The translations under genes were made by a program, and so were the position numbers. Under the pieces are notes generated by a model. It saw only the letters and a list, made by a program, of their open reading frames with translations, did not search any database and was not told where the DNA came from. From positions 17,255 through 81,254 of IMG/VR virus record IMGVR_UViG_3300024999_000075: a DNA stretch of 64,000 nucleotides; one strand, given 5' to 3'. Origin of the DNA: a virus. Shown in pieces: positions 1 to 64,000 of the stretch (positions are counted from its first letter, which is position 1; each line of letters opens with the position of its first letter).

Positions 1-452
1 CTGGCCTGTTCCTCGGGATACAAAGTAATCACGTATATGCTGATGCCTTTGCTGAGGTTGGTTCCGTGGGCGTAATTATGAAACTTTATGATAGATCTAA
101 GTATCTCAAGGACTTAGGTATCAAACCAGAACGTTTCCGCTCTGGCGATCTCAAAGCCTCCGGCGATCCTGACTTTGCCCTGACCGACAAAGAGCGGGAA
201 CACATCAAGGAGCAGGTTATGACTTACGCTAGTAAGTTCTATGGCATAGTCTCAGATGCTCGTGGGATTCCGCTGCCAGTCATGGAAAAATCTGGAATAA
301 CTTCAGGGAGAACCTTCATTGGGGAGCAGGCTTTGAAGGTCAATCTAGTTGATGGGATGAAATCATTTGATCAGGTAGTCCTAAAAGCTTATGGCTTGGC
401 TAAAAATTACCTTGACAAGAATAGGCAGAGCAGTCTAAGCTATGTGAAATAA
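1..452 (+). CDS. S49-family prohead protease, C-terminal part (5' end probably outside the window)
   Basis: Has S49-like segments (EVGSVGVI, RSGDLKASGDP, GRTFIGEQALKVNLVDG) and lies upstream of scaffold and capsid genes. Confidence 0.85.
   Translation, partial: GLFLGIQSNHVYADAFAEVGSVGVIMKLYDRSKYLKDLGIKPERFRSGDLKASGDPDFALTDKEREHIKEQVMTYASKFYGIVSDARGIPLPVMEKSGITSGRTFIGEQALKVNLVDGMKSFDQVVLKAYGLAKNYLDKNRQSSLSYVK
412..441 (+). promoter_or_regulatory. sigma70-like promoter for scaffold/capsid genes
   Basis: TTGACA-18 nt-TAAGCT just upstream of the scaffold gene. Confidence 0.5.
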
Positions 453-475
453 TTTTAACTTTGGAGTGTTATACT

Positions 476-1021
476 ATGAAAAAGAAGATCCTGTCTGAAG
501 CTGCTTTGCAGGCTATGATGGCTACTGGTGATGAGCCCGTAGTACAGCCTACAGCTGAAGAGTTGGCTGAATTGGAAGCAAAGAAGGCTGAAGCAGATAA
601 ACTGGAAGCTGAAGCTGCTGCCAAGAAAGCCGAAAAGAAAGATGATTGCGACTGTGATTGTGAGGAAGAGACTGCCAAAGCCATCCTTGAGCTTGAAGCT
701 TCTCAGGCTGTCAACGCTGATCTCACCGCCAAACTCGCTGAAGCTGAAGCCAAGGCCACCCAGATTGAAGTTGGGGCTGAGGCTCTGAAGACCATTGTTG
801 CCGGTCAGGTTTCTAAGATGCGGATTGGTCTGCGCTTTGCTGCGGTCGATATGAGTAAGTTCAGTATTGATGCTCTGGTTACTGAGTATGAGAATACTGC
901 TGAAGCCTTCATGAAGGCGCTACCTGTGGGTTCTGTTGTGCCGGAGCCTAAAGTGGAGAAGCAGTCAGCTATTCAATCAAGCCACGATGCCGGAAGTTTT
1001 AAGGCACTGGGTTTCAAATAA
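476..1021 (+). CDS. Capsid scaffolding protein (putative)
   Basis: Ala/Glu/Lys-rich coiled coil between protease and capsid genes; GGAG upstream of ATG 476. Confidence 0.7.
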   Translation: MKKKILSEAALQAMMATGDEPVVQPTAEELAELEAKKAEADKLEAEAAAKKAEKKDDCDCDCEEETAKAILELEASQAVNADLTAKLAEAEAKATQIEVGAEALKTIVAGQVSKMRIGLRFAAVDMSKFSIDALVTEYENTAEAFMKALPVGSVVPEPKVEKQSAIQSSHDAGSFKALGFK

Positions 1022-1074
1022 AATCAAAGGGCCAAAGGAACCCATTCCAGTAACTCTGGATAAACCTTAATACT

Positions 1075-1500
1075 ATGGCAAAATTTACTTGCTCTGTGAA
1101 CGTAGGCGAGAACGTCTACAGAACTTACAAGATGGCTGCTGGAATTTTAGATGGGGATATCGGAAAGCCGGTAACATACCCTGCGGCCACTGATGTTGTT
1201 GCCCTTGCTGCTGACGGGGAACAGATTTACGGTTTTATTGCAGCCGTGGAATCAGCCACAGCTGATGGCCTTAAGCTTGTTTCTATTCTTGTTTCTGGTC
1301 GTGCGTGGGTTATTTTGAGTGGTGCATCTGCTGTTGGAACTTTGGTAGAAGCTGCTGCTAATACGGCTGCTGGCACTGCTAAGGCTGGAGCCTTCGGTCT
1401 TGTATCTACTCACACCCTCATTGCTGGAACCATGAAGCAATGGATGGTTATCTCTGGAACTGGTGCGGATACTGCCACGGTTCTCATTGAAAGTTTATAA
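1075..1500 (+). CDS. Head decoration / capsid cement protein (putative)
   Basis: 141 aa, Ala/Gly/Val-rich beta protein immediately before the major capsid gene. Confidence 0.65.
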   Translation: MAKFTCSVNVGENVYRTYKMAAGILDGDIGKPVTYPAATDVVALAADGEQIYGFIAAVESATADGLKLVSILVSGRAWVILSGASAVGTLVEAAANTAAGTAKAGAFGLVSTHTLIAGTMKQWMVISGTGADTATVLIESL

Positions 1501-1519
1501 TTAAGGAGAACTAAATAAA

Positions 1520-2710
1520 ATGGCTAAGTTTATAGATGCTAACGGAAATCCTCAGGACGTCCCGTTGAATGGTATGGCTCTCTACAAAGAAGCCATGGCC
1601 AAGAAGATTACTGTTCGACAGCTGATCAACAGCAAATGCCCTACCGCCGCTGGTGGACCTGATGCGTTCCAGCAGATGTGTATAGAAGCAGGTCTGCGGT
1701 TTAAAGCAGACGATGCTAATGGCGTACCGGCTACTAGTCTTCTGGAAATGTTTGAAGGTCCAAATGCTAGTTCCTTTACCCAGTCTGACGCCATCCCGAC
1801 GAGCCGCTTGCTTTTTCCCGCAGCTTTGATGGAAGTGATCGAAGATGCTCTCCAGTCAAAAGAAGATGTGGCTACCGGAGCCTTTGAGTCATTAGTTGGC
1901 TATAAAGCTACTGTTGCGAGTAATCGTATCGAGCAGCCGGTCATTTCTTACGGCGCTACTAAAGGTCCAGAGGATTCTCAGTTCCAGCATGTTAGTCAGA
2001 ATACTCGCCCTCCGATTCTTCTTTCATTGCAAAGCTCCGATATTTCACGTAAAATTCCCACTACCGCAATTGGTATGGAAATCAGCCGTGAAGCATTGCA
2101 GGCAAATAACCTGGACTTCGTGGCATTAACATTAAGCCGTTTCCTCCGAATCGCTAATTACAACGAGTGGGTTACGCAGATTACTGCGTTACTCTCTGGG
2201 GATGCAGATGCGGCTACCACTACTATGTCTGATGGTACTGCGGCATTGGCTCAGGTAAAAGCCTCTGCTTATGATGCTACCATCGTTGCTAATGGAGTTC
2301 TGAGTCAGAAGGCATGGCTCAAATTCCTGTATGCCAATTCTATGAAGATGACTAAGACACATCTCGTATGCGACTTCGACGCTGCTCTTGCCATTGACAA
2401 TAGACTTGACCGTCCCACCAATATGCATAACAATTCCATGGATCGCTTGGATGTGCCTTTTTCTGTTTCTTATCCGGCGTTTAACTCTAATATCTCAATG
2501 ATAGTGATGCCCACAGGTACCTTCGCGGCAAACACAATTATGGCTCTTGAGCAGCCTACGGCTATTTCCAAGATTACCTCATCTACTGCCAGTTATTCAG
2601 CAATTGAGGAGATTATAATGAAGAAATCGACGGAAATTCGCCTGGATAGGGGCTTCATTACCTATCGGAACTACTCAGACTCATTCGGTGTACTCTCACT
2701 TATTGCCTAA
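1520..2710 (+). CDS. Major capsid protein (HK97 fold, putative)
   Basis: 396 aa, strong AAGGAG RBS, position after protease/scaffold/decoration, followed by a terminator. Confidence 0.8.
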   Translation: MAKFIDANGNPQDVPLNGMALYKEAMAKKITVRQLINSKCPTAAGGPDAFQQMCIEAGLRFKADDANGVPATSLLEMFEGPNASSFTQSDAIPTSRLLFPAALMEVIEDALQSKEDVATGAFESLVGYKATVASNRIEQPVISYGATKGPEDSQFQHVSQNTRPPILLSLQSSDISRKIPTTAIGMEISREALQANNLDFVALTLSRFLRIANYNEWVTQITALLSGDADAATTTMSDGTAALAQVKASAYDATIVANGVLSQKAWLKFLYANSMKMTKTHLVCDFDAALAIDNRLDRPTNMHNNSMDRLDVPFSVSYPAFNSNISMIVMPTGTFAANTIMALEQPTAISKITSSTASYSAIEEIIMKKSTEIRLDRGFITYRNYSDSFGVLSLIA

Positions 2711-2712
2711 TC

Positions 2713-2758
2713 AATAAGAAAAGCCCTACCAGATTGCTCTGGTGGGGCTTTTCTTATT
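2713..2758. terminator. Bidirectional intrinsic terminator
   Basis: aataagaaaagccctaccag...ctggtggggcttttcttatt hairpin with A/T tails between convergent genes. Confidence 0.8.
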
Positions 2759-3313
2759 TCAACACAACTCTAGAAACTTATCATATCTGATTAAAGGGTG
2801 TACCTTAGTTTCTCCAATCCTTTCAGCGTGTCGATCAAGTGTAGTCATTATATCATCTTTGTAAGGCCAGAACTTCCTGTATATTTCCAGAGAAAATCTT
2901 AATAAACCAGTCTGACAGAAACTTGCTGGGAATACACAAGTGTCTAATATAAACCCTTGAGGATAGTCGCTCATCTCCAAGCCTTCCGAGCGTATGGCAC
3001 CAGCGGGCTCAAATACTGCGCTGAACAAACAATCATCTATTTGTAGAAAATAAGGTACAGTTATGAATTCATAACCATTATTAGAACATACGTCAGCTAT
3101 GTCTAGGTCTCTATAAGTGGTGCTAACATTGGTGTAGTGTCCAGGACCATCATATTCTACAACTACCATGTAATGATCATTTCTATAATCTGGACGAAGC
3201 TTGCTCCCTGAACTAGGAATGATTTTGTTATACACCCACTCACCTTTAGGAAATACCAGCTTGAGGAAATCTCCCAGCTTCTCTTCTGTTAAGTACCCAT
3301 CGTATATTTTCAT
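2759..3313 (-). CDS. PD-(D/E)XK / DUF559-like endonuclease
   Basis: EEKL...LRPDYRND...VVEYDGPGHY...RD motif pattern typical of Vsr/DUF559-like nucleases. Confidence 0.7.
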   Translation of the reverse strand: MKIYDGYLTEEKLGDFLKLVFPKGEWVYNKIIPSSGSKLRPDYRNDHYMVVVEYDGPGHYTNVSTTYRDLDIADVCSNNGYEFITVPYFLQIDDCLFSAVFEPAGAIRSEGLEMSDYPQGFILDTCVFPASFCQTGLLRFSLEIYRKFWPYKDDIMTTLDRHAERIGETKVHPLIRYDKFLELC

Positions 3314-3483
3314 TTGTTCTCTCCTTTAGTAGATCCCATCCTCTCCAACATCTCTGTCAATGCTCTTCGAACCAAATCCGAAGTAGTATAACCCTTCTCC
3401 AAAGCCAATTTCTCTATTCTCTCCCAAACAGCATCCGACAACCATACAGTGTGTTTTCTTAAATCACTTTTTCTTCTTGGCAT
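3310..3483 (-). CDS. CopG-like ribbon-helix-helix DNA-binding protein (57 aa, not in ORF track)
   Basis: Translates MPRRKSDLRKHTVWLSDAVWERIEKLALEKGYTTSDLVRRALTEMLERMGSTKGENK; AAGGAGG RBS; ATGA overlap with the nuclease. Confidence 0.75.
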   Translation of the reverse strand: MPRRKSDLRKHTVWLSDAVWERIEKLALEKGYTTSDLVRRALTEMLERMGSTKGENK

Positions 3484-3510
3484 ATATAACCTCCTTTAGG
3501 TATTTACACT

Positions 3511-3576
3511 ACCTTACACCTCACAGCCACACTCTGCAACTATAAACTTGCACTACGCAGCAAAAAATACTATCAT
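3511..3576. promoter_or_regulatory. Back-to-back divergent sigma70-like promoters
   Basis: Minus strand TTGCAG-17-TAAGGT (3539-3511); plus strand TTGCAC-17-TATCAT (3548-3576). Confidence 0.55.
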
Positions 3577-3611
3577 GTCAGCAACACTTTAATATAAAAG
3601 GAGACTACATA

Positions 3612-3872
3612 ATGGCAAGGCCAAAAAAACTCAACCACCCTCCGACTACCAACGCTGAAGCTCTGAAGGAAGTCACCATACCCGAAATTGTAGAGGAACC
3701 AATTGTTGAAGAAATTATAAAGCCTGATAAGAAGCTCTACCGCTCAATAAGATTTAATATGTATCATCCGTTTCAATTTCGCCACCTTACCACTGACGCC
3801 GCAACTGAACTCTTCATGGATGGTTGGCTTGAATCACAGATCAACGCAGGTCTGGTAGAAGAATGGCAATAA
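3612..3872 (+). CDS. Small head-associated hypothetical protein
   Basis: 86-aa ORF with AAGGAG RBS in the head module. Confidence 0.6.
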   Translation: MARPKKLNHPPTTNAEALKEVTIPEIVEEPIVEEIIKPDKKLYRSIRFNMYHPFQFRHLTTDAATELFMDGWLESQINAGLVEEWQ

Positions 3873-4457
3873 CCAAAGTAATAAAACATTTCAAACGAGG
3901 TAAACAACGATGAGATTTAATTGGCCTGGAGCATTAAAAGCAGCACTCGAAGCATGTACCATGATAGCGTCCTCTATCACCAGCGCAACTACCGTCAGAT
4001 CAATAGGAGCCATCGGCTACGAGACTGGCGCTGGAGGGGCAGTAACCCAAGGAACTGATAAGACCACAGCCGTTACCCTTAATAAGTTGTGTGGAACCAT
4101 TACCATGCACGCTGAGTCTTTAGCTGCCGGGGCTGAGACTGGTTTCACGCTCACCAACTCAACCATAGCGGCTACAGATGTAGTCGTGGTTTGTATCAAG
4201 GGTGTAGGTACAGTAAGCTCTTATCAGATTTCCGTGGACGGGGTAGCCACGGGATCTTGCCATATTACCTTGGCGAATCTGTCAGCGGGTGCTTTAGCGG
4301 AGGCTATTACTGTGAACTTTGTGGTTATCAAAGGTGTTGCTGCTTAAACCAAATGAAGGAGACTCTGATGATAATTTTACCAACTCGCCAACTGAACTCT
4401 TCATGGACGGCTGGCTTGAATCACAAATTAACGCTGGTCTGGTAAAAGAATGGCAAT
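3802..4457 (+). repeat. 69-bp imperfect direct repeat (3802-3870 and 4389-4457) flanking gene 3910-4347
   Basis: caactgaactcttcatgga...gaatggcaat present twice, with 6 mismatches in 69 bp. Confidence 0.9.
3910..4347 (+). CDS. Virion structural protein (decoration/fibre-like beta protein)
   Basis: Thr/Ala/Gly-rich; GAGGAVTQGTDKTTAVTLN...FTLTNSTIAATDVVVV pattern seen in phage structural proteins. Confidence 0.55.
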   Translation: MRFNWPGALKAALEACTMIASSITSATTVRSIGAIGYETGAGGAVTQGTDKTTAVTLNKLCGTITMHAESLAAGAETGFTLTNSTIAATDVVVVCIKGVGTVSSYQISVDGVATGSCHITLANLSAGALAEAITVNFVVIKGVAA

Positions 4458-4953
4458 CGTAGATTATACTAGCTATGATGAGGTGAGAACCACCTGTGGC
4501 GTTTCCGAAAAGGAACTTCCAGATGCTGAACTTGCTCTGGAGATCTACGATAACGTCCTCGGTCTCGCTCTGGCTGAAGTAACCCTTCCGACCGAGGAGC
4601 CTGGACCTGGACCTCTTGACACCCGGTACATAGCTATCAAAGCTATTCCTGTTGGAACCAGGACCGCGATACAACAGAAGCTTTACAATTTAACAAGGAT
4701 GTTCGCTACTTACACTGTCGCTTTCGAAGTAGCAACCAGCCTCTCACTCAAGGCACCCAAAAGCATTGGAGATGGCAAAGCAACCTTAGTACGCTTCTCC
4801 CCGGAAGCAACTTTCCAGGATGTCATTGAAGCGATAACCAAGAAGCTGGACGAAGTACGCTACCGCATAGAGAACATCAATGCCTCAGCTGTAGTGTCCT
4901 TGCCTTTGATGGCAGCAGTGAAACCTGCTATTGATCCTGTGACTGGCGTATGA
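4450..4953 (+). CDS. Head-tail adaptor protein (putative)
   Basis: N-terminal YTSYDEVR motif, helical, located after the capsid genes. Confidence 0.65.
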   Translation: MAIVDYTSYDEVRTTCGVSEKELPDAELALEIYDNVLGLALAEVTLPTEEPGPGPLDTRYIAIKAIPVGTRTAIQQKLYNLTRMFATYTVAFEVATSLSLKAPKSIGDGKATLVRFSPEATFQDVIEAITKKLDEVRYRIENINASAVVSLPLMAAVKPAIDPVTGV

Positions 4954-5789
4954 TGACCCTTACTCAAGCCTCCCGCTTTTTCGATGAGTCACTCTTCACC
5001 GATTCATATGGGAGTGCTACGTTCTATGGCCAGATCTTACCCTTTGCTGACAACACCAGATCAGCGTCTTCCGCTACCCGTAGGGTTTTGGATGTAGCTC
5101 CCTCGGTCTCCATTCCATCTAAGCGAACAGTAACGGAGAGTGCCTCCAGTAATAAGTACATCATCTCCTACAAGGCTTCCGACTTCTTCCAAGGCGATGA
5201 GATCAGGGCTAAATACCCCGTCCTGCCGGTATCGACCCAGTATAATATCAGGAGTATTGATCAGAGCCTGGCAAGTTCTGGTGGCGTTACTGATGCCTAT
5301 ATGAGCCCTTCGTACATCAGAAGGAATATCCTGGAAGACAATTCTGATTATCTTGGTAGTTATGAGATTCACTTCAGCTCTTATTACACCATCACCCAAG
5401 GCCAAATAATCCATGGTGGCGGAAAGTATTATAGAGCAAGGGAAAATTCCAGGATTGACGATATCGGTTTTGGTGCGGTCGAAGCAGCCGAATTACAAGA
5501 CCCAATACAAACCTACATCTTTCAAGGTCAAGGGGATACTTATGATCCTGCAACTGACTCTTATAATACTCCTGCTGCTATTACTGGAGTTGTCTGCTTA
5601 GTTGAGCACGTCACTATGGACTTTCAGCATGAGGCCATGGGGTATGTTGAGATGGAGCATGGAGATAAGTCTATTTCCTTCTTAAAATCGGTCGTTACTG
5701 CGGTGAAAGTAGGAGATAAGATTGGGAAATATCGTATTGAGTCGGTGATGGATCACTCCACTTTCTGGACTGTTCAGGGTAGGGTATGA
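4950..5789 (+). CDS. Head closure/stopper protein (putative)
   Basis: Synteny; contains a TYDPATD segment typical of head-closure proteins. Confidence 0.55.
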   Translation: MMTLTQASRFFDESLFTDSYGSATFYGQILPFADNTRSASSATRRVLDVAPSVSIPSKRTVTESASSNKYIISYKASDFFQGDEIRAKYPVLPVSTQYNIRSIDQSLASSGGVTDAYMSPSYIRRNILEDNSDYLGSYEIHFSSYYTITQGQIIHGGGKYYRARENSRIDDIGFGAVEAAELQDPIQTYIFQGQGDTYDPATDSYNTPAAITGVVCLVEHVTMDFQHEAMGYVEMEHGDKSISFLKSVVTAVKVGDKIGKYRIESVMDHSTFWTVQGRV

Positions 5790-6352
5790 AGTTTTCTATA
5801 AAGATTGGCGGTGTAGATGTCTCAGCTAAGGGCAGCTCCAAGGCTGCTTTCAAGGAAGCTGAAAACGTCAGAAAGGAAACTGCTGAGTGTATTGCTGGAA
5901 TGGTGGCTGAGACCTTTGAGCAGATCCTTTTTAACGCACCTCAGTATACTGGCAACTTTGTCGCTAATATGGCTGTTCGGTCAGGACTCTCAGCTGGAGC
6001 TAAGGGTGGGGAAGAATATTTCTCTCATGTTTGGCCTATAGTTCCTCCTCAGGAGGTTTTTGAACGAGGCAAGATGCCAGCTATTGAAGCAGCTTTATCT
6101 GCTAATAAAAACATCGTCAAGAACCTTACTTCCCATATCGTCAAGCAGAGCGGCTGGATATCTGGTGTGACCATCTACAATCGCCTCAGTGACGCTGAGA
6201 TTGTCGAGAACCTTAATGCTATGCGCCTAAGAGATCCTAACGTTCCCGGTGCCCACCCAATGGCTAGGGGGGCTGCTTGGTTGGAGGCCATTGCCGGAAA
6301 GAAGATTGTTTACGGCTCACCTGAATTCCATGCTTATAGGATGAAAAGATGA
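5786..6352 (+). CDS. Neck / tail completion protein (HK97 gp10-like, putative)
   Basis: APQYTGNFVANM resembles the P-x-x-TG motif of HK97 gp10-like proteins; synteny. Confidence 0.6.
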   Translation: MKFSIKIGGVDVSAKGSSKAAFKEAENVRKETAECIAGMVAETFEQILFNAPQYTGNFVANMAVRSGLSAGAKGGEEYFSHVWPIVPPQEVFERGKMPAIEAALSANKNIVKNLTSHIVKQSGWISGVTIYNRLSDAEIVENLNAMRLRDPNVPGAHPMARGAAWLEAIAGKKIVYGSPEFHAYRMKR

Positions 6353-6762
6353 ACCCCTACGAAACCACCAGGGCTAAGCTTGCTGCTTTAGTCAAGACCT
6401 TCCACGATACTTACTATCCAACGATGGAAGTCAACTATCCAAAGAACTGGCGCACCGACATTGAGGCTTCAGTGAATCCCTTCGTTGGGGTGGAGATTAC
6501 TTGGAGTTCTCGGACGATGGGCTTGAATCCCAGGAAAGATCTGGAAGTCTCAGGAGCTTTGGTGTTAAATCATTACGCTCGGGCGGGGAAAGGTGAGAAG
6601 ATTTTCACCGACTATACGGATGCACTGTATAGTTTCATAGGTTACAAGAATTTAAGTGGCATTAACTTTTACAGTGTGATACCATATAGCAACACAGGAA
6701 AGCCTGGATTTGACGGAGTTATGAATTATGTCAAGTTTGATACGGATTACTTTAATATTTAA
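6349..6762 (+). CDS. Tail terminator protein (putative)
   Basis: 137 aa directly before the tail tube gene. Confidence 0.6.
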   Translation: MNPYETTRAKLAALVKTFHDTYYPTMEVNYPKNWRTDIEASVNPFVGVEITWSSRTMGLNPRKDLEVSGALVLNHYARAGKGEKIFTDYTDALYSFIGYKNLSGINFYSVIPYSNTGKPGFDGVMNYVKFDTDYFNI

Positions 6763-6773
6763 GGAGTTTAGCT

Positions 6774-7976
6774 ATGCCTTCAAGTTCATCGAGTACAGTT
6801 TGGCGGTTTTTGGAGCAGGATACTGCTGGGGAAATCGAAGTAGGTAATCCCCAAACCTGGAGGGTTACGGGCGGAGCAATTACCCAGACGACAACTAACT
6901 CCCCTGATAATGAACTGCGATCTGATCGCGGTCGTGGTGACTCCACTTTAGTCTCTGGGTCAGTGGCTGGTACTATCAACATTAACTGGTCGCATGGCAC
7001 CCATGAGGAATTCCTATCAGCTTTGTTAGCAGATGCACCTACTCCTGTGGCTGCTGGGGGGGTGAAAACTGTCAGCGACATGACATTTTCTACTGTTACT
7101 CATATTATTGGCTCTGCTTCAGCTGCCTTACCAGTTTTGGCTAAAGGGCAGTGGTTCCGTATCACAGGTGCTGTGTCTGCTCTGAATAATGGTATTTACC
7201 GCGCCAGCCTAACTACTGCTCCAACAACTACCGAGATCGTAGTTGAAACCGTTGTTAAAGATTGTGGACTTACTGCTACTGCTGATGAATGTGTAATTTC
7301 GAGCACAAGATACCTGCAAGGCAATGATACTCCACGGTTTTTTACAATAGAACGTGAGTTGGCTGACGTAGGCAAGTACCATACCTTCGCTGATGCTTAT
7401 GTGACGGGTATGAACCTTTCTTACTCCCCCTCTGAACGTGTATCTGGCAGTTTTAGCTTTATGTGTAAAGAGCCTGAGGTTCATGGCGATGCTTCCCTGT
7501 TTCCTGGAATAGCCACGGCTGTTGCTGCCACAACCTCGACCACGTATAACACTGTGGTTGGTACACATGTTCTAGTAGACGGCACAGATCTGGGGGAGGG
7601 ATGTATAGCTTCCCTTAACCTTGACCTATCAGCCGGAGCTAGAGAGAGACGATGTTTGGGTAGTGGGCTTGCACCTTCAGGAATTGCATTTGATTCCCAT
7701 TCAGTTACAGCCAGTGGTAGTGTATTCTTTGGGACTGCTGCTACTTCTGCTCTTTATAATAAACAATTGACTGATCTGCCGATTAACATTGCAATGTGCG
7801 TTACCGACGCAGCAGGAAACGCCCTCGCTTTTAGTATTCCTAGAGCTAAGCTTACAGCGGCAAGCATCGACGGAGGTTCGGCTGGAAGTGACGTGTTGAT
7901 GTCCTTCAATATTGAAGCTAGCACCGACAGTACGTTAGGCAGTATGATTGCCTTTGATGTTATGGGCGCTCTGTAA
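6774..7976 (+). CDS. Major tail tube protein
   Basis: RVTGG...ELRSDR...GTININWS and FFTIERE motifs of phage tube proteins; followed by a terminator. Confidence 0.8.
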   Translation: MPSSSSSTVWRFLEQDTAGEIEVGNPQTWRVTGGAITQTTTNSPDNELRSDRGRGDSTLVSGSVAGTININWSHGTHEEFLSALLADAPTPVAAGGVKTVSDMTFSTVTHIIGSASAALPVLAKGQWFRITGAVSALNNGIYRASLTTAPTTTEIVVETVVKDCGLTATADECVISSTRYLQGNDTPRFFTIERELADVGKYHTFADAYVTGMNLSYSPSERVSGSFSFMCKEPEVHGDASLFPGIATAVAATTSTTYNTVVGTHVLVDGTDLGEGCIASLNLDLSAGARERRCLGSGLAPSGIAFDSHSVTASGSVFFGTAATSALYNKQLTDLPINIAMCVTDAAGNALAFSIPRAKLTAASIDGGSAGSDVLMSFNIEASTDSTLGSMIAFDVMGAL

Positions 7977-8003
7977 CAACTAGATTCCTTTACACTTGCA
8001 GCT

Positions 8004-8045
8004 AAATGGCCTTCTTCCTGTAAAGGGAGAAGGCCATTTTTGTTT
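8004..8045 (+). terminator. Intrinsic terminator after tail tube gene
   Basis: aaatggccttctt...agaaggccattttt hairpin with T tail. Confidence 0.8.
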
Positions 8046-8171
8046 GTTCACTAGCGGGAAACATAAAATTCAGTATAGTGGTCCAAGTTTTTTGTTGGAA
8101 TCAATGTATAACTGCTTTATAGTAGTAATTATGGATTAGTAAATACCAACATTAAACTGTGAGGATATCTA

Positions 8172-9392
8172 ATGAAGATATGTAACAAATGCAAAGGAGA
8201 AAAAAGTGAGCTTGAATTTGGAACCTCAAAGAAAACTAAGGACGGACTCAGGAATCAGTGTAAGGAGTGTAGGAAGGGGGAGTACACTAACAATAAGGAG
8301 GCCGTATTAGCTAAGAGAAAGAAACATTATCAAGAGAATAAAGACGAGGTAATTGCCAGAGCCTCCAGTTATTATTATAACAATAAACCAAAAGTAGCAG
8401 TAAAAAGTAAAGTATATAGGGATAATAACAAGGAGTATTTGTCTGCTAAGTCAGCGGAATACCGCGCCAAGAACAAGTACATTCTCTCGATGAGGAAGCA
8501 GAAGTATTATTATGCCAATAGAGAGAAGATGCTAAGCAGAAGTAAAGAGTACCGGACACTCAACAAAGCTAGGCTAGCAGAGGCAGCTAAAGCATACAAC
8601 TTGCGTAATAGAGAGAAGGTAGCAGCTAGTCACGCTACCTATTATCAAAAGCATCGGGAAACTTTTGCATTAAAGGCTAAGGAGCATAGAGCCAAGAATA
8701 GAGATCATCTGTCTGCTAAATCAGCAGAATATTATTTGAGAAATAAGGATGAAATAAAAGGTAGAACAGCTAAGTGGAGGGAGGAGAATGCAGCAATTGC
8801 TAAAGCTAAACACAAGGTTTTTGCTCAATCTTTTTCAAAATCAGTGAGGCTGCTCAAACAATTATTGCCATTGGATAACCCCATGATGATTGAAGGTTTC
8901 GTAACAGTGACCTGTAAACATTGTGGGACGAGATTCAAGCCTACTAATCAAGACATAAGACATAGAATATCATCAAACAAAGGAAATTCTCCAGGGGAAA
9001 ATAACTTCTATTGTAGTGATGAATGTAAATCGCTTTGTTTATTATTCAAATTCTCTACTCACAATCAAATTGACCCCCGCTCCTCCCAATACGTGCCAGA
9101 CTCCGACACCAAAGAAGCCAGGAAATGCCAACAACAATCCAGAAAAGCTTTCCTAGCCCTACAACTTGACGAATACGGCTACACTTTTTGCGAAAAATGC
9201 TCAACTCCGCTCCCTGCCAAAGACCTTCAACTGCACCACACAAAGCCAGTTTCGATCTTTGGAAAGGAGGCAATAGATGCGTCAACTCAGCTACTTATGT
9301 GTAAGACTTGCCATCCTACTCATGCTTCTTGTCTTCTTGAGTTTCAAACAAGCTATACCCATCCAACAACCGACGAACAACCTCACTCTTAG
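8172..9392 (+). CDS. HNH endonuclease with Zn fingers and long basic helical repeats
   Basis: N-terminal KICNKCKGEK...CKEC; repeated Y..NKE helices; C-terminal CEKC...LHHTKP...LMCKTCH. Confidence 0.8.
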   Translation: MKICNKCKGEKSELEFGTSKKTKDGLRNQCKECRKGEYTNNKEAVLAKRKKHYQENKDEVIARASSYYYNNKPKVAVKSKVYRDNNKEYLSAKSAEYRAKNKYILSMRKQKYYYANREKMLSRSKEYRTLNKARLAEAAKAYNLRNREKVAASHATYYQKHRETFALKAKEHRAKNRDHLSAKSAEYYLRNKDEIKGRTAKWREENAAIAKAKHKVFAQSFSKSVRLLKQLLPLDNPMMIEGFVTVTCKHCGTRFKPTNQDIRHRISSNKGNSPGENNFYCSDECKSLCLLFKFSTHNQIDPRSSQYVPDSDTKEARKCQQQSRKAFLALQLDEYGYTFCEKCSTPLPAKDLQLHHTKPVSIFGKEAIDASTQLLMCKTCHPTHASCLLEFQTSYTHPTTDEQPHS

Positions 9393-9502
9393 TGATACCC
9401 ATCTTTATTGATAGGATTTCCAACTTACGAAAATAATAGGGCGAAAGATTGACAGGCACAATTTTATTAAGTCTCTTTATGGTCATTTGAGCAACTCTCC
9501 TC

Positions 9503-9531
9503 TTGATATTTTATCTTAAATACTTTACAAT
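9503..9531 (+). promoter_or_regulatory. sigma70-like promoter for tail chaperone/TMP genes
   Basis: TTGATA-17-TACAAT. Confidence 0.55.
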
Positions 9532-9590
9532 CACTACAGTACCAGAAGGTAACACATTTTACAAACACTTTTTAAAGGAGACTCCAAACA

Positions 9591-10019
9591 ATGTTTGATC
9601 TACACAAGTCCTACTCTTTTTCTAAAGAAAAAGCCAATGATGGTGTTAACATGGTCGTCGGCCCAGATCCCAAGACCGATTACGTCACCCTCCGGCGAAT
9701 CCCCAACGATCTCTACAAGACCAAACTCTCAGCTGTAATGCTGGCCAATCGCCGTACCCTTGAGATCTTGAAGGCCCAGGATGAAGCAGCCCACGCTATC
9801 CGTGATACCGAGATATTTTCGGAAGTGATCGCTGAGACGGTACTTATCGGTTGGGGCAAAGGCTTCGCCGATGAGGGTAAAGTAATTCCCTACTCAGTGG
9901 AAGCAGCCAAAAACTTTTTGATTAAGTATCCCGACTTCAGGTCAGATATCATCGACTTCGCCTCTGATCGCAAGAATTATGCTCCGGAGGTAGATGCCTC
10001 AGAGTTAAAAAAGAGCTGA
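9591..10019 (+). CDS. Tail assembly chaperone (gpG-like)
   Basis: Between tube and tape-measure genes; ends at slippery A-AAA-AAG. Confidence 0.85.
   Translation: MFDLHKSYSFSKEKANDGVNMVVGPDPKTDYVTLRRIPNDLYKTKLSAVMLANRRTLEILKAQDEAAHAIRDTEIFSEVIAETVLIGWGKGFADEGKVIPYSVEAAKNFLIKYPDFRSDIIDFASDRKNYAPEVDASELKKS
10007..10013 (+). other. Programmed -1 frameshift site (A AAA AAG) giving a gpGT-like fusion
   Basis: The -1 frame reads LKKELIAYMEWEQEW, in frame with ORF 10028-10375. Confidence 0.85.
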
Positions 10020-10027
10020 TAGCCTAT

Positions 10028-10375
10028 ATGGAGTGGGAGCAAGAGTGGGGCCATCAATTGCCCACTCTTCTCCAGTACCAGAAAAACACAGGTAAAACTC
10101 CAAGTGGGCTACAAAACATGCCAGTCCTCCCCTTCTACCTAGAAGAGATCCTCAATCACTTCTACACCCTCTCCCGCTCCCGCCAATATTACGCTGAGAT
10201 AGTCCCAACTAAGACTGGACAGGTCTATACAGTCAGACGCCCGAATCCAATTGATGTTTCAGTTATACTAAGCTATAATGCCAATATTGCTAAGGTGCTT
10301 AAAGACTGTGACTTCCTGGATATCATCCAGACCTTAGACCACATGTACATGCAGAACGCCTTCAAGAAGGGATAG
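10028..10375 (+). CDS. Tail assembly chaperone gpT-like part
   Basis: FYTLSRSRQY...IQTLD pattern; lies in the -1 frame of the upstream ORF. Confidence 0.8.
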   Translation: MEWEQEWGHQLPTLLQYQKNTGKTPSGLQNMPVLPFYLEEILNHFYTLSRSRQYYAEIVPTKTGQVYTVRRPNPIDVSVILSYNANIAKVLKDCDFLDIIQTLDHMYMQNAFKKG

Positions 10376-10378
10376 CCG

Positions 10379-13300
10379 ATGACGATAGAGATTGGTGCAA
10401 ATACAACTCAGGCTCAACAGCAGATAGGTCAGCTGGAGAAGGCTATGGCTTTGATGGAGAGGAGAGTTGTAACCCTCTCTCAAGCCAACGTGGAATTGGA
10501 GAAATACACCAAGACACTCGAAGCAACTCAATCCAAACAGAGGGCAGCTACACTCTCCGCAGCTGACGCTCAGGCTAAATATGCAGCTGAGGCAATGAAG
10601 GGAGCTACTGCTGCTGAAAAATTAATTGGGATTGAGACTGCTGGATCAAGGCTTAACACACTTATTGCGAAGCAACTAGAAGAAAGGAATTCCTCACTAG
10701 CTGCACATAACGCATCTGTGTTGAAGGGTATTGATGCTGCTCAGAGGTTGATCGGGGTAGAGACCTCCGGAAGCCTGCTCAATAAACAGATCTACGAGCA
10801 GATGAAACTCCGACTTGGGACTCAGGAGGCGTATAATGCTTCTGCCCTCAAAGGGGCCGCAGCCGCAGAGAGGCTGATCGGGATTGAGACTTCAGGAAGC
10901 CTGCTCAATAAACAGATCTACGAGCAGATGAAACTCCGACTCGGGACTCAGGAGGCGTATAATGCTTCTGCCCTCAAAGGGGCCGCAGCCGCAGAGAGGC
11001 TGATCGGGGTAGAGACTTCAGGAAGCCTGCTCAATAAACAGATCTACGAGCAGATGAAACTCCGACTTGGGACTCAGGAGGCGTATAATGCTTCTGCCCT
11101 CAAAGGGGCCGCAGCCGCAGAGAGGCTGATCGGGATTGAGACTTCAGGGTTGAGGATGAATACGCTGATTGCTCAACAAATGAGAGATAGGTATGCTGAA
11201 CAAGACAAGTTAGAGAAAGGTAAAACAAAACTATCTGCTACTACCTCAAAGTTGGATAATGTAACTAATAGATATTCAGCTACAAGTAAAAATCTCCACG
11301 GAGCACTCAGAGGCACAGCAGGAGCCTTAGACCTCCTGTTCCTATCTTACGGTGCAGTCATACCGTTGGCAACAGCATTTGCAGCAGTGTCAACCTCAAT
11401 ACAGATTCAAAAGCTTGGGTCTTCTTTTGAATACCTTACTCAGTATGCTTACTCCATCTCTGACATGACTGTCAGTGTTCAGGACATGCGGAAAGAATTG
11501 CTAGCTATGAGAGAGCTTGCACAATCACCTGTTGAATTAGCAGAGGGACTGAAAGAATTAACCAAAGCTGGTATGGATGTGACTACTGCTCTCACAGAAT
11601 TGCCAACAGTAGCAAAGTTTGCAGCAATAGCAGAACAAGATCTGGCAGCTTCCACAGAGCAACTCATAACCTTACATTCAGCATTTAAAGAAACCACCAC
11701 TAACGCAACTGGAGGGATGATAACCCTGGCGGATACTGCCGATATAGTTGCTTCCGCTACTCAAGGGTCTGTAGCATCTTTCACTGACTTCCAAACTGCC
11801 TTAAAATACACTACAGCTCTAGCGAGTGTAGCAGACCTCTCATTGCAGGAGGTTTCAGCAGCTGCTATGTTGTTTGCTGACAAAGCTTTGAAGGGTTCCA
11901 TAGGTACAACAGCTATGAGGACTGCCATCACCAAGATGCTAGCCCCGACTGATGCTGTTAAACAACTCATGAAAGATGCAGGCATAGAATTTAACAAGTT
12001 CATATCTGGTGATAAGATCATGAGCTTGGAGAAGATGTTTGAGGAGTTGAATAGAATCAGAGAAACAATGTCCAGAGAGGAGTGGGCGAAGTTCTCGTTT
12101 AAGGCATTTGGTTTGAGGGGTGAGTTGGCTGAGGCAGCATTCACTAATCTCCCTAAGTTCCGAGAAAACCTAGATTTACTTTCAAAGTCTGCTGGGTTTA
12201 CGGCCAAAGCTTTCTCTGATCTGTCAGAGACAACTAAGATGCAGCTGAAATTTTTAGGGGATGAGATCAAGAACGCTTTGATTAAAGCCTTCGATGGAGA
12301 GAAAGCCACAGAAATACTCAAGGGGCTTAGAGTAATTGTATCTTCTCCAGAATTTATTAATGGTGTTGATGGGTTGGCTGTAGCTTTCTATAAGTTGGCT
12401 CAGACTCTTGTAGTGGTAGCTGACGCTGCTACAGAGTCTATAGGTACTATAGTAGATTATACCAAAGGTTTAGCCATAGCCTTTGCCTCAGAGGACAAGA
12501 CTTTCACTCAGTGGCTGACATCTAAGAGAGAGGGGATGAAGACTTGGATAGCTGAGTCTGAGTCTGGGTTGTCACAATATAAAGACCAATTGAAGATAGT
12601 TTCTGATGAAATAGCTCAGATCTCTAAGATCAGAGACCTAGAGATGGGGGATGGGGGTTGGACTGAATCCGCTGAAAAACAATTTCAAGCGCTGTTGAAA
12701 CAAAAACAAGGTATTGAAGGTAGTATAGAGGCGCTCAAGAACAAATCACAAGTTACCGTAAACGATACCGCTAAAACAGGAGAACTGACTACTGCCACTG
12801 CCATTGCTACTAAGGCCACTAATGATCATGCTGCCTCTGTGGATAAGTTGAGCGAGAAAGAAGAGAAGAAAATTAAAGTAGCTGAAGCCAGCCACCAAAA
12901 GCTCATCAGTTTGACCGAAGAGATGAATACTTTCATTGACAACTCAGGAGTCAAGACAACTGCCAATCAGCTGGAGAGAATAGAGAAAGAGCACAATGCC
13001 AGAGAAGCATCCATAAAAGCAGCAGTAGGGTCAGAGACAGAGAAGGCTGAAGCCCGTTTAGCTAATGATAAATCCTATGAGATAAAGCGACAAGGTGTTA
13101 TTGAAGAATCAGAAAAGACTATTCTCGCTAAGGAAGAGTCTTTCTTAGATCAGTTGGTTGAGTCGGGAAATTCAGCCTATGACAGAAAGCTAGCTAAATT
13201 AGAAAGTGCCTACGCTAAAGAGGAGGCGTGGATAGATAAGAATGTTGATGACTCTTTAAAGGCTGAGGAGTTGAAGTGGTTGAATTTTGAAGCATACGCA

Positions 13301-15628
13301 AAGAAAAAAATTGACCTCCAGACGGAGAGTAACGCCAAAGCCGTTTCCCTTGAGTCAGAGCTTCAAACTTATTTAGCTGTAGCTAACAATGATGTTCTCG
13401 CTAATAAACTCGCTGATCTGGATAAAGAATACAACAAACATAAGGCAGTAGTAGAAGCCATCATCGTTACTGAAGAGTTTTCTGCTGAGAGGAAGAAGCA
13501 GTTATCATCTGATGTTGCTGATTGGTACGCCAAAGAGCAGGAGCGAATCCAGAGGGACGCCTGGAAAACAGAGAAAGAGCAACTCTTGGCTCAAGAGACT
13601 ATGGCTGCTGGTTTTAAGGCTAGCCTGCTAGAGATGAAGAATGATGTTACTTCACTGGGTGATTTATCCTATAGCACTATGATAGGTGTAAGGGATACAT
13701 TCAGATCTGAAGTCGGAGATTTTCTCATCTCACAGTTTGGTGGAATTGAGGGAGCATGGGGATCTCTGTGGGATAACATGCTTGCTAAGTTTGGAGCAGT
13801 GCTGGCTGACATGGTAGCTCAGTGGGCGGCTAACGCTGTGTTCAACATGGTGTTCACCAGCAGTGGAGCAGCTGCCGGACAATCAAGTACAGGTGTTGCA
13901 GCTGGTACAGCTACTTCAGCTATTATAGATGCCTATGCTGAAAGTGATGCCACTTGGTTTAGTGATGCTTGGGACGCTGTTGAAACTTGGTGGGGTAGTG
14001 CCGATGGTGGGTATATAGCTGCTAATCCTAGAGGTGGTAGAATAAATGCTGGTACTGGGTTAAGCGATGATGTATTTCTGGGCTTCACAAATGGTGGGAA
14101 GACAGCTAATTACGGAATGGGTGGTGAATATATTATTAACAAAAAAGCCACTGCCAAGAATCTCCCTCTGCTGGAGGCTATCAACTCTGAGGGGTATGCC
14201 ACTGGTGGATTATATGACTCAGGTGTAACCGGTACTATGATTGGCCCAAAACCAGGAGGAGGGGGAGCGAAAAGTAGAGTATTTGAGAAGTTCAACGAGC
14301 TTGCTATCGCTATGCAGGGTGCTGGAATGTCTGCTGAAGATGTCAAGGATAAATTTAAAGATATGGCAGAGGCAACTAAAGATGCTGATTCTGTTATAGA
14401 AAAGAATAACAATGGCCTGAGAGACAACAGTACAACAACGCAGGCTGCTACTACTGCCACGAGTGAGCTGTCTAAAGCGCAAGATGTTGCTACCACAGCC
14501 TCTGTTGCTCAAAAGGAATCATCAATTTCTCTTGGTAGTGTTTTGTCAGGTGTAGCAACTCATGCCACTATGACTGCTGTAAAAATGGGGTCTGTTGCTT
14601 TAGCTTCAACTGTGTTAGGTCCGGTATTAGGTTCTTTAGCAGTTAAGTTGGGGACAACTACAACAGCCTATGAAGAATTTCAAGCAGTTGTTGAGGGATT
14701 TTTTGATAATACTTTTGGCGTAGATGCCGGGGTTGTATCGTCAGCTATAAGTACTGCCGCCGAAGATGCCTTCGGAGATATAGCCTCTATGTTTGGAGAT
14801 GCGACAGCAGGATTTGGTGAAGCAGCTGAAGGTTTAAGTGATTCTGCGTCAGCATTAAGTAATGCTGCCGAAGGTGCTCTTAGTAGTGCCTTAGATTCTT
14901 CTTCAGCACTAAGTAACGCAGCTGCTGGGGCTTTTGGAGAGACTAGCTTTGGGGCGCAGATGACTCAAGCGTCAGCAGAATCTCTAATGAGTTCAGCGTC
15001 AGCGTTGTCTTCATCTGCTTCATCCTTAGGGGGGGCGGCTGCGAGTATAGGTAGCTGGTCTCCTGGTATGAATCCCACCAATAACGCAGGTGGTGCTTTA
15101 GGCGATCCCGATATAGATAGTAGAGATAGAACTGATGACACTACTCCTGGAGGTCTTTTAGGCGGGGGCGGTGGGGGCGGGTCTAGTTCATCGTCTTCCG
15201 GAGGGGACAGTTTTAGTGCTCCTGACCCAGATAAAGGTAATGATCAATGGGCAAGCGGCGGCTGGCTTGCTTATGCTACTGGTGGCTGGCTTGGTAAACA
15301 CCCCAATGGAGGTTGGATTAACGGAGGATCTGGGAGAAGAGATGATGTCTTCCTTGGTTATACCAATGGTGGCTCCACAGCTAACTTCGGTATGGGTGGA
15401 GAGTTTGTCGTCAACCAGAGATCCTCAGCCAAATATGCTAAAGAGTTGGAGGGTATAAATAATAACACCATGAACACAGTAAATCAGCAAAAACAACCAC
15501 CAAATTTGACTATACCAGTGTATATTGGTAGTGAGTTGCTTACAACGCTGATCGTTGGAGTTGTTGATGATCAGTTCTCTGTACGGCAGCGCAACCCACA
15601 GGTAAAAGGAAGGTTGTACGCAAAATGA
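10379..15628 (+). CDS. Tape measure protein
   Basis: 1749 aa, Ala-rich helical; TP901-type core (SPVELAEGLKELTKAG, LKGSIGTTAMR); follows the chaperones. Confidence 0.92.
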   Translation: MTIEIGANTTQAQQQIGQLEKAMALMERRVVTLSQANVELEKYTKTLEATQSKQRAATLSAADAQAKYAAEAMKGATAAEKLIGIETAGSRLNTLIAKQLEERNSSLAAHNASVLKGIDAAQRLIGVETSGSLLNKQIYEQMKLRLGTQEAYNASALKGAAAAERLIGIETSGSLLNKQIYEQMKLRLGTQEAYNASALKGAAAAERLIGVETSGSLLNKQIYEQMKLRLGTQEAYNASALKGAAAAERLIGIETSGLRMNTLIAQQMRDRYAEQDKLEKGKTKLSATTSKLDNVTNRYSATSKNLHGALRGTAGALDLLFLSYGAVIPLATAFAAVSTSIQIQKLGSSFEYLTQYAYSISDMTVSVQDMRKELLAMRELAQSPVELAEGLKELTKAGMDVTTALTELPTVAKFAAIAEQDLAASTEQLITLHSAFKETTTNATGGMITLADTADIVASATQGSVASFTDFQTALKYTTALASVADLSLQEVSAAAMLFADKALKGSIGTTAMRTAITKMLAPTDAVKQLMKDAGIEFNKFISGDKIMSLEKMFEELNRIRETMSREEWAKFSFKAFGLRGELAEAAFTNLPKFRENLDLLSKSAGFTAKAFSDLSETTKMQLKFLGDEIKNALIKAFDGEKATEILKGLRVIVSSPEFINGVDGLAVAFYKLAQTLVVVADAATESIGTIVDYTKGLAIAFASEDKTFTQWLTSKREGMKTWIAESESGLSQYKDQLKIVSDEIAQISKIRDLEMGDGGWTESAEKQFQALLKQKQGIEGSIEALKNKSQVTVNDTAKTGELTTATAIATKATNDHAASVDKLSEKEEKKIKVAEASHQKLISLTEEMNTFIDNSGVKTTANQLERIEKEHNAREASIKAAVGSETEKAEARLANDKSYEIKRQGVIEESEKTILAKEESFLDQLVESGNSAYDRKLAKLESAYAKEEAWIDKNVDDSLKAEELKWLNFEAYAKKKIDLQTESNAKAVSLESELQTYLAVANNDVLANKLADLDKEYNKHKAVVEAIIVTEEFSAERKKQLSSDVADWYAKEQERIQRDAWKTEKEQLLAQETMAAGFKASLLEMKNDVTSLGDLSYSTMIGVRDTFRSEVGDFLISQFGGIEGAWGSLWDNMLAKFGAVLADMVAQWAANAVFNMVFTSSGAAAGQSSTGVAAGTATSAIIDAYAESDATWFSDAWDAVETWWGSADGGYIAANPRGGRINAGTGLSDDVFLGFTNGGKTANYGMGGEYIINKKATAKNLPLLEAINSEGYATGGLYDSGVTGTMIGPKPGGGGAKSRVFEKFNELAIAMQGAGMSAEDVKDKFKDMAEATKDADSVIEKNNNGLRDNSTTTQAATTATSELSKAQDVATTASVAQKESSISLGSVLSGVATHATMTAVKMGSVALASTVLGPVLGSLAVKLGTTTTAYEEFQAVVEGFFDNTFGVDAGVVSSAISTAAEDAFGDIASMFGDATAGFGEAAEGLSDSASALSNAAEGALSSALDSSSALSNAAAGAFGETSFGAQMTQASAESLMSSASALSSSASSLGGAAASIGSWSPGMNPTNNAGGALGDPDIDSRDRTDDTTPGGLLGGGGGGGSSSSSSGGDSFSAPDPDKGNDQWASGGWLAYATGGWLGKHPNGGWINGGSGRRDDVFLGYTNGGSTANFGMGGEFVVNQRSSAKYAKELEGINNNTMNTVNQQKQPPNLTIPVYIGSELLTTLIVGVVDDQFSVRQRNPQVKGRLYAK
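10743..11148 (+). repeat. 126-bp (42-aa) tandem repeat, about 3.2 near-identical copies within TMP
   Basis: gatgaaactc recurs at 10801, 10927 and 11053. Confidence 0.95.
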
Positions 15629-16593
15629 TACTTGTAGAGTTCACACCTAACGGAGGGACCCTTCAGAGGATTAGTAATGAAGACATCGCGCTGGAATACC
15701 AATGGTTTGGATACATCACCAGTATGAGTACGATGAAGTTGTCATTGCCTACTCGTCATGGAGGGTTTGCCCGCCCTGAGTTTGCTAGTATTGCTATATC
15801 TCCAGAACTCATGCAGGAATTAGGAGCATATTCAGAAACAGCTGATGTGTGCTTAATAGAAACCGATACTGATGAGAATGGAGGGATTGTACTTTTTACT
15901 GGTACAGCTAGACTTGATACTTATAATAGGTATAGTTTTGTTTACAATCTCAAGCAGTCTGAGATGCCAGAAACTATAGCAGCATCAACTGCTTATAATA
16001 ACACATTGGTTAATGTTGTATCTTCATTATGCACTACTTTAGGTTTGACACTTGATTCAACAGCAGCCAGGTCCCTATCCCCAGCAGTACTACACACTAC
16101 TACATCTAATCAGTTAGCAATTGATTTATTGTCCGATATGTGTTCTTTCTTCTCTCATGGAGTTAAGATAATAGGAACCACCTTATATCTTTATGATATG
16201 TTGGGAACACAGACAGCCACAAACCTTGATGAATTTGATGTTCAACCTTGTGAATATCTCAAGGATACTCCTTACTCCTTGTTTAAAGCAACGGATACAC
16301 AGACTCTAGTGGGGACCGTTGGAAATGGCGGGGAGTACAGCGTTACTCCATATCATACAACAGGGACCAATATTCAAACAGCTCTCGCTGATATAAAATC
16401 CATCATGGAGAAGGATATAGCTAATATTCGCTTCAAGTCAAATCAAAATAAACCTAGTATCCTTGATCAAATTACTCTTCTTGATGAATCATTAGTTTTA
16501 CCAGTTATCACTACAGGAATAATTACTTCAATAATATATGACTATGATACCTTGTCTGTTGACGCTGAAGTATCAGGGAGTGTAACAGTATGA
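15625..16593 (+). CDS. Tail tip / baseplate hub protein (putative)
   Basis: Synteny after TMP; ATGA overlap. Confidence 0.55.
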   Translation: MILVEFTPNGGTLQRISNEDIALEYQWFGYITSMSTMKLSLPTRHGGFARPEFASIAISPELMQELGAYSETADVCLIETDTDENGGIVLFTGTARLDTYNRYSFVYNLKQSEMPETIAASTAYNNTLVNVVSSLCTTLGLTLDSTAARSLSPAVLHTTTSNQLAIDLLSDMCSFFSHGVKIIGTTLYLYDMLGTQTATNLDEFDVQPCEYLKDTPYSLFKATDTQTLVGTVGNGGEYSVTPYHTTGTNIQTALADIKSIMEKDIANIRFKSNQNKPSILDQITLLDESLVLPVITTGIITSIIYDYDTLSVDAEVSGSVTV

Positions 16594-17360
16594 GACATAT
16601 TTCCCAAAACAAAATCACCGTTATAGCTGCCGACTCAGTTGATGTAAATTTTCCAGCCTCTCGTATGCTTGATGAACACCCAAAGCGTAAGTATAAGGCA
16701 GCTACCGGAGTCAGCGCAGCCATTCTCACAGCTGAAGTCGTTGGCGGGTGTTCCGATATCATAGTTGCTGGGACAAACGCTGGTAACGCAACTATAAGTG
16801 TAGCTGACCCAAATGCAGTGGAGTGGGGGTATGGGTCGGAATGGGGGTATGGATCAGAATGGGCAAACATCGAAATAAATGTTACAGCGTCTGTTATACA
16901 GAGGAGTAAATCACAATCCCTCTGGTTACAGCTATCAAGTACTGTTTTAGTCCCCTGCATTATAAGAATGGAGATATTTGGGCCTGGAGGTGTAGCGGTG
17001 GAGGCTGGTGTAGTTAGTGCTAACATCGTTAATACTTATGGAGACAAAAATCCAAACTATGGTATGGGGGAAAGTCGCTTAGATTATTCAGTAAAAGCTG
17101 AAAATTCAAATGGTTCAATGTACTACAAAAAACGCGATATTGTCAGATCCTATGATATATTGGTGCAAACAACGAGGGAAGAAGCAATTAATTTGGAAAA
17201 TTCATTTGATAACTTAGGGGAAATACCCAGTGGCTGGAAACTTACAGATCTACAAGGTAATGATTTTGTGGTCTATGGTAAATTTGATGGCCCTCCACAG
17301 ATATCACATAGTTACCCACAACATTCAGACGTAAACTTTAGAATAATTGAGGTGCTTTAA
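16590..17360 (+). CDS. Distal tail / tail tip protein (putative)
   Basis: Synteny; C-terminal FRIIEVL typical of Dit-like proteins; short EWGYGS repeat. Confidence 0.5.
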   Translation: MRHISQNKITVIAADSVDVNFPASRMLDEHPKRKYKAATGVSAAILTAEVVGGCSDIIVAGTNAGNATISVADPNAVEWGYGSEWGYGSEWANIEINVTASVIQRSKSQSLWLQLSSTVLVPCIIRMEIFGPGGVAVEAGVVSANIVNTYGDKNPNYGMGESRLDYSVKAENSNGSMYYKKRDIVRSYDILVQTTREEAINLENSFDNLGEIPSGWKLTDLQGNDFVVYGKFDGPPQISHSYPQHSDVNFRIIEVL

Positions 17361-18280
17361 TGGCAGTGCGGAAAATATTTACTACTACAAAGAGGACCGG
17401 GGCGGGAACAGACAGTGGGGCGGCAGACTCTGTTTCTGCTATGACCGCTATCAGCAAGGACGTTGCGACCGATGGTGCTATGTGTCTGATCATGGAGGAT
17501 GATGGAAGTGGGTTTTATGGATATCTTTACGATGCAGCTGGGACAGACGCAACTAGCGCCCCTGACACTTATAGGCCAAATGATTACACGGTCGCTGGTA
17601 ACTGGAAGCTGCAGCAGTCACCATTTGGTGAGTTTTTCCCGATAGTCACATCAACTGTGCCAATAAAAGGAGATATCCGGGGTGGAGATGTAACTGTGTC
17701 TGGACAGACACTAACTATTGCACCATGTTCATGCAAAGATTCTACTGGAGCAACTCGTCTTTATACTGGGACGAATAAAACCGTAGTGTTGGCAGGGACA
17801 GCAAATCAGATATTCCATGTTTTTATGGTGCGACTTGTGGCAGATGGATCGGTAGAATTTAGGGCTTATACCACCGAGGGGGCAGTCGAGAGTGATGCTG
17901 AGGTGGATGCCTGGCGTTGGAGAACATTTGCTATTAACAATGGCAGTGGGGTGACGTTTGCGCATGTAGTAAAAGGTATGCTTCTAACATTCACAGGAAC
18001 CTGTCCAACAGTAACATCTACAATGAATACAGCTACATCTGTTGCGGCTTCAATGCCACCTACAAGGGTAGAATCAGCGTTTTTCTATTTTTCGTCTGCT
18101 TCAGCTACAGCGGTTGGTATTAGAAAATATGATGCGTCAGCAGTTCAATTTTCTAATTTATGTGGTGCATCTTACAATCCATCAATAGGTGAGGTATTGG
18201 TACCAGATTCGGGGTTGTTGGTGTTTTATGCTAATAACACAGCAACTGTTTTGTGTTATGCTATAAGGCTCAGGGGGTAG
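17360..18280 (+). CDS. Tail fibre / receptor-binding protein (putative)
   Basis: Thr/Gly/Ala-rich beta protein at the end of the tail module, followed by a chaperone-like gene. Confidence 0.55.
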   Translation: MAVRKIFTTTKRTGAGTDSGAADSVSAMTAISKDVATDGAMCLIMEDDGSGFYGYLYDAAGTDATSAPDTYRPNDYTVAGNWKLQQSPFGEFFPIVTSTVPIKGDIRGGDVTVSGQTLTIAPCSCKDSTGATRLYTGTNKTVVLAGTANQIFHVFMVRLVADGSVEFRAYTTEGAVESDAEVDAWRWRTFAINNGSGVTFAHVVKGMLLTFTGTCPTVTSTMNTATSVAASMPPTRVESAFFYFSSASATAVGIRKYDASAVQFSNLCGASYNPSIGEVLVPDSGLLVFYANNTATVLCYAIRLRG

Positions 18281-18282
18281 AC

Positions 18283-18732
18283 ATGGATAAATGGTTGTGT
18301 ATTTTTGATGCCGCAACAAACAGAGGTAAGCGGTGCAATGCTTTGAATGGGTTACAAGATGGCGAGTTTTCTTTTAATATCCATCCGTCTCAATGCAGTT
18401 GGTTTAATGTCTATCCTAATCGGTATATGTGGGATGGATCAAAAATAGTCGAGTGGCCTGGGTGGGAAGCAGAGGAAGCTACGTCCAGAGTTACAGAGAG
18501 GAGGTTAACAATATCATGTGGCCCCCTGCAAATTCGTAAAGCCTTACGAGCTGCTGGGCTACATCAACAGGTTGTTGATTATATTTCAGCTTCTGATGAT
18601 GAAGTCAAGGAGGGGTGGGAGTACGCCAGTGAATTTAAGAGATTAGATCCTTGGGTACTAGCAGTTCAAGTGGCTTTAGGGAAAACTGACGAAGAAGTTG
18701 ATGCTATTTTTGAGCTTGCCCTAACGTTTTGA
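18283..18732 (+). CDS. Tail fibre assembly/chaperone protein (putative)
   Basis: C-terminal QIRKAL...WEYASEFKRLDP...LGKTDEEVDAIF pattern common downstream of fibres. Confidence 0.6.
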   Translation: MDKWLCIFDAATNRGKRCNALNGLQDGEFSFNIHPSQCSWFNVYPNRYMWDGSKIVEWPGWEAEEATSRVTERRLTISCGPLQIRKALRAAGLHQQVVDYISASDDEVKEGWEYASEFKRLDPWVLAVQVALGKTDEEVDAIFELALTF

Positions 18733-18752
18733 GGTAAGTACGAATAATAATG

Positions 18753-18781
18753 TTGATATTGTTTCATAACTAAGCTACATT
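18753..18781 (+). promoter_or_regulatory. sigma70-like promoter for lysis-region genes
   Basis: TTGATA-17-TACATT; palindrome AGGCTGG-AGT-CCAGCCT at 18830-18846 downstream. Confidence 0.45.
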
Positions 18782-18881
18782 TTACTATTGTATGACTTAC
18801 AGGGATTAGTTCATGTTTGACATAACTGTAGGCTGGAGTCCAGCCTCGGTAATTTAACAAAATTAAATGATGGAGATCTAA

Positions 18882-19433
18882 ATGAAACACTTACTGGTTA
18901 TTTTATCTTTACTGCTGCTATCAAGTTGCGCTACCCACACCGCAACTAACGAACTTATTGCTAAGGCAAACACAAATAGGTTGAAGGAGTTTGCGTCAGG
19001 TGTAGCAGCCTGTAACGATAACGCTGCCTGCCAAGTTGCAGTCTCTATGGCCTTTGCTGGAAACATGGGGCAGCAGCCATACTTCCGAGAGGACTCCCCA
19101 CTTGACTATGTGAAAGCATCTGGTTTCATTCTTGGGCCTGCGGTTGATATTTTAAGATTGTATAAAACTACGACAAGTGGGGATGCTGCCGGTGTTGTCA
19201 TTGCTGGTGACAATAACCAAATTGTGGGTATGAATAAGCTGACTGCCGACAACCAGAGTACTCTTACTGGAACATTTGACACTACTTCTAGTATTGAACA
19301 CCTTGTATATACTCAAGACTCTACACAGTCTTCCTCAAACGGTAATGGATTAGTAGAAAATGTTGAGAACCAACAGGATACATACTCAGGCGATTCAGCC
19401 TTAGCAGGAAATAAGGAGGTGCCAGTTGAATAA
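18882..19433 (+). CDS. Lipoprotein (possible spanin-like or exclusion lipoprotein)
   Basis: MKHLLVILSLLLLSSC: type II signal peptide with lipobox LSSC. Confidence 0.7.
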   Translation: MKHLLVILSLLLLSSCATHTATNELIAKANTNRLKEFASGVAACNDNAACQVAVSMAFAGNMGQQPYFREDSPLDYVKASGFILGPAVDILRLYKTTTSGDAAGVVIAGDNNQIVGMNKLTADNQSTLTGTFDTTSSIEHLVYTQDSTQSSSNGNGLVENVENQQDTYSGDSALAGNKEVPVE

Positions 19434-19737
19434 TACAATCATAAGTTGGGTGATAAAGTTCCTAGCCAAAATGCTTAATGGGAAGAAGGCTTACATAGGT
19501 GCTGGTGGTGAGATGCTCACTGGTGTAAGTTCCATTATAGTTGGGATCACTGGTATTATTGGTTATGCTTATCCTGACCTCAAACTGCCAGCTATTGAGA
19601 TTGAGTATTCCTTGGCAGCTATAACAGCTGGAGCAGGTATGATAACTGATGGATTCAAGGGTATAGGGTTACGCCATGGAATTGAAAAAATCACTGCTGA
19701 AAACAGGGCTGAAGATAACCTTCCGCCTGCCAATTAA
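19426..19737 (+). CDS. Holin-like membrane protein
   Basis: LNGKKAYIG start, two hydrophobic segments, GLRHGIEK C-terminus. Confidence 0.55.
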   Translation: MNNTIISWVIKFLAKMLNGKKAYIGAGGEMLTGVSSIIVGITGIIGYAYPDLKLPAIEIEYSLAAITAGAGMITDGFKGIGLRHGIEKITAENRAEDNLPPAN

Positions 19738-19843
19738 CTGGGAAGAGGGGCTATGGGCTAGGATCAAGTCACTCTTTGAAGTCAAAACTTTTAAGAAGTA
19801 ATGACAGTCCAGCCATGTTATACTCTAGGCTATCAATTAACTT

Positions 19844-20191
19844 ATGAGGCCAGAATACATGTTTGACAAAATACCTGGACTTGAAAATGTTGAAGCTGTC
19901 TTCGGACTTCTCGCTGCCAGTGGTGGAATAGCTAGGATCGTTACTGGAACAAGTAACGATCCTAGAGTTTCTTGGTGGGGAGAGTTAGGTAGGGTTGTCT
20001 TTGTTGCCATGCCCATTGGTGTGATAGCTGGCCACTGGGTTACTTCCATCTCAGAGTCTGAGATCCTTCCCTACGCCGCCAGCTTCACTGCTGGCGTTAT
20101 TAGCCTGAATATCGTTCGTTTCCTGTTATCCGCCGAAGGCTTCAGCATGATTAGAACCTTTATTGGGGGCGGTAAGAATGGAAAATCGTAA
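19844..20191 (+). CDS. Holin-like membrane protein (about 3 TM)
   Basis: Three hydrophobic segments; AASGGIAR motif; basic C-terminus. Confidence 0.6.
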   Translation: MRPEYMFDKIPGLENVEAVFGLLAASGGIARIVTGTSNDPRVSWWGELGRVVFVAMPIGVIAGHWVTSISESEILPYAASFTAGVISLNIVRFLLSAEGFSMIRTFIGGGKNGKS

Positions 20192-20408
20192 TCTAATCAC
20201 TCAACTCTTTATAACCTGGTTATTTTACAACTGCGCTCTAATTGCTGTGCTGTGGCTTACTTGCTGGAGTTTTGGTCGGGAAGAGTACGAGACAGTGGTA
20301 GCTATGATGATTTTCTCGTTTGGGGTTAGTGTTATAGAATATGATTGGTGGGCGTTAAAGAATAACAGATATGAGAGACGAAAGACAAGGAGGCAGAGAG
20401 TTGGCTGA
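20178..20408 (+). CDS. Small 2-TM membrane protein
   Basis: Two hydrophobic helices and a very basic tail. Confidence 0.5.
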   Translation: MENRNLITQLFITWLFYNCALIAVLWLTCWSFGREEYETVVAMMIFSFGVSVIEYDWWALKNNRYERRKTRRQRVG

Positions 20409-20676
20409 ATATTGTACGTTGTTTTGGGACAAACCATTAGGAGTAGATATTAGTGATCTTTGTTATGATCATGACGCTGCTTATGGAACTGGTAAGTTTA
20501 CGTTAAAATTAATTGGTGATTTAGACTTGGCCAGAGGGATCTGGAACAGATCTAGTAGAGCTGATTCACTGTTAAAAAATATAGGTTTGAAATCAATAGC
20601 TGTTGGAGCATATGCAGTAACCTCCACAGTTGGAATATTTTTCTGGGTAAAGGGGATTAGCAATGGCAATAACTAA
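20401..20676 (+). CDS. Phospholipase A2-like / DUF1353-like protein
   Basis: YCT..D....DLCYDHDAAY...GDLDL motif; probable TTG start after AGGAGG. Confidence 0.55.
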   Translation: MAEYCTLFWDKPLGVDISDLCYDHDAAYGTGKFTLKLIGDLDLARGIWNRSSRADSLLKNIGLKSIAVGAYAVTSTVGIFFWVKGISNGNN

Positions 20677-20953
20677 TGTGATTAATGGTGTTCAAGCCGC
20701 TGTAGATGTAGCTGCCGCTACTGCTTTTCCAGTTACTGGTCCTACTACCATTACTGCTGATGGCTTCGCTATTGGGGAGTTCGCTCAAGTGTTTAGGCTT
20801 GGTCCTAATGCTGCCTACTCAGCCGCTACTAACAAAGACGGCTACATCATCTTATCTGTCTTCCCTAACATGGCGCTGATTGACACACCAGGGTCTTATA
20901 AGATCATTAAGACAGCTACTGTTGCTGCTGCCTATGTAGGATATGAGGCTTAA
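20663..20953 (+). CDS. Small structural beta protein (hypothetical)
   Basis: 96 aa, Ala/Thr-rich. Confidence 0.55.
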   Translation: MAITNVINGVQAAVDVAAATAFPVTGPTTITADGFAIGEFAQVFRLGPNAAYSAATNKDGYIILSVFPNMALIDTPGSYKIIKTATVAAAYVGYEA

Positions 20954-20955
20954 GG

Positions 20956-21462
20956 ATGTTTGGGGCGACTTACAGAGCCTTTAGAAGGAGCGTCGATGCT
21001 GTGTCAGGCAGTAAGGGTGGCGGTTTATATTTGCCTGTAACTGGTCTTGTTGGTGCCTGGTTGGTAGAAAATGATTTGACCGATTCTATCGGCATATCAA
21101 GCATCACGCTGACTACTGGTACAGTCGATGATCTTGCCAATGCATCGTGGGCTATGCCCTCTGATGCCGTAACGATTCAGGCAGACTCTGATATGGGCGG
21201 AGACGTGTTTTTCGATTCGGCAAATGCAATGGCCCCGATAGTGAGGTTTGGTTATGAGTGGTACGCCCTGCTCAACAATGATTTTGTCTGGATTGGTTTC
21301 CACCAATCACGTGGTGGGATTGTAATTTACAGCGCGGATAAATCAGCGCAGGCGAACAGAATACAAGACTACCTTGGCAGGTATGCACCTGATGCTACGT
21401 TCGTTGTTGATGGTGGCGATTTTGTCGTTGATGGCTCAGACTTTATAACTGATGGAGTTTAA
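20956..21462 (+). CDS. Hypothetical structural protein with LamG-like fragment
   Basis: LVGAWLVENDLTDSIG resembles a LamG start; C-terminal FVVDG repeat. Confidence 0.45.
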   Translation: MFGATYRAFRRSVDAVSGSKGGGLYLPVTGLVGAWLVENDLTDSIGISSITLTTGTVDDLANASWAMPSDAVTIQADSDMGGDVFFDSANAMAPIVRFGYEWYALLNNDFVWIGFHQSRGGIVIYSADKSAQANRIQDYLGRYAPDATFVVDGGDFVVDGSDFITDGV

Positions 21463-21465
21463 AAT

Positions 21466-22857
21466 ATGAAAAAGATATTTCCCTTAATATTTACCCTGCT
21501 TCTTGCTGGGTCATGTCTAGCCGCAAACGATGACATATCAGACCGACCAGAACTCGGAACTGCTACCAGTTCTGATTCGCTGCTTGGGGTTGACGCCTCT
21601 GCCGCAGCTGGGGATAGACTCCGCAGAATACTTTTCCAGGGCACAAATGGGTATGTCCTGGCGGGTAACGGTACATGGTTTGACCTCACAACTGCTCTAG
21701 TCGGAAAACAGGATGTTTCCGCCCTAGTCGGAATCGAAGCCCGCACCGGCTTAACCTACACCCCAGCAGCGGGCGAAAATCCGGCATATCTCGACCTTGA
21801 CGACACCGCAGTAACCCCAGCAGCTTACACCAATGCAAATATCACGGTTGATCAGCAAGGTCGGGTTACGGCTGCTGAGAGCGGCACTGGTGGGACGGGC
21901 ATTACGGAGGTCGCAACATTACCCAATCCTCTTGTTGATGGTACTTTTTATGCGGCAATTGATACAGGTGATTTCACCTATAAGTCTTCAACGGGCTCCT
22001 ACACGATCACTGGCGCATACACCCCAGATGCAGCGACGTATTCGATGACGCTAACCATAGCCGACCTTGATGCAACAGGTGATACTTTCACCGTCGCTAG
22101 TGTCCCATACGATGTCGCGGATTCGCCGGCTGTAATCTCTGGTTTAAATTCCGCAACTGAAGCAATCACATATACCGGGAGCAATACCGCCGATTGTACC
22201 GGAACTGCAGTAACGGGCGCGGGACCATGGGCCGTTGATATGTCCGACAGTAATGAGTCGGTGAGTTGTTCGATTTCCGTTACTCCTGGCATTTCCGATG
22301 ATTTCACCGCCGATCAGCTCGCTACTAAGTGGGTTGCTGATCAGGGAACCTATACAGTATCAGGCGGCGTGCTCAACGCCCCGGCAAGTGCTGCCCAACT
22401 GCGTTATGCAACGGCCACAGGAACCATAGATCAGTATGCGAAAATTAAATACACCGATTCGAACTCCGGCGATGGCGGTGTCCTGCTCCGTGAGACGGGG
22501 GCCAGTGGGTATAAGTATAAAGTGTACTACAAAGCCTCGTCAAGCTATCTCCAATGGCAGGTATATAATGGTACAGCATGGTCGGCAAACGTAGGCAATA
22601 CAACGACATTTACGCTCAATGCGGGCGATACTATCGGGTGTACCGTAACTGGTACAGGTGATGACACTATAGTTCGCGCCTGGATAAATCCCGTAGCCAA
22701 TGCACCCACGGATATCAGTAGTTGGGATGGTGAGAGCGATGACGCCGATTATACACTGATCAATAATCCCGTTAACCCCGCAAACACAGGGCTGTACATA
22801 GGTATATCCACTACGACCTCCAGGACATTTGATGATTTTTACGGAGGTTCGAAATGA
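21466..22857 (+). CDS. Signal-peptide-bearing fibre-like protein with C-terminal lectin-like beta sandwich
   Basis: MKKIFPLIFTLLLAGSCLA signal peptide; VTPAAYTNANITVDQQGRVTAAESG fibre motif; SDDFT...FDDFYGG domain. Confidence 0.6.
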   Translation: MKKIFPLIFTLLLAGSCLAANDDISDRPELGTATSSDSLLGVDASAAAGDRLRRILFQGTNGYVLAGNGTWFDLTTALVGKQDVSALVGIEARTGLTYTPAAGENPAYLDLDDTAVTPAAYTNANITVDQQGRVTAAESGTGGTGITEVATLPNPLVDGTFYAAIDTGDFTYKSSTGSYTITGAYTPDAATYSMTLTIADLDATGDTFTVASVPYDVADSPAVISGLNSATEAITYTGSNTADCTGTAVTGAGPWAVDMSDSNESVSCSISVTPGISDDFTADQLATKWVADQGTYTVSGGVLNAPASAAQLRYATATGTIDQYAKIKYTDSNSGDGGVLLRETGASGYKYKVYYKASSSYLQWQVYNGTAWSANVGNTTTFTLNAGDTIGCTVTGTGDDTIVRAWINPVANAPTDISSWDGESDDADYTLINNPVNPANTGLYIGISTTTSRTFDDFYGGSK

Positions 22858-25790
22858 TTAAGTGGATTGTTACAATACTGATCACTCTTATTCAGTCATC
22901 GGCATTTGCCGTTACGGTGCCACTAACAGTCCAGGAGCGATATAGCACAAACAGGACGGATGCACATATCACCTATGGTGTTCCATTCGCCAAGGGCGAC
23001 AATATCCTGTCAACCGCGAATCTTGGAATAGCCGGGGAAGATGCACAGTTCAGGGTTTTATCTCGGTATGATGGCCCTCCGACCGACACAGACAAGCCAA
23101 TCAGGATGGTGCTGGTTGACTTTCAAGATTCGATTGTTGCGGATGCGGCCAATAGCTATACTCTGAGCGATTCAGGCCAGGGAGCGGTAGCGGGGAATGA
23201 TCTTGCTATTGATCGCTCAACATACGTGGAGATTGATACCGGAGCTGTCAATGCCAGGATCAGTAAAACTTCTGGTAATATTTTTGAAAATATTTGGATA
23301 GGTGGTGTTGCCGCCATATCATCCCCGACAGCGGATAAGTGGGTAATCGTTTATAACAGCACTACATATTTCTCTTCTCCGACAGCGATAACCATCGAGG
23401 AAAACGGCCCCCTTCGCTGCGTCGTGAAGGTCGATGGGGTGTTTAAGGATGCCACTAACAATAGCTTAATTCCACCAGTGACCAGGATCGGCGAGACTCC
23501 TGACACACCGATCAAATATACCATTAGATATACCGCCTATAAAAACAAAGGGTACATCAAACTCCAGGCTACATTGCGCAACGAGAATCTTGGCTGGGCC
23601 TATAATTCAGCCCAAGCGACTCACAACATAAGCATCACCGAATCATACCTCAAAACAACCATGGATGGGCTTGCAAGCTCAAAAACTGTGGCCTTCAGCG
23701 GGTACAGTGATTCGACGACATCCGATACATACGAGCTATTGCAACAGGAAACATCTGACGGCACAGCACAATCCTATACGTGGGCGTATGCAATTAATAA
23801 AAACGCCTCTCCGGTCGCAACCGGAACCAAATATGATAGCTATGCGGACCTGCGAGATGCCCAAATAGGTTTAATGGTTGCAGACAGATGGTTCTGGCAG
23901 AATCATCCCATTGGAATCACGATATCAGGGAACCAAATAAAATTTAACCTTTGGCCCGATACCGGGACCGCTCATCGCATTATCGGCGGTATCTGGAAAA
24001 CGCACGAACTCTTGTATTATTTTCACGGAACCGACGCCTCTTTTGATGACGAGTTGGCGCATATTAAGAAAAGACTCATCGCCAGGGCATCGGACGAGTA
24101 TTACGCTAATACAAATTTTGTCTGGGGGATGTTACCAGAAACAATAACATCAAACTATACGTTTCCCGCCGGGGAGCATTTTCAGTATGTGATTGACGCC
24201 CAGGCTCAATATCATAGAGCACTGTTTGACGCGGATTATATTGATCCTGGCAACACCTACACGCCGAACACATTCGATATGTTGCGAGATGGGCGTATGG
24301 TCAAACTGACAGCGGCACCGATATATTCGACATGGTACGGATGGCTGGAGTTCGGTGCGATGCCGTTGACGGCTGGGTATGGGTATCATAATCAGCATTA
24401 TGATTACACCTTCCTTGCGCTGTCTGGTTTTTTGAGATTCGACGACTACAACATGCTTGATATCGCGGAAGAATTACTGCAACACAAGGCTGATATTATA
24501 ACCATACATGATCCTGACGCGCCAAGTACAGACGCAGGATACGGCTATCACGGAGGGCAGAGATACGAGACCGATTCGCTGTTTTCGTACTATGCGGATT
24601 ACAGCATTAGCGGAAAATCCGATCCGAGAAAATCAGGCCATGCGTGGTCAAAGGGGATGCAGCTACAGTACTTATTGACCGGCAACCAACTGTACCTCGA
24701 TGTCGTCGAGCAAATGGGGTTGCATATCCGCAGGCAGCACCAGACTCCAATGTTTAAAACTGCTGAGACTCGTAATCAGTTTCGGGGTATTGACATACTC
24801 GTCAACGAATATCAACTCACCGGGAACCCGTCCGATATTGATGCAGCATGGGATTTACTGGAAAATTCCCTACTGATTGCCGAGGGCGGGGATTGCACGA
24901 ACAGAGACGTATTTACAACCTGCACACCTGATGACACGGCTGGATGGATACCTAACGGGTATGTCAACCAGTATGATTTTGGGGTTGGCGGTGATGCCTG
25001 GATGGTCGAGCCTTTGCTGAAATTTTATTATCTATTGCTGAGCGAAGGAGAGACAACAAAGGCCAGTACTCTCAAGGATTTTTTCCTGCGCTGGGCACCG
25101 ATCATCGAGACGATGATCAACATCGAGGGCGACCAGGGGACATACAGATACGATAACGCTGAGTACATGCCGTATGTCGGCAGAATCGGCTACTATGTCG
25201 GTGTTGGCTATTCGACCTACGGGACCAATTACACCAATATCAACTACGCATATTTGCAACCATATTCGGAACTGTTCACCTTCCTGTACTTGAACGCGCC
25301 GAGCAACAACCAGCATTATCTAGATGTTGCGATGAACATCGAAAAGGACTGCCGAATTTACACATCAACAGCCGATGTTTTTTATCCTGTATCTGACGAT
25401 ACTATTGCAAAGATCGGAGGGTTTCAAACCGCTCAGTCCATTACTTCAGGATCGTTTAAAATACCAAAATTCCTGACGAAATCAACATTACTGTTGCGGA
25501 CCATATCAGGGCTGAGTGCGGTGCCGGATGATCCAGTGTGTGATTCGAGCCACCTGTCGCTGTGCGCATCGGAAAACTGTGCCGGGGCTGGGGGAAATTG
25601 GTGTACCGATGTTTGCCAAGTGGCAGCCTGCGAGGCAGAACCGACCTGCGCTGACCTAACTCAAAACGGCGATGAAACGGGGATCGACTGTGGCGGTTCA
25701 TGCCCTAATGACTGTTCCGCGCCCGCAGGGTGGCGATCAGTGTTTATGATTAATGGCGATGCTGTCCAACTTATTGAGGAAACACCATAA
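22854..25790 (+). CDS. Secreted PcRGLX/YetA-like (PL26-like) polysaccharide lyase fold protein with Cys-rich tail
   Basis: Signal peptide (SAFA); ITYGVPF, FRVLSRY, VLVDFQ, EENGPLR, FWQNHP, QHKADI motifs; C-terminal QNGDETGIDCGGSC. Confidence 0.6.
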   Translation: MIKWIVTILITLIQSSAFAVTVPLTVQERYSTNRTDAHITYGVPFAKGDNILSTANLGIAGEDAQFRVLSRYDGPPTDTDKPIRMVLVDFQDSIVADAANSYTLSDSGQGAVAGNDLAIDRSTYVEIDTGAVNARISKTSGNIFENIWIGGVAAISSPTADKWVIVYNSTTYFSSPTAITIEENGPLRCVVKVDGVFKDATNNSLIPPVTRIGETPDTPIKYTIRYTAYKNKGYIKLQATLRNENLGWAYNSAQATHNISITESYLKTTMDGLASSKTVAFSGYSDSTTSDTYELLQQETSDGTAQSYTWAYAINKNASPVATGTKYDSYADLRDAQIGLMVADRWFWQNHPIGITISGNQIKFNLWPDTGTAHRIIGGIWKTHELLYYFHGTDASFDDELAHIKKRLIARASDEYYANTNFVWGMLPETITSNYTFPAGEHFQYVIDAQAQYHRALFDADYIDPGNTYTPNTFDMLRDGRMVKLTAAPIYSTWYGWLEFGAMPLTAGYGYHNQHYDYTFLALSGFLRFDDYNMLDIAEELLQHKADIITIHDPDAPSTDAGYGYHGGQRYETDSLFSYYADYSISGKSDPRKSGHAWSKGMQLQYLLTGNQLYLDVVEQMGLHIRRQHQTPMFKTAETRNQFRGIDILVNEYQLTGNPSDIDAAWDLLENSLLIAEGGDCTNRDVFTTCTPDDTAGWIPNGYVNQYDFGVGGDAWMVEPLLKFYYLLLSEGETTKASTLKDFFLRWAPIIETMINIEGDQGTYRYDNAEYMPYVGRIGYYVGVGYSTYGTNYTNINYAYLQPYSELFTFLYLNAPSNNQHYLDVAMNIEKDCRIYTSTADVFYPVSDDTIAKIGGFQTAQSITSGSFKIPKFLTKSTLLLRTISGLSAVPDDPVCDSSHLSLCASENCAGAGGNWCTDVCQVAACEAEPTCADLTQNGDETGIDCGGSCPNDCSAPAGWRSVFMINGDAVQLIEETP

Positions 25791-25836
25791 AAAGTCGGTA
25801 CAGCCGGTGACTGATAAGAAACTACTATCGAGCAAA

Positions 25837-25989
25837 ATGAAAATAACATTAATAATAGTGACATTGTTTATCATTATCTCTGCGTGTTTACACCAGTGGC
25901 ACCAAGCTGTAGTAGCGCAAGATCTACATGATACCCTACAACTGAAAGCCTACTATGAGCGGATGGCCAGGGAGTATCCCGCCCAATGA
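25837..25989 (+). CDS. Small single-TM protein upstream of endolysin
   Basis: MKITLIIVTLFIIISAC hydrophobic N-terminus; ATGA overlap with the endolysin. Confidence 0.45.
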   Translation: MKITLIIVTLFIIISACLHQWHQAVVAQDLHDTLQLKAYYERMAREYPAQ

Positions 25990-26492
25990 CAGAACAAGAT
26001 AAAAAACTCCTGGCCTTCACCTTCATGTATGATCACGAAGGTGGGACCAGTTATGATGTCAATGATCGTGGTGGTCTTACGAGATTCGGTATCTGCAAGA
26101 AACAGTACCCGGATGTGGACATAGCCAATCTTACCAAAGAACTAGCTGATCAGATCTATACCAGAGACTACTGGCTAAAGAACAAATGTCACCTGATGCC
26201 TGCTCCCATAGCCATAGTTGTATTTGATTCCTCTGTTAACTGTGGTGTTGGCTCCGGCGCGACCTGGCTCCAAAAAGCTATTAACTCTCAGGGTGACAAT
26301 ATTAAAGTGGATGGTGTAATAGGACCAATGACTCTAGCCAAATTAGACAGTTGTAACCCTCACAATATAGCTGGTAAGATAATAGCTTATCGTCTTAGAA
26401 GATACTCCAAACTCATCTCCAGAGATCCCAGTCAGAGGGGGTTTATAACTAGCTGGATAAACAGAGCTGCTGACCTTCTTGAATATATTTAG
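25986..26492 (+). CDS. Endolysin, glycoside hydrolase family 108 with PG-binding domain
   Basis: HEGG..DVNDRGGLTRFGI, IYTRDYW, VFDSSVNCG, VDGVIGPMTL, WINR. Confidence 0.92.
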   Translation: MTEQDKKLLAFTFMYDHEGGTSYDVNDRGGLTRFGICKKQYPDVDIANLTKELADQIYTRDYWLKNKCHLMPAPIAIVVFDSSVNCGVGSGATWLQKAINSQGDNIKVDGVIGPMTLAKLDSCNPHNIAGKIIAYRLRRYSKLISRDPSQRGFITSWINRAADLLEYI

Positions 26493-26538
26493 TTGTATTG
26501 TGGGCAAGTCTCTGGTAGTATTAAATAAAACTTGAGAC

Positions 26539-27399
26539 ATGATGAGAAAACATTTAGTCATCCCTGACACTCAGATCACGCCCACCTCCCCTAAAGACCA
26601 CCTCTCCTGGATCGGTCAGTACATCCTTGAAAAGAAGCCTGATGTCATAGTCAACCTTGGAGACTTTGCTGATATGGAAAGTCTCTCCAGCTACGACAAA
26701 GGTAAGCTTAAGGCTGAGGGCAAAAGATACAAGAAAGATATTGAAGCTGCCAAGGAAGGCATGGAGCTTCTGCTTGGCCCTATGCGTAGGTATAATGCCA
26801 GGAGGAAGACGTGCAAGAAGAAAGGGTATAACCCTGAAATGCACCTAACTATTGGTAATCATGAACAAAGAATCACAAGGGCTGTTGAGTCTGATGCTGC
26901 TATGGAAGGCTTCATGTCTATTGATGATCTTGAGTATGAGAAATTTGGCTGGCAAGTACACCCTTTCTTGGAAATTGTTGAATTAGATGGAATTAGTTAT
27001 TCTCACTACTTTTATAACCCCTTATCCGGTCGCCCTTATGGAGGATATTCAATTGACACTATGCTCAAAAATCTCGGCTTCAGTTTCGTACAGGGGCATA
27101 GACAACAGTATCTAGTAGGTAATAGATCACTCAATAACGGACGAATAATTCGCGGTTTAATCAATGGTTCCGCGTACTTACACAATGAGGATTATCGTGG
27201 GCCTCAAGCTAACGGGGAAATGAGAGCAGTTTTTCTCCTGCATGAAGTAGACGAAGGTAATTACATGCTCACCGAAATCTCCCTCGATTTTCTGTGTAGG
27301 AAGTATGAGGGAGTCCATCTGTGGCAGTTCATGAAAAATAAATATCCAGAGATATACAAGCAGTCACCTTGGATGGTAAGGCAGGAGACTAGAAGTTGA
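26539..27399 (+). CDS. Calcineurin-like metallophosphoesterase
   Basis: IPDTQ, GDFAD, GNHE, SHY, GHRQ motifs. Confidence 0.85.
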   Translation: MMRKHLVIPDTQITPTSPKDHLSWIGQYILEKKPDVIVNLGDFADMESLSSYDKGKLKAEGKRYKKDIEAAKEGMELLLGPMRRYNARRKTCKKKGYNPEMHLTIGNHEQRITRAVESDAAMEGFMSIDDLEYEKFGWQVHPFLEIVELDGISYSHYFYNPLSGRPYGGYSIDTMLKNLGFSFVQGHRQQYLVGNRSLNNGRIIRGLINGSAYLHNEDYRGPQANGEMRAVFLLHEVDEGNYMLTEISLDFLCRKYEGVHLWQFMKNKYPEIYKQSPWMVRQETRS

Positions 27400-27426
27400 G
27401 GGGAGTATTCCCTCCCCTCAAATTTT
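27396..27426. terminator. Hairpin terminator at the convergence of the two arms
   Basis: ttgaggggag-tattcc-ctcccctcaa. Confidence 0.7.
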
Positions 27427-27459
27427 AATCAGTCTACTTGGATGAAACGGAGGGAGGCT

Positions 27460-27996
27460 TTAGCGAAGTAACCCCTCCTTAATCAGCTGTCTCTTCATGT
27501 ATTCTAATCCACCTGTATTATCTATCACAATGTCTCCAGGCATCACCTTGACTCCTCTCTCAGACTTGTGGTTGAGAAACCTCTCCCACCACTTTTTCTT
27601 GTAAACTTTACCACCTTTTCTTCCTGTGATGTGTACTACAACCCCTCCCATATCCCTTGCTAACTGTGCTTCAGTAGGGAAGCGGCAGTCATCAATAGCA
27701 TGATTGCCAGAGAATCTCTCAATATCAACCTTCATCAGGTGCTCCCACAATCCTGGTACAGTCTTCCTCACAAATTCAGTTCCGAACTGCTGCATGACGC
27801 TCCTTGGAGATACTCCATAGCGGGGGTCGATTGCCTCCTTCCCCTCCCATGTTTTCAGTTGATGATCAGAGAAATCAAAGAGATCCTTCAAACATTTCTT
27901 GAGGGGTGTAGCAAATGAAACCACCCTATAATTTCCAAGCATCCTGGCAGCTGTGGTCTTGCCACACCCTTTTGGTCCTGTAAAAGCTACTATCAT
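27460..27996 (-). CDS. Deoxynucleoside monophosphate kinase
   Basis: GPKGCGKTT, SFATPLK, RSVMQQFGTE, DDCRFPTE, HKSE. Confidence 0.92.
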   Translation of the reverse strand: MIVAFTGPKGCGKTTAARMLGNYRVVSFATPLKKCLKDLFDFSDHQLKTWEGKEAIDPRYGVSPRSVMQQFGTEFVRKTVPGLWEHLMKVDIERFSGNHAIDDCRFPTEAQLARDMGGVVVHITGRKGGKVYKKKWWERFLNHKSERGVKVMPGDIVIDNTGGLEYMKRQLIKEGLLR

Positions 27997-28450
27997 TTCT
28001 TTTCTTTCTCCTCTACTAACTCTATTATCTTCTGAGCAACTTCTTCAAGATTGACGAGGTCATGGCAAGGCCCGCTCCAATTATGGCCTTCATCTATTTC
28101 TATCCACTTATAAATACACCTTGCTATCTCATCTACTGTTACTTTCATTTCTCCCCCTTCGGATACATCTCATCAACTGTTGTCAAGAAAGATGAGTAGT
28201 CATCTTTATCTAGCCAGAACTCACCATGTTCGCCAATGAACAGAATTGCCTTCAGGGTTTCAATTTCTTCTAAGTCTAAGTCAGTTACCATCATTCCCCA
28301 CCTCCACCAGTTTCATCAATCTCTTCTCAGCCAGCACCAAACACCCATAGACTTCAAGAATCTTCTCATGTTCTTTAGGTGGTATCTTAGCTGTCCTTCC
28401 GATGTCGGAAGCCATCATCTTCGCCGAAGTTATTTTAATGAGTAAGTCTT

Positions 28451-28633
28451 TCATATAAACCCCTTTTCAATAGCTACCCATTCAGGGATAGAGATCTCAA
28501 CGCCAAAGACTTCATCGTCTTCTATCTCTTCTTCAATGAGACTTCTTGGTATCCAATCTTGGACATCGCCATCGTCTACATAAACAGCTCCCTTACTTCT
28601 CCGGATGATATCTACAGTGATTTCAACTCTCAT
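28451..28633 (-). CDS. Conserved small phage protein
   Basis: WIPRSLIE...IPEWVAIEKG pattern. Confidence 0.55.
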   Translation of the reverse strand: MRVEITVDIIRRSKGAVYVDDGDVQDWIPRSLIEEEIEDDEVFGVEISIPEWVAIEKGFI

Positions 28634-28800
28634 CTTCAGTCTCCTTGATTACACCCCAATAAATAAAGCCACAATTCTCTTCCCTACACAGGCTAGTTTC
28701 ATTCTCCCAGCTAGGATGGACAACTAGGCATCTTCCTGACCTTCTCCAAGGACAATCCACTGATTTTTCTTCAAAGTTTTTAAGCATTTTCTATAACCTC

Positions 28801-29706
28801 TCAATATTTAGTTATATCGTTAATATCGCGCATCCCCTTAGCAATTGGCTGGCGGGGAGCATTGATGCTTCCGTATTTCTGATACTTATAAGTCCACAGA
28901 CTGCCCATGAACTTATTCTGATTGTCCCAGATATATTTACGGACATTATCCGTCAAGCCTATGCCTGTACCAATGGCAAATGGCTCATCCCATAGAGCTG
29001 ACTTGACCACCAAGGCACCAAGAGTTCCTTTACCGACCTTGTTCTCCTTATGGGCTGATCTGACATTCAATCCTAATTCGTTAGTATAAACTTCATTGCC
29101 ATTGAGCATCTGCTCCTCAAAGCCTATCACCACACACTCGTCATCTTCTACAGGTTTTCTCTTGAATATATTCATCTCTTTGAATGTACACCTGCCTTGT
29201 TTGTATCGCCCCTCTCTGGTCCTGATCATGCCACCTTCGTAATCGTTGTCCACACACCACTGAGTAAAATCTATGACAGCTTGAGGATCTCCCAACAGCT
29301 TTTGTTCAAGCACTTGTACTCCAGGAGGGAGGATACTTTCATTCAGCAGATCTAATCTCACCCCATATGGCAAACTCAAGTCACAAGCTATATTGTCAAA
29401 TACATAGAAAGTAAAGTCAGGTTCTCCAACCTTACGCCTTACTGGTCCGGTAGTATTGTTGAAAACATCTGGATCATTGGGAGCACCTACAATTAACTCC
29501 CCATCCAGACCACTGTATTCTGGTTGGGATAAGATGCCTTGAATGTAGTCATTTGTTATCTTCTTCATTGAAGAGGTAAAAGCACCATTCATAGTTGTGC
29601 ATCGGTAACCATCAAGCTTGACACTCCCGTAAACTGGATATGGTAGCATGTCTAACTGCTCATCAGTGATACTGGTACTCGGTGCCTTCATGGGTTTCTT
29701 GATCAT
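28801..29706 (-). CDS. ATP-dependent DNA ligase
   Basis: KLDGYR, LDGEL, FYVFD, YEGGMIR, YKQGR, GTGIG; likely start MIKKP at 29706 after GGAGGAG. Confidence 0.93.
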   Translation of the reverse strand: MIKKPMKAPSTSITDEQLDMLPYPVYGSVKLDGYRCTTMNGAFTSSMKKITNDYIQGILSQPEYSGLDGELIVGAPNDPDVFNNTTGPVRRKVGEPDFTFYVFDNIACDLSLPYGVRLDLLNESILPPGVQVLEQKLLGDPQAVIDFTQWCVDNDYEGGMIRTREGRYKQGRCTFKEMNIFKRKPVEDDECVVIGFEEQMLNGNEVYTNELGLNVRSAHKENKVGKGTLGALVVKSALWDEPFAIGTGIGLTDNVRKYIWDNQNKFMGSLWTYKYQKYGSINAPRQPIAKGMRDINDITKY

Positions 29707-29727
29707 TTCTATTCTCCTCCACGGTTT

Positions 29728-29818
29728 AAAAAGAAAAAGCCTGAAACGGACTACCCGTTTCAGGCTTGCAGGATTTTTATCACCGCAGCCCGATGAGAGT
29801 CTGTTACCACAGTGATAA
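29728..29818 (-). ncRNA. Candidate small RNA / structured leader upstream of ligase
   Basis: Directly downstream of a consensus promoter; 13-bp stem (with G-U pairs) followed by a strong intrinsic terminator. Confidence 0.5.
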
Positions 29819-29823
29819 ATATT

Positions 29824-29852
29824 TATATAGCCTAAGGCCAAACTAATGTCAA
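29824..29852 (-). promoter_or_regulatory. Near-consensus sigma70 promoter
   Basis: TTGACA-17-TATATA. Confidence 0.7.
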
Positions 29853-30238
29853 GCTTTTTTAACTTGCTCCATCTCAATCGTAAGCTGGCCAATCTTCTTA
29901 TATAGTGCGCCAAGCTGCTCATCACAATCACATCCTGGAGCTGGGTCTTCAGCTTTGGCGAAGATCTCGTGTAGCCTGTCTATAGCCTCCTTCTTCCAGG
30001 TACTTACTGTCACCGGGTGGATGTCATGTTCAGTTGCGATTTCAGCTATAGTGGTTGCTCCTATCAGTGCTTGGATGGCCACATCCGCCTTGAACTTCGC
30101 TGGGTATCTGGCTCGTTTTCTAGTTGTTGTCTCCATGGTTGTCTCCTCCATCTGGGGTTGTTTACTCGGCCTATAACATTCACAATGGTAAGACTTGTGA
30201 ACATTACAGTACCCACTACTATCAACTATATCAGTCAT
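29849..30238 (-). CDS. IS3-family OrfA-like HTH protein (orphan)
   Basis: RYPAKFKADVAIQAL..TIAEIATEHDIHPVTVSTWKK...LYKKIGQLTIE matches the IS3 OrfA pattern; no OrfB follows. Confidence 0.75.
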   Translation of the reverse strand: MTDIVDSSGYCNVHKSYHCECYRPSKQPQMEETTMETTTRKRARYPAKFKADVAIQALIGATTIAEIATEHDIHPVTVSTWKKEAIDRLHEIFAKAEDPAPGCDCDEQLGALYKKIGQLTIEMEQVKKA

Positions 30239-30958
30239 TCATTCTCCTCCTTCAGTCCCTCTCTAATAGTCCATGCTAAACCAAGGACGTATCTGTCACT
30301 GACAGGCTTCTTGTTTATCAGCCGGTTAAGTGTTCCTGAACACACCTCAGCCAGCCTGTTACTTTCAATAGCACAGCTGGCGAAGGCACCGTGCCATTTC
30401 ATTAGCTCTTCAAGCGGGAGGCTCCTTACAAAGTCTAATGCCTCTAGTGCTGCTGGATGTGGCTCACCTGTAAGGAGTGTGGATTTGTCTTCAGTCATGT
30501 TCATTTTCCTTCTGGTTGGCTAGGAGATGTTCCGTTTACCACATCATCTAAGATTATAGGCATGACAGCATCAGCAAATCTCTCTGCCTCCCACACTGAC
30601 TTACATCTATTCACCAGATGTGGATATGTAATACTATTAAACTCAGCTGTTTCAAAGTTTGGGTTTCTTTCTCCGTGAATTACTCCTCCGCGAAAGCCAC
30701 AAATCAAACCAAATACAATGCCCGTTAATAGTAGTGCATACTCTCTTCCAGTCATATTTCAATCACCTAATAATATGTCAACTTTTTAACAGCTTTACTA
30801 AAAGTATCAAAATCTATGGAACAGCCCATTGCACCCCAGTCAAAATCCAAATACGAGTAATCTTCATATAGGGTTTTGATCTCCAGTTGAGACATGCCAG
30901 GATGTAAACGTTTACCATACAGTCTGCGGATTTCTCTTATTGCTTGTTCAATATTCAT
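30235..30958 (-). CDS. Three small hypothetical genes (30235-30504, 30501-30755, 30767-30958)
   Basis: Tightly coupled ORFs with overlapping stop/start codons. Confidence 0.55.
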
Positions 30959-33072
30959 ATCTCCACCACCTGGTCTGCTGCCATCTCCGACTGACTCTCA
31001 TGAGTCACAATAAACTTCTGACCTCTTATAGTTTGAATTGCTGCCAGTGCTGCCGCTGTTCTCTCCTCGTCCATGTCCCCGAACGGTTCGTCAAAAATCA
31101 TAAATCCAGCAGTTGGAGCAAAAATATCTCTGACTGCTGCCCTCAGGGAGATCCCAAGGATAGATTTGGCCGAGCCTGAAAGCCGAGAAGTGGGACGGGC
31201 ATCTACAGTAAAACCTTTCTCTGACTTCTCCACTACAGAATCTTCTCCTCTCATCTCGGAGAAGGACTGTTGAGTGTAATCTAGGACTTTGTTCCAGACT
31301 TGATTTAGAACAAGTGGTTTAGCATCCCTGACAGATTTTATGATTTTACTATTCCTGTCCTCAGTCTTCAAGGACTCACCTATATTGAGAATGGTCTTCG
31401 CCACTCTGGTCAGGTTGTTTTTATTGGTCTCTATCTTAGCCTTGGCTAACACTATCTCCTTCTCCTTATTAGTCAGCTGAGTATTAAGCTCAGTTTGAGT
31501 CTGGACTAACTTAGTTAGCTCACACTCATTGTCAAAGATCTCCTTCCGCTTGACTGAGGTATCTACTTCCTGACCAGCATCGGTCAGTTCTAATTCCTTC
31601 TCAGTCAGCTCGACCCTCAGCCGCTCTAGGGCTGATGTCTTCTCCTTTATAGTAGCATCACATGAAGCCAGTTTCAAGAGCGACTGTTGATAATTATTTA
31701 TAATTTCTTTAGCCGAGGTAAGTTCTTGTTGACTGGGTTCTTGTGTTGGTTCTCCTGAGAGGCTGTAATGATGAGGAATATTATCACAGTCTGCTAAGAT
31801 GAAATCTCCGTGTTGTTTTACTTCTCCCTCTAGTTTTTGGTGGGTTGTCAAGATCTGATCCAAGGTGATCTTCTCTTCCTCATCTTGTTGTAAGGTAATC
31901 TTGTAGCTCCTGATCTTACTCTCCAGAATATCTACATCTTCAGCGATCTTCTTGTTGATTGCCTCAACCTTGTCCTTCACATCTGTACCACACTTGGTAC
32001 ATACTGTATCCACCTGGATACCTTTCTTTAGGGATTTTATCTCACCCTCAGCACTGGCAACCTCAGCCCTGACTCTCGTTATGTTCTTGTTTAAATCAGC
32101 AATAGTCTTAACCAGCGCCTCCTCAGACTCATCCCAGAAGTTTTCTGAAGGCTTGATACTGCTGACCCATTGGTGTGCTTTGAAAGCTTTTTCTCTTTCA
32201 GGGAAACCTTCTACCAGTGCCTGGGCTTCTTCTATGGTTGCTGTGTTGAAGACTGGAATCTTCTCCAACTCTTGCTGTGCTGAGGTTAATGCAGATTCTG
32301 CATATTGAATCTCTGACTTCTTGGTTGTCACAGCCTTGGCAATGTTGGTGATGCTTTGATTCACCAACTCAATTGTTTTTAGTTTTTCTTCGAGAATTTT
32401 GATGGCGTTGCGCTTTCCGGCAACTACTATTTCTTGAGCTGTGATGAGATTGATGTCCTCAAGCTTTTCTTCTTCAAGCTTCTTAACATCTGGTAATTCT
32501 TCTTGCTGGTATTGGAGCTGTTCAGCTTCAGCAGTTTCCAGCTGACCTTTGAGAGCCTTCTCATTGCCAGTTGGGTAGACTTCTTTGATCTTGTCGAGAA
32601 GTTGATCTATTTGGTTAAAACCAGCAATATCTTCAATGAATTTAGTTACTTCCGCACTACCTTTACTGATCACGCCAGCGGTGTCACCTTGAGTTGAAAC
32701 AAGTACCAGCTTTTCAGTATTTTTGTAAACTCCAAAAAGCTTATAGAAAAAATCACTGACCTCAGCTTGCCCAGAGATAGGCTTCATACCACCACCTGAT
32801 ACAGAAGCAGATGTCTTACTCCTCGTTACTGTGTAAGGTCCATATTTCACAATAACTTTCAGTGAGTTTACTGGCTCACCATCAGTAACAACGTGAGTTA
32901 TTGGGCAGTCTAACGTACTGGAGCCAAAGAAGCAGTACAAAGGACATTGAATGAGGGCGGTAGATTTACCGGCTTCGTTCAAACCCCTCGTGACTATGAG
33001 TCCGTCCACGAAGTCAAGCTTCTTATATTTGATCTTACCAAAGTTGAAAATTTCTAACGATTCTATATACAC
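30955..33072 (-). CDS. sbcC: SbcC/Rad50-like ATPase (recombination exonuclease subunit)
   Basis: GLNEAGKST Walker A, coiled coil with CTKC hook, LSGS signature, FDEPFGDMD, VTH. Confidence 0.93.
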   Translation of the reverse strand: MYIESLEIFNFGKIKYKKLDFVDGLIVTRGLNEAGKSTALIQCPLYCFFGSSTLDCPITHVVTDGEPVNSLKVIVKYGPYTVTRSKTSASVSGGGMKPISGQAEVSDFFYKLFGVYKNTEKLVLVSTQGDTAGVISKGSAEVTKFIEDIAGFNQIDQLLDKIKEVYPTGNEKALKGQLETAEAEQLQYQQEELPDVKKLEEEKLEDINLITAQEIVVAGKRNAIKILEEKLKTIELVNQSITNIAKAVTTKKSEIQYAESALTSAQQELEKIPVFNTATIEEAQALVEGFPEREKAFKAHQWVSSIKPSENFWDESEEALVKTIADLNKNITRVRAEVASAEGEIKSLKKGIQVDTVCTKCGTDVKDKVEAINKKIAEDVDILESKIRSYKITLQQDEEEKITLDQILTTHQKLEGEVKQHGDFILADCDNIPHHYSLSGEPTQEPSQQELTSAKEIINNYQQSLLKLASCDATIKEKTSALERLRVELTEKELELTDAGQEVDTSVKRKEIFDNECELTKLVQTQTELNTQLTNKEKEIVLAKAKIETNKNNLTRVAKTILNIGESLKTEDRNSKIIKSVRDAKPLVLNQVWNKVLDYTQQSFSEMRGEDSVVEKSEKGFTVDARPTSRLSGSAKSILGISLRAAVRDIFAPTAGFMIFDEPFGDMDEERTAAALAAIQTIRGQKFIVTHESQSEMAADQVVEI

Positions 33073-34043
33073 AATTTTACCTCCTCACGAAATTCTTCCA
33101 GTACATTTTCTAGGAGTAACCCCAGAATATTGAAGCCAGTAACCTCTTCCTTGTCTATCACCTCTCTTTCTTTTACTGTGACTTTGACAGCATTTGTGAT
33201 AACAAAAGCACTACTGGTCTTCCGTAGTTGCGCAATAGAGCGAACAACCGCAGGATATTCAACAACTTCGCAGTCTCCCACGACCCTAATAAAATGGTGG
33301 TCTATACTCTTAATCTCCGACCAGTGCATTTCAACGTAATCTCTTTCCACATTCCAAGTTTCTATGGACTCGAAAGTTTTGGCTTCTGAATCGTAGACCA
33401 AGCATTGCTTGGAACCAGATAAGCAGTCAGCAACTGAGGTTGGCCAATGACAACCAACTATGTGTAGCTGTTCCAAATCTCTCTTTCCGTGCTCGTGGCC
33501 CAGCACTAGCTCAATTCCTCTGGCCTTCAGCTTCTGATACTGGTCTGTACTAAGATTCAATGAATGGTCAGCATGTTCAGCAAATGAGTTTGCAAAATTG
33601 CAATGCATGAAGCAAACTACGTTGTCTGGAATCTCTTCTACGTACTTATTGAATTGCTCCTGATCAAATACATGTGGGAGGAAATACATCCCTTGAATTA
33701 ACTCTGGAACATGGAAAACCAAATATGTATGTGGTAGCAAAGCACCAACCAATTCTAGACTTGAGATCTCACCTGGCTTGTGGCTTAGACTATCATGATT
33801 ACCTCTTAAGATTATAGCGTTCTCTTGCCGTAGTGCCAGATAAGAATTGAGGATTGCCTTGTCACCAGCTGAGTATCTGGCGAAGAAGTCTCCTACAATT
33901 ATCAAGCAGTCATGAGGAACTGTCTCTATCGTGTGTCTAAGTCTATCGAAAAGGTGGTCGTCTAAAGCAATACGGGATTGGTTTGTTGTCCCTCCGACCC
34001 TTTCAGGTGCTATGTGTGTGTCACTAAGTATTAGGTATCTCAT
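33063..34043 (-). CDS. sbcD: SbcD/Mre11-like nuclease subunit
   Basis: SDTH, VGDFF, GNHD, GHEH motifs; adjacent to the SbcC-like gene. Confidence 0.88.
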   Translation of the reverse strand: MRYLILSDTHIAPERVGGTTNQSRIALDDHLFDRLRHTIETVPHDCLIIVGDFFARYSAGDKAILNSYLALRQENAIILRGNHDSLSHKPGEISSLELVGALLPHTYLVFHVPELIQGMYFLPHVFDQEQFNKYVEEIPDNVVCFMHCNFANSFAEHADHSLNLSTDQYQKLKARGIELVLGHEHGKRDLEQLHIVGCHWPTSVADCLSGSKQCLVYDSEAKTFESIETWNVERDYVEMHWSEIKSIDHHFIRVVGDCEVVEYPAVVRSIAQLRKTSSAFVITNAVKVTVKEREVIDKEEVTGFNILGLLLENVLEEFREEVKLCI

Positions 34044-34905
34044 TCATTCCTCCACTCCTGAATTTGATGTGGTAAATTGTTGTCTATTATAAATTGGTTT
34101 CTAGTCTCAAGAGCTAGTTCTTTACTATGAAATCTACCAAGATATATTAACCTCTTCTTTTTTAAGGCAGCATAACCGATATAAGAAACCCACATCCCAT
34201 CTAACTTACTATAGGATACTCCAGTATACCCAGAGGTATTACTCTTCATCCTCCCTCTGTTAATAACATTTAGAGAGTGATTGGTAAACCAACAGTTTTC
34301 AGGACAGTAGTTGCCATCATTATCCTTCCTGTCTATTTCTAGGTGGTCTTCATATCCGTTAGCCTCGGCCCAGTTATCGAATGCCTCGAAAGAAGACCTC
34401 CATTCATCACAGACAGCGATTCCTCTTCCTCCATACCTGTCGAAACGGGTGTTATTACTATCAGTACATCTCTGTATAATATTACGCCACATTGTGTATA
34501 TCCTCTCGTAACACTTATTGTGGGAGAGTTTTAGCATACCAGTGACCTCTTTACGCAAACAGCCACATGACTTAGAATCACCGGATTTTAAGCCTGACAT
34601 GTAAACTTCAACTTCGTTACCGCAGTCACATCTACACAGCCATGTAATGTGCTTTTTAATGGTCTTAGCACGGCGCAATACCACCAATCTGCCAAACCTC
34701 TGCCTGCCCAAATCTACAAACTTATTAGTGCTGGCACACCCACATGATTTTGTATGACCTCTCCGCAAACCTCCAGTTGTAGCCAAGGAAGTTTCCCACA
34801 GTCGCATTTACACAGCCACTGAACTTTCTCTCCTCTATTCTCTACTTTACTTACCACTGTCAACTTACCGAACTTTTGACCCACAAGATCTATTAACTTC
34901 ACCAC
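34040..34905 (-). pseudogene. HNH-AP2-type homing endonuclease split by a frameshift near 34795
   Basis: DLVGQKFGKLTVV...WLCKCDCG in one frame continues as LRRGHTKSCGC...IDRKDNDGNYCPENC...NTSGYTGV in the -1 frame. Confidence 0.75.
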
Positions 34906-35086
34906 CCACCTCCCGTTCCAATGCCTCTCTTATCACTACATCTAAAATTTCAACCATCCGCTTACCGCTGTAAGCCGACAACAGCCTCAAATTTAGAAGA
35001 GTGCATTTCCAAAGCTTGATTGTAGTCAAGTCTCTGTTGGTTGTAGTGTTACAACTTTTATCAGAAAAGTCCAGTGAATTCTTCAT
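34865..35086 (-). CDS. Ribbon-helix-helix-like small DNA-binding protein
   Basis: TTIKLWKCTLLNLRLLSAYSGKRMVEILDVVIREAL beta-alpha-alpha pattern. Confidence 0.55.
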   Translation of the reverse strand: MKNSLDFSDKSCNTTTNRDLTTIKLWKCTLLNLRLLSAYSGKRMVEILDVVIREALEREVGGEVNRSCGSKVR

Positions 35087-35253
35087 TCATCCTCCAGTTC
35101 AAAGATAACATATTTCTTATAACTCTCTCTATCCCAACGCTCTGGCTCACTATACTTCACCATCTGGTAGCCAGTAGCATCCCTCAAATTACCATCTTCA
35201 TCACGCTCTTTAACTTCTAGCCAAATTATTTTCCCTTTCATTTACCTTCCTCC

Positions 35254-35970
35254 TCAATAAGCTATTGATACTCTTTCAAAGACATGGAATACCAAACTAC
35301 CACCATGCAATTGTACAGTGTCAATGAATACTAACCTCCCTCCAGGCTCATTGATTTCATGTCCTGTACCAGCAATTACAATGGTCCTCCCTTCACAATC
35401 TCTGGTTGGATCTACTTTTGCCCATATCCTTATCCTACCATGTTGAACCTGTGCTGATAATATTTCAGCGGCAAACGGCATACTTACGGTTTGTACATCA
35501 GTGGCTTCTAACTCATACTTAAATATTTTCATTCACCTTCCTCCTCAATTCCTTAACCTCACATAGAAGATCAAAATACATCTCTCTGAACTCCTCCATA
35601 GTTATAATCCCTCTACCTGAACCGCACTCTTCACAGCCCATATGGACAGATCCACCTTGCTGGATTGGTATCGGTGGCTCACCTGTATTACACCAAAGGC
35701 ATGTATCAATCACTCTTCGCCCTCCCCAACTATATCTTTCCGCCAATCAATTCTACGGTCAGATAAGACACCTGCTTGCTTCTCTAGTGCTGCTAAACGT
35801 TTCTTGGCCGCCGTTGCTAGTTTGTTAACATCTGCTCTACATAATCCCATAATTCCACATATGTTTCCCAATTGTGAAAAATGGCCTTCTTCGTCAGTAA
35901 AGAGACTCAATTCATCACGGAGGAAGTCACGCAGCATTCCGCTGATTATTGTATCATGTACTCTTCCCAT
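35254..35970 (-). CDS. Three hypothetical genes (35254-35532, 35519-35746, 35710-35970)
   Basis: Coupled ORFs; 35254 has the common MKIFKYEL...GTGH...VFHVF pattern; 35519 has a CxxC pair. Confidence 0.55.
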
Positions 35971-35971
35971 T

Positions 35972-36388
35972 TTATTTCCACCCTATAATACTCAGTGCTT
36001 CTTTAATACTCCCCGCCTTCTTCCCAACCCCGTCCAACACCCAAGAGGGTTTACTCGGATCTAAGTTGTCCACATCAACCACTATCAACTCCTCACCAAG
36101 TTCCCAAAAATGGACCAGTACATAACCCCTGACACCAGAATCAGACCACCTCTTCATGTCAGGAAGTTGTGAAAACTTCTTTAATCTAAATGTCTTGCCC
36201 TTCTGACTCTTACACTCAAAATGGCTTGGTTCCTCATTTATACACAAGAAAAAATCTGAAGGCTGGGCAGGCATATAGGTGAGAGCAGCTTTACCATCAT
36301 GAAGTCGCCGCCAATGGCGACTTGTCTCAGTATTCTTCTTTAATTCGTCTTCTACGGCTTTTTCTAGGTAGTGCCCTGTATTCCTCAT
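35972..36388 (-). CDS. RecU-like Holliday junction resolvase
   Basis: GHYLE, QPSDF, FECKS, Q motifs of the PD-(D/E)XK RecU type. Confidence 0.7.
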   Translation of the reverse strand: MRNTGHYLEKAVEDELKKNTETSRHWRRLHDGKAALTYMPAQPSDFFLCINEEPSHFECKSQKGKTFRLKKFSQLPDMKRWSDSGVRGYVLVHFWELGEELIVVDVDNLDPSKPSWVLDGVGKKAGSIKEALSIIGWK

Positions 36389-36397
36389 GATCCCGCC

Positions 36398-36691
36398 TCA
36401 CCGAATATTTTGAGTTCCAATCAGCTTAGCCGGAACACCTGTCAACCGATAGAACTCCGCAGCTTTCTCCCACACGTCAGTCAACCACTTTCCACTCATA
36501 TCACTGACCAGAACATCCTCAACTTTAAAACCAACAATATTGTCTTCTATGTCAGCATCGTAGTACATGAACATTCTATCCAAGCCCATCTCTTCAATCC
36601 ACTCATACAACTCACCACTAAAATCTCTGGGCTTTTCAATCTTACTTCCGAGTTCCCCAACTATCATTCCACCATCGTAATTAATCCCCAT
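36398..36691 (-). CDS. Hypothetical protein (probable start MGINYDGG)
   Basis: ORF with GAAAGATG start coupled to the upstream gene. Confidence 0.5.
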   Translation of the reverse strand: MGINYDGGMIVGELGSKIEKPRDFSGELYEWIEEMGLDRMFMYYDADIEDNIVGFKVEDVLVSDMSGKWLTDVWEKAAEFYRLTGVPAKLIGTQNIR

Positions 36692-36953
36692 CTTTCGCCC
36701 TCCATTTCCCTTTAAGATTCTTACTGACTGTGACCACTGTATCTCCAACCAAAACACAAACAAGATCACCTGACTGGAAATATTTTGCCTCCTTCATCCT
36801 GTTATATAACAGTGAGGCAACCTTATTAACTGGCTGTACCTCTCTCCCAAAAGTCAGCATATTCAAAATCTTCTCCTTAACCACCTCCTCAGGTTTATCA
36901 GTCATTCTCCTCTGCTTAAATCTCATTATCGCATGTTTAGTCACCTCAATCAC
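36681..36953 (-). CDS. Small BECR/RelE-like fold protein (putative RNase)
   Basis: VTKHAIMRFKQR N-terminus and C-terminal VVTV strand. Confidence 0.45.
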   Translation of the reverse strand: MIEVTKHAIMRFKQRRMTDKPEEVVKEKILNMLTFGREVQPVNKVASLLYNRMKEAKYFQSGDLVCVLVGDTVVTVSKNLKGKWRAKDGD

Positions 36954-37894
36954 ACCAAAACCTCCTCATGATAAAAATCATTTATGAATTGTTGAATACA
37001 ACTCTGTCTCGCAAATACTGCTGTATGCCCTGCACCTTCAAATATTGTGAAGTCTCCAGAGGATACCTTATCCAAGATCCCTCTAGCCTGTTCTGGATGG
37101 GTTATCTCGTCATCCCCGCCAGCATACACAGCCACATGACAAGTGATGTTTTCTAGTTTGGGAATGATACCACCACCAAGATCCCAAGTCCCTTCATATA
37201 ACTCGTTCCCTATGAAATGATGTTCCATTCCTTGAAGGAACCAGCAGCCATGAAGATCCACATAAAAATTATACCAATCATCATCCCTATCCAACTTAGC
37301 TAGAGCCTTCTTATCATCCTGAAGAATATACAGGAATCGGTTGTAATGTCTAGTGTGGAAGACTGGGATTGGATTGGCTAGAGCAAAAGCCAGCCACTGC
37401 ATGAACCCTGGTTGAATCCCACCATAGAACCCTACCACCCATTTATGATAAGCAATTGAAGCCACCTTACAGTAATCCTCAATAGCATTATCCATACCAG
37501 TTTTGAGGTCTATTGGGGAGGCAAAGAGAGCCAGTCTGCTGACCGACTCAGGATACAGGGAGGTGTAGATTGCTGACAACCAACCACCCTGACAGATCCC
37601 AACTATATCAATACTCTCCTCCCCAATCATCTCCACACACTTCCTCAGTTTCTGAACCAGCCCCAAGACTGACAAGCCTCCAGTCTTGGTAGTGGCTGGC
37701 AGAAGCTCATACCAGTAGACTCTCAAACCCTCAGCAGCCAGAGAGTCAATCATTCTCTGAGCTACATTGCCATGCCTGCCAGCATGAGGCGGGACTACAA
37801 AGACTGCCTTCCCCGACCCTTGACAGGTGTGTTTGTGAAGCTTGATACAATCATCTTGATACAGTACCACATTGTTCTTGAATTCTTGTTTCAT
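36950..37894 (-). CDS. PHA depolymerase/synthase-like alpha/beta hydrolase
   Basis: PPHAGRH oxyanion region, GICQGGW lipase box (Cys nucleophile), ASPID, GGDDEIT (Asp), GHTAVF (His). Confidence 0.8.
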   Translation of the reverse strand: MKQEFKNNVVLYQDDCIKLHKHTCQGSGKAVFVVPPHAGRHGNVAQRMIDSLAAEGLRVYWYELLPATTKTGGLSVLGLVQKLRKCVEMIGEESIDIVGICQGGWLSAIYTSLYPESVSRLALFASPIDLKTGMDNAIEDYCKVASIAYHKWVVGFYGGIQPGFMQWLAFALANPIPVFHTRHYNRFLYILQDDKKALAKLDRDDDWYNFYVDLHGCWFLQGMEHHFIGNELYEGTWDLGGGIIPKLENITCHVAVYAGGDDEITHPEQARGILDKVSSGDFTIFEGAGHTAVFARQSCIQQFINDFYHEEVLV

Positions 37895-37950
37895 TGGCTA
37901 CCCCCTAGTTAAGGTTAAACATAAACCATAATAGTCTAGGAGCAGATAAA

Positions 37951-40900
37951 TTACAACTGTGCTAGCACTTGGTTGATTTTTTCTTCATCTACTGTATTGC
38001 CTATCTCTTTTAACTCACCGAAACTCCTACCAATCTTGATCACCGACTCAAACTCCAGTGGGAAGCCAGCGTAGTTAGCAATCATGATTGGATGAGCCAC
38101 CTTGAGGAACGGGATAACATCACCCCTATGGACACTAAAGTTCATCTCATCGTACACAGGAAAGAGGAAGTAGGCTCTGAATGTTTCCAGGACTCTCTGC
38201 TGCCAGATCTTAGCCATAGCTATCTTGGTCTGGGTAGCGGCTCCACCTTGGATGATGTGGTTAATAGCACCTCTTAACTCATGCTTGTCTTTCCAGGTTC
38301 CGTCCAGCCGGAGATGCCGCCTTCGTCCCATTGGCTCAACAGCATAACCTCTCTCCTCATGGAGAGCTGTCATATCGTCCTGCCACTTCCTGACCCCAGG
38401 AAAGATAAGAGTCTTAGCGTCCAGCAAGGCTTGAGCTTCTTCCTTGGTGATCATCAGATCAACTGCCAAGGTGATAGCCGTACCAAGATATAAATCCAAG
38501 AAGTTTACTGGCTTGGCTTTGGTTCTTGCATCCTTGATCTTCTTCCGTAAAGGATGGTCATCATCCTTCAGAATAGTCATGAAGGTATCATAATCAATCA
38601 ACTGATCACTCTCAGGACCATACTGAGCCTTGATACCATAGTTGTAAACCTCCACCCCTGTCATGGAATGGATGTCCTTTCTGATTTCTCCTCTGAAGCA
38701 GGACAGCATCGCTTCATCCCCGGACTGTACGGCAGTATGAACCAACTCCTGGCCGGTGAAGTCCATCGACACCCATACATGATTTTCTTCCAGCGGGACA
38801 TAAACCTCCCGTACTCTACTAATCTTTGAGACCTGGGAGAAGTTGGGCTTATTCGATGCTGGCCTACCGGATTTGGTTAACGCCTGCCCACCGTTCGGGT
38901 GAACATAACCATCAGAGTAGTGGGGCATGTTCTGATAAGGAGCGTAGAACAAACTGTCCTCTGTACGGCAGCTGGTAGCCTTGACCACATGAAGTAAGAG
39001 ATCCTTCTCAAAATTATCTCTGGCATCATAGGCAATAGCATGTTTGAAGGCATCGTCATTGGCTGATGGATTCCCTTCAGTCTTCCCCTCAGCTCTCATT
39101 TTATCAGAGAGCTTACCTCTGATCCTGATAGGATAACTCAAGGCATCATACAGCAGTTCACACTTCTGTTTCGGGGATTTGAGGTTGATCTCAGCCTTAG
39201 GACTGAAGCTATATTCAGCTAAGGTATTCATGGAGACAAGACCAGACTCTACAGCATCAGCAAACTCAACTTCACCCTCTTCTCTGATCTTCTCTACAAT
39301 CTTTTCAATCTTCCGTACTGAAGTCTTCAGCTCTCTACCGGTATAGATCAGGAAGAGTCGCTTGATCTCAGCTGGTGACAGCTCAGTAGCTGGGACGAAC
39401 TTGGCTCCTGACCAGTAGTGATGGTGAGTGATATATTCAGGGGGGAGTTTAGCCAGATCTTTGATCTGCATTATATTCTCAGGAGTTATCCGGGGAATCT
39501 CCCGTACTATCTCCTCGGTCGTGGTCCACTCCATCCCTTCTAATGCCAGTTCAATGCAGTCAATGGTTTCATCATAGATCTTCTGGTTCTCTTCCTGGAG
39601 CATCTTACATTTCTCCAAGTCAAACTTCACTCCAGTAAGGAAACTCTCAGCGTACAGAAACTGAGAAGCAAGGTCTGCTTTCTCATAAGCATTCCAACTG
39701 CCCTCATATTTGGTTAAGAGTTCAGCGTAGCGGAAAAGAGCCACGCTGCACACGGAATCATCACATCCGTAGTTCAACACCTCTTGGCCGGTCAACTCGT
39801 TCATCTGAACGTTGGCTGATTCCTCTTCAAATTTAATTACTTCGTCATCATTGTCATCACTGAATTCAAAGGCTGGTTTCTCAGTCACTTCACCAAATGT
39901 CACCTGTTTGTAACCCATCAGGATCTCACTCCAATGCTTGAGTGAGGCTGACTCGTATTCGTCACAATACCCCGCCAAGATCCTTGTATCGTAGGTGGTT
40001 GGGGGTAAGTATCCTCGGTCGAACTTAAGGATGAAGTGATTTCGTAACACAGATAATTCGTAGGAAGTATTGTGTACGATGACCGGAACCTCCTCCGGCA
40101 GCAGGTTGAGAATCTCTTCAGCCTGCTGGAGAGTTATGTTGTCCGTGTCCTTGTGAGCTACGGAGAAGTAATAGTTCTTGTGGTTATTACTGCCGGTACA
40201 AAGGGAGAAACCAGCCAGGATTGCTCCCATGATATCAATGGGTGGCTTCTTGGCGGTCTTACTCTTGTTGGCTAAGGCCCAGGCTTTACCTTCTTCGGTA
40301 ATGTAGGTTTCAATATCTAGGCCATTAAGTTTGGCTTGCCTAAATTCTATACTGAGTTTCTTCAGGAAATCTGGAGTGAGTTTGTCTTTGGTGATCAACT
40401 CCTTGGTAGACTCCCATTGTGTTAGGCTGCCATCCCCTGAGGGGTAGAGCATTCTGTATTCCAGATTATGGAATCCAGGATGATAGGGCTTAGCACATTT
40501 GTAGCTGTTGTAGACCTGCTCCTTACTGTCAAGGATCTTCTGAAATGGTTTGAAGTCTTGGGCGTGAGCCTCCAATTCGTCTAAGGTCTCTTCCTCCAGC
40601 ATAGCCTTAAGGTCGTCCAGTGACTCATCGCCATACTTTGATAAAAGATCTATGAAGCCTTGAGGCCCGACCCCGGCTGCACCTGGAATTTTATCCCCCG
40701 AGTCACCTACCAAACTCTTGTAGACAACAATATGTTCTTTCTTAATCCCGCAGAAGTGGTCCTTGTTCAACTCTCCGTCAAAAAACACATCACCATGAGC
40801 CAACATGTCTCCATCACCCGACCAGATAACACAATCAAGTGACTTCGCAAAAAATGCAATAATATCATCAGCTTCCACACCCTCCTTTTGGACACTGATG

Positions 40901-41244
40901 GCTCCATACTTCAGAAGAGTGGTTTCAAACATATCCACCAGAGCTGTGTACTCTTCATAAAACTCTGGGGGACCAGCCGGGCGCTTGCTGTACTCCGGTA
41001 GGAACTGTCTTCGGAATTGCTTACAATTCTTTCCGTCTTTAACTAATATTATCTGCGAGGGGGTCATATTCAAAGTAGTGAGAGTCCTCTCCAGGCTAGA
41101 TAACGCAATCTGATACGCTTCTTTATGACACCCTACTTTCACTTGTTTCTCGTTGAAGGTTACTAATTTTACTGAATCTTTGCTGGCTGCGGCGTGCAAC
41201 ATCATCTTTAAGATGTGTGAGCAATCTACTAAAAGTCTCTTCAT
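37951..41244 (-). CDS. polA: Family A DNA polymerase with fused 5'-3' and 3'-5' exonucleases
   Basis: EADD and GDSGDKIPG (5' nuclease); DIET, HN, YGCDD (3' exo); DFTGQEL, KAKPVNF..Y, IIQG, VYDE (pol). Confidence 0.95.
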   Translation of the reverse strand: MKRLLVDCSHILKMMLHAAASKDSVKLVTFNEKQVKVGCHKEAYQIALSSLERTLTTLNMTPSQIILVKDGKNCKQFRRQFLPEYSKRPAGPPEFYEEYTALVDMFETTLLKYGAISVQKEGVEADDIIAFFAKSLDCVIWSGDGDMLAHGDVFFDGELNKDHFCGIKKEHIVVYKSLVGDSGDKIPGAAGVGPQGFIDLLSKYGDESLDDLKAMLEEETLDELEAHAQDFKPFQKILDSKEQVYNSYKCAKPYHPGFHNLEYRMLYPSGDGSLTQWESTKELITKDKLTPDFLKKLSIEFRQAKLNGLDIETYITEEGKAWALANKSKTAKKPPIDIMGAILAGFSLCTGSNNHKNYYFSVAHKDTDNITLQQAEEILNLLPEEVPVIVHNTSYELSVLRNHFILKFDRGYLPPTTYDTRILAGYCDEYESASLKHWSEILMGYKQVTFGEVTEKPAFEFSDDNDDEVIKFEEESANVQMNELTGQEVLNYGCDDSVCSVALFRYAELLTKYEGSWNAYEKADLASQFLYAESFLTGVKFDLEKCKMLQEENQKIYDETIDCIELALEGMEWTTTEEIVREIPRITPENIMQIKDLAKLPPEYITHHHYWSGAKFVPATELSPAEIKRLFLIYTGRELKTSVRKIEKIVEKIREEGEVEFADAVESGLVSMNTLAEYSFSPKAEINLKSPKQKCELLYDALSYPIRIRGKLSDKMRAEGKTEGNPSANDDAFKHAIAYDARDNFEKDLLLHVVKATSCRTEDSLFYAPYQNMPHYSDGYVHPNGGQALTKSGRPASNKPNFSQVSKISRVREVYVPLEENHVWVSMDFTGQELVHTAVQSGDEAMLSCFRGEIRKDIHSMTGVEVYNYGIKAQYGPESDQLIDYDTFMTILKDDDHPLRKKIKDARTKAKPVNFLDLYLGTAITLAVDLMITKEEAQALLDAKTLIFPGVRKWQDDMTALHEERGYAVEPMGRRRHLRLDGTWKDKHELRGAINHIIQGGAATQTKIAMAKIWQQRVLETFRAYFLFPVYDEMNFSVHRGDVIPFLKVAHPIMIANYAGFPLEFESVIKIGRSFGELKEIGNTVDEEKINQVLAQL

Positions 41245-41555
41245 ATCTTCTCCCCATGTATATCAAGTAAAAAACTCAAAATCTCTTCCTTCTCATCCTC
41301 ATGTAGCTCATAGACCCGAGCCACTTGATCCACAGCCATTATGATACCCATACCTCTATCAATTAGTTCCTCAGCGCCCCATCTGGCGTTCTCCATGTTT
41401 ATTATTCTTTTCATCTTTCTTTTCCTCCCTCAGGTAATGGGCACCAATCCGGTATATTCCTGCTATTACTCCAATTGGACGCAGTTGATTGAAATACCCA
41501 TTTTAATTTAACACTGTGGCAATACGCATAAGCTCCCATTCTTTATCTCCTTCAA

Positions 41556-41595
41556 ATTAAAATAGCTCAGAAAGTTCTGAGAACCTCTGAGCTAT
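41556..41595 (-). terminator. Intrinsic terminator after ExoX gene
   Basis: atagctcaga...tctgagctat stem with T-rich tail on the minus strand. Confidence 0.65.
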
Positions 41596-41618
41596 CTATA
41601 TTATACTTTCTACTCCAG

Positions 41619-42266
41619 TTAAACGTGACTGAGTGTTAATTCCATATCGGGATCGTGACCGGGCTGTGCCTTAAGCCACCTAAGATACTGATAAGGAACT
41701 TTATCAATCAACAAGCCACGATGCTTACCATATGGCATAGTTTTAAAGCGAAGCGGGCGTTTAAGCCATTCTAACAACTGCCACACATTCATACCACTAC
41801 CTTCACTCATATAACAGAGCAGCCCCCACACATTTCTCACATCACCATAAGTTCTATGCGAAATATACTTTGGCAGGTCACAATACGTAGCTAGCGTATC
41901 CAACTGGTGGTTTGGAGCCATCGGAAGTAATCTTCTGGCTAATCTCAGAGTACATATAGTACCCACTATGTTCATGTAATCCTTAACCAGAGGGTAATCA
42001 TAAGGCACGTTATGACAGCATAAGATAACCTCACCACTTGGCCATGGCAGGTCCTTCAGTTGAGGGGCATCTACTATAGCCTCAGCTGAGATTCCATGTT
42101 TTGCCTCAGCCTCTGGAGCTATAGGAATGTCAGTGTGAACAAGTGAAGAGAACTCAGATATGATATCCAAGTCATCGCTGATCTCACACATACCTACTTC
42201 AACCACACCAATTGGATCTACCAACCCAGTGGATTCGCAATCCAGAATTATGATGTGATCAGGCAT
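41619..42266 (-). CDS. Exonuclease X-like DEDDh 3'-5' exonuclease
   Basis: LDCESTG, HNVPYD, CTLRLAR, HRTYGDV, C-terminal MPYGKHRG. Confidence 0.88.
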   Translation of the reverse strand: MPDHIIILDCESTGLVDPIGVVEVGMCEISDDLDIISEFSSLVHTDIPIAPEAEAKHGISAEAIVDAPQLKDLPWPSGEVILCCHNVPYDYPLVKDYMNIVGTICTLRLARRLLPMAPNHQLDTLATYCDLPKYISHRTYGDVRNVWGLLCYMSEGSGMNVWQLLEWLKRPLRFKTMPYGKHRGLLIDKVPYQYLRWLKAQPGHDPDMELTLSHV

Positions 42267-42519
42267 TTGACAGCTCTCCAATAACCTTTTCACAAGCATC
42301 ATGCTTCTGTACAAACTCTTTCATCTTCAACTTACTGCGTGCCTCAGCATACTTCTTCACAGCATCAATCTCATTCTTACTGATACTGGGGTCCATCCGC
42401 CCAACCACCTCCTCGATCCTGATCTTGAACTCTTCCAAAGCTTCTTCCTTGTCAGTACCAATAAGAAACAACTCTTCTTCAGCTTCCTTAATCGTCAGTA
42501 TCTTGATATCGTCTTCCAT
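42259..42519 (-). CDS. Hypothetical helical protein
   Basis: 86-aa ORF with GGGAG RBS. Confidence 0.55.
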   Translation of the reverse strand: MEDDIKILTIKEAEEELFLIGTDKEEALEEFKIRIEEVVGRMDPSISKNEIDAVKKYAEARSKLKMKEFVQKHDACEKVIGELSNA

Positions 42520-42536
42520 GTTATTTCTCCCTCAAG

Positions 42537-42713
42537 TTAAATTCTATCCATGTAATTTAATGGAAACCTACGTTTACCTGATTGTCTCTCTTCTTCCTTT
42601 CTTACACATTCAGGACACGCTGGTTCATCATAAGGTAAGTGCCTATACTTAATGATACCGAACGTCTCCCCTCTTTTCTGTTCTCTGCCGCACCTACATG
42701 TTGTTGGTCTCAT
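42537..42713 (-). CDS. Small Zn-finger protein (58 aa, not in ORF track)
   Basis: MRPTTCRCG...PACPECVRKEE; GAGG RBS. Confidence 0.55.
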   Translation of the reverse strand: MRPTTCRCGREQKRGETFGIIKYRHLPYDEPACPECVRKEEERQSGKRRFPLNYMDRI

Positions 42714-42728
42714 GTTAGCCTCAATTCT

Positions 42729-42828
42729 TGGATGGCGTGCGCTGGAATCGAACCTTCGCCTCCAGATATCCGTTCAAGGTAGCGCTACACCCTGTGTTAC
42801 CAAACACCCAGATCCACCAGGTACGCCA
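42729..42828 (-). ncRNA. Degenerate tRNA-like element
   Basis: TGGCGTAC...GGTTCGATTCC...GCACGCCA-TCCA: acceptor-like stem, T-loop and 3' CCA; no clear D or anticodon arm. Confidence 0.45.
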
Positions 42829-42834
42829 AATAAA

Positions 42835-42887
42835 AGTGGGCCAACACATTGTCCAGAGCTGTTAGCTTAAGAGTATGTTGGCCCACT
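42835..42887 (-). terminator. Inverted repeat / terminator-like hairpin after gene 42896-43708
   Basis: agtgggccaaca...tgttggcccact 12-bp perfect IR, followed by TTTT on the minus strand. Confidence 0.6.
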
Positions 42888-42895
42888 GGTTCAAA

Positions 42896-43708
42896 CTACA
42901 TTGATACCGGAGTATACCCAGCGATCACATCCATTGGTACAGTCTCGAATATGAAGATAGTATAGTTGCCGCTATCTCCTGACTTTGGATCTGCCTTAAG
43001 TCGTATACAGTCCTGATGGGTAGCAGCCATTTGGCCTCGCATGATGAACAGTGGGGCTTGCATTGCGAATGCCTTGAGCTGCTTCATGGCGGTGGGGCTG
43101 ATAGAGATCTGAACAATACCTAATCCTTGGGCCTTGTCCGAGTTAGCAGCAGCATTGAAAATCACTCCAAATATATCACGATACTTTGATGGGGGGTTGA
43201 ATTCATAAACTGCTGAGGTCTTAGGGTTCATGAAGAGAGGTTTACCTTTGGTGTCAACAGCCTTCTGAATGGACTCAACATACGCCTCAATCGTGATGGA
43301 GTTTCCTTCACGGTCGATGATATTCTTGCCATCATAAGAGGCACGGCAGAGTTTCTTAGCTCCCTTATCGCTCTGGTCAGCAATAGGTGTAACCATCCAG
43401 CGATCAGAGAGAGACAAGCACTGCACATCAACGAAGTTCCCAAAGGTAGCTCCACCAGCACCAGAGACACAAGCCATACCGTTGGAGCCGACGATACGAG
43501 GAAACAAGTTCCCGAACTCTTCCGGGTTGAGTTTGTTTTCGAGGGACATGAGGGAGGGGGCGATACGTTCTCCAGCTACGACGACATCAGCGGGAGGCTT
43601 TACAGCTACTTCTTTAGTTTCGGTCATAGTTTCTTCCTTCTTGGTTTCAGTTTCAGGTTCTTGGGTTTCGGTTTCCGGCATCTGTACTTTGTTAGTCCTT
43701 AATCCCAT
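42896..43708 (-). CDS. Putative ssDNA-binding/annealing protein
   Basis: Own promoter and terminator, located between helicase and polymerase genes; identity inferred from synteny only. Confidence 0.4.
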   Translation of the reverse strand: MGLRTNKVQMPETETQEPETETKKEETMTETKEVAVKPPADVVVAGERIAPSLMSLENKLNPEEFGNLFPRIVGSNGMACVSGAGGATFGNFVDVQCLSLSDRWMVTPIADQSDKGAKKLCRASYDGKNIIDREGNSITIEAYVESIQKAVDTKGKPLFMNPKTSAVYEFNPPSKYRDIFGVIFNAAANSDKAQGLGIVQISISPTAMKQLKAFAMQAPLFIMRGQMAATHQDCIRLKADPKSGDSGNYTIFIFETVPMDVIAGYTPVSM

Positions 43709-43764
43709 GGTGTTAGTTTCCTTTCTTGGCTTTAGGTTGTTGGTTAGGTACTACTGTATAAATC

Positions 43765-43793
43765 TTTATAGTTCAGTTTGGGTTGGAAGTCAA
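43765..43793 (-). promoter_or_regulatory. sigma70-like promoter
   Basis: TTGACT-17-TATAAA. Confidence 0.65.
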
Positions 43794-43936
43794 CTGTTAT
43801 TCTTCTTCCTGAAACATTTTTATGGCTTCATCATAACCATCCCAGTTGTCTACTCCAGCCGCCCTCAGACAGTGGAGAAATTCCTGGTCTTCTATGAGTT
43901 CTTCATATTCTTCCATTGTTATTGTGATGTGTTCAC

Positions 43937-45412
43937 TCATATTTCACCTCTTAATTCTTTGAATACTTGTTCCCTTGTCTTGGGCTTATCTCTAATAACA
44001 TTAGGTACAAGCCCACCCTTCATTGTCCCATCAGTATCAATCACTCTGGTTATCAAATCCTCCTTTTCAAGTACCCTCTTTAATAAAGTCTGCTGAATTG
44101 TCTTCCTCGCTATCAGAACAACAGCCACTACAGTCTTCAAGTTACCTTGCCTATGTGCTCTACCTACAAGTTGCTCATAATCTCTAGCAGTTACCGGAAG
44201 TTCAGAGCAAATCACCAAGTTACAGTTGGGGAAGTCCAACCCAACCCCGCCAGATTTTGGGTTGCAGGCTAGTCCCTTTAAAGTTCCAGCTTTGAATGCT
44301 GCTATATATGTATTTCTTTCCTTGGCATTTACCTCACCGTAACAAGCCCCAATACTATATCTCTCCTTCACCGCTGCATTGGTAGCCACATAGTTGTTGA
44401 AGATCAGATACTGTGAATCTGTCTTCACAAGGTTGTCAAGGATCTCGAAGCCCACAGAATCCTTACTGTATCCTATAGGGGATGGCAGCATAATAACTCT
44501 CTGCGCCCAGTGATAAATAGAGGTAGCATTCAACCCGTTTACCAATTCCTCGTCAGGCATTTGGATATACCTCTCATCCAGCATCCTGTTATAAGCCTCC
44601 AGATGTTTTGGATCAAGATCATATTCGATTACCTTTTGAATAAGGGGTGGTAGATCCAGGTAATCTGAAGACAATCTCCTTGATGCTCTATGCATGAGGT
44701 TGTCTCGGAGTAGATCTACGTTCTTGTACTCAACTGGTTGGTTGAAGTGGTTCTCCTTGGCTACGTGCAACCTATAGAATTGACTGTAGTTATCATAGAT
44801 TTCAGGCGTAAGTACTTTCACCAGCCCATATGCCTGTTCGGTTAATGCTAAGGGTGTAGCTGTCAACAGGCAGCAACCCTCATTAATCTTTTCATACTGA
44901 ATCTTTTCTATTACCGGCATCAATTTACCTGGAATTTTCTTTGTCTTTTCTATTACACCTCCTTGCAGTTGCTTGAATAAAAGGTTCTGAGGATTACAGA
45001 GGATTGTTGCTTCATCAACGATAAAATAGATTCCCTTCTGCTTGAGTAGATCTCTATCCTTCTGGAAGATTTGAAAACTCATAACTAAAAAGTCTGAGTC
45101 AGTATCTATCTTCTTCCTTTGAGCAGGAGTACCAACATACGCAGCAACCTTCACTCCCATTTTGGTTAACACCGAAACCCACTGTGTTATGATCGAAGCT
45201 GGACAAAGAACATAGCAAGAGTCAAAGCCTGTCAGCAATTTATACACTGCTATAAGCGCAGATATAGTCGTTTTGCCTAGGCCAACCCCGTGAAAACATG
45301 CAAAATTTGGTTCCAGTGCTCCCCTATTTATATCAATTACTTGATAATCATGGAGTTTACCTCCCTTAAACGGTAGCTTCGCATGTTCAAGTACCATTTC
45401 AACGGGGTTCAT
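43937..45412 (-). CDS. SF2 (SNF2-like) DNA helicase
   Basis: GVGLGKT, VDEA, LTATP, SGGVGLD, EQLVGRAHRQG. Confidence 0.9.
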   Translation of the reverse strand: MNPVEMVLEHAKLPFKGGKLHDYQVIDINRGALEPNFACFHGVGLGKTTISALIAVYKLLTGFDSCYVLCPASIITQWVSVLTKMGVKVAAYVGTPAQRKKIDTDSDFLVMSFQIFQKDRDLLKQKGIYFIVDEATILCNPQNLLFKQLQGGVIEKTKKIPGKLMPVIEKIQYEKINEGCCLLTATPLALTEQAYGLVKVLTPEIYDNYSQFYRLHVAKENHFNQPVEYKNVDLLRDNLMHRASRRLSSDYLDLPPLIQKVIEYDLDPKHLEAYNRMLDERYIQMPDEELVNGLNATSIYHWAQRVIMLPSPIGYSKDSVGFEILDNLVKTDSQYLIFNNYVATNAAVKERYSIGACYGEVNAKERNTYIAAFKAGTLKGLACNPKSGGVGLDFPNCNLVICSELPVTARDYEQLVGRAHRQGNLKTVVAVVLIARKTIQQTLLKRVLEKEDLITRVIDTDGTMKGGLVPNVIRDKPKTREQVFKELRGEI

Positions 45413-47418
45413 CTTCTTCCATCCTATCCCCAATCTCCCACAGCTCCAAGACTGTCTTGTCCGTCAGCTTACTCAGCAGCTGGAGATTGGTGTCATTGGA
45501 TCTGTCCAGCAGTTCCGACTGCTGCTCGAACGCTTCTCGAAGGTGGGTGTAATGTTGTTTTTGAAAATGAAAACCTACAGCAGCGGCACAAACCGCTATC
45601 CCGACTATGCACCCAACAAGCCTATCGTTGTACTCATAGATCATATATGTCATCAAGGCACAGCCGAATATGAGTCCTCCTATTAAACCCATCATTTTAA
45701 ATCCTCACAGAAAATTTCGCTGTTCTCTCTGTCTAAGCGGCAAAACCATCTGGAGAAATCATCCTGCATCAGTCTCCAATCATTGAAGCTGAGGTTTGGG
45801 AATAACTTCTGGAACTGATCGAAGTCGAGGTTGTACGCCTTAACGCACGCTTTCCTCACGATATCTGCTTTAGTCATAATTCAATCCTCCTGATCATCTC
45901 AATCACCACCTTACCATTGACAGGTATTGGCCTCCCATTGGCCACCGCCCACGTATAACTACGAGCAGCAATGATCTGGCGAAGACCATTTTCATCACCA
46001 CCAAAGTATTTACAAAGCTTCAAATGCTTCAGGCTATTCTTCTTAGCCACTTCGAGGAACTCCAGGGGACTCAGGTTCCTCACCAAGCTCCCTACAAGTG
46101 TGTCCCCAATGTAGTTGGTCAGATCACTCCTTGCCTCTTCTATTGTTGAAAATTGAGCTGGTCTGTCGCCTTTTTTGACCCTCTGGTCCTCCCATAGATA
46201 AGGAAGCTTAGACGTAATAACAAGTAGGTTCCAAAGCTGAGGGTCGTTGACATGCTTCCGATCCCCCAGCCCTAAGATTAGCTCCTTCATCATCTTATTC
46301 TTGAATGGCAGGTTGATGCAATAATACTCTTGTGGATGGGGCGCATAGTTGATCATCCCTTATCCTCCAGCCAACATAATAAGATCTTCTTATCCTCGAT
46401 ATCTGCGTGCCTTTTCCAAGTAGTAAATCTAATGCTGCTACACCATTTAGGAAAGAGATCTTGGTCACACTGTTCAAAGCCTAAAAATTTTACATCCTTA
46501 TCCAACCCATATTTAGCTATTTGTTTGTTTATAACTGCCCTTAACTCACTGAGCTTCATCCTCAATCCCCCCGGTATAAAACCACTCCTTAATTCTCTCC
46601 AAAACCTTCGCCTCGTTCCTATTGTACGCCATCCAGAACTTCATCCGAGGCATATACCTACCGTCAGGTCCAGTCAGATAACCGTCTGTCACCTCAAAGT
46701 ATTCCGGCAGGTACTCATGATCAAATGTCAGTTTCTGTTCTGGTGAGTGTAGGAACTCAGTGATTATTAAGGTCATCCCACACTCAACTGGGATTGCTAG
46801 ATCACATCTCATACCTCCTCCTCACATTTCGCCCGAGCCAAAGCTCTAGTAGCAGTGTATCCAATAGAATACAGAGCCACCGCCAATTCATCTGTGTCAA
46901 CATCCTCCACCTGATGTTTCAATAATTCACCTACCCCCTCACCACCAAAGTCCCACCAGATAATGTGAAGAATCTTTTGGTGGAATCTTTCCGGCAGTTT
47001 CATCACCATCGTCAACCAAAATTCCGCCGATCTACGTGATAGGTGGAGTACTTGAAACAATTCCTCCTCCATTACACCCCTACTAAACGCTGACACCCTA
47101 GCCATCTTCACATCTGAATCTTTATTCTCCTTGTTGGTTACGCTTACTCCTCTCTTCTCCCGTCTGGCTCTCTCCACCATGATGGCTTCCATTTCCATTC
47201 TCTCAAGTGTGCCTTGGATGTCAGTCAGCATGGATATTCTCCCATTCTATCCAATGAACAATGTTATCTACATCTTTAACCAAAGCCCTTGACTTGGCTA
47301 TTGCTACTATAGATCCTTTTCTCTTTCTCTTTCTCTTCGTGTCGGCTAAGAACTTTACCTCCCTACCTAATAGATCTCCCACCCAATCGTGAATTATCTC
47401 ATCTGGTTTCATACTCAC
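45399..47418 (-). CDS. Cluster of small hypothetical genes (45399-45695 membrane protein, 45692-45877, 45874-46356, 46353-46565, 46546-46812, 46809-47231, 47221-47418)
   Basis: Contiguous same-strand ORFs with overlapping stop/start codons. Confidence 0.55.
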
Positions 47419-48140
47419 ACCCCATGAACTCCAATAAATTCATCTTTATCAGCCATAGCCTCTTCGCTGACTTGAATCTTATCCACATTCAGACAGTCAA
47501 CGATACTGAAGTACTGCTCGTACAAATGGAGACCATCACTGAAGGCTATAATGGGACCGTCATCAACCTGAAACTCCATATGTGACCACACATATTCCTT
47601 CAACATCTGAAGCCCCCCAAGGTTCTCTGGTAGGCCAGCGTAAAGATCCCACGACCTGAAGTAGACACACATTTGGAACTTACCGTTGACAACCTTAAAC
47701 GAAATGGATCTGAGGCAGGGAGGATCGGACAGGAAGGTGGTTGACACATCCCCAATACAGATGGTTGCTTGATTGGTGTTACCTTTGGAGTCGTTTAACA
47801 AAACAATTATCTGGTCAATCTGCTGAAGTATAAATTCTCCGTAGGTATAAATTTCGTTAGGCTCCTTCTCTCTCCCCACAATGTACCTCTGAAAATACTT
47901 CTCAATCTTCTCTTCAGAGGTTGGTGGTGGGATTCCTGGAGGAGTTATCGGAGCAAATGGTGTACTCCAGGGTGCCGTTACAACCCCTGTAAAATATGGT
48001 AATTGTTTTCTGATCTGTCCTACATAACTCCCACCTTTCACCAGGAAGTCTTCCCCCTTCTGGATACAAAGAGACATTGCTTCCCGCCATAGACAGTCTA
48101 TAGTTGGGACTATTACACAGTTGGTTTCTAAATTTATCAC
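47415..48140 (-). CDS. thyA: Thymidylate synthase family protein (short, archaeal-like type)
   Basis: YTYGE, DPPCL, FRSWD, GLPENL, GLHLY. Confidence 0.85.
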   Translation of the reverse strand: MINLETNCVIVPTIDCLWREAMSLCIQKGEDFLVKGGSYVGQIRKQLPYFTGVVTAPWSTPFAPITPPGIPPPTSEEKIEKYFQRYIVGREKEPNEIYTYGEFILQQIDQIIVLLNDSKGNTNQATICIGDVSTTFLSDPPCLRSISFKVVNGKFQMCVYFRSWDLYAGLPENLGGLQMLKEYVWSHMEFQVDDGPIIAFSDGLHLYEQYFSIVDCLNVDKIQVSEEAMADKDEFIGVHGV

Positions 48141-48189
48141 GACACCCTCCCTAAAGAGGCTCCCATCTCTAGGAGCCCCTCCATTAAAT

Positions 48190-48279
48190 TTATTTCCAAG
48201 ATGGAAACTTATTACGCCATTTCCTAGCTGTCCACCCTATAAATATTCCGACTGCCAAAGCAATTAAATCTCCAATCAT
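48190..48279 (-). CDS. 29-aa single-TM peptide coupled to the TAXI gene
   Basis: MIGDLIALAVGIFIGWTARKWRNKFPSWK; ATGA overlap. Confidence 0.45.
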   Translation of the reverse strand: MIGDLIALAVGIFIGWTARKWRNKFPSWK

Positions 48280-49097
48280 TTCAACAGAGTCTCCCTATAG
48301 TTCAAGACCAAGTTGGAAAGCTTCTCCAGCAGCTTAGGGTCAGCTTCTGACCGTGCTACTACCACAGCGTCAACATAAATCGTCTTTACTTTGTCGGCAA
48401 AGAATCCCTTCTCCACCTGTAAGTTATCAAAACGATACACAGGTTTCCCAGTTGGCTTGTAGACATCGTTGAGATCACTATCACTGATACTAATCATCTT
48501 CAAACTTTTGTTTTTCATAACAGTCTGAAGCAAGTCATTATTGGCATCCGGTCGGGCTACCCACATAACAGCGTCAAGGCCAGAGTCAGGAGATGAAGCA
48601 AGTTTACCAAGCGCTCTGTTCCCGCTGGTGAAAGACACCGCAGCTTCCTTATAACCAGGCTCCAACTGCCGCATGTAATCCCAAGTCACTACTGATCCTG
48701 TACCTTGTTCACCAATGGCAATAGTGGCTCCCTTCTTCTGAAGATCGTTCTCACTCTTAACTTTCCCGTTCTTGTTCACTGCTGCGTAGACACACTCCTC
48801 ATAGAGTGGGCCTATAACTTCCACTGTCTGAACAGCACTAGGATTCTGAGACATGTAGAAAGCCAAGGCATCCATCTGAACCAAAGCTATATCCGCCTCA
48901 CCCTTGACCAGACGATCCAAGTTTTCTACTGAGCCTTTTGATTCCATTACCTTATCCTTACTCATCCCAAGGCCGGAGGCAATGTTATGGCCTACCTTGA
49001 AATACGTTCCTGTTGACTTTCCTGTGGAAATCCCCTCAGCGTTAGCCAACGAACACATCAACATCCCAACTGCTACCAGACCAATAATTCTTTTCAT
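48276..49097 (-). CDS. TAXI-family TRAP solute-binding protein
   Basis: Signal peptide; ISTGKSTGTY, SKGSVENL, ADIALVQMD, PLYEE, IGEQGTGS. Confidence 0.88.
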   Translation of the reverse strand: MKRIIGLVAVGMLMCSLANAEGISTGKSTGTYFKVGHNIASGLGMSKDKVMESKGSVENLDRLVKGEADIALVQMDALAFYMSQNPSAVQTVEVIGPLYEECVYAAVNKNGKVKSENDLQKKGATIAIGEQGTGSVVTWDYMRQLEPGYKEAAVSFTSGNRALGKLASSPDSGLDAVMWVARPDANNDLLQTVMKNKSLKMISISDSDLNDVYKPTGKPVYRFDNLQVEKGFFADKVKTIYVDAVVVARSEADPKLLEKLSNLVLNYRETLLK

Positions 49098-49115
49098 TCT
49101 CCAGCTCTCCCTAAA

Positions 49116-50144
49116 TTAATGTTTAACTACACCTGGAAGACAATCTTCCACTACCTCATTTAACAACGTCACTTCCAATGCTGTCATTGTCAGAGCGAAG
49201 GTAGACACTATTCGCCCACCCTCAATCAAATTATAATTGATACATGCTCTCTCAAGATCCTGCTGACACATCCTCACTGCTTGCTGAACTACATCTGGCA
49301 TAGTTAGCAGGGTAGACTTCATTTTTGTTAAGGACTTCAAAGCTTCAATCTTCTGTTCTTGGGTCATCTTCGTGCTCCTTTAGTCCACATTCGTAAGCAA
49401 ATTCTATCTTCTCATCCTCTCCTAAGTCAGGCCACTGGTTCCACTCATCAGCTCTTCCGTTCCACAGGTCTACAATGTCTTGATAGATGGTCATGGTTTC
49501 TCCTCAATATCTGGGGCTTCCAGCAGCCCCTGCTCTAAAGCATTGACTAAAGCATTTGAGCCTAGGGCATGGATTTTATGAGAGAAGAAAGCTTCAATCT
49601 CTCCTTTGGCTTCTATGATAGACTTCTCGGTCTGCTTATTAAATGAATCCAAAACAAACTTCAAGTTGGAAGTGATCTCCTGGTTGACTCGGTACAACTC
49701 TGCGGCTATTTCATTCCTCTCTGCCTTACTTATTGTCCCCGGTGCTCTCAACCTAGTCTTGGCTTGTTTAGCTGCTTTAGCAGCTGAGTCTAATAACACA
49801 TTGAGTCTGTCCTGAAACTCTGTACTGAGTTTGTCCCTCACATCGTCAAAAGGACATGACTCCATTGCCTTGCCACCTACAGCGTGGATAGTTACTGGAA
49901 CACCATCTGTGTTCATGTTAGTTATAGCCTCAACAAACTGAGTATAAGACATATAGACTTCCACGATCTGGTTTCTGGAGTGGTACCAATTCCTACTAAG
50001 ATCCCTCCGGAGTGAGGCTGTATTCACTCTCAAGGCTACGAAATTGTTGTGGGTTATAGATGAGCCAAATAGGTTCACCCTACCGGATACTCTACTGAGG
50101 GAAAGCATCCCATAGCTCTCATGTTCTTGATCCTTGTCTTCCAC
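49116..50144 (-). CDS. Hypothetical genes (49116-49367; 49491-50144 conserved phage protein)
   Basis: 49491 ORF has HESYG...LFGSSI...GVPVTI, a recurrent phage family pattern. Confidence 0.6.
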
Positions 50145-50174
50145 TTGTGTCTCCTTATAAAGGTTTATAGTCCA

Positions 50175-50203
50175 ACCTTACACAAAATTATTAAGCTAGG
50201 CAA
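50175..50203 (-). promoter_or_regulatory. sigma70-like promoter
   Basis: TTGCCT-17-TAAGGT with TG upstream; same GTGTAAGGT -10 region as the 3511 promoter. Confidence 0.55.
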
Positions 50204-50281
50204 TAGCCAAAAGTTTTTTGTTGTTAAATTTTTCCAGTGTGTTAAGCTGTGTATGTCTCCTTCATGGGTCCTCCTCCCCGC

Positions 50282-50313
50282 CTGCCGCCATGGTCCTCCT
50301 CCCATGGCGGCAG
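50282..50313. other. 12-bp perfect hairpin with GGA-rich loop
   Basis: ctgccgccatgg-tcctcctc-ccatggcggcag. Confidence 0.75.
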
Positions 50314-50321
50314 TGTTGTTT

Positions 50322-53300
50322 TCATCTCATTAAAGCTCCAGTACATGTGTTCTCAAACTCCTCCCTGAGTCTACGGTAAGCTTTAGCTTTATCAAGAGCA
50401 TCCGAAATTATTTCATCCATCCTGTCTGGATCATGTCCAGGATATCTCTGCTCTTGTGCAGCTGTCCTTAATTCTTTGTAAACAAGATTTGATAATCCTT
50501 TCAACACCCGTCTCTCATCATTTTCCACAGCTTAACACCTCCTTCTGCCTGTGAGTCCCGTACTTCATCACATAATCCACTACCTCAGCCTCATCAATCC
50601 CCAGCGAATTGTGAGTATTAGGTAAGTTACCGTTGGTTTGGATGGAGAAGCCTCTTGATCTTGGTACTGAGATTACAACTATCCTGTTGCCGTTTACATC
50701 CCACTTCTTTTTCATTGTGATTGGTAAGCCCTTGTAATGTAACATGTTTCTCACCTCACCAACCAAGTTTCGCCGTCAAACTCAACGGCAGTATAGTCCA
50801 TTTGGACATCACTAGCTGTAGCCTTCCAGTCCACCACAATCCAACTAGGAATATTCCCAACTACATCATCAGCCATTTCCTTAACGTACTCCTGAAAATC
50901 ATCTTCCAAAATGAGAGTACAATCATCCTCAATACAAGTGAACAATTGTTTCAAATCATCAAACCGCTCTTGATTGTCTCCCTTCCAATCGTCAATCTCC
51001 TCAGCTTTTTCTTTGACTCTGAGTTCCATCTCCTCAACATCTTCATCAGAAGAATCAACTCTCATCTCAGCTAACTCATCAACAAGATCCTCCCATTCAC
51101 TAGTCAAAGTGGTGAGATCGTCTTCAAGCTCATCAAGTTCTTTCTGTAAGTCACGACTGTCAAGTGTTCTGATCATTTGTTGTCCCCTTCAGCTAATTTC
51201 CTAATGAAATTCTTCACCATATCATAGGATTCCTTACTAATTTTATATGTTATTCTGTCCCATGTTATTAGCCTAATATTGTCTTCTTCCCAAACGACTG
51301 CAATCCTTTCTGGCTTTGAGCACAAATCTGTTGGTTCTACCGTCCAGACTTTACTAATTCTTTGATCATTATCAGGTAAATCCTCCAAATTACCCTCAAT
51401 AGCTGGCATACCAAAAAACTCAATTGAATTTACCTTCTTATACAAATTGCCATGAGTAGTATTTAACATAATCCACCACTTACAGCCGTCCTTCAACTGG
51501 ACCATCATACCTGTTCTCAAATCGGACATTTCATTTGTTTTCTCCTTTACTAAGTATCCATTCGCCATCTTTGTCTAATTCAAATACCACCTTACCATTT
51601 ACCCATACTGTTACAGCTGACTTAAATTCAAGTGCTGCCAATATATTGTCATGCCCAGTTGAATAACCATTGTCACTAACTGTCCATATATTTACCGGAT
51701 CTTCTCTACTCATATCCTCATCTCGACTGTAAACATTGGCCACATCACTGAAGCTACGCTCTGCCTCATCAATATCTAATCCCTCAGCAGACTTCAGGTA
51801 TTCATTCACTAAAGCACTAAAATCAATATAGAATTCGTTCCTTAACACCCACAAAGCTATAGATTTCAGCTCCTCGTCAAGAGTTTTCATTTCATCATCT
51901 CCTTGTGCTTTTAAACGAATTCCTCAGCTCCTCTTGAGCATACCCTAGCCCATAGAAACCCCAACACTCATCCCTACCATCTTCATCCAGCTCCCACTCA
52001 CCGTCAACCTTAGAGTAAGTCCAGATACATACGCCCCAAACATCACCTTCACACCAAGCTGAATACTCATTCATCACACCCTTGGCGTACTTAGCTGGAT
52101 CAGTAACATCTTCAGGAGCTATGTAGTAGCCAGCAGCATCTTCAATCTCGGTGATCTTGTCGGTCTTGGTATCCTTAACTGTCAAGGCTGTGTCATCAGC
52201 TGAATAGCCTTGGTATCTAGAATATATAAGTACTACCCTTCCTGGATTAGCTCTGACAATCCTCTTAAACTCATCAACATCTGGTCTGCTCTGAGAGTGG
52301 ATGTAATCACTGTCAAACTGGTAGAACTCACCCACATCAAACTCCACCAGTGGGTCACTTGGACACTCATCCCTGTCAAGACAACCCAGAATGGCTTTGT
52401 CTCCTTTAACATGAAGGAGAACTGAATCTTCATCCATAGCGAATGGGATGGGGAAAGACTCTTCACCATCTTCGTAGTAGTGGTAAGTATGTGATTTAAT
52501 TCCCATAACTTGTCCTCTCGTAGTAAATTTTTCTGGCTGGATGAGGTGGAGCTGTTGGTTTCGACCGAGGAATCCTTAACCTACACTCACATGGTAAGTC
52601 ATCGTGGAGGATACACTTTTTGAGACTGAGGAAACCTTTACGCTGGGTACATTTATTATTTTTGGTGTGGTAGATGCAGTCAATCCTCATTGTTGGTCTC
52701 CTATATTTCCCTGGCCAATTCTTCAACTTCACTATCCCACAAGCCAACATAAACCAGCTTCTGGTAAGTATCAACACAAGCTTTAGCTACTCTTCTGACT
52801 TCCTTGAGGTCCTCATAGCCAAGCTCATCAATCAAGTAGTCTTGAGCCAGTTCATACCCATCTTTTCCCACATAAGCATCACGTAAAACACAACCTAAAG
52901 CATCCTCAGCGGTAGCACCAGAAGGGCCGCAGAAGTAAGGGAAAGAATACTTACCGATCTTAAGCTTGTAATGACTTCTACCAGACACTTCTTTGTCTGG
53001 TCTAACATATTCAAGCTTGGCTCCGCACTTCTCGACCAGCTGCTGGATAATAGTCTTCTCCGTGAATGGAACTTCAACCCAACTCTGAATCTCCTCAATA
53101 ACTTCTGGTGGCAACTCTTCCTTCGGCCATTTTGATCCATACTTATAAGCTACACCGTCAACCAAGTAATCGGGATCTCTCAGTCTCCCTAGCTTCTCCA
53201 ATTCACTACACACAAAATCATAATGGCTTGGAGTATCGTGAGTCTTCATCCTAACTGTATTGAGGAGCTTGTTACTGATAGTGAGCTTATTATCTGAGTA

Positions 53301-53810
53301 GTCCACACCTGTTGCTAATCTATCCACTTTCCAATAGGGAACCAATACAAACCAAGTGAGCTTGTTATCCTTTAGGTTCATACCTTTTACCAGAGATAAG
53401 ATTTTCTTGTAGTTGTAATCAATCTTCTCTCTGTCATCAGTCTTACACTTATCAGCTATGATCCTTTTGAGCTGTCGCTCAGCGTCATAAATTGTAGAGT
53501 TATGTTCTCTAACCTCTCCTTTTCTCTTTTCATAGGCTGGACCTATCAAGTTATCAATCAACTCCTCTTGCTTAGGCGAGCCAGCCTTCATGTCATTGAG
53601 GTGATACTTCTTCCAGACCCGGTGGATCATAAACATCTGCTCGTGTTCGGGAAAATACTCAAGCAATTCATCTAACATCTGGCCACCCTGTTCATGGTCA
53701 GTCCCAGCTCTGTTCATACAAAATCCACTGGCTGAAAATTTTCCCTTGTCAAGCTTCCATTCTATAAAACAGTTGAGACCCTCACTATTTTTACCAAGAT
53801 ATGATTTCAT
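50322..53810 (-). CDS. Early-region hypothetical genes (50322-50528, 50518-50766, 51173-51568, 51531-51890, 51895-52506, 52496-52689, 52701-53810)
   Basis: Contiguous minus-strand ORFs with GGAG RBSs. Confidence 0.55.
50751..51176 (-). CDS. Highly acidic protein, ArdA-like / DNA mimic candidate
   Basis: Very Asp/Glu-rich; C-terminal EYVKEMADD...VDWKATASDVQMDY resembles the ArdA C-domain. Confidence 0.45.
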   Translation of the reverse strand: MIRTLDSRDLQKELDELEDDLTTLTSEWEDLVDELAEMRVDSSDEDVEEMELRVKEKAEEIDDWKGDNQERFDDLKQLFTCIEDDCTLILEDDFQEYVKEMADDVVGNIPSWIVVDWKATASDVQMDYTAVEFDGETWLVR

Positions 53811-54064
53811 ATATTTCTCCTCAAGAATTCCTCTGGATTATCTTCTCCTGTCTCATCATCATACCAGTCACACCACTCACCCTCTTCATCAAGCATTAAA
53901 AGACCACCATTGTTACAGTAGTCCGGCTTGATCTTGTTATTGAATTGAAACATATCATACCTAGCCAACACATTCATAATCTTCACACCTTCTTCCACAG
54001 ACTCTACATCCACTAAAAAAGGTTTCATTGGTACCTGCGGTATCCACCAAACTCTAAGTCTCAT
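53807..54064 (-). CDS. P22 gp17-like superinfection-exclusion-related protein
   Basis: LRVWWIPQVPMKPF.V.V.SVEEG...LA.YD.FQ......PDY.N.GGL family pattern. Confidence 0.75.
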   Translation of the reverse strand: MRLRVWWIPQVPMKPFLVDVESVEEGVKIMNVLARYDMFQFNNKIKPDYCNNGGLLMLDEEGEWCDWYDDETGEDNPEEFLRRNI

Positions 54065-57000
54065 TATTTGTCTCCTTCATTTATGACTTCACACAAGCCA
54101 GAATACCACCAACCTCCACCAATCAAAACCATATCACCCCGAACCTTCTTCACAACCCCAGTCCAGATCCCACCGTGACCGGTGTGTCTCACATACTTAC
54201 CATCTACCAACTGATCCGGAGTATAGGCACACTCCCCATTCATATTACGCCGTAGATCTCCCCGGATAGCAACCACATCTCCTGGTTTCATATGTTTCTC
54301 CCCATTACCCTCTTTATTGTTTGTAACTCAGTGTGGCCTCCAAATCCTTCCTTAAGACTAAGTTGAAGGCGTGAAATCTCAACCTTTGCTCTACTTTTAA
54401 TCTCATCCAGTAATTCTCCATCTCGTATAAGCTTCAACTGATCGGGAGAACAACATGGCTCAACCACCCAGCAGGTTCATTACTGCCTGGGCTGATCAAT
54501 CGGTGTTCAGCTTCCATTGGTTGTCCACAGATTCTGCATATGATGTTCATAGCTTACCGATCTCCTTTAGTATAGCTTGGAAGTCAGCGAGAGCCAGCTT
54601 CAACTTAAGAGTGTCAACGATAACAGCATTGTCCGTCACTGTTGAGGGGTATGAGCCACGACCCTTAACTCCATGTTGACAATCATCTCTGGTGGCTTGC
54701 CTACCATCAAGCACAGATTTCAGTTGGTAGTATCTTTCTGCCATAGCAGTCATGTATTCTTGTTGTTTCTTTTTCATTATCATCATAGCTCAACCCCATA
54801 CCAAGCGTAAATTATAGCATTAATCCAACTGTCAGCCTCATCAGTCTCAATCTCCTCCAGCCGGCGCAGGAGGATCTGGATCTCATCTTCATGTATTTCC
54901 ATATAGAGTCGATCTTGACTCTTGTTGAATGTTGACTTGGTGAAGGCTTCAAGGTGTGAGTCGATACCGAGCATGATGATTTTGGTGAAGAGTTCTGTGT
55001 CTTTGGAGTGGATGTAAGTTGAAATTTTCATTGAAGTCTCCTTTTGATTAGATCTATTTGAATATAACTGAAGGAAAGTCTTTCTTAACCTCCCTCTTAC
55101 CTTCTGCTACAGTCCTGCTGTCATAATGGCCGAGCACCCTCCCGTAAAAACCATCCATAGGCTGATTTACAGTCCAGAAGTAATAACCATTTAGTAGCTT
55201 TTCCTTCCTCGCTATAACGACCTCTTGACTTATCATTCTTAGTTCCTCCGAACGTAAGCTGACCAGTGACAATCAAACTGTCCCACATCATCAATACAAA
55301 ACACAATCTCAACCAGGCCGAGAGCCTCATGTATCATCTTAGCCACCTCGTTTGGATCATCGTTCTGGCCAGCGTGGAAGCCAGTCTCATACACATCTTT
55401 ACACATGGAGTCAACACTCTGAAACTCCACGAAGCCTGCCTCAGCCAGGGCTGGCTTCTGGAACCACTTGATTGCTCTATGTTGATAGGCTTTTGGGTCA
55501 GACCAGAAGACAAACTCCTCCAGGTAACTTTCCTGATTCCCTTCCACACATTTTCGGCAGACATAGCCATACTCAGTCGAGATGTACTGACCAACATCAC
55601 CGTAGTAGCCAGGGGTGAGGTCAATCCAGGCATTACATTCAGCACAGCCTGTCGAAGTATCAGACCATGCTAAGTTGTAGAAATTCTCTAGGTAATCGTA
55701 GAGCTGTTTGGGGACTGGATTCCAGTCCGAGGCTAAAGTTACTTTCTCTGTGTCTTCACCTGGCTTGTAGATGTAGAGTTCCCAATTGTGTTTCTCGAAG
55801 TGATTGATGATTGTTTGTAAGGTGATCTCTTTCATCCTCGTCTCATCCTCTGGTAGTTTTCTTTATCCTCTGGACAATAAGTATAATAGCAACCATACCT
55901 GTCGATCCATACAACTTTTGGGAACCCATCTTTAATAGGTTGTTCAAAACCATCAGGTAAAGGTATGTTGTAGTGTTTGATAAGCTCATAAAGGAAATCC
56001 TCATCATGATAACTTTCAAGAGAATCCTCTATCAACACCCTGTGAAGCTCCTCCACTGATTTGATGTCAAAGTGGAGATCAAAATCATAAGGTAATTTTG
56101 TGTAGGTCATTTCTTCACCTCCTTCAATATTAACTCCACAAACTCCAACAAATCATAAAAGGTATTCTCAACCTCCTCATAACCCCAAGCGTGGGATTGT
56201 TCATATGCCTGTGCGTAAACTATTTCGCAGATTCCCTTGGGATGATTTACAGAAGCAAACAGTTCCCGCGCATACTCCACCGCTAGCCTAGCAGCGTCCT
56301 CCCTATACAACTCCCCTGCTTTATTATAACCCTCCCTATCGACCACCTTGTCATAGTTACATTTAGGGTTAGCCTTTTGGTGTTTGAGAAACTCTTGATA
56401 GCCAACACCATCAAGGATAACCTTCCCTTCCTTATACACAAACCACTTGGTGAAATCATTTATAGTTGGGTAAGGAACCTCTGTCTCATGCCTATCTTTA
56501 CTATATATCATGTTTTCTCCCCTAAAACGCTGGACCATATTCAATGGCAAAGAGTGGCATACCACTCCGAGCATCGACCAACACTACATTGTACTGATCA
56601 TCTTCAATCGCCACTCGCTTCTTACTAGCTGTCACTACATAACCCTCCCGCTTGAACCACAGGCGGAAATCTCTTTCCGTCTTGAGTTTCTCGAAATCTT
56701 CTTTGGAGATGTCGCCAACTTTGTACCATTGGTTCCAGGTCCATCCGCCTTCCGGCTCGGCCCAAGCATCTATTGATAAGACTTTCATGGTTATTTCTCC
56801 TCACTTCAAAATGACTGTAAATCCATTAATATAATCCCTACCAAAATATAGAGTTGGCGGGCATAAATACTTTTTACACACTACCACTATATGCTGCCTG
56901 TGTGTTCTCGCTGTCTCCAGAGACGCATACATTCTAGCGTCTACTGCTTTATCAAAGAACATTAGACTCCTCCTCTGGCAGTTTCCACCCGTTAAGCAAC

Positions 57001-59674
57001 CATAGACCTATTGAAAGTATTTTCATTCCTCGCCCCTCCATCCTGACTTCTTTGGATTTCTCCTAGCCCACGTGTCCAGGATATCATTATTAAACTCATC
57101 AGCTAGAGCAGTATAAACATCACCAATACTCAAGAGATCGTCAGTTGTCATGTCATTGACATATTCTTTGAGGATCTCGTAGAACTCATCGTCAGTCATC
57201 TTGGAATAATCAATCATTATTTTGTCCCTCCTCTGGAAGTTTCCATTGCTCAACTGCAATGATTTCTTGACTCTCCCCAGCTGACCATGAAGTCCTCCCA
57301 TAAGTAAATACAAACATCACATCGCCGTCGAAGCAAGCATAATGATAATTACACCACTTCCCGTCCCTCCAAGCTTGCACTCTATCATCCACCCTTAACT
57401 CAGGCAAGGGCATGATCACGTTCCCATTGACAACCTGCCGAAGGGATTGTTTGTAGTCGTCTCCCAGATCCAGATCGTCAAACATTTCAGTGTAGACTGT
57501 GATGTAATTTTCTGTATACCAGTTAGTAGAAATAGGCGGTCCAGGTCTTTTGGTATGGAACTTGATTGCCCCGTCACAATCTTGAGTTAGAAATCCGTTT
57601 TTGATTTTCATTTAGTGTCTCCATATTTGAAATTTTTAGGAAAAGATGTCCTGAAGGAAAATATAAATATTAATAGATATCATTTCCACAAACTACTCCC
57701 TCAATTATGAGGTCAGTCATAATAAAAGGATCTATCATTTTGATGGGATGGGCCTCAACCGATCTTCTTACATCCCCACATTTCATACTACATCCTGATA
57801 AGAATACAAGAACTAATACGAGCAGTAGTTTCTTCATGGTCTTTGTCTCCTATTAACTGACGTTTGTGAGAGTTTCTTCGTAATCCACATCAACCCCCAT
57901 CTCATCCTCATAGTCATAAATCGCCTTCTCGATATATTCCCACAATATATCCTGGGCTCCCTCTCTTGAATCAGCTTTCTGCTTAAGTATTTCTGAACTG
58001 ATGAAAGACCCTGATTCTGCTTCAAAATAGGTGATTCTAAATTCAAATATGTTCATTTGTCCGGTACCTCCACTTCAATAGCCTCGGCCATCGTACAGTA
58101 CTTTTTCTGCTCTTGTATTCTAGCCAAGAACAATTTAAGGAAGTCACGAAAGACTTCTTGCCTGTTCTGGGCGTTGTTCTGGGTGTAGTTCATATACACC
58201 TCAACCTCCCCACTACTAGAGACATAGACTCCCAACTCGTCCATATAGATCCGGACATTCACGCAGCTGGCAGCAAATATCGCCAACTCTACATTTCCCA
58301 GATGTTTGGCCTGGAACTCAACATAGCCATCGAGTACAACCTCTACTTTATTGAAATCATTGGTAACTTGTTGGACTCTAATGGATTTTCCTGATTTCAT
58401 CTTGAACCAATCTTTAGCAGTGATGAATTCGCCTTTGTCGTTACGGAAATTTCTCTTCATTTGGTTGTCTCCTCTTGATTTTATTATTTACTACCTACCC
58501 ATTTATCTCTCCAGCCGCCTTTACTGTAATACGCTACTATTGTAATACATGGCGATGGTGTAGCTAGAAATGCTTTATACAAACCCTCTGTGGTTTTAAA
58601 GTACCTGTGTAGAGATGCTCCACCCCCTGGATCTTCAACCCACTTACCTTTTGACCACCACAGCCCTCGCCGGAACATGTAATGAAGTGATTTTCTTCTT
58701 CTCACGAAAATTCTCCCATAATATAATCCCAAGTCCCCACTCCGTGACCAATACAGTGCCTTCCATCCACCTTGTGCCTGACAAGGCCGCTCGGCCCAGG
58801 TTCAGCGTAGTTTCTTTCGTAATCAAAGTTACTATTTGTCCTTGGCCACGATCTCACCATGATGATACCAAGAAGTTTGTCAAGAGAAATTGCCTCTCCA
58901 TACTCATCCTTGATAGTATAAGTGTATTGATCCTGACATAGTTCCTTCCAATCCTCAAGACTACTCAGCCCTAACTCAGGGATGACATGAAGAGAGAAGC
59001 ACCAACCGCCTGATGATTTGCCAATGTGGAGAGGCTCTGGTTGATGTTTACAGTGTGGACATTCTTCTTGGTGGAGATAGTAATTTGTTCCCATTTTATT
59101 TCACCTTCTCCAATATTGCATTTAGCGCCCAGTACTCCGGGTTGATAAATCCAGTTATAGTGGTACTGAAACAGATGCCAATTATGATCATAACAAGACC
59201 AAAGCCTAATGCCCCCACACAATAGAGATAAAATCTTGCTTCCTTGTCTTCAACTCTTTTCAACAAGATAAAAGAAACATATCCTACTGCACACCAGAAT
59301 AGGTAGATGAAAACATCCACCGCGCTAGACACAAATGCTTGCCTAACCATTATTTCCCATAGGTGCTCTGTAGCTACTCCTAGTTTTACTGCCATCACAT
59401 TCAACATTTCTACAACCTTTTCTTCTACCATTTTCGTGTTCTCCTTTTTAATTAGATCTAGTTAGATTTCATCCAGCCAATTACAGCCAATCTCTGTAAC
59501 CCATGTTACAAGAGGAAATATCTTACCTTCTCCACCCCAACCCTCCAGCTCAAGAAGTAGACAAACACCTTGAGCCTCCTCTTTGGTATTGTGCTTATCT
59601 GTGGTGGTATTTTCTCCGCTATCCCAGCATTTTGCTTCTGGTGGCCATTTAGCGTTGGATGTGTAGACTTTCAT
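54064..59674 (-). CDS. Array of about 20 small early hypothetical genes
   Basis: Dense same-strand ORFs (e.g. 55239-55835, 56107-56511, 56522-56788, 57210-57611, 58053-58460, 58702-59094, 59096-59431), mostly acidic. Confidence 0.55.
57670..57837 (-). CDS. Small lipoprotein (55 aa, not in ORF track)
   Basis: MKKLLLVLVLVFLSGC lipobox; AGGAG RBS. Confidence 0.7.
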   Translation of the reverse strand: MKKLLLVLVLVFLSGCSMKCGDVRRSVEAHPIKMIDPFIMTDLIIEGVVCGNDIY

Positions 59675-59958
59675 TCTTCTTCAACCTCCTCAAGTTTAAA
59701 TGCTAGCCTTCTCCAATACTTGTGTCCTTGTAACGTATAACACCATGTAAATACTGTTGTCAGATAATAGCCTGGAATAAAGTTAATACCCTACCCTCCC
59801 CGCCTTGCTAATTCCGGCGCTACATGCAGAAGATAGCTAGCAGCGTCATGATCTATCTCTGCTACCTTGTCAATAAGTTGCTGGTAGTTTTCATAGTCTC
59901 TCATCTTCAATCCCTCCACTGTGTTATAATTTCTTCAATCTCCCTGTAAGCCTTATGT

Positions 59959-61242
59959 TTAAGCATATAACAACTCCTTAGCTTTAGTTAATAAATCCAA
60001 TGTATTATTTACTTCCTCTCCCTCTTCAATCACATATTGCAGTAAATCTTTCTGAAGCCTCCCGACAATTGGTCCAGGCTCCAGAAACAAAAGGTGAATC
60101 AACTCACCACCAGATATTGCCAAACTATGAGTTGACAATGTAACTTTCTCCTCTTGTTGAAACGCTCTAATCATTTCTTTGATTTCAGAAATGGTATAGG
60201 GATCTTTGTTAAGATTAGCTCTGTGATCAGCAATCCTAAGTCGCAAGAAATCCTCCCAGGTCAGATTATAAGTAGCAAGTTTCGCTACCAGCTTCCTAAT
60301 GGATTTTGGTGAAGATCCTTTGATGACAGTATGCATATGTAACTTCGTCAAACCAACTACAGCATTAATCCACTCATTGCTGAATTTAAGGTATGTGAGC
60401 AACTTTTGATTGATCTCAGCCTCAAGGTCATGATGGCAGATAAAGCTCCTATCATCGGGATTGTAGGCTGCTGGCTTGCCAATATCATGCAAATATCCTG
60501 CTAATTTTACCATTGGGTACTTGGGGCTGATGGCATCACCTGTTAGCATTAGGTGTTGGAATACATCTTCTAAATGGAAATTACCTCCGTCATGTTTCCA
60601 ACACCGCTCCAGATCCGGGAACACTGTGCATAAACTATTCATATCTTTCAAAGCCTCAAAGAAGAAAGATGTCCATCTAGCTTCCAAGGATTTAATTAAC
60701 TCTAATTGAATTCTCTCTGGCTTAATTCCATCTAACAGATTAGACAGAAGAGAGGCTGAACTTATAGTCCTTTGAGATAGATATAACCCTCCAGTAGTAA
60801 ACCTAGCAGCCCTCAAAATCCTCACTGGGTCTTCCTTGATCCTGTCATAAGCCCACCCAACAAAATTAATTAATTTATATTTTATGTCCCTCCTTCCTTT
60901 ATGGAGATCAATTAGTATCCCATCAAAAGACATTGCCATAGCGTTTATAGAAAAGTCCCTTCTGGCTAGATCTTCCTCAATGGTGTCTGTGTATCGGCAG
61001 TTGTCCCCTACGTCAGCTCTAAAAGTTGCAAATTCAAATCCATCAACGATGACTACACCGAAATGAGCACCGACAAAGTTCACCTTATGACCTTGAAATA
61101 CTTCAACAATCTGTCCAGGTGTAGCTTTGGTAGCGTAGTCATAGTCTTTTGGAGTCTTACCAAGCAGGATATCGCGTACTGCTCCTCCAACAAGGTAGGT
61201 TGGATAGTGGTTGTTCAGTTTCTGCCACAGCTCTCTGGACAT
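59959..61242 (-). CDS. cca: tRNA nucleotidyltransferase (class II CCA-adding family) with HD domain
   Basis: YLVGGAVRD..LG..PKDYD, EDLARRDFSINAMA, EDPVRILRAARF, ERIQLEL, H...LHDIGKP. Confidence 0.92.
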   Translation of the reverse strand: MSRELWQKLNNHYPTYLVGGAVRDILLGKTPKDYDYATKATPGQIVEVFQGHKVNFVGAHFGVVIVDGFEFATFRADVGDNCRYTDTIEEDLARRDFSINAMAMSFDGILIDLHKGRRDIKYKLINFVGWAYDRIKEDPVRILRAARFTTGGLYLSQRTISSASLLSNLLDGIKPERIQLELIKSLEARWTSFFFEALKDMNSLCTVFPDLERCWKHDGGNFHLEDVFQHLMLTGDAISPKYPMVKLAGYLHDIGKPAAYNPDDRSFICHHDLEAEINQKLLTYLKFSNEWINAVVGLTKLHMHTVIKGSSPKSIRKLVAKLATYNLTWEDFLRLRIADHRANLNKDPYTISEIKEMIRAFQQEEKVTLSTHSLAISGGELIHLLFLEPGPIVGRLQKDLLQYVIEEGEEVNNTLDLLTKAKELLYA

Positions 61243-61254
61243 TTGGTGTCTCCT

Positions 61255-62232
61255 TCACTGGTTAAATACGCAACTCTCAGCTGATGGACTTCTAGAGTTT
61301 AGGTCAGGAACATTGAGCAGTTTATCTACATCTCCTGCCTTATCTGGTTGATATCCCATCACAGTCTCAGTCTCAAGCGTATAGCACGACATCCCTATTT
61401 CAGGATCAAACTTTTTGACATAGGCTTGGATGGTATCTCCGTCTTCAAATATAAAAGTAAATTCAGTACCTTCCATGGCTTTGGCTTCTTGAATGTTCAT
61501 TTTATTGCCTCCTTCACCTCATTAAACTCTCTTAGTGTAACCCTCATAGCCCTTGACTTGGTGCCAGGGATCTGAGCCACACCATTGATGAATGTGTATT
61601 TATCCTGACCATCAAATTTAATGATGGGCTTAGTTTTGATTTTCACCTAGCTACCTCTCAGTAAATGGATTTACTCAGTAGTGATACCGTAGCATATAGA
61701 AGATCATTCAACTCTTGGTTTATTACTATTCTTTGTTTATCCTCACCAAAAGCAAGCATTAAACTCCCCAAAGCCCACATCACACCTCTTGCTTTGCCCA
61801 ATTCAGCCTGTGCCTTGAGTGGGTTCTGTTTTGCTCTACCGAGGTAGAATGTAACAGTTTCCCTCATAACCTCTATCGTATTTTCTATGTTTAATTCTTG
61901 CATAGTAGTCTCACCCATACATCATTGTGTTCTTCACAATCCAAACCCTCTGCTAGCCACCTAAGGACGTAGTAGCTTCCCTCAAACTTCTCACCTGAGA
62001 GTTTCCCATCGTAATACAAAGTGGTAGTATCCTTCACCACTGTTAGCAACCACGGATGGGTGATGGTAACTTTGTCGTTGAGGAAATTCCCAATCATCCG
62101 CAACCTCCGCAATTCAGCCTCAATCTCCTCAGCTTCGTGGATGAGATCATCAGCGTAAGGGTCGAAGCCAATATTGTTGAGTATGGTTTGGAGTTCTTCT
62201 CTGAGTTTGTTTTGAAGCTCTTGTATTTTCAT
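61255..62232 (-). CDS. Hypothetical genes (61255-61500, 61658-61903, 61891-62232)
   Basis: Contiguous minus-strand ORFs. Confidence 0.5.
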
Positions 62233-62933
62233 TTCACGCCCTCCAACATTTTTATAGCAAAACCTATCATCTCCACACATCTGTCATAATCTTGGCACAG
62301 ATCCCGGTAGACACCAGCTGAGGTTATACGCTCCCACTCTTCTACTGTGTGAAGCTTACACCCAACCTGTATGAAATTTTGATACATGGTGATATGGAAC
62401 TCACACCCATGTACTATACACATAGGAGAGATGACGATTTTAGCATCGCCAGAGACCCGAGCATCGCCATAGACCTGAGCATCGCTAAAGACCTGAGCAT
62501 AGCCAGAGACCCGAGCATTGCCAAAGACCTGAGCATTGCCATAGACCTGAGCATTGCCATAGACCCGAGCATTGTCAGAGACCCAAGCATTGCCAAAGAC
62601 CCAAGCATCGCCAAAGACCCAAGCATCGCCAAAGACCCAAGCATTGTCAGAGACCCAAGCATCGCCAAAGACCCAAGCATCGCCAAAGACCCAAGCATTG
62701 TCAGAGACCCGAGCATTGTCAGAGACCCGAGCATTGCCAGAGACCCGAGCATTGTCAGAGACCTGAGCATCGCCATAGACCTGAGCATTGTCAGAGACCC
62801 AACAGTTACCATCTTGAGCCAAGTTATTTTCATTTTCAATCAAGCCACCAAGATCGCCTACCTCTACATCACTAAAAGTGATGAGGGCTTTGATTCTAAA
62901 CATGCTGTTTTCTGGTATGAGTTCGTATTTCAT
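62229..62933 (-). CDS. Hexapeptide-repeat left-handed beta-helix protein
   Basis: RIKAL..F..V..GDLGG.IE.E.NL N-terminus, about 20 A-x-V-x-G/D-N/D repeats, IQVGC..H C-terminus. Confidence 0.85.
   Translation of the reverse strand: MKYELIPENSMFRIKALITFSDVEVGDLGGLIENENNLAQDGNCWVSDNAQVYGDAQVSDNARVSGNARVSDNARVSDNAWVFGDAWVFGDAWVSDNAWVFGDAWVFGDAWVFGNAWVSDNARVYGNAQVYGNAQVFGNARVSGYAQVFSDAQVYGDARVSGDAKIVISPMCIVHGCEFHITMYQNFIQVGCKLHTVEEWERITSAGVYRDLCQDYDRCVEMIGFAIKMLEGVK
62445..62804 (-). repeat. 18-bp coding tandem repeat, about 20 units
   Basis: Recurring (c/a)agcat(t/c)g(c/t)ca...agac units. Confidence 0.95.
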
Positions 62934-62973
62934 TGTTTTCTCCTTTTAATTAGATGTAGTTAGAAACTCTTAT

Positions 62974-63213
62974 CTAAAGATCCCAGGTACAAATCAAATA
63001 ATCTTTTCTACCCGTAGGGTAATCCTTCCATGCTTGTACCTCTGTATACCAATAATCCAGAGTTCTCATCACAATATATGTTCCTACATAGTATTCTAGA
63101 CTATCCGATTGATACCAAGCTCCAGCAAATTTTACTCTTCCATCTTTTCTTACCAACCTATAACCAAATTCAACTCCTCCGTCAGCGGCACAGGTATCCC
63201 TAGATAGTGGCAT
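62974..63213 (-). CDS. Hypothetical protein resembling the Mu-transposase C-terminal beta domain
   Basis: RLVRKDGRVKFAGAWY...L..YVG..I.MR pattern. Confidence 0.4.
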   Translation of the reverse strand: MPLSRDTCAADGGVEFGYRLVRKDGRVKFAGAWYQSDSLEYYVGTYIVMRTLDYWYTEVQAWKDYPTGRKDYLICTWDL

Positions 63214-63363
63214 TTACCACCTCGTCAATCTCCTCATCAGTCATATCCTTAGCCGCAATTTGAATCCTATAGTCGTCAGACTTCCAGCCGTAGTCTTCCA
63301 GGTTTAGCTGGCGGCACCAAGTTTTATCAGGCCAGATGTAGATTATTTGGTGAGGTGTCATGG

Positions 63364-64000
63364 TCAATACTCTGCAATCCATTCTACATCTTCAAGACCA
63401 AAGCTCCCGTTCTTAGCCTTCCAACAATCTGTCTTCCTAGTTTCAAGGAAGTATTCCCGCTCCGTTGAAGGGCAGAAGCAATTTAAGAATAAGAAAGGGG
63501 ATGAATATCCATCAAGTGTAAAGCTGATAATACTCATTTGATAACCTTGATCATCTATGTCTGAGTGGATAGTTTTAAGGTTGGGCAAGTCTTTCATTTT
63601 TAGCTTGTCCATCCTCTCATAAGCCACTCGGCGTTGTTCCATATTGGCTATGGAAAATACTTCTGAAGCTATCAGTTGATCTCTCCTAACTTTATCAAAC
63701 ATCTCCTTAGGGAATTCAACATCATCTATTTTGTAAATGATGTCACCCGTCTTAGATAAGAGATATTCACTACATTTATCTGTCATATACCACCTGCCTT
63801 TTGAAGCAATATCCCATAAATGTTGTTGAGTCTCAAGGTGGAAGTCTGCTTCGACGTAGAGACTCCCACCAGCGCTGGTCAAGGCAGGAGCTTGGAAGTC
63901 TGCTCTGACGGAGAGATACCCACCAGCGCTGGTCAAGGCGGGGGCCTGGAAGTCTGCTTCGACAAAGAGATACCCACCCACACTGGTCAAGGCAGGAGCT
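63364..64000 (-). CDS. 18-aa repeat (LRR-like solenoid) protein, 5' end outside the window
   Basis: 54-bp period (gaagtctgct at 63841, 63895, 63949); C-terminal NMEQRRV...CPSTEREYFL domain. Confidence 0.75.
   Translation of the reverse strand, partial: APALTSVGGYLFVEADFQAPALTSAGGYLSVRADFQAPALTSAGGSLYVEADFHLETQQHLWDIASKGRWYMTDKCSEYLLSKTGDIIYKIDDVEFPKEMFDKVRRDQLIASEVFSIANMEQRRVAYERMDKLKMKDLPNLKTIHSDIDDQGYQMSIISFTLDGYSSPFLFLNCFCPSTEREYFLETRKTDCWKAKNGSFGLEDVEWIAEY

Follow-up and report, generated by a model that had tools for sequence, protein, structure and literature searches.

Tailed-phage particles are normally built whole in the cytoplasm, and their fibres and tailspikes are expected to fold there. 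The locus analyzed here raises the question of why a tailed phage would start a fibre-like protein and a predicted glycan-cleaving enzyme with signal peptides, and of where these proteins would act. It lies in a window of 64,000 nucleotides (the whole stretch of DNA that was analyzed), taken from the 81-kb, ~57% complete record of an uncultured groundwater siphovirus. The secretion signals carried by these two proteins make it most likely, as judged from their sequences, that this host-surface gear matures outside the cytoplasm. The features considered are as follows, with positions in the window.

18882..19433, + strand: 183-aa lipoprotein with an LLLSS-C lipobox, between the tail-tip and membrane-protein genes (context)
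19426..20408, + strand: three candidate holins, small membrane proteins of 103, 115 and 81 aa with 1-3 hydrophobic segments
20371..20676, + strand: p101, phrog_6098 member (PHROG); C..HD..Y motif, hydrophobic segment at the C-terminus
20663..20953, + strand: p96, small leaderless ORF
20956..21462, + strand: p168, leaderless candidate adaptor; ~120-aa conserved domain, then a C-terminal tandem-repeat tail (VDGxDF x3)
21466..22857, + strand: p463, whole ORF (463 aa)
21466..21522, + strand: p463 signal peptide, residues 1-19, predicted cleavage CLA-AND (leader heuristic)
21523..21795, + strand: N-terminal domain of mature p463 (residues 20-110), homologous to the very start of fibre proteins that lack leaders
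21790..21900, + strand: p463 fibre repeat motif, residues 109-145, common to 79 viral loci
22027..22335, + strand: residues 188-290 of p463, middle beta domain containing a conserved pair of Cys (AF2 pLDDT 70-81 here)
22318..22857, + strand: p463 C-terminal ConA-like beta-sandwich of 3-keto-disaccharide-hydrolase/LamG type, residues 285-463 (Atlas model)
22854..25790, + strand: p978, whole ORF (978 aa)
22854..22910, + strand: p978 signal peptide, residues 1-19, predicted cleavage AFA-VT (leader heuristic)
22911..25520, + strand: p978 body, PcRGLX-like three-domain fold with two beta-sandwiches and an alpha/alpha toroid (Pfam, AF2, Foldseek)
25521..25790, + strand: p978 C-terminal tail, residues 890-978, with 10 Cys; mini-domain PTCADLTQNGDETGIDCGGSCPNDC, then a terminal segment ending IEE
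25753..25989, + strand: p78, ORF with one hydrophobic segment, overlapping the endolysin start
25986..26492, + strand: endolysin, GH108 and PG_binding_3 (domain matches)

The ORF list contains p96, p168, p463 and p978 where the original prediction had placed them, tightly packed or overlapping and in the same orientation as the tail and lysis genes. However, this prediction counted four genes between the holin-like genes and the endolysin, while six ORFs are actually found there, p101 and p78 having been missed. Relatives of p101 adjoin an exported cassette in another locus (L005), and p78 has a possible lipobox (IISA-C) if its translation begins at an internal Met (25837). The proteins encoded by 19426-20408 matched no Pfam or PHROG family above threshold, the best Pfam match being the LydA holin (E 0.081, 13.5 bits for a cut-off of 28.4). 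The cassette genes are translationally coupled within a late tail-lysis operon; no strong terminator-like site was found within the cassette, and the best terminator-like hairpin outside ORFs (27396-27421) is located downstream of the operon. The cassette is very probably transcribed late, along with the tail and lysis genes.

The claim that both large proteins begin with Sec-type signal peptides was borne out by a canonical n/h/c architecture, although leaders were called with our own crude heuristic based on this architecture. The p463 leader is made up of MKK, IFPLIFTLLLAG and SCLA-AND, and that of p978 of MIK, WIVTILITLI and QSSAFA-VT. Both have a positive n-region, an uncharged hydrophobic h-region of the length retained for Sec/SPase I substrates (~8-15 residues) and small residues at -3/-1. 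Shine-Dalgarno sequences (GGAG and GGAGG) are present 7-8 nt 5′ of the leader ATGs of p463 and p978, and the next in-frame Met is absent for ~200 and ~80 residues, respectively. With the same heuristic, a leader-like N-terminus was called in 4 of the 48 ORFs of at least 150 aa from the phage record and in 18 of 571 ORFs from 77 other viral loci taken as background. The leader scan also indicated that this phage encodes further exported proteins besides p463 and p978, and it detected no leader on the endolysin. Among relatives of p463 (P0029, P0030, P0035 and those of L086/87), the leader sequences have diverged, yet the last residue of each falls at one and the same place, ahead of ANDD(I/V)SDRP; in P0038, a lipobox replaces the SPase I-type leader. 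The heuristic found a leader in 20 of the 27 members of the p978 family. Four of the seven misses have, by eye, a hydrophobic N-terminal segment and an AXA-type site, two look N-terminally truncated, and the last one (P0027, the weakest match) was not judged by eye. Together with the extracytoplasmic-type Cys mini-domain of p978, these canonical leaders and their fixed junction in relatives lend good support to the proposal that both proteins are sent to the periplasm, likely in order to form disulfides. Overall, the sequences make it very probable that p463 and p978 are exported by Sec to the periplasm and lose their leaders there. Our literature search found no paper on this export route for a phage fibre or enzyme.

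Several lines of evidence strongly identify p463 as a fibre-like protein, probably tipped by a lectin-type domain. Its mature N-terminus is 39% identical to residues 2-109 of the leaderless protein P0053 (133 columns, E 1.7e-14), which, like its kin, matches phrog_38058 (tail fiber). Within p463, conservation is highest in this N-terminal domain, which includes an invariant block. The phage tail-fibre motif that had been noticed in p463 is indeed widespread, a relative being encoded in 97 IMG/VR stretches, of which 79 loci were retained; it is also found in gp030 of Synechococcus phage S-CBS2, a leaderless protein annotated as 'structural protein'. Homology to tail fibres thus concerns both the N-terminal domain and the shaft repeat. 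The middle beta domain is common to the fibre partners of L006 and L085. The terminal beta-sandwich that had also been proposed is recovered in the Atlas model (ConA-like/PF06439, TM 0.71-0.77) but not in our own AF2 monomer, which is poor (pLDDT 49.8 overall); because of this low confidence, the ConA-like domain should be taken as a lead, and the modelled fold makes sugar binding likely. p463 is the only fibre-like ORF of the 81-kb record, but since the record is incomplete, further fibres may exist.

The resemblance of p978 to PcRGLX was confirmed by a Pfam match to the central domain (PF21345, 2.4e-9, 37.1 bits for a cut-off of 23.5) and by Foldseek, whose top match over the full length is 5xqo (E 3.4e-22, TM 0.56/0.61); its AF2 model has a pLDDT of 80.8 and a pTM of 0.85. 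The fold of p978 therefore matches over its whole length that of PcRGLX, the PL26 exo-rhamnogalacturonan lyase of Penicillium chrysogenum (PDB 5xqo, 5xqg, 5xq3), but the identity to 5xqo is only 12-14% and the comparison is one of folds. At the sequence level, a profile built from 21 members of the p978 family retrieved no PDB sequence at E <= 0.01, giving no indication of PL26 membership. The substrate surely differs from pectin and would be a bacterial exopolysaccharide (EPS) instead. Among the 26 homologues of p978, those of all three bacterial loci (L002, L003 and L004) are part of Desulfobulbales exopolysaccharide loci of the XrtA/PEP-CTERM type, beside genes for a GT4, an XrtA/PEP-CTERM amidotransferase, an exosortase-associated ligase, a flippase and a PEP-CTERM protein, and also a Wzy-like ligase and a heparinase II/III. 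As for the possibility, raised with the original prediction, that homologues would be found only as isolated bacterial genes, half of it holds: the three reference-genome loci are bacterial EPS loci, yet one other phage carries a p978 homologue.

The bacterial homologues carry leaders, and mature p978 opens directly into the PcRGLX-like sandwich as they do. Neither the sequence nor the AF2 model of p978 contains an N-terminal particle-binding domain of the kind found in virion-anchored tailspike depolymerases. Periplasmic glycanases and lyases of the AlgL, PslG, PelA and BcsZ type are encoded within bacterial EPS operons, and the bacterial homologues of p978 resemble them in being leader-bearing predicted enzymes inside EPS loci; they belong to another fold family, however, and the phage protein has gained a fibre partner and a Cys-rich tail. 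This tail, which had been noticed at the outset, has its 10 Cys within the last ~85 residues. It is missing at the C-terminus of all other 26 family members, and it reappears on unrelated enzymes with leaders in L007, L085 and L089. Its Cys mini-domain, which elsewhere occurs in extracytoplasmic proteins of T9SS, CBM2 and VanW type, is a generic and widespread extracellular module that is not specific to the cassette. There is strong evidence that the body of p978 was captured from a host XrtA/PEP-CTERM EPS locus and was then given a Cys-rich, extracellular-type C-terminal tail.

As anticipated, the same gene order recurs in other uncultured phages, where a p168-type gene, a fibre gene and a gene for a leader-bearing enzyme with the same tail follow one another while the enzyme bodies are swapped. 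In L085, a copy of p168 that is 90% identical precedes a p463-like fibre (64% over residues 1-280) and a different leader-bearing enzyme ending in the p978-type tail; the same fibre/enzyme pairing was found in L007, L006 and L089. The gene adjacent to the p168-family gene is leader-bearing in five of eight distinct loci (background 18/571), and at least one of the next two genes is so in seven of the eight. This domain-swapping pattern, seen in sequence comparisons, looks like that of host-range gear. The position of the cassette varies, from after the portal gene (L093) or before the terminase gene (L007) to beside integrases (L088/89/91/94), as is the case for morons.

The p168 family has 36 members, and its domain also forms the N-terminus of leaderless esterase or lectin proteins of 446-963 aa (GDSL/SGNH in 5 of the 16 scanned). 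L086/L087 retain both the C-tail of p168 and the N-domain of p463, though the upstream body differs. Family architecture and this co-conservation of the junction give indirect support to p168 as a candidate adaptor; no protein fusing the p168 domain to the p463 N-domain was found, nor any cultured relative of p168 or p978. No such support was found for p96, which matches no Pfam or PHROG family; a small gene (~100-145 aa), at most a possible counterpart, is located 5′ of p168-like genes elsewhere.

To account for these data, we favor, with a probability of about 45%, a cassette of host-surface-glycan gear made as exported proteins that dock on virions after export. Export would serve the oxidative folding of the Cys pairs and of the mini-domain, and p463 and p978 would be held in the periplasm until the holin and endolysin mix the compartments. 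Since virions are built in the cytoplasm, exported parts could meet them only at lysis. The conserved N-terminal domain of p463 would then dock on the tandem-repeat C-tail of leaderless p168, itself sitting on the tail like the anchor domain of one-piece tailspikes, and p978 would be carried on p463 via its conserved C-terminal tail. The finished virion would thus bear a lectin fibre and an EPS-cutting enzyme. Against docking weigh the variable, moron-like position of the cassette, the lipobox variants of the fibre partner, the leaders already present on bacterial homologues of p978, the generic nature of the tail mini-domain, the failure to find a p168-p463 fusion and the incompleteness of the record.

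In the anchor-and-branch modules of tail fibres and tailspike depolymerases, a conserved virion-anchor domain is retained while distal domains are swapped. The cassette resembles them by its position at the end of the tail operon, by conserved junction modules that bracket swapped enzyme or lectin bodies and by the fusion of p168-type domains to esterase or lectin bodies elsewhere. It differs by its conserved enzyme module, which is C-terminal, and by a PcRGLX fold instead of a beta-helix; in addition, the anchor-and-branch modules known to us lack signal peptides and are assembled in the cytoplasm. The closest cultured case is Cellulophaga phage phi18:3 (NC_021794; Pachyviridae), whose gp085, gp086 and gp087 are three consecutive large proteins with leader-like N-termini, annotated in GenBank as virion/structural/tail proteins 'based on experimental MS/MS'. 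As in the cassette, their genes are close to the lysis genes, four small and partly membrane-protein genes upstream of a PG_binding_3-type endolysin. However, the host belongs to Bacteroidota, cleavage appears to follow the Q-rule, there is no p168-type gene and sequence searches did not link the phage to p463, p978 or p168. Being annotated as virion proteins from MS/MS, gp085-087 allow the idea of export-tagged virion parts to be tested in a cultured phage, although this annotation could reflect co-purifying envelope material.

Release as free proteins is about as likely as virion docking, and taken by itself it is a serious, though tentative, explanation. p463 and p978 would be exported but never sit on virions, acting as a free lectin and an EPS glycanase/lyase in the periplasm or after release; p168 would be a separate cytoplasmic or virion protein, linked only genetically. 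Cutting of host EPS would free the progeny from debris and from the matrix of the floc or biofilm, in a receptor-destroying manner, and would strip neighbouring cells for the next round. Since the bacterial homologues of p978 are leader-bearing enzymes of EPS loci, its leader may, judging from these sequences, be simply inherited, and the phage protein would act as its host counterpart does. This is also consistent with the lack of a virion-anchor domain on mature p978 and with the five consecutive leader-bearing proteins, a p978 homologue among them, encoded in L005. Free depolymerase activity around plaques is a known precedent (PMC6116005). Furthermore, some fibre-like partners (P0038 and those of L006 and L088) have a lipobox and would be membrane-tied, as expected of envelope-bound proteins more than of virion parts. 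However, free release leaves three observations unexplained: the leader is placed exactly on the N-terminal domain that elsewhere starts leaderless fibres, this domain is the most conserved of p463, and it travels with the C-tail of the leaderless protein encoded upstream. The annotation of the leader-bearing phi18:3 proteins as virion proteins also argues against it.

An envelope-resident moron, the exported fibre and enzyme of which would remodel or mask the surface glycan receptor and cause superinfection exclusion or lysogenic conversion, is unlikely. The benefit would then go to the host-phage pair and not to the particle. The cassettes of L088, L089, L091 and L094, which adjoin integrases at the ends of prophages, the lipobox variants of the fibre partner and the other exported proteins of this phage all point in this direction. 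fOg44 Lys44 and SAR endolysins are phage proteins that use the host Sec pathway before lysis (PMC6116005). The T5 lipoprotein Llp is a Sec-exported exclusion protein. Unlike the cassette proteins, these lysis or exclusion proteins are neither fibre- nor depolymerase-like. Exported trimeric fibre adhesins exist in bacteria: as described in PMC10769870, the MAT (mosaic adhesive trimer) fibres of Bdellovibrio bacteriovorus are phage-fibre-like proteins that work outside the cytoplasm and combine a signal peptide, a conserved N-terminal domain, a trimeric fibre and swappable tips. Nevertheless, these are chromosomal genes of a predator, not phage genes, their products are displayed on the cell surface and the likeness to p463 is one of architecture. 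Against a moron stand the translational coupling of the genes in a late tail-lysis operon of a phage that encodes its own polymerase, ligase and nucleotide kinase and has no integrase in 81 kb, the poor fit of late expression with exclusion, and the domain swapping, which resembles that of host-range gear.

Lastly, it is highly improbable that the hydrophobic N-termini are not working signals but assembly or membrane-tether segments or start-codon artefacts on proteins that fold in the cytoplasm, as the home-made heuristic and the textbook expectation for tailed phages would allow, given the complete n/h/c architecture with a junction that stays fixed despite divergence, the SPase II (lipobox) variants, the Shine-Dalgarno sequences directly 5′ of the leader ATGs with no early in-frame Met, the same leaders on bacterial homologues of p978 and the extracellular-type Cys mini-domain of its tail.

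Docking of exported parts on virions, if it occurs, may not be limited to this phage. We tentatively propose that several tailed-phage lineages finish their particles in two compartments, the head, tail and leaderless adaptor being made in the cytoplasm, whereas a Sec-exported, oxidatively folded lectin fibre and an interchangeable glycan enzyme would attach at lysis; the cassette would move as a unit and set host range. If exported parts reach virions, they would be an exception to the wholly cytoplasmic assembly of tailed-phage particles, and lysis would at the same time complete their assembly. In genome annotation, in the mining of depolymerases and in phage engineering, receptor-binding proteins are presumed to fold in the cytoplasm, and Cys-rich fibres or enzymes of this type would fail on cytoplasmic expression. 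If the parts stay free, the phage would have captured a host EPS-locus enzyme and would export it before lysis so that the matrix of the floc or biofilm is opened, with a bearing on phage spread in sediment and groundwater biofilms. Either way, gp085-087 of phi18:3 offer a cultured handle that makes the question accessible to ordinary proteomics.

The source virus record comprises 81,254 bases, with a completeness estimate of ~57%. Its siphovirus late operon is followed by replication genes on the opposite strand, and the cassette lies between the membrane-protein genes and the endolysin gene.

Late operon and neighboring genes (coordinates in the window, strand, description)
66-27399, +, siphovirus late operon
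1520-2710, +, protease/scaffold and major head protein
between the head genes and the tape measure gene, +, tail genes and chaperones
10379-15628, +, tape measure protein (1749 aa)
15625-18732, +, four small genes with no family assignment
18882-19433, +, lipobox-bearing lipoprotein (183 aa)
19426-20408, +, three small membrane proteins, candidate holins
20371-20676, +, p101
20663-20953, +, p96
20956-21462, +, p168, leaderless candidate adaptor
21466-22857, +, p463, fibre-like protein
22854-25790, +, p978, PcRGLX-fold protein
25753-25989, +, p78
25986-26492, +, endolysin GH108/PG_binding_3
3′ of the endolysin gene, +, metallophosphoesterase, last gene of the late operon
beyond the late operon, −, dNMP kinase, ligase, SbcCD-like, DNA polymerase and helicase (replication genes)

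The cassette ORFs predicted from the sequence were all borne out by ORF calls. Further genes do lie between the membrane-protein genes and the endolysin gene, but they are six (p101 to p78) instead of the four initially counted. By position only, the slot of the 183-aa lipoprotein, between tail-tip and membrane-protein genes, is presumably that of the Llp exclusion lipoprotein in T5. The strongest terminator-like match of the region is a hairpin (19932-19965, 14-bp perfect stem then a T-rich stretch) located within the gene of a 115-aa membrane protein. The p101 protein belongs to phrog_6098 and displays a C-terminal hydrophobic segment and a C..HD..Y motif, which we take to resemble phospholipase A2 active sites. 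Another phrog_6098 member (9.3e-15) is encoded directly after the exported cassette of the viral contig L005 (17812-18081), and a p101 look-alike was noticed by eye in the related locus L006 (13005-13505). Three HNH-type endonuclease genes (2759-3313, −; 8172-9392, +; 34040-34807, −) are spread over the head, tail and replication modules.

As the original prediction stated, p463 and p978 both begin with canonical Sec-type leaders (N-terminal signal peptides). A Shine-Dalgarno sequence is found directly 5′ of each start, and the p463 stop overlaps the start of p978. All leader calls were made with a home-made heuristic applied to N-terminal sequences, which retrieved leader-like N-termini in four of the 48 ORFs of at least 150 aa from this phage and, used identically, in 18 of the 571 ORFs from 77 other viral loci. 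In the p978 family (27 members in a large protein collection), it detected a leader in 20 proteins; among the seven misses, four show by eye a hydrophobic N-terminal segment and an AXA-type site, two are apparently N-terminally truncated and the seventh is P0027, the weakest match. We consider the export of p463 and p978 close to settled, its likely reason being oxidative folding of Cys pairs and of the extracellular mini-domain carried by p978. A lipobox-bearing 55-aa ORF (57670-57837, −) and a leader-bearing 273-aa protein (48276-49097, −, in the early/replication region) were also observed; the latter matches TIGR02122 (TAXI-family TRAP solute-binding; 1.6e-17, 63 bits, below the cut-off of 84) and may correspond to an auxiliary uptake gene.

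The PcRGLX-like fold proposed for p978 was corroborated by both a Pfam match and structural comparison. The protein scores 37.1 bits (2.4e-9; cut-off 23.5) against the PcRGLX central sandwich, and the AlphaFold2 model of its residues 20-889, obtained from an alignment of 21 family members, has a pLDDT of 80.8 and a pTM of 0.85. With this model, the best Foldseek match is, over its full length, the PL26 exo-rhamnogalacturonan lyase PcRGLX 5xqo (E 3.4e-22, TM 0.56/0.61, 12% identity), and the BFVD predicted viral structures gave a sole moderate match (E 6.7e-9, TM 0.37/0.47). The family profile did not match any PDB sequence at E <= 0.01. p978 is best described as a fold relative of PL26 rather than as a demonstrated PL26 member.

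The announced Cys-rich tail was found at residues 890-978, with 10 cysteines, and within the p978 family it is present in the window copy alone. Its core, C.D..QNGDETG.DCGGSC..C, is a mini-domain also carried, often as tandem copies, by T9SS-sorted proteins, CBM2 proteins and VanW proteins of Patescibacteria, which makes it a generic module of extracytoplasmic proteins. Its generic nature weakens the idea that the tail is a docking module specific to the cassette, and favors an extracellular location of p978. What typifies these phage enzymes is the mini-domain together with a ~20-residue terminal segment, those of the window, L007 and L085 all ending with IEE.

The search of reference genomes revealed three loci with a p978 homologue, in a Desulfobulbus MAG, a Desulfotignum MAG and Desulfobulbus alkaliphilus DSM 24258. 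All three homologues are surrounded by an exopolysaccharide (EPS) locus of the XrtA/PEP-CTERM type, the nearby genes including those for GT4 transferases, the XrtA/PEP-CTERM amidotransferase, a ligase associated with exosortase, a flippase, a heparinase II/III, a PEP-CTERM protein and an MshEN protein that binds c-di-GMP. A trio is conserved just before the homologue in the two Desulfobulbus genomes (L002 5312-12667; L004 2935-10858): MshEN, a 938-1006-aa PKD/H-lectin protein and a 331-aa PKD protein. For p978, the periplasmic habit is probably also inherited from a host EPS enzyme. None of the three loci carries p96, p168 or p463 beside the p978 homologue, and a host origin of the whole cassette was therefore abandoned. 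Among other viruses, the contig L005 encodes a p978 homologue (950 aa, 35% identity, Pfam 2.9e-9) within five consecutive leader-bearing proteins, located 3′ of tail-fibre-like genes. Searches against cultured phages gave no match for the cassette by blastn nor for p978 by tblastn.

The fibre motif announced in p463 was recovered at residues 109-145, as a repeat common to 79 viral loci and also present in the leaderless 'structural protein' gp030 of Synechococcus phage S-CBS2; p463 matches cultured phages solely via this 35-residue motif. Furthermore, the part of p463 that follows the leader (residues 20-152) can be aligned to P0053, a protein devoid of leader, from its residue 2 to its residue 109 (39% identity, 133 columns, E 1.7e-14); P0053 and similar hits match phrog_38058 (tail fiber). 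A leader was detected in only two of the 55 distinct ORFs with the motif in these 79 loci, and is thus unusual on such a protein; one of the two encodes 683 aa and has a leader of the Bacteroidota style (…LLS|QAQ; L057 4705-6756). The junction leader|ANDD(I/V)SDRP.LGTAT is exact in P0029, P0030, P0035 and L086/L087, the leader sequences themselves being quite different, and P0038 has a lipobox and a linker at the junction to the ANDD domain. The AlphaFold2 model of p463 is poor (pLDDT of 49.8), and the only part predicted moderately well, residues 188-290, is a beta domain in which a Cys pair is conserved. The terminal beta sandwich previously suggested obtained a ConA-like match in the Atlas (residues 285-463; 3-keto-disaccharide-hydrolase/LamG, TM 0.71-0.77 with a low-confidence model), which makes it a lead. 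p463 is the sole fibre-like ORF in this ~57% complete 81-kb record. PHROGs, Pfam and NCBIfam gave no family for p96, p168 or p463.

A full HMMER scan retrieved 36 relatives of p168. About half are stand-alone proteins (118-187 aa), and the others are leaderless proteins of 446-963 aa that begin with this domain. The 16 family proteins scanned include five with a GDSL/SGNH esterase and one with LamG, a predicted anchor-domain architecture of sugar-active phage proteins. None of the 36 members is fused to the p463 N-domain, and p168 matched neither cultured phages (tblastn) nor, at 0.9 or above, the Atlas. Stand-alone proteins end with two or three short, locus-specific tandem repeats (VDGxDF, NPDxS, LEM, TFQ, FPY/FPF; L088-L094 included), whose type varies per locus in step with the N-terminus encoded by the following gene. 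IMG/VR contains seven loci with a p168 relative, L091 and L092 being duplicates. Counting these as one and adding the window and L085 gives eight distinct loci: the gene after the p168 type is leader-bearing in five (window, L085, L088, L091, L093), at least one of the two genes located 3′ is so in seven, and L094 instead encodes a leaderless protein matching tail, tail-fibre and tail-spike PHROGs. The upstream protein of L086/L087 is a different one that ends with p168-type VDGSDF repeats and precedes the leader|ANDD domain, indicating that the upstream C-tail and the downstream N-domain move as a pair. This pairing could reflect docking, or merely a common recombination block. In six loci, a gene of ~100-145 aa lies 5′ of each p168-like gene (L085 1-189; L088 5555-5914; L089 ~5560-5915; L090 5579-5959; L091 4311-4667; L094 5483-5917). 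Some pairs are clearly related (L088/L094, 71%; L085/L090, E 9e-7); p96 has no significant similarity to any of the six.

Searching related phages for the same gene order revealed that it recurs with swapped parts.

Related cassettes (p168-type gene; fibre; enzyme)
L085 (3.8 kb): p168 homologue, 90% identical; p463-like fibre, 64% over residues 1-280, divergent beyond; different leader-bearing enzyme, last ~50 residues matching the p978 tail at 52%
L007: no upstream p168 entry; leader-bearing fibre, 33% over p463 residues 1-250; leader-bearing 670-aa enzyme, sub-threshold DUF5123 match, p978-type tail (55%)
L006: no upstream p168 entry; lipobox-bearing fibre, p463 residues 188-290 at 59%; leader-bearing 647-aa enzyme, related Cys-rich end
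L089: p168-like; leaderless fibre; leader-bearing enzyme with mini-domain, 32% identical to the L006 enzyme

Such cassettes are located after the portal gene (L093), beside integrase genes (L088, L089, L091, L094) or before the terminase gene (L007). The nearby recombinase genes encode ordinary integrases at prophage ends, and a shufflon was rejected.

The closest precedent is Cellulophaga phage phi18:3, in which, as in the window, export-tagged proteins are encoded beside the endolysin gene. Its gp085, gp086 and gp087 (547, 785 and 559 aa), separated by four small genes from a downstream endolysin annotated PF09374, all have leader-like N-termini (heuristic). Their virion status is by annotation: the GenBank record names them 'virion structural protein', 'structural protein' and 'tail protein', each from experimental MS/MS proteomics, which may result from co-purifying envelope material.

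Our preferred reading, held tentatively (probability of roughly 0.45), is that the exported proteins dock on the virion at lysis. It relies on the fibre N-domain, the anchor-type family of p168, the junction whose two sides move as a pair, a mosaic resembling that of host-range genes, coupled expression late in infection and the annotation of the phi18:3 proteins. Nearly as good is the possibility that p463 and p978 act as free enzymes, off the virion, as suggested by the lipobox variants of the fibre partner, the EPS-locus origin of p978 and its lack of any anchor. It is improbable that the cassette is an envelope-resident moron, and very improbable that the leaders are non-functional.

Among phage proteins, Sec export is known for endolysins and for proteins involved in exclusion or lysis. 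In the open-access articles searched, it is described for neither tail fibres nor depolymerases of tailed phages, and the nearest report concerns leader-bearing genes of unknown function in Porphyromonas phages (PMC10367356). The Bdellovibrio MAT fibres, which act on a cell surface, are trimers resembling fibres, in which a signal peptide is followed by a conserved N-terminal domain (PMC10769870). What is new here is a leaderless p168-type partner family, a conserved junction between this partner and the fibre, a C-terminal tail common to swapped enzymes, and a PcRGLX-fold enzyme from an XrtA/PEP-CTERM EPS locus.
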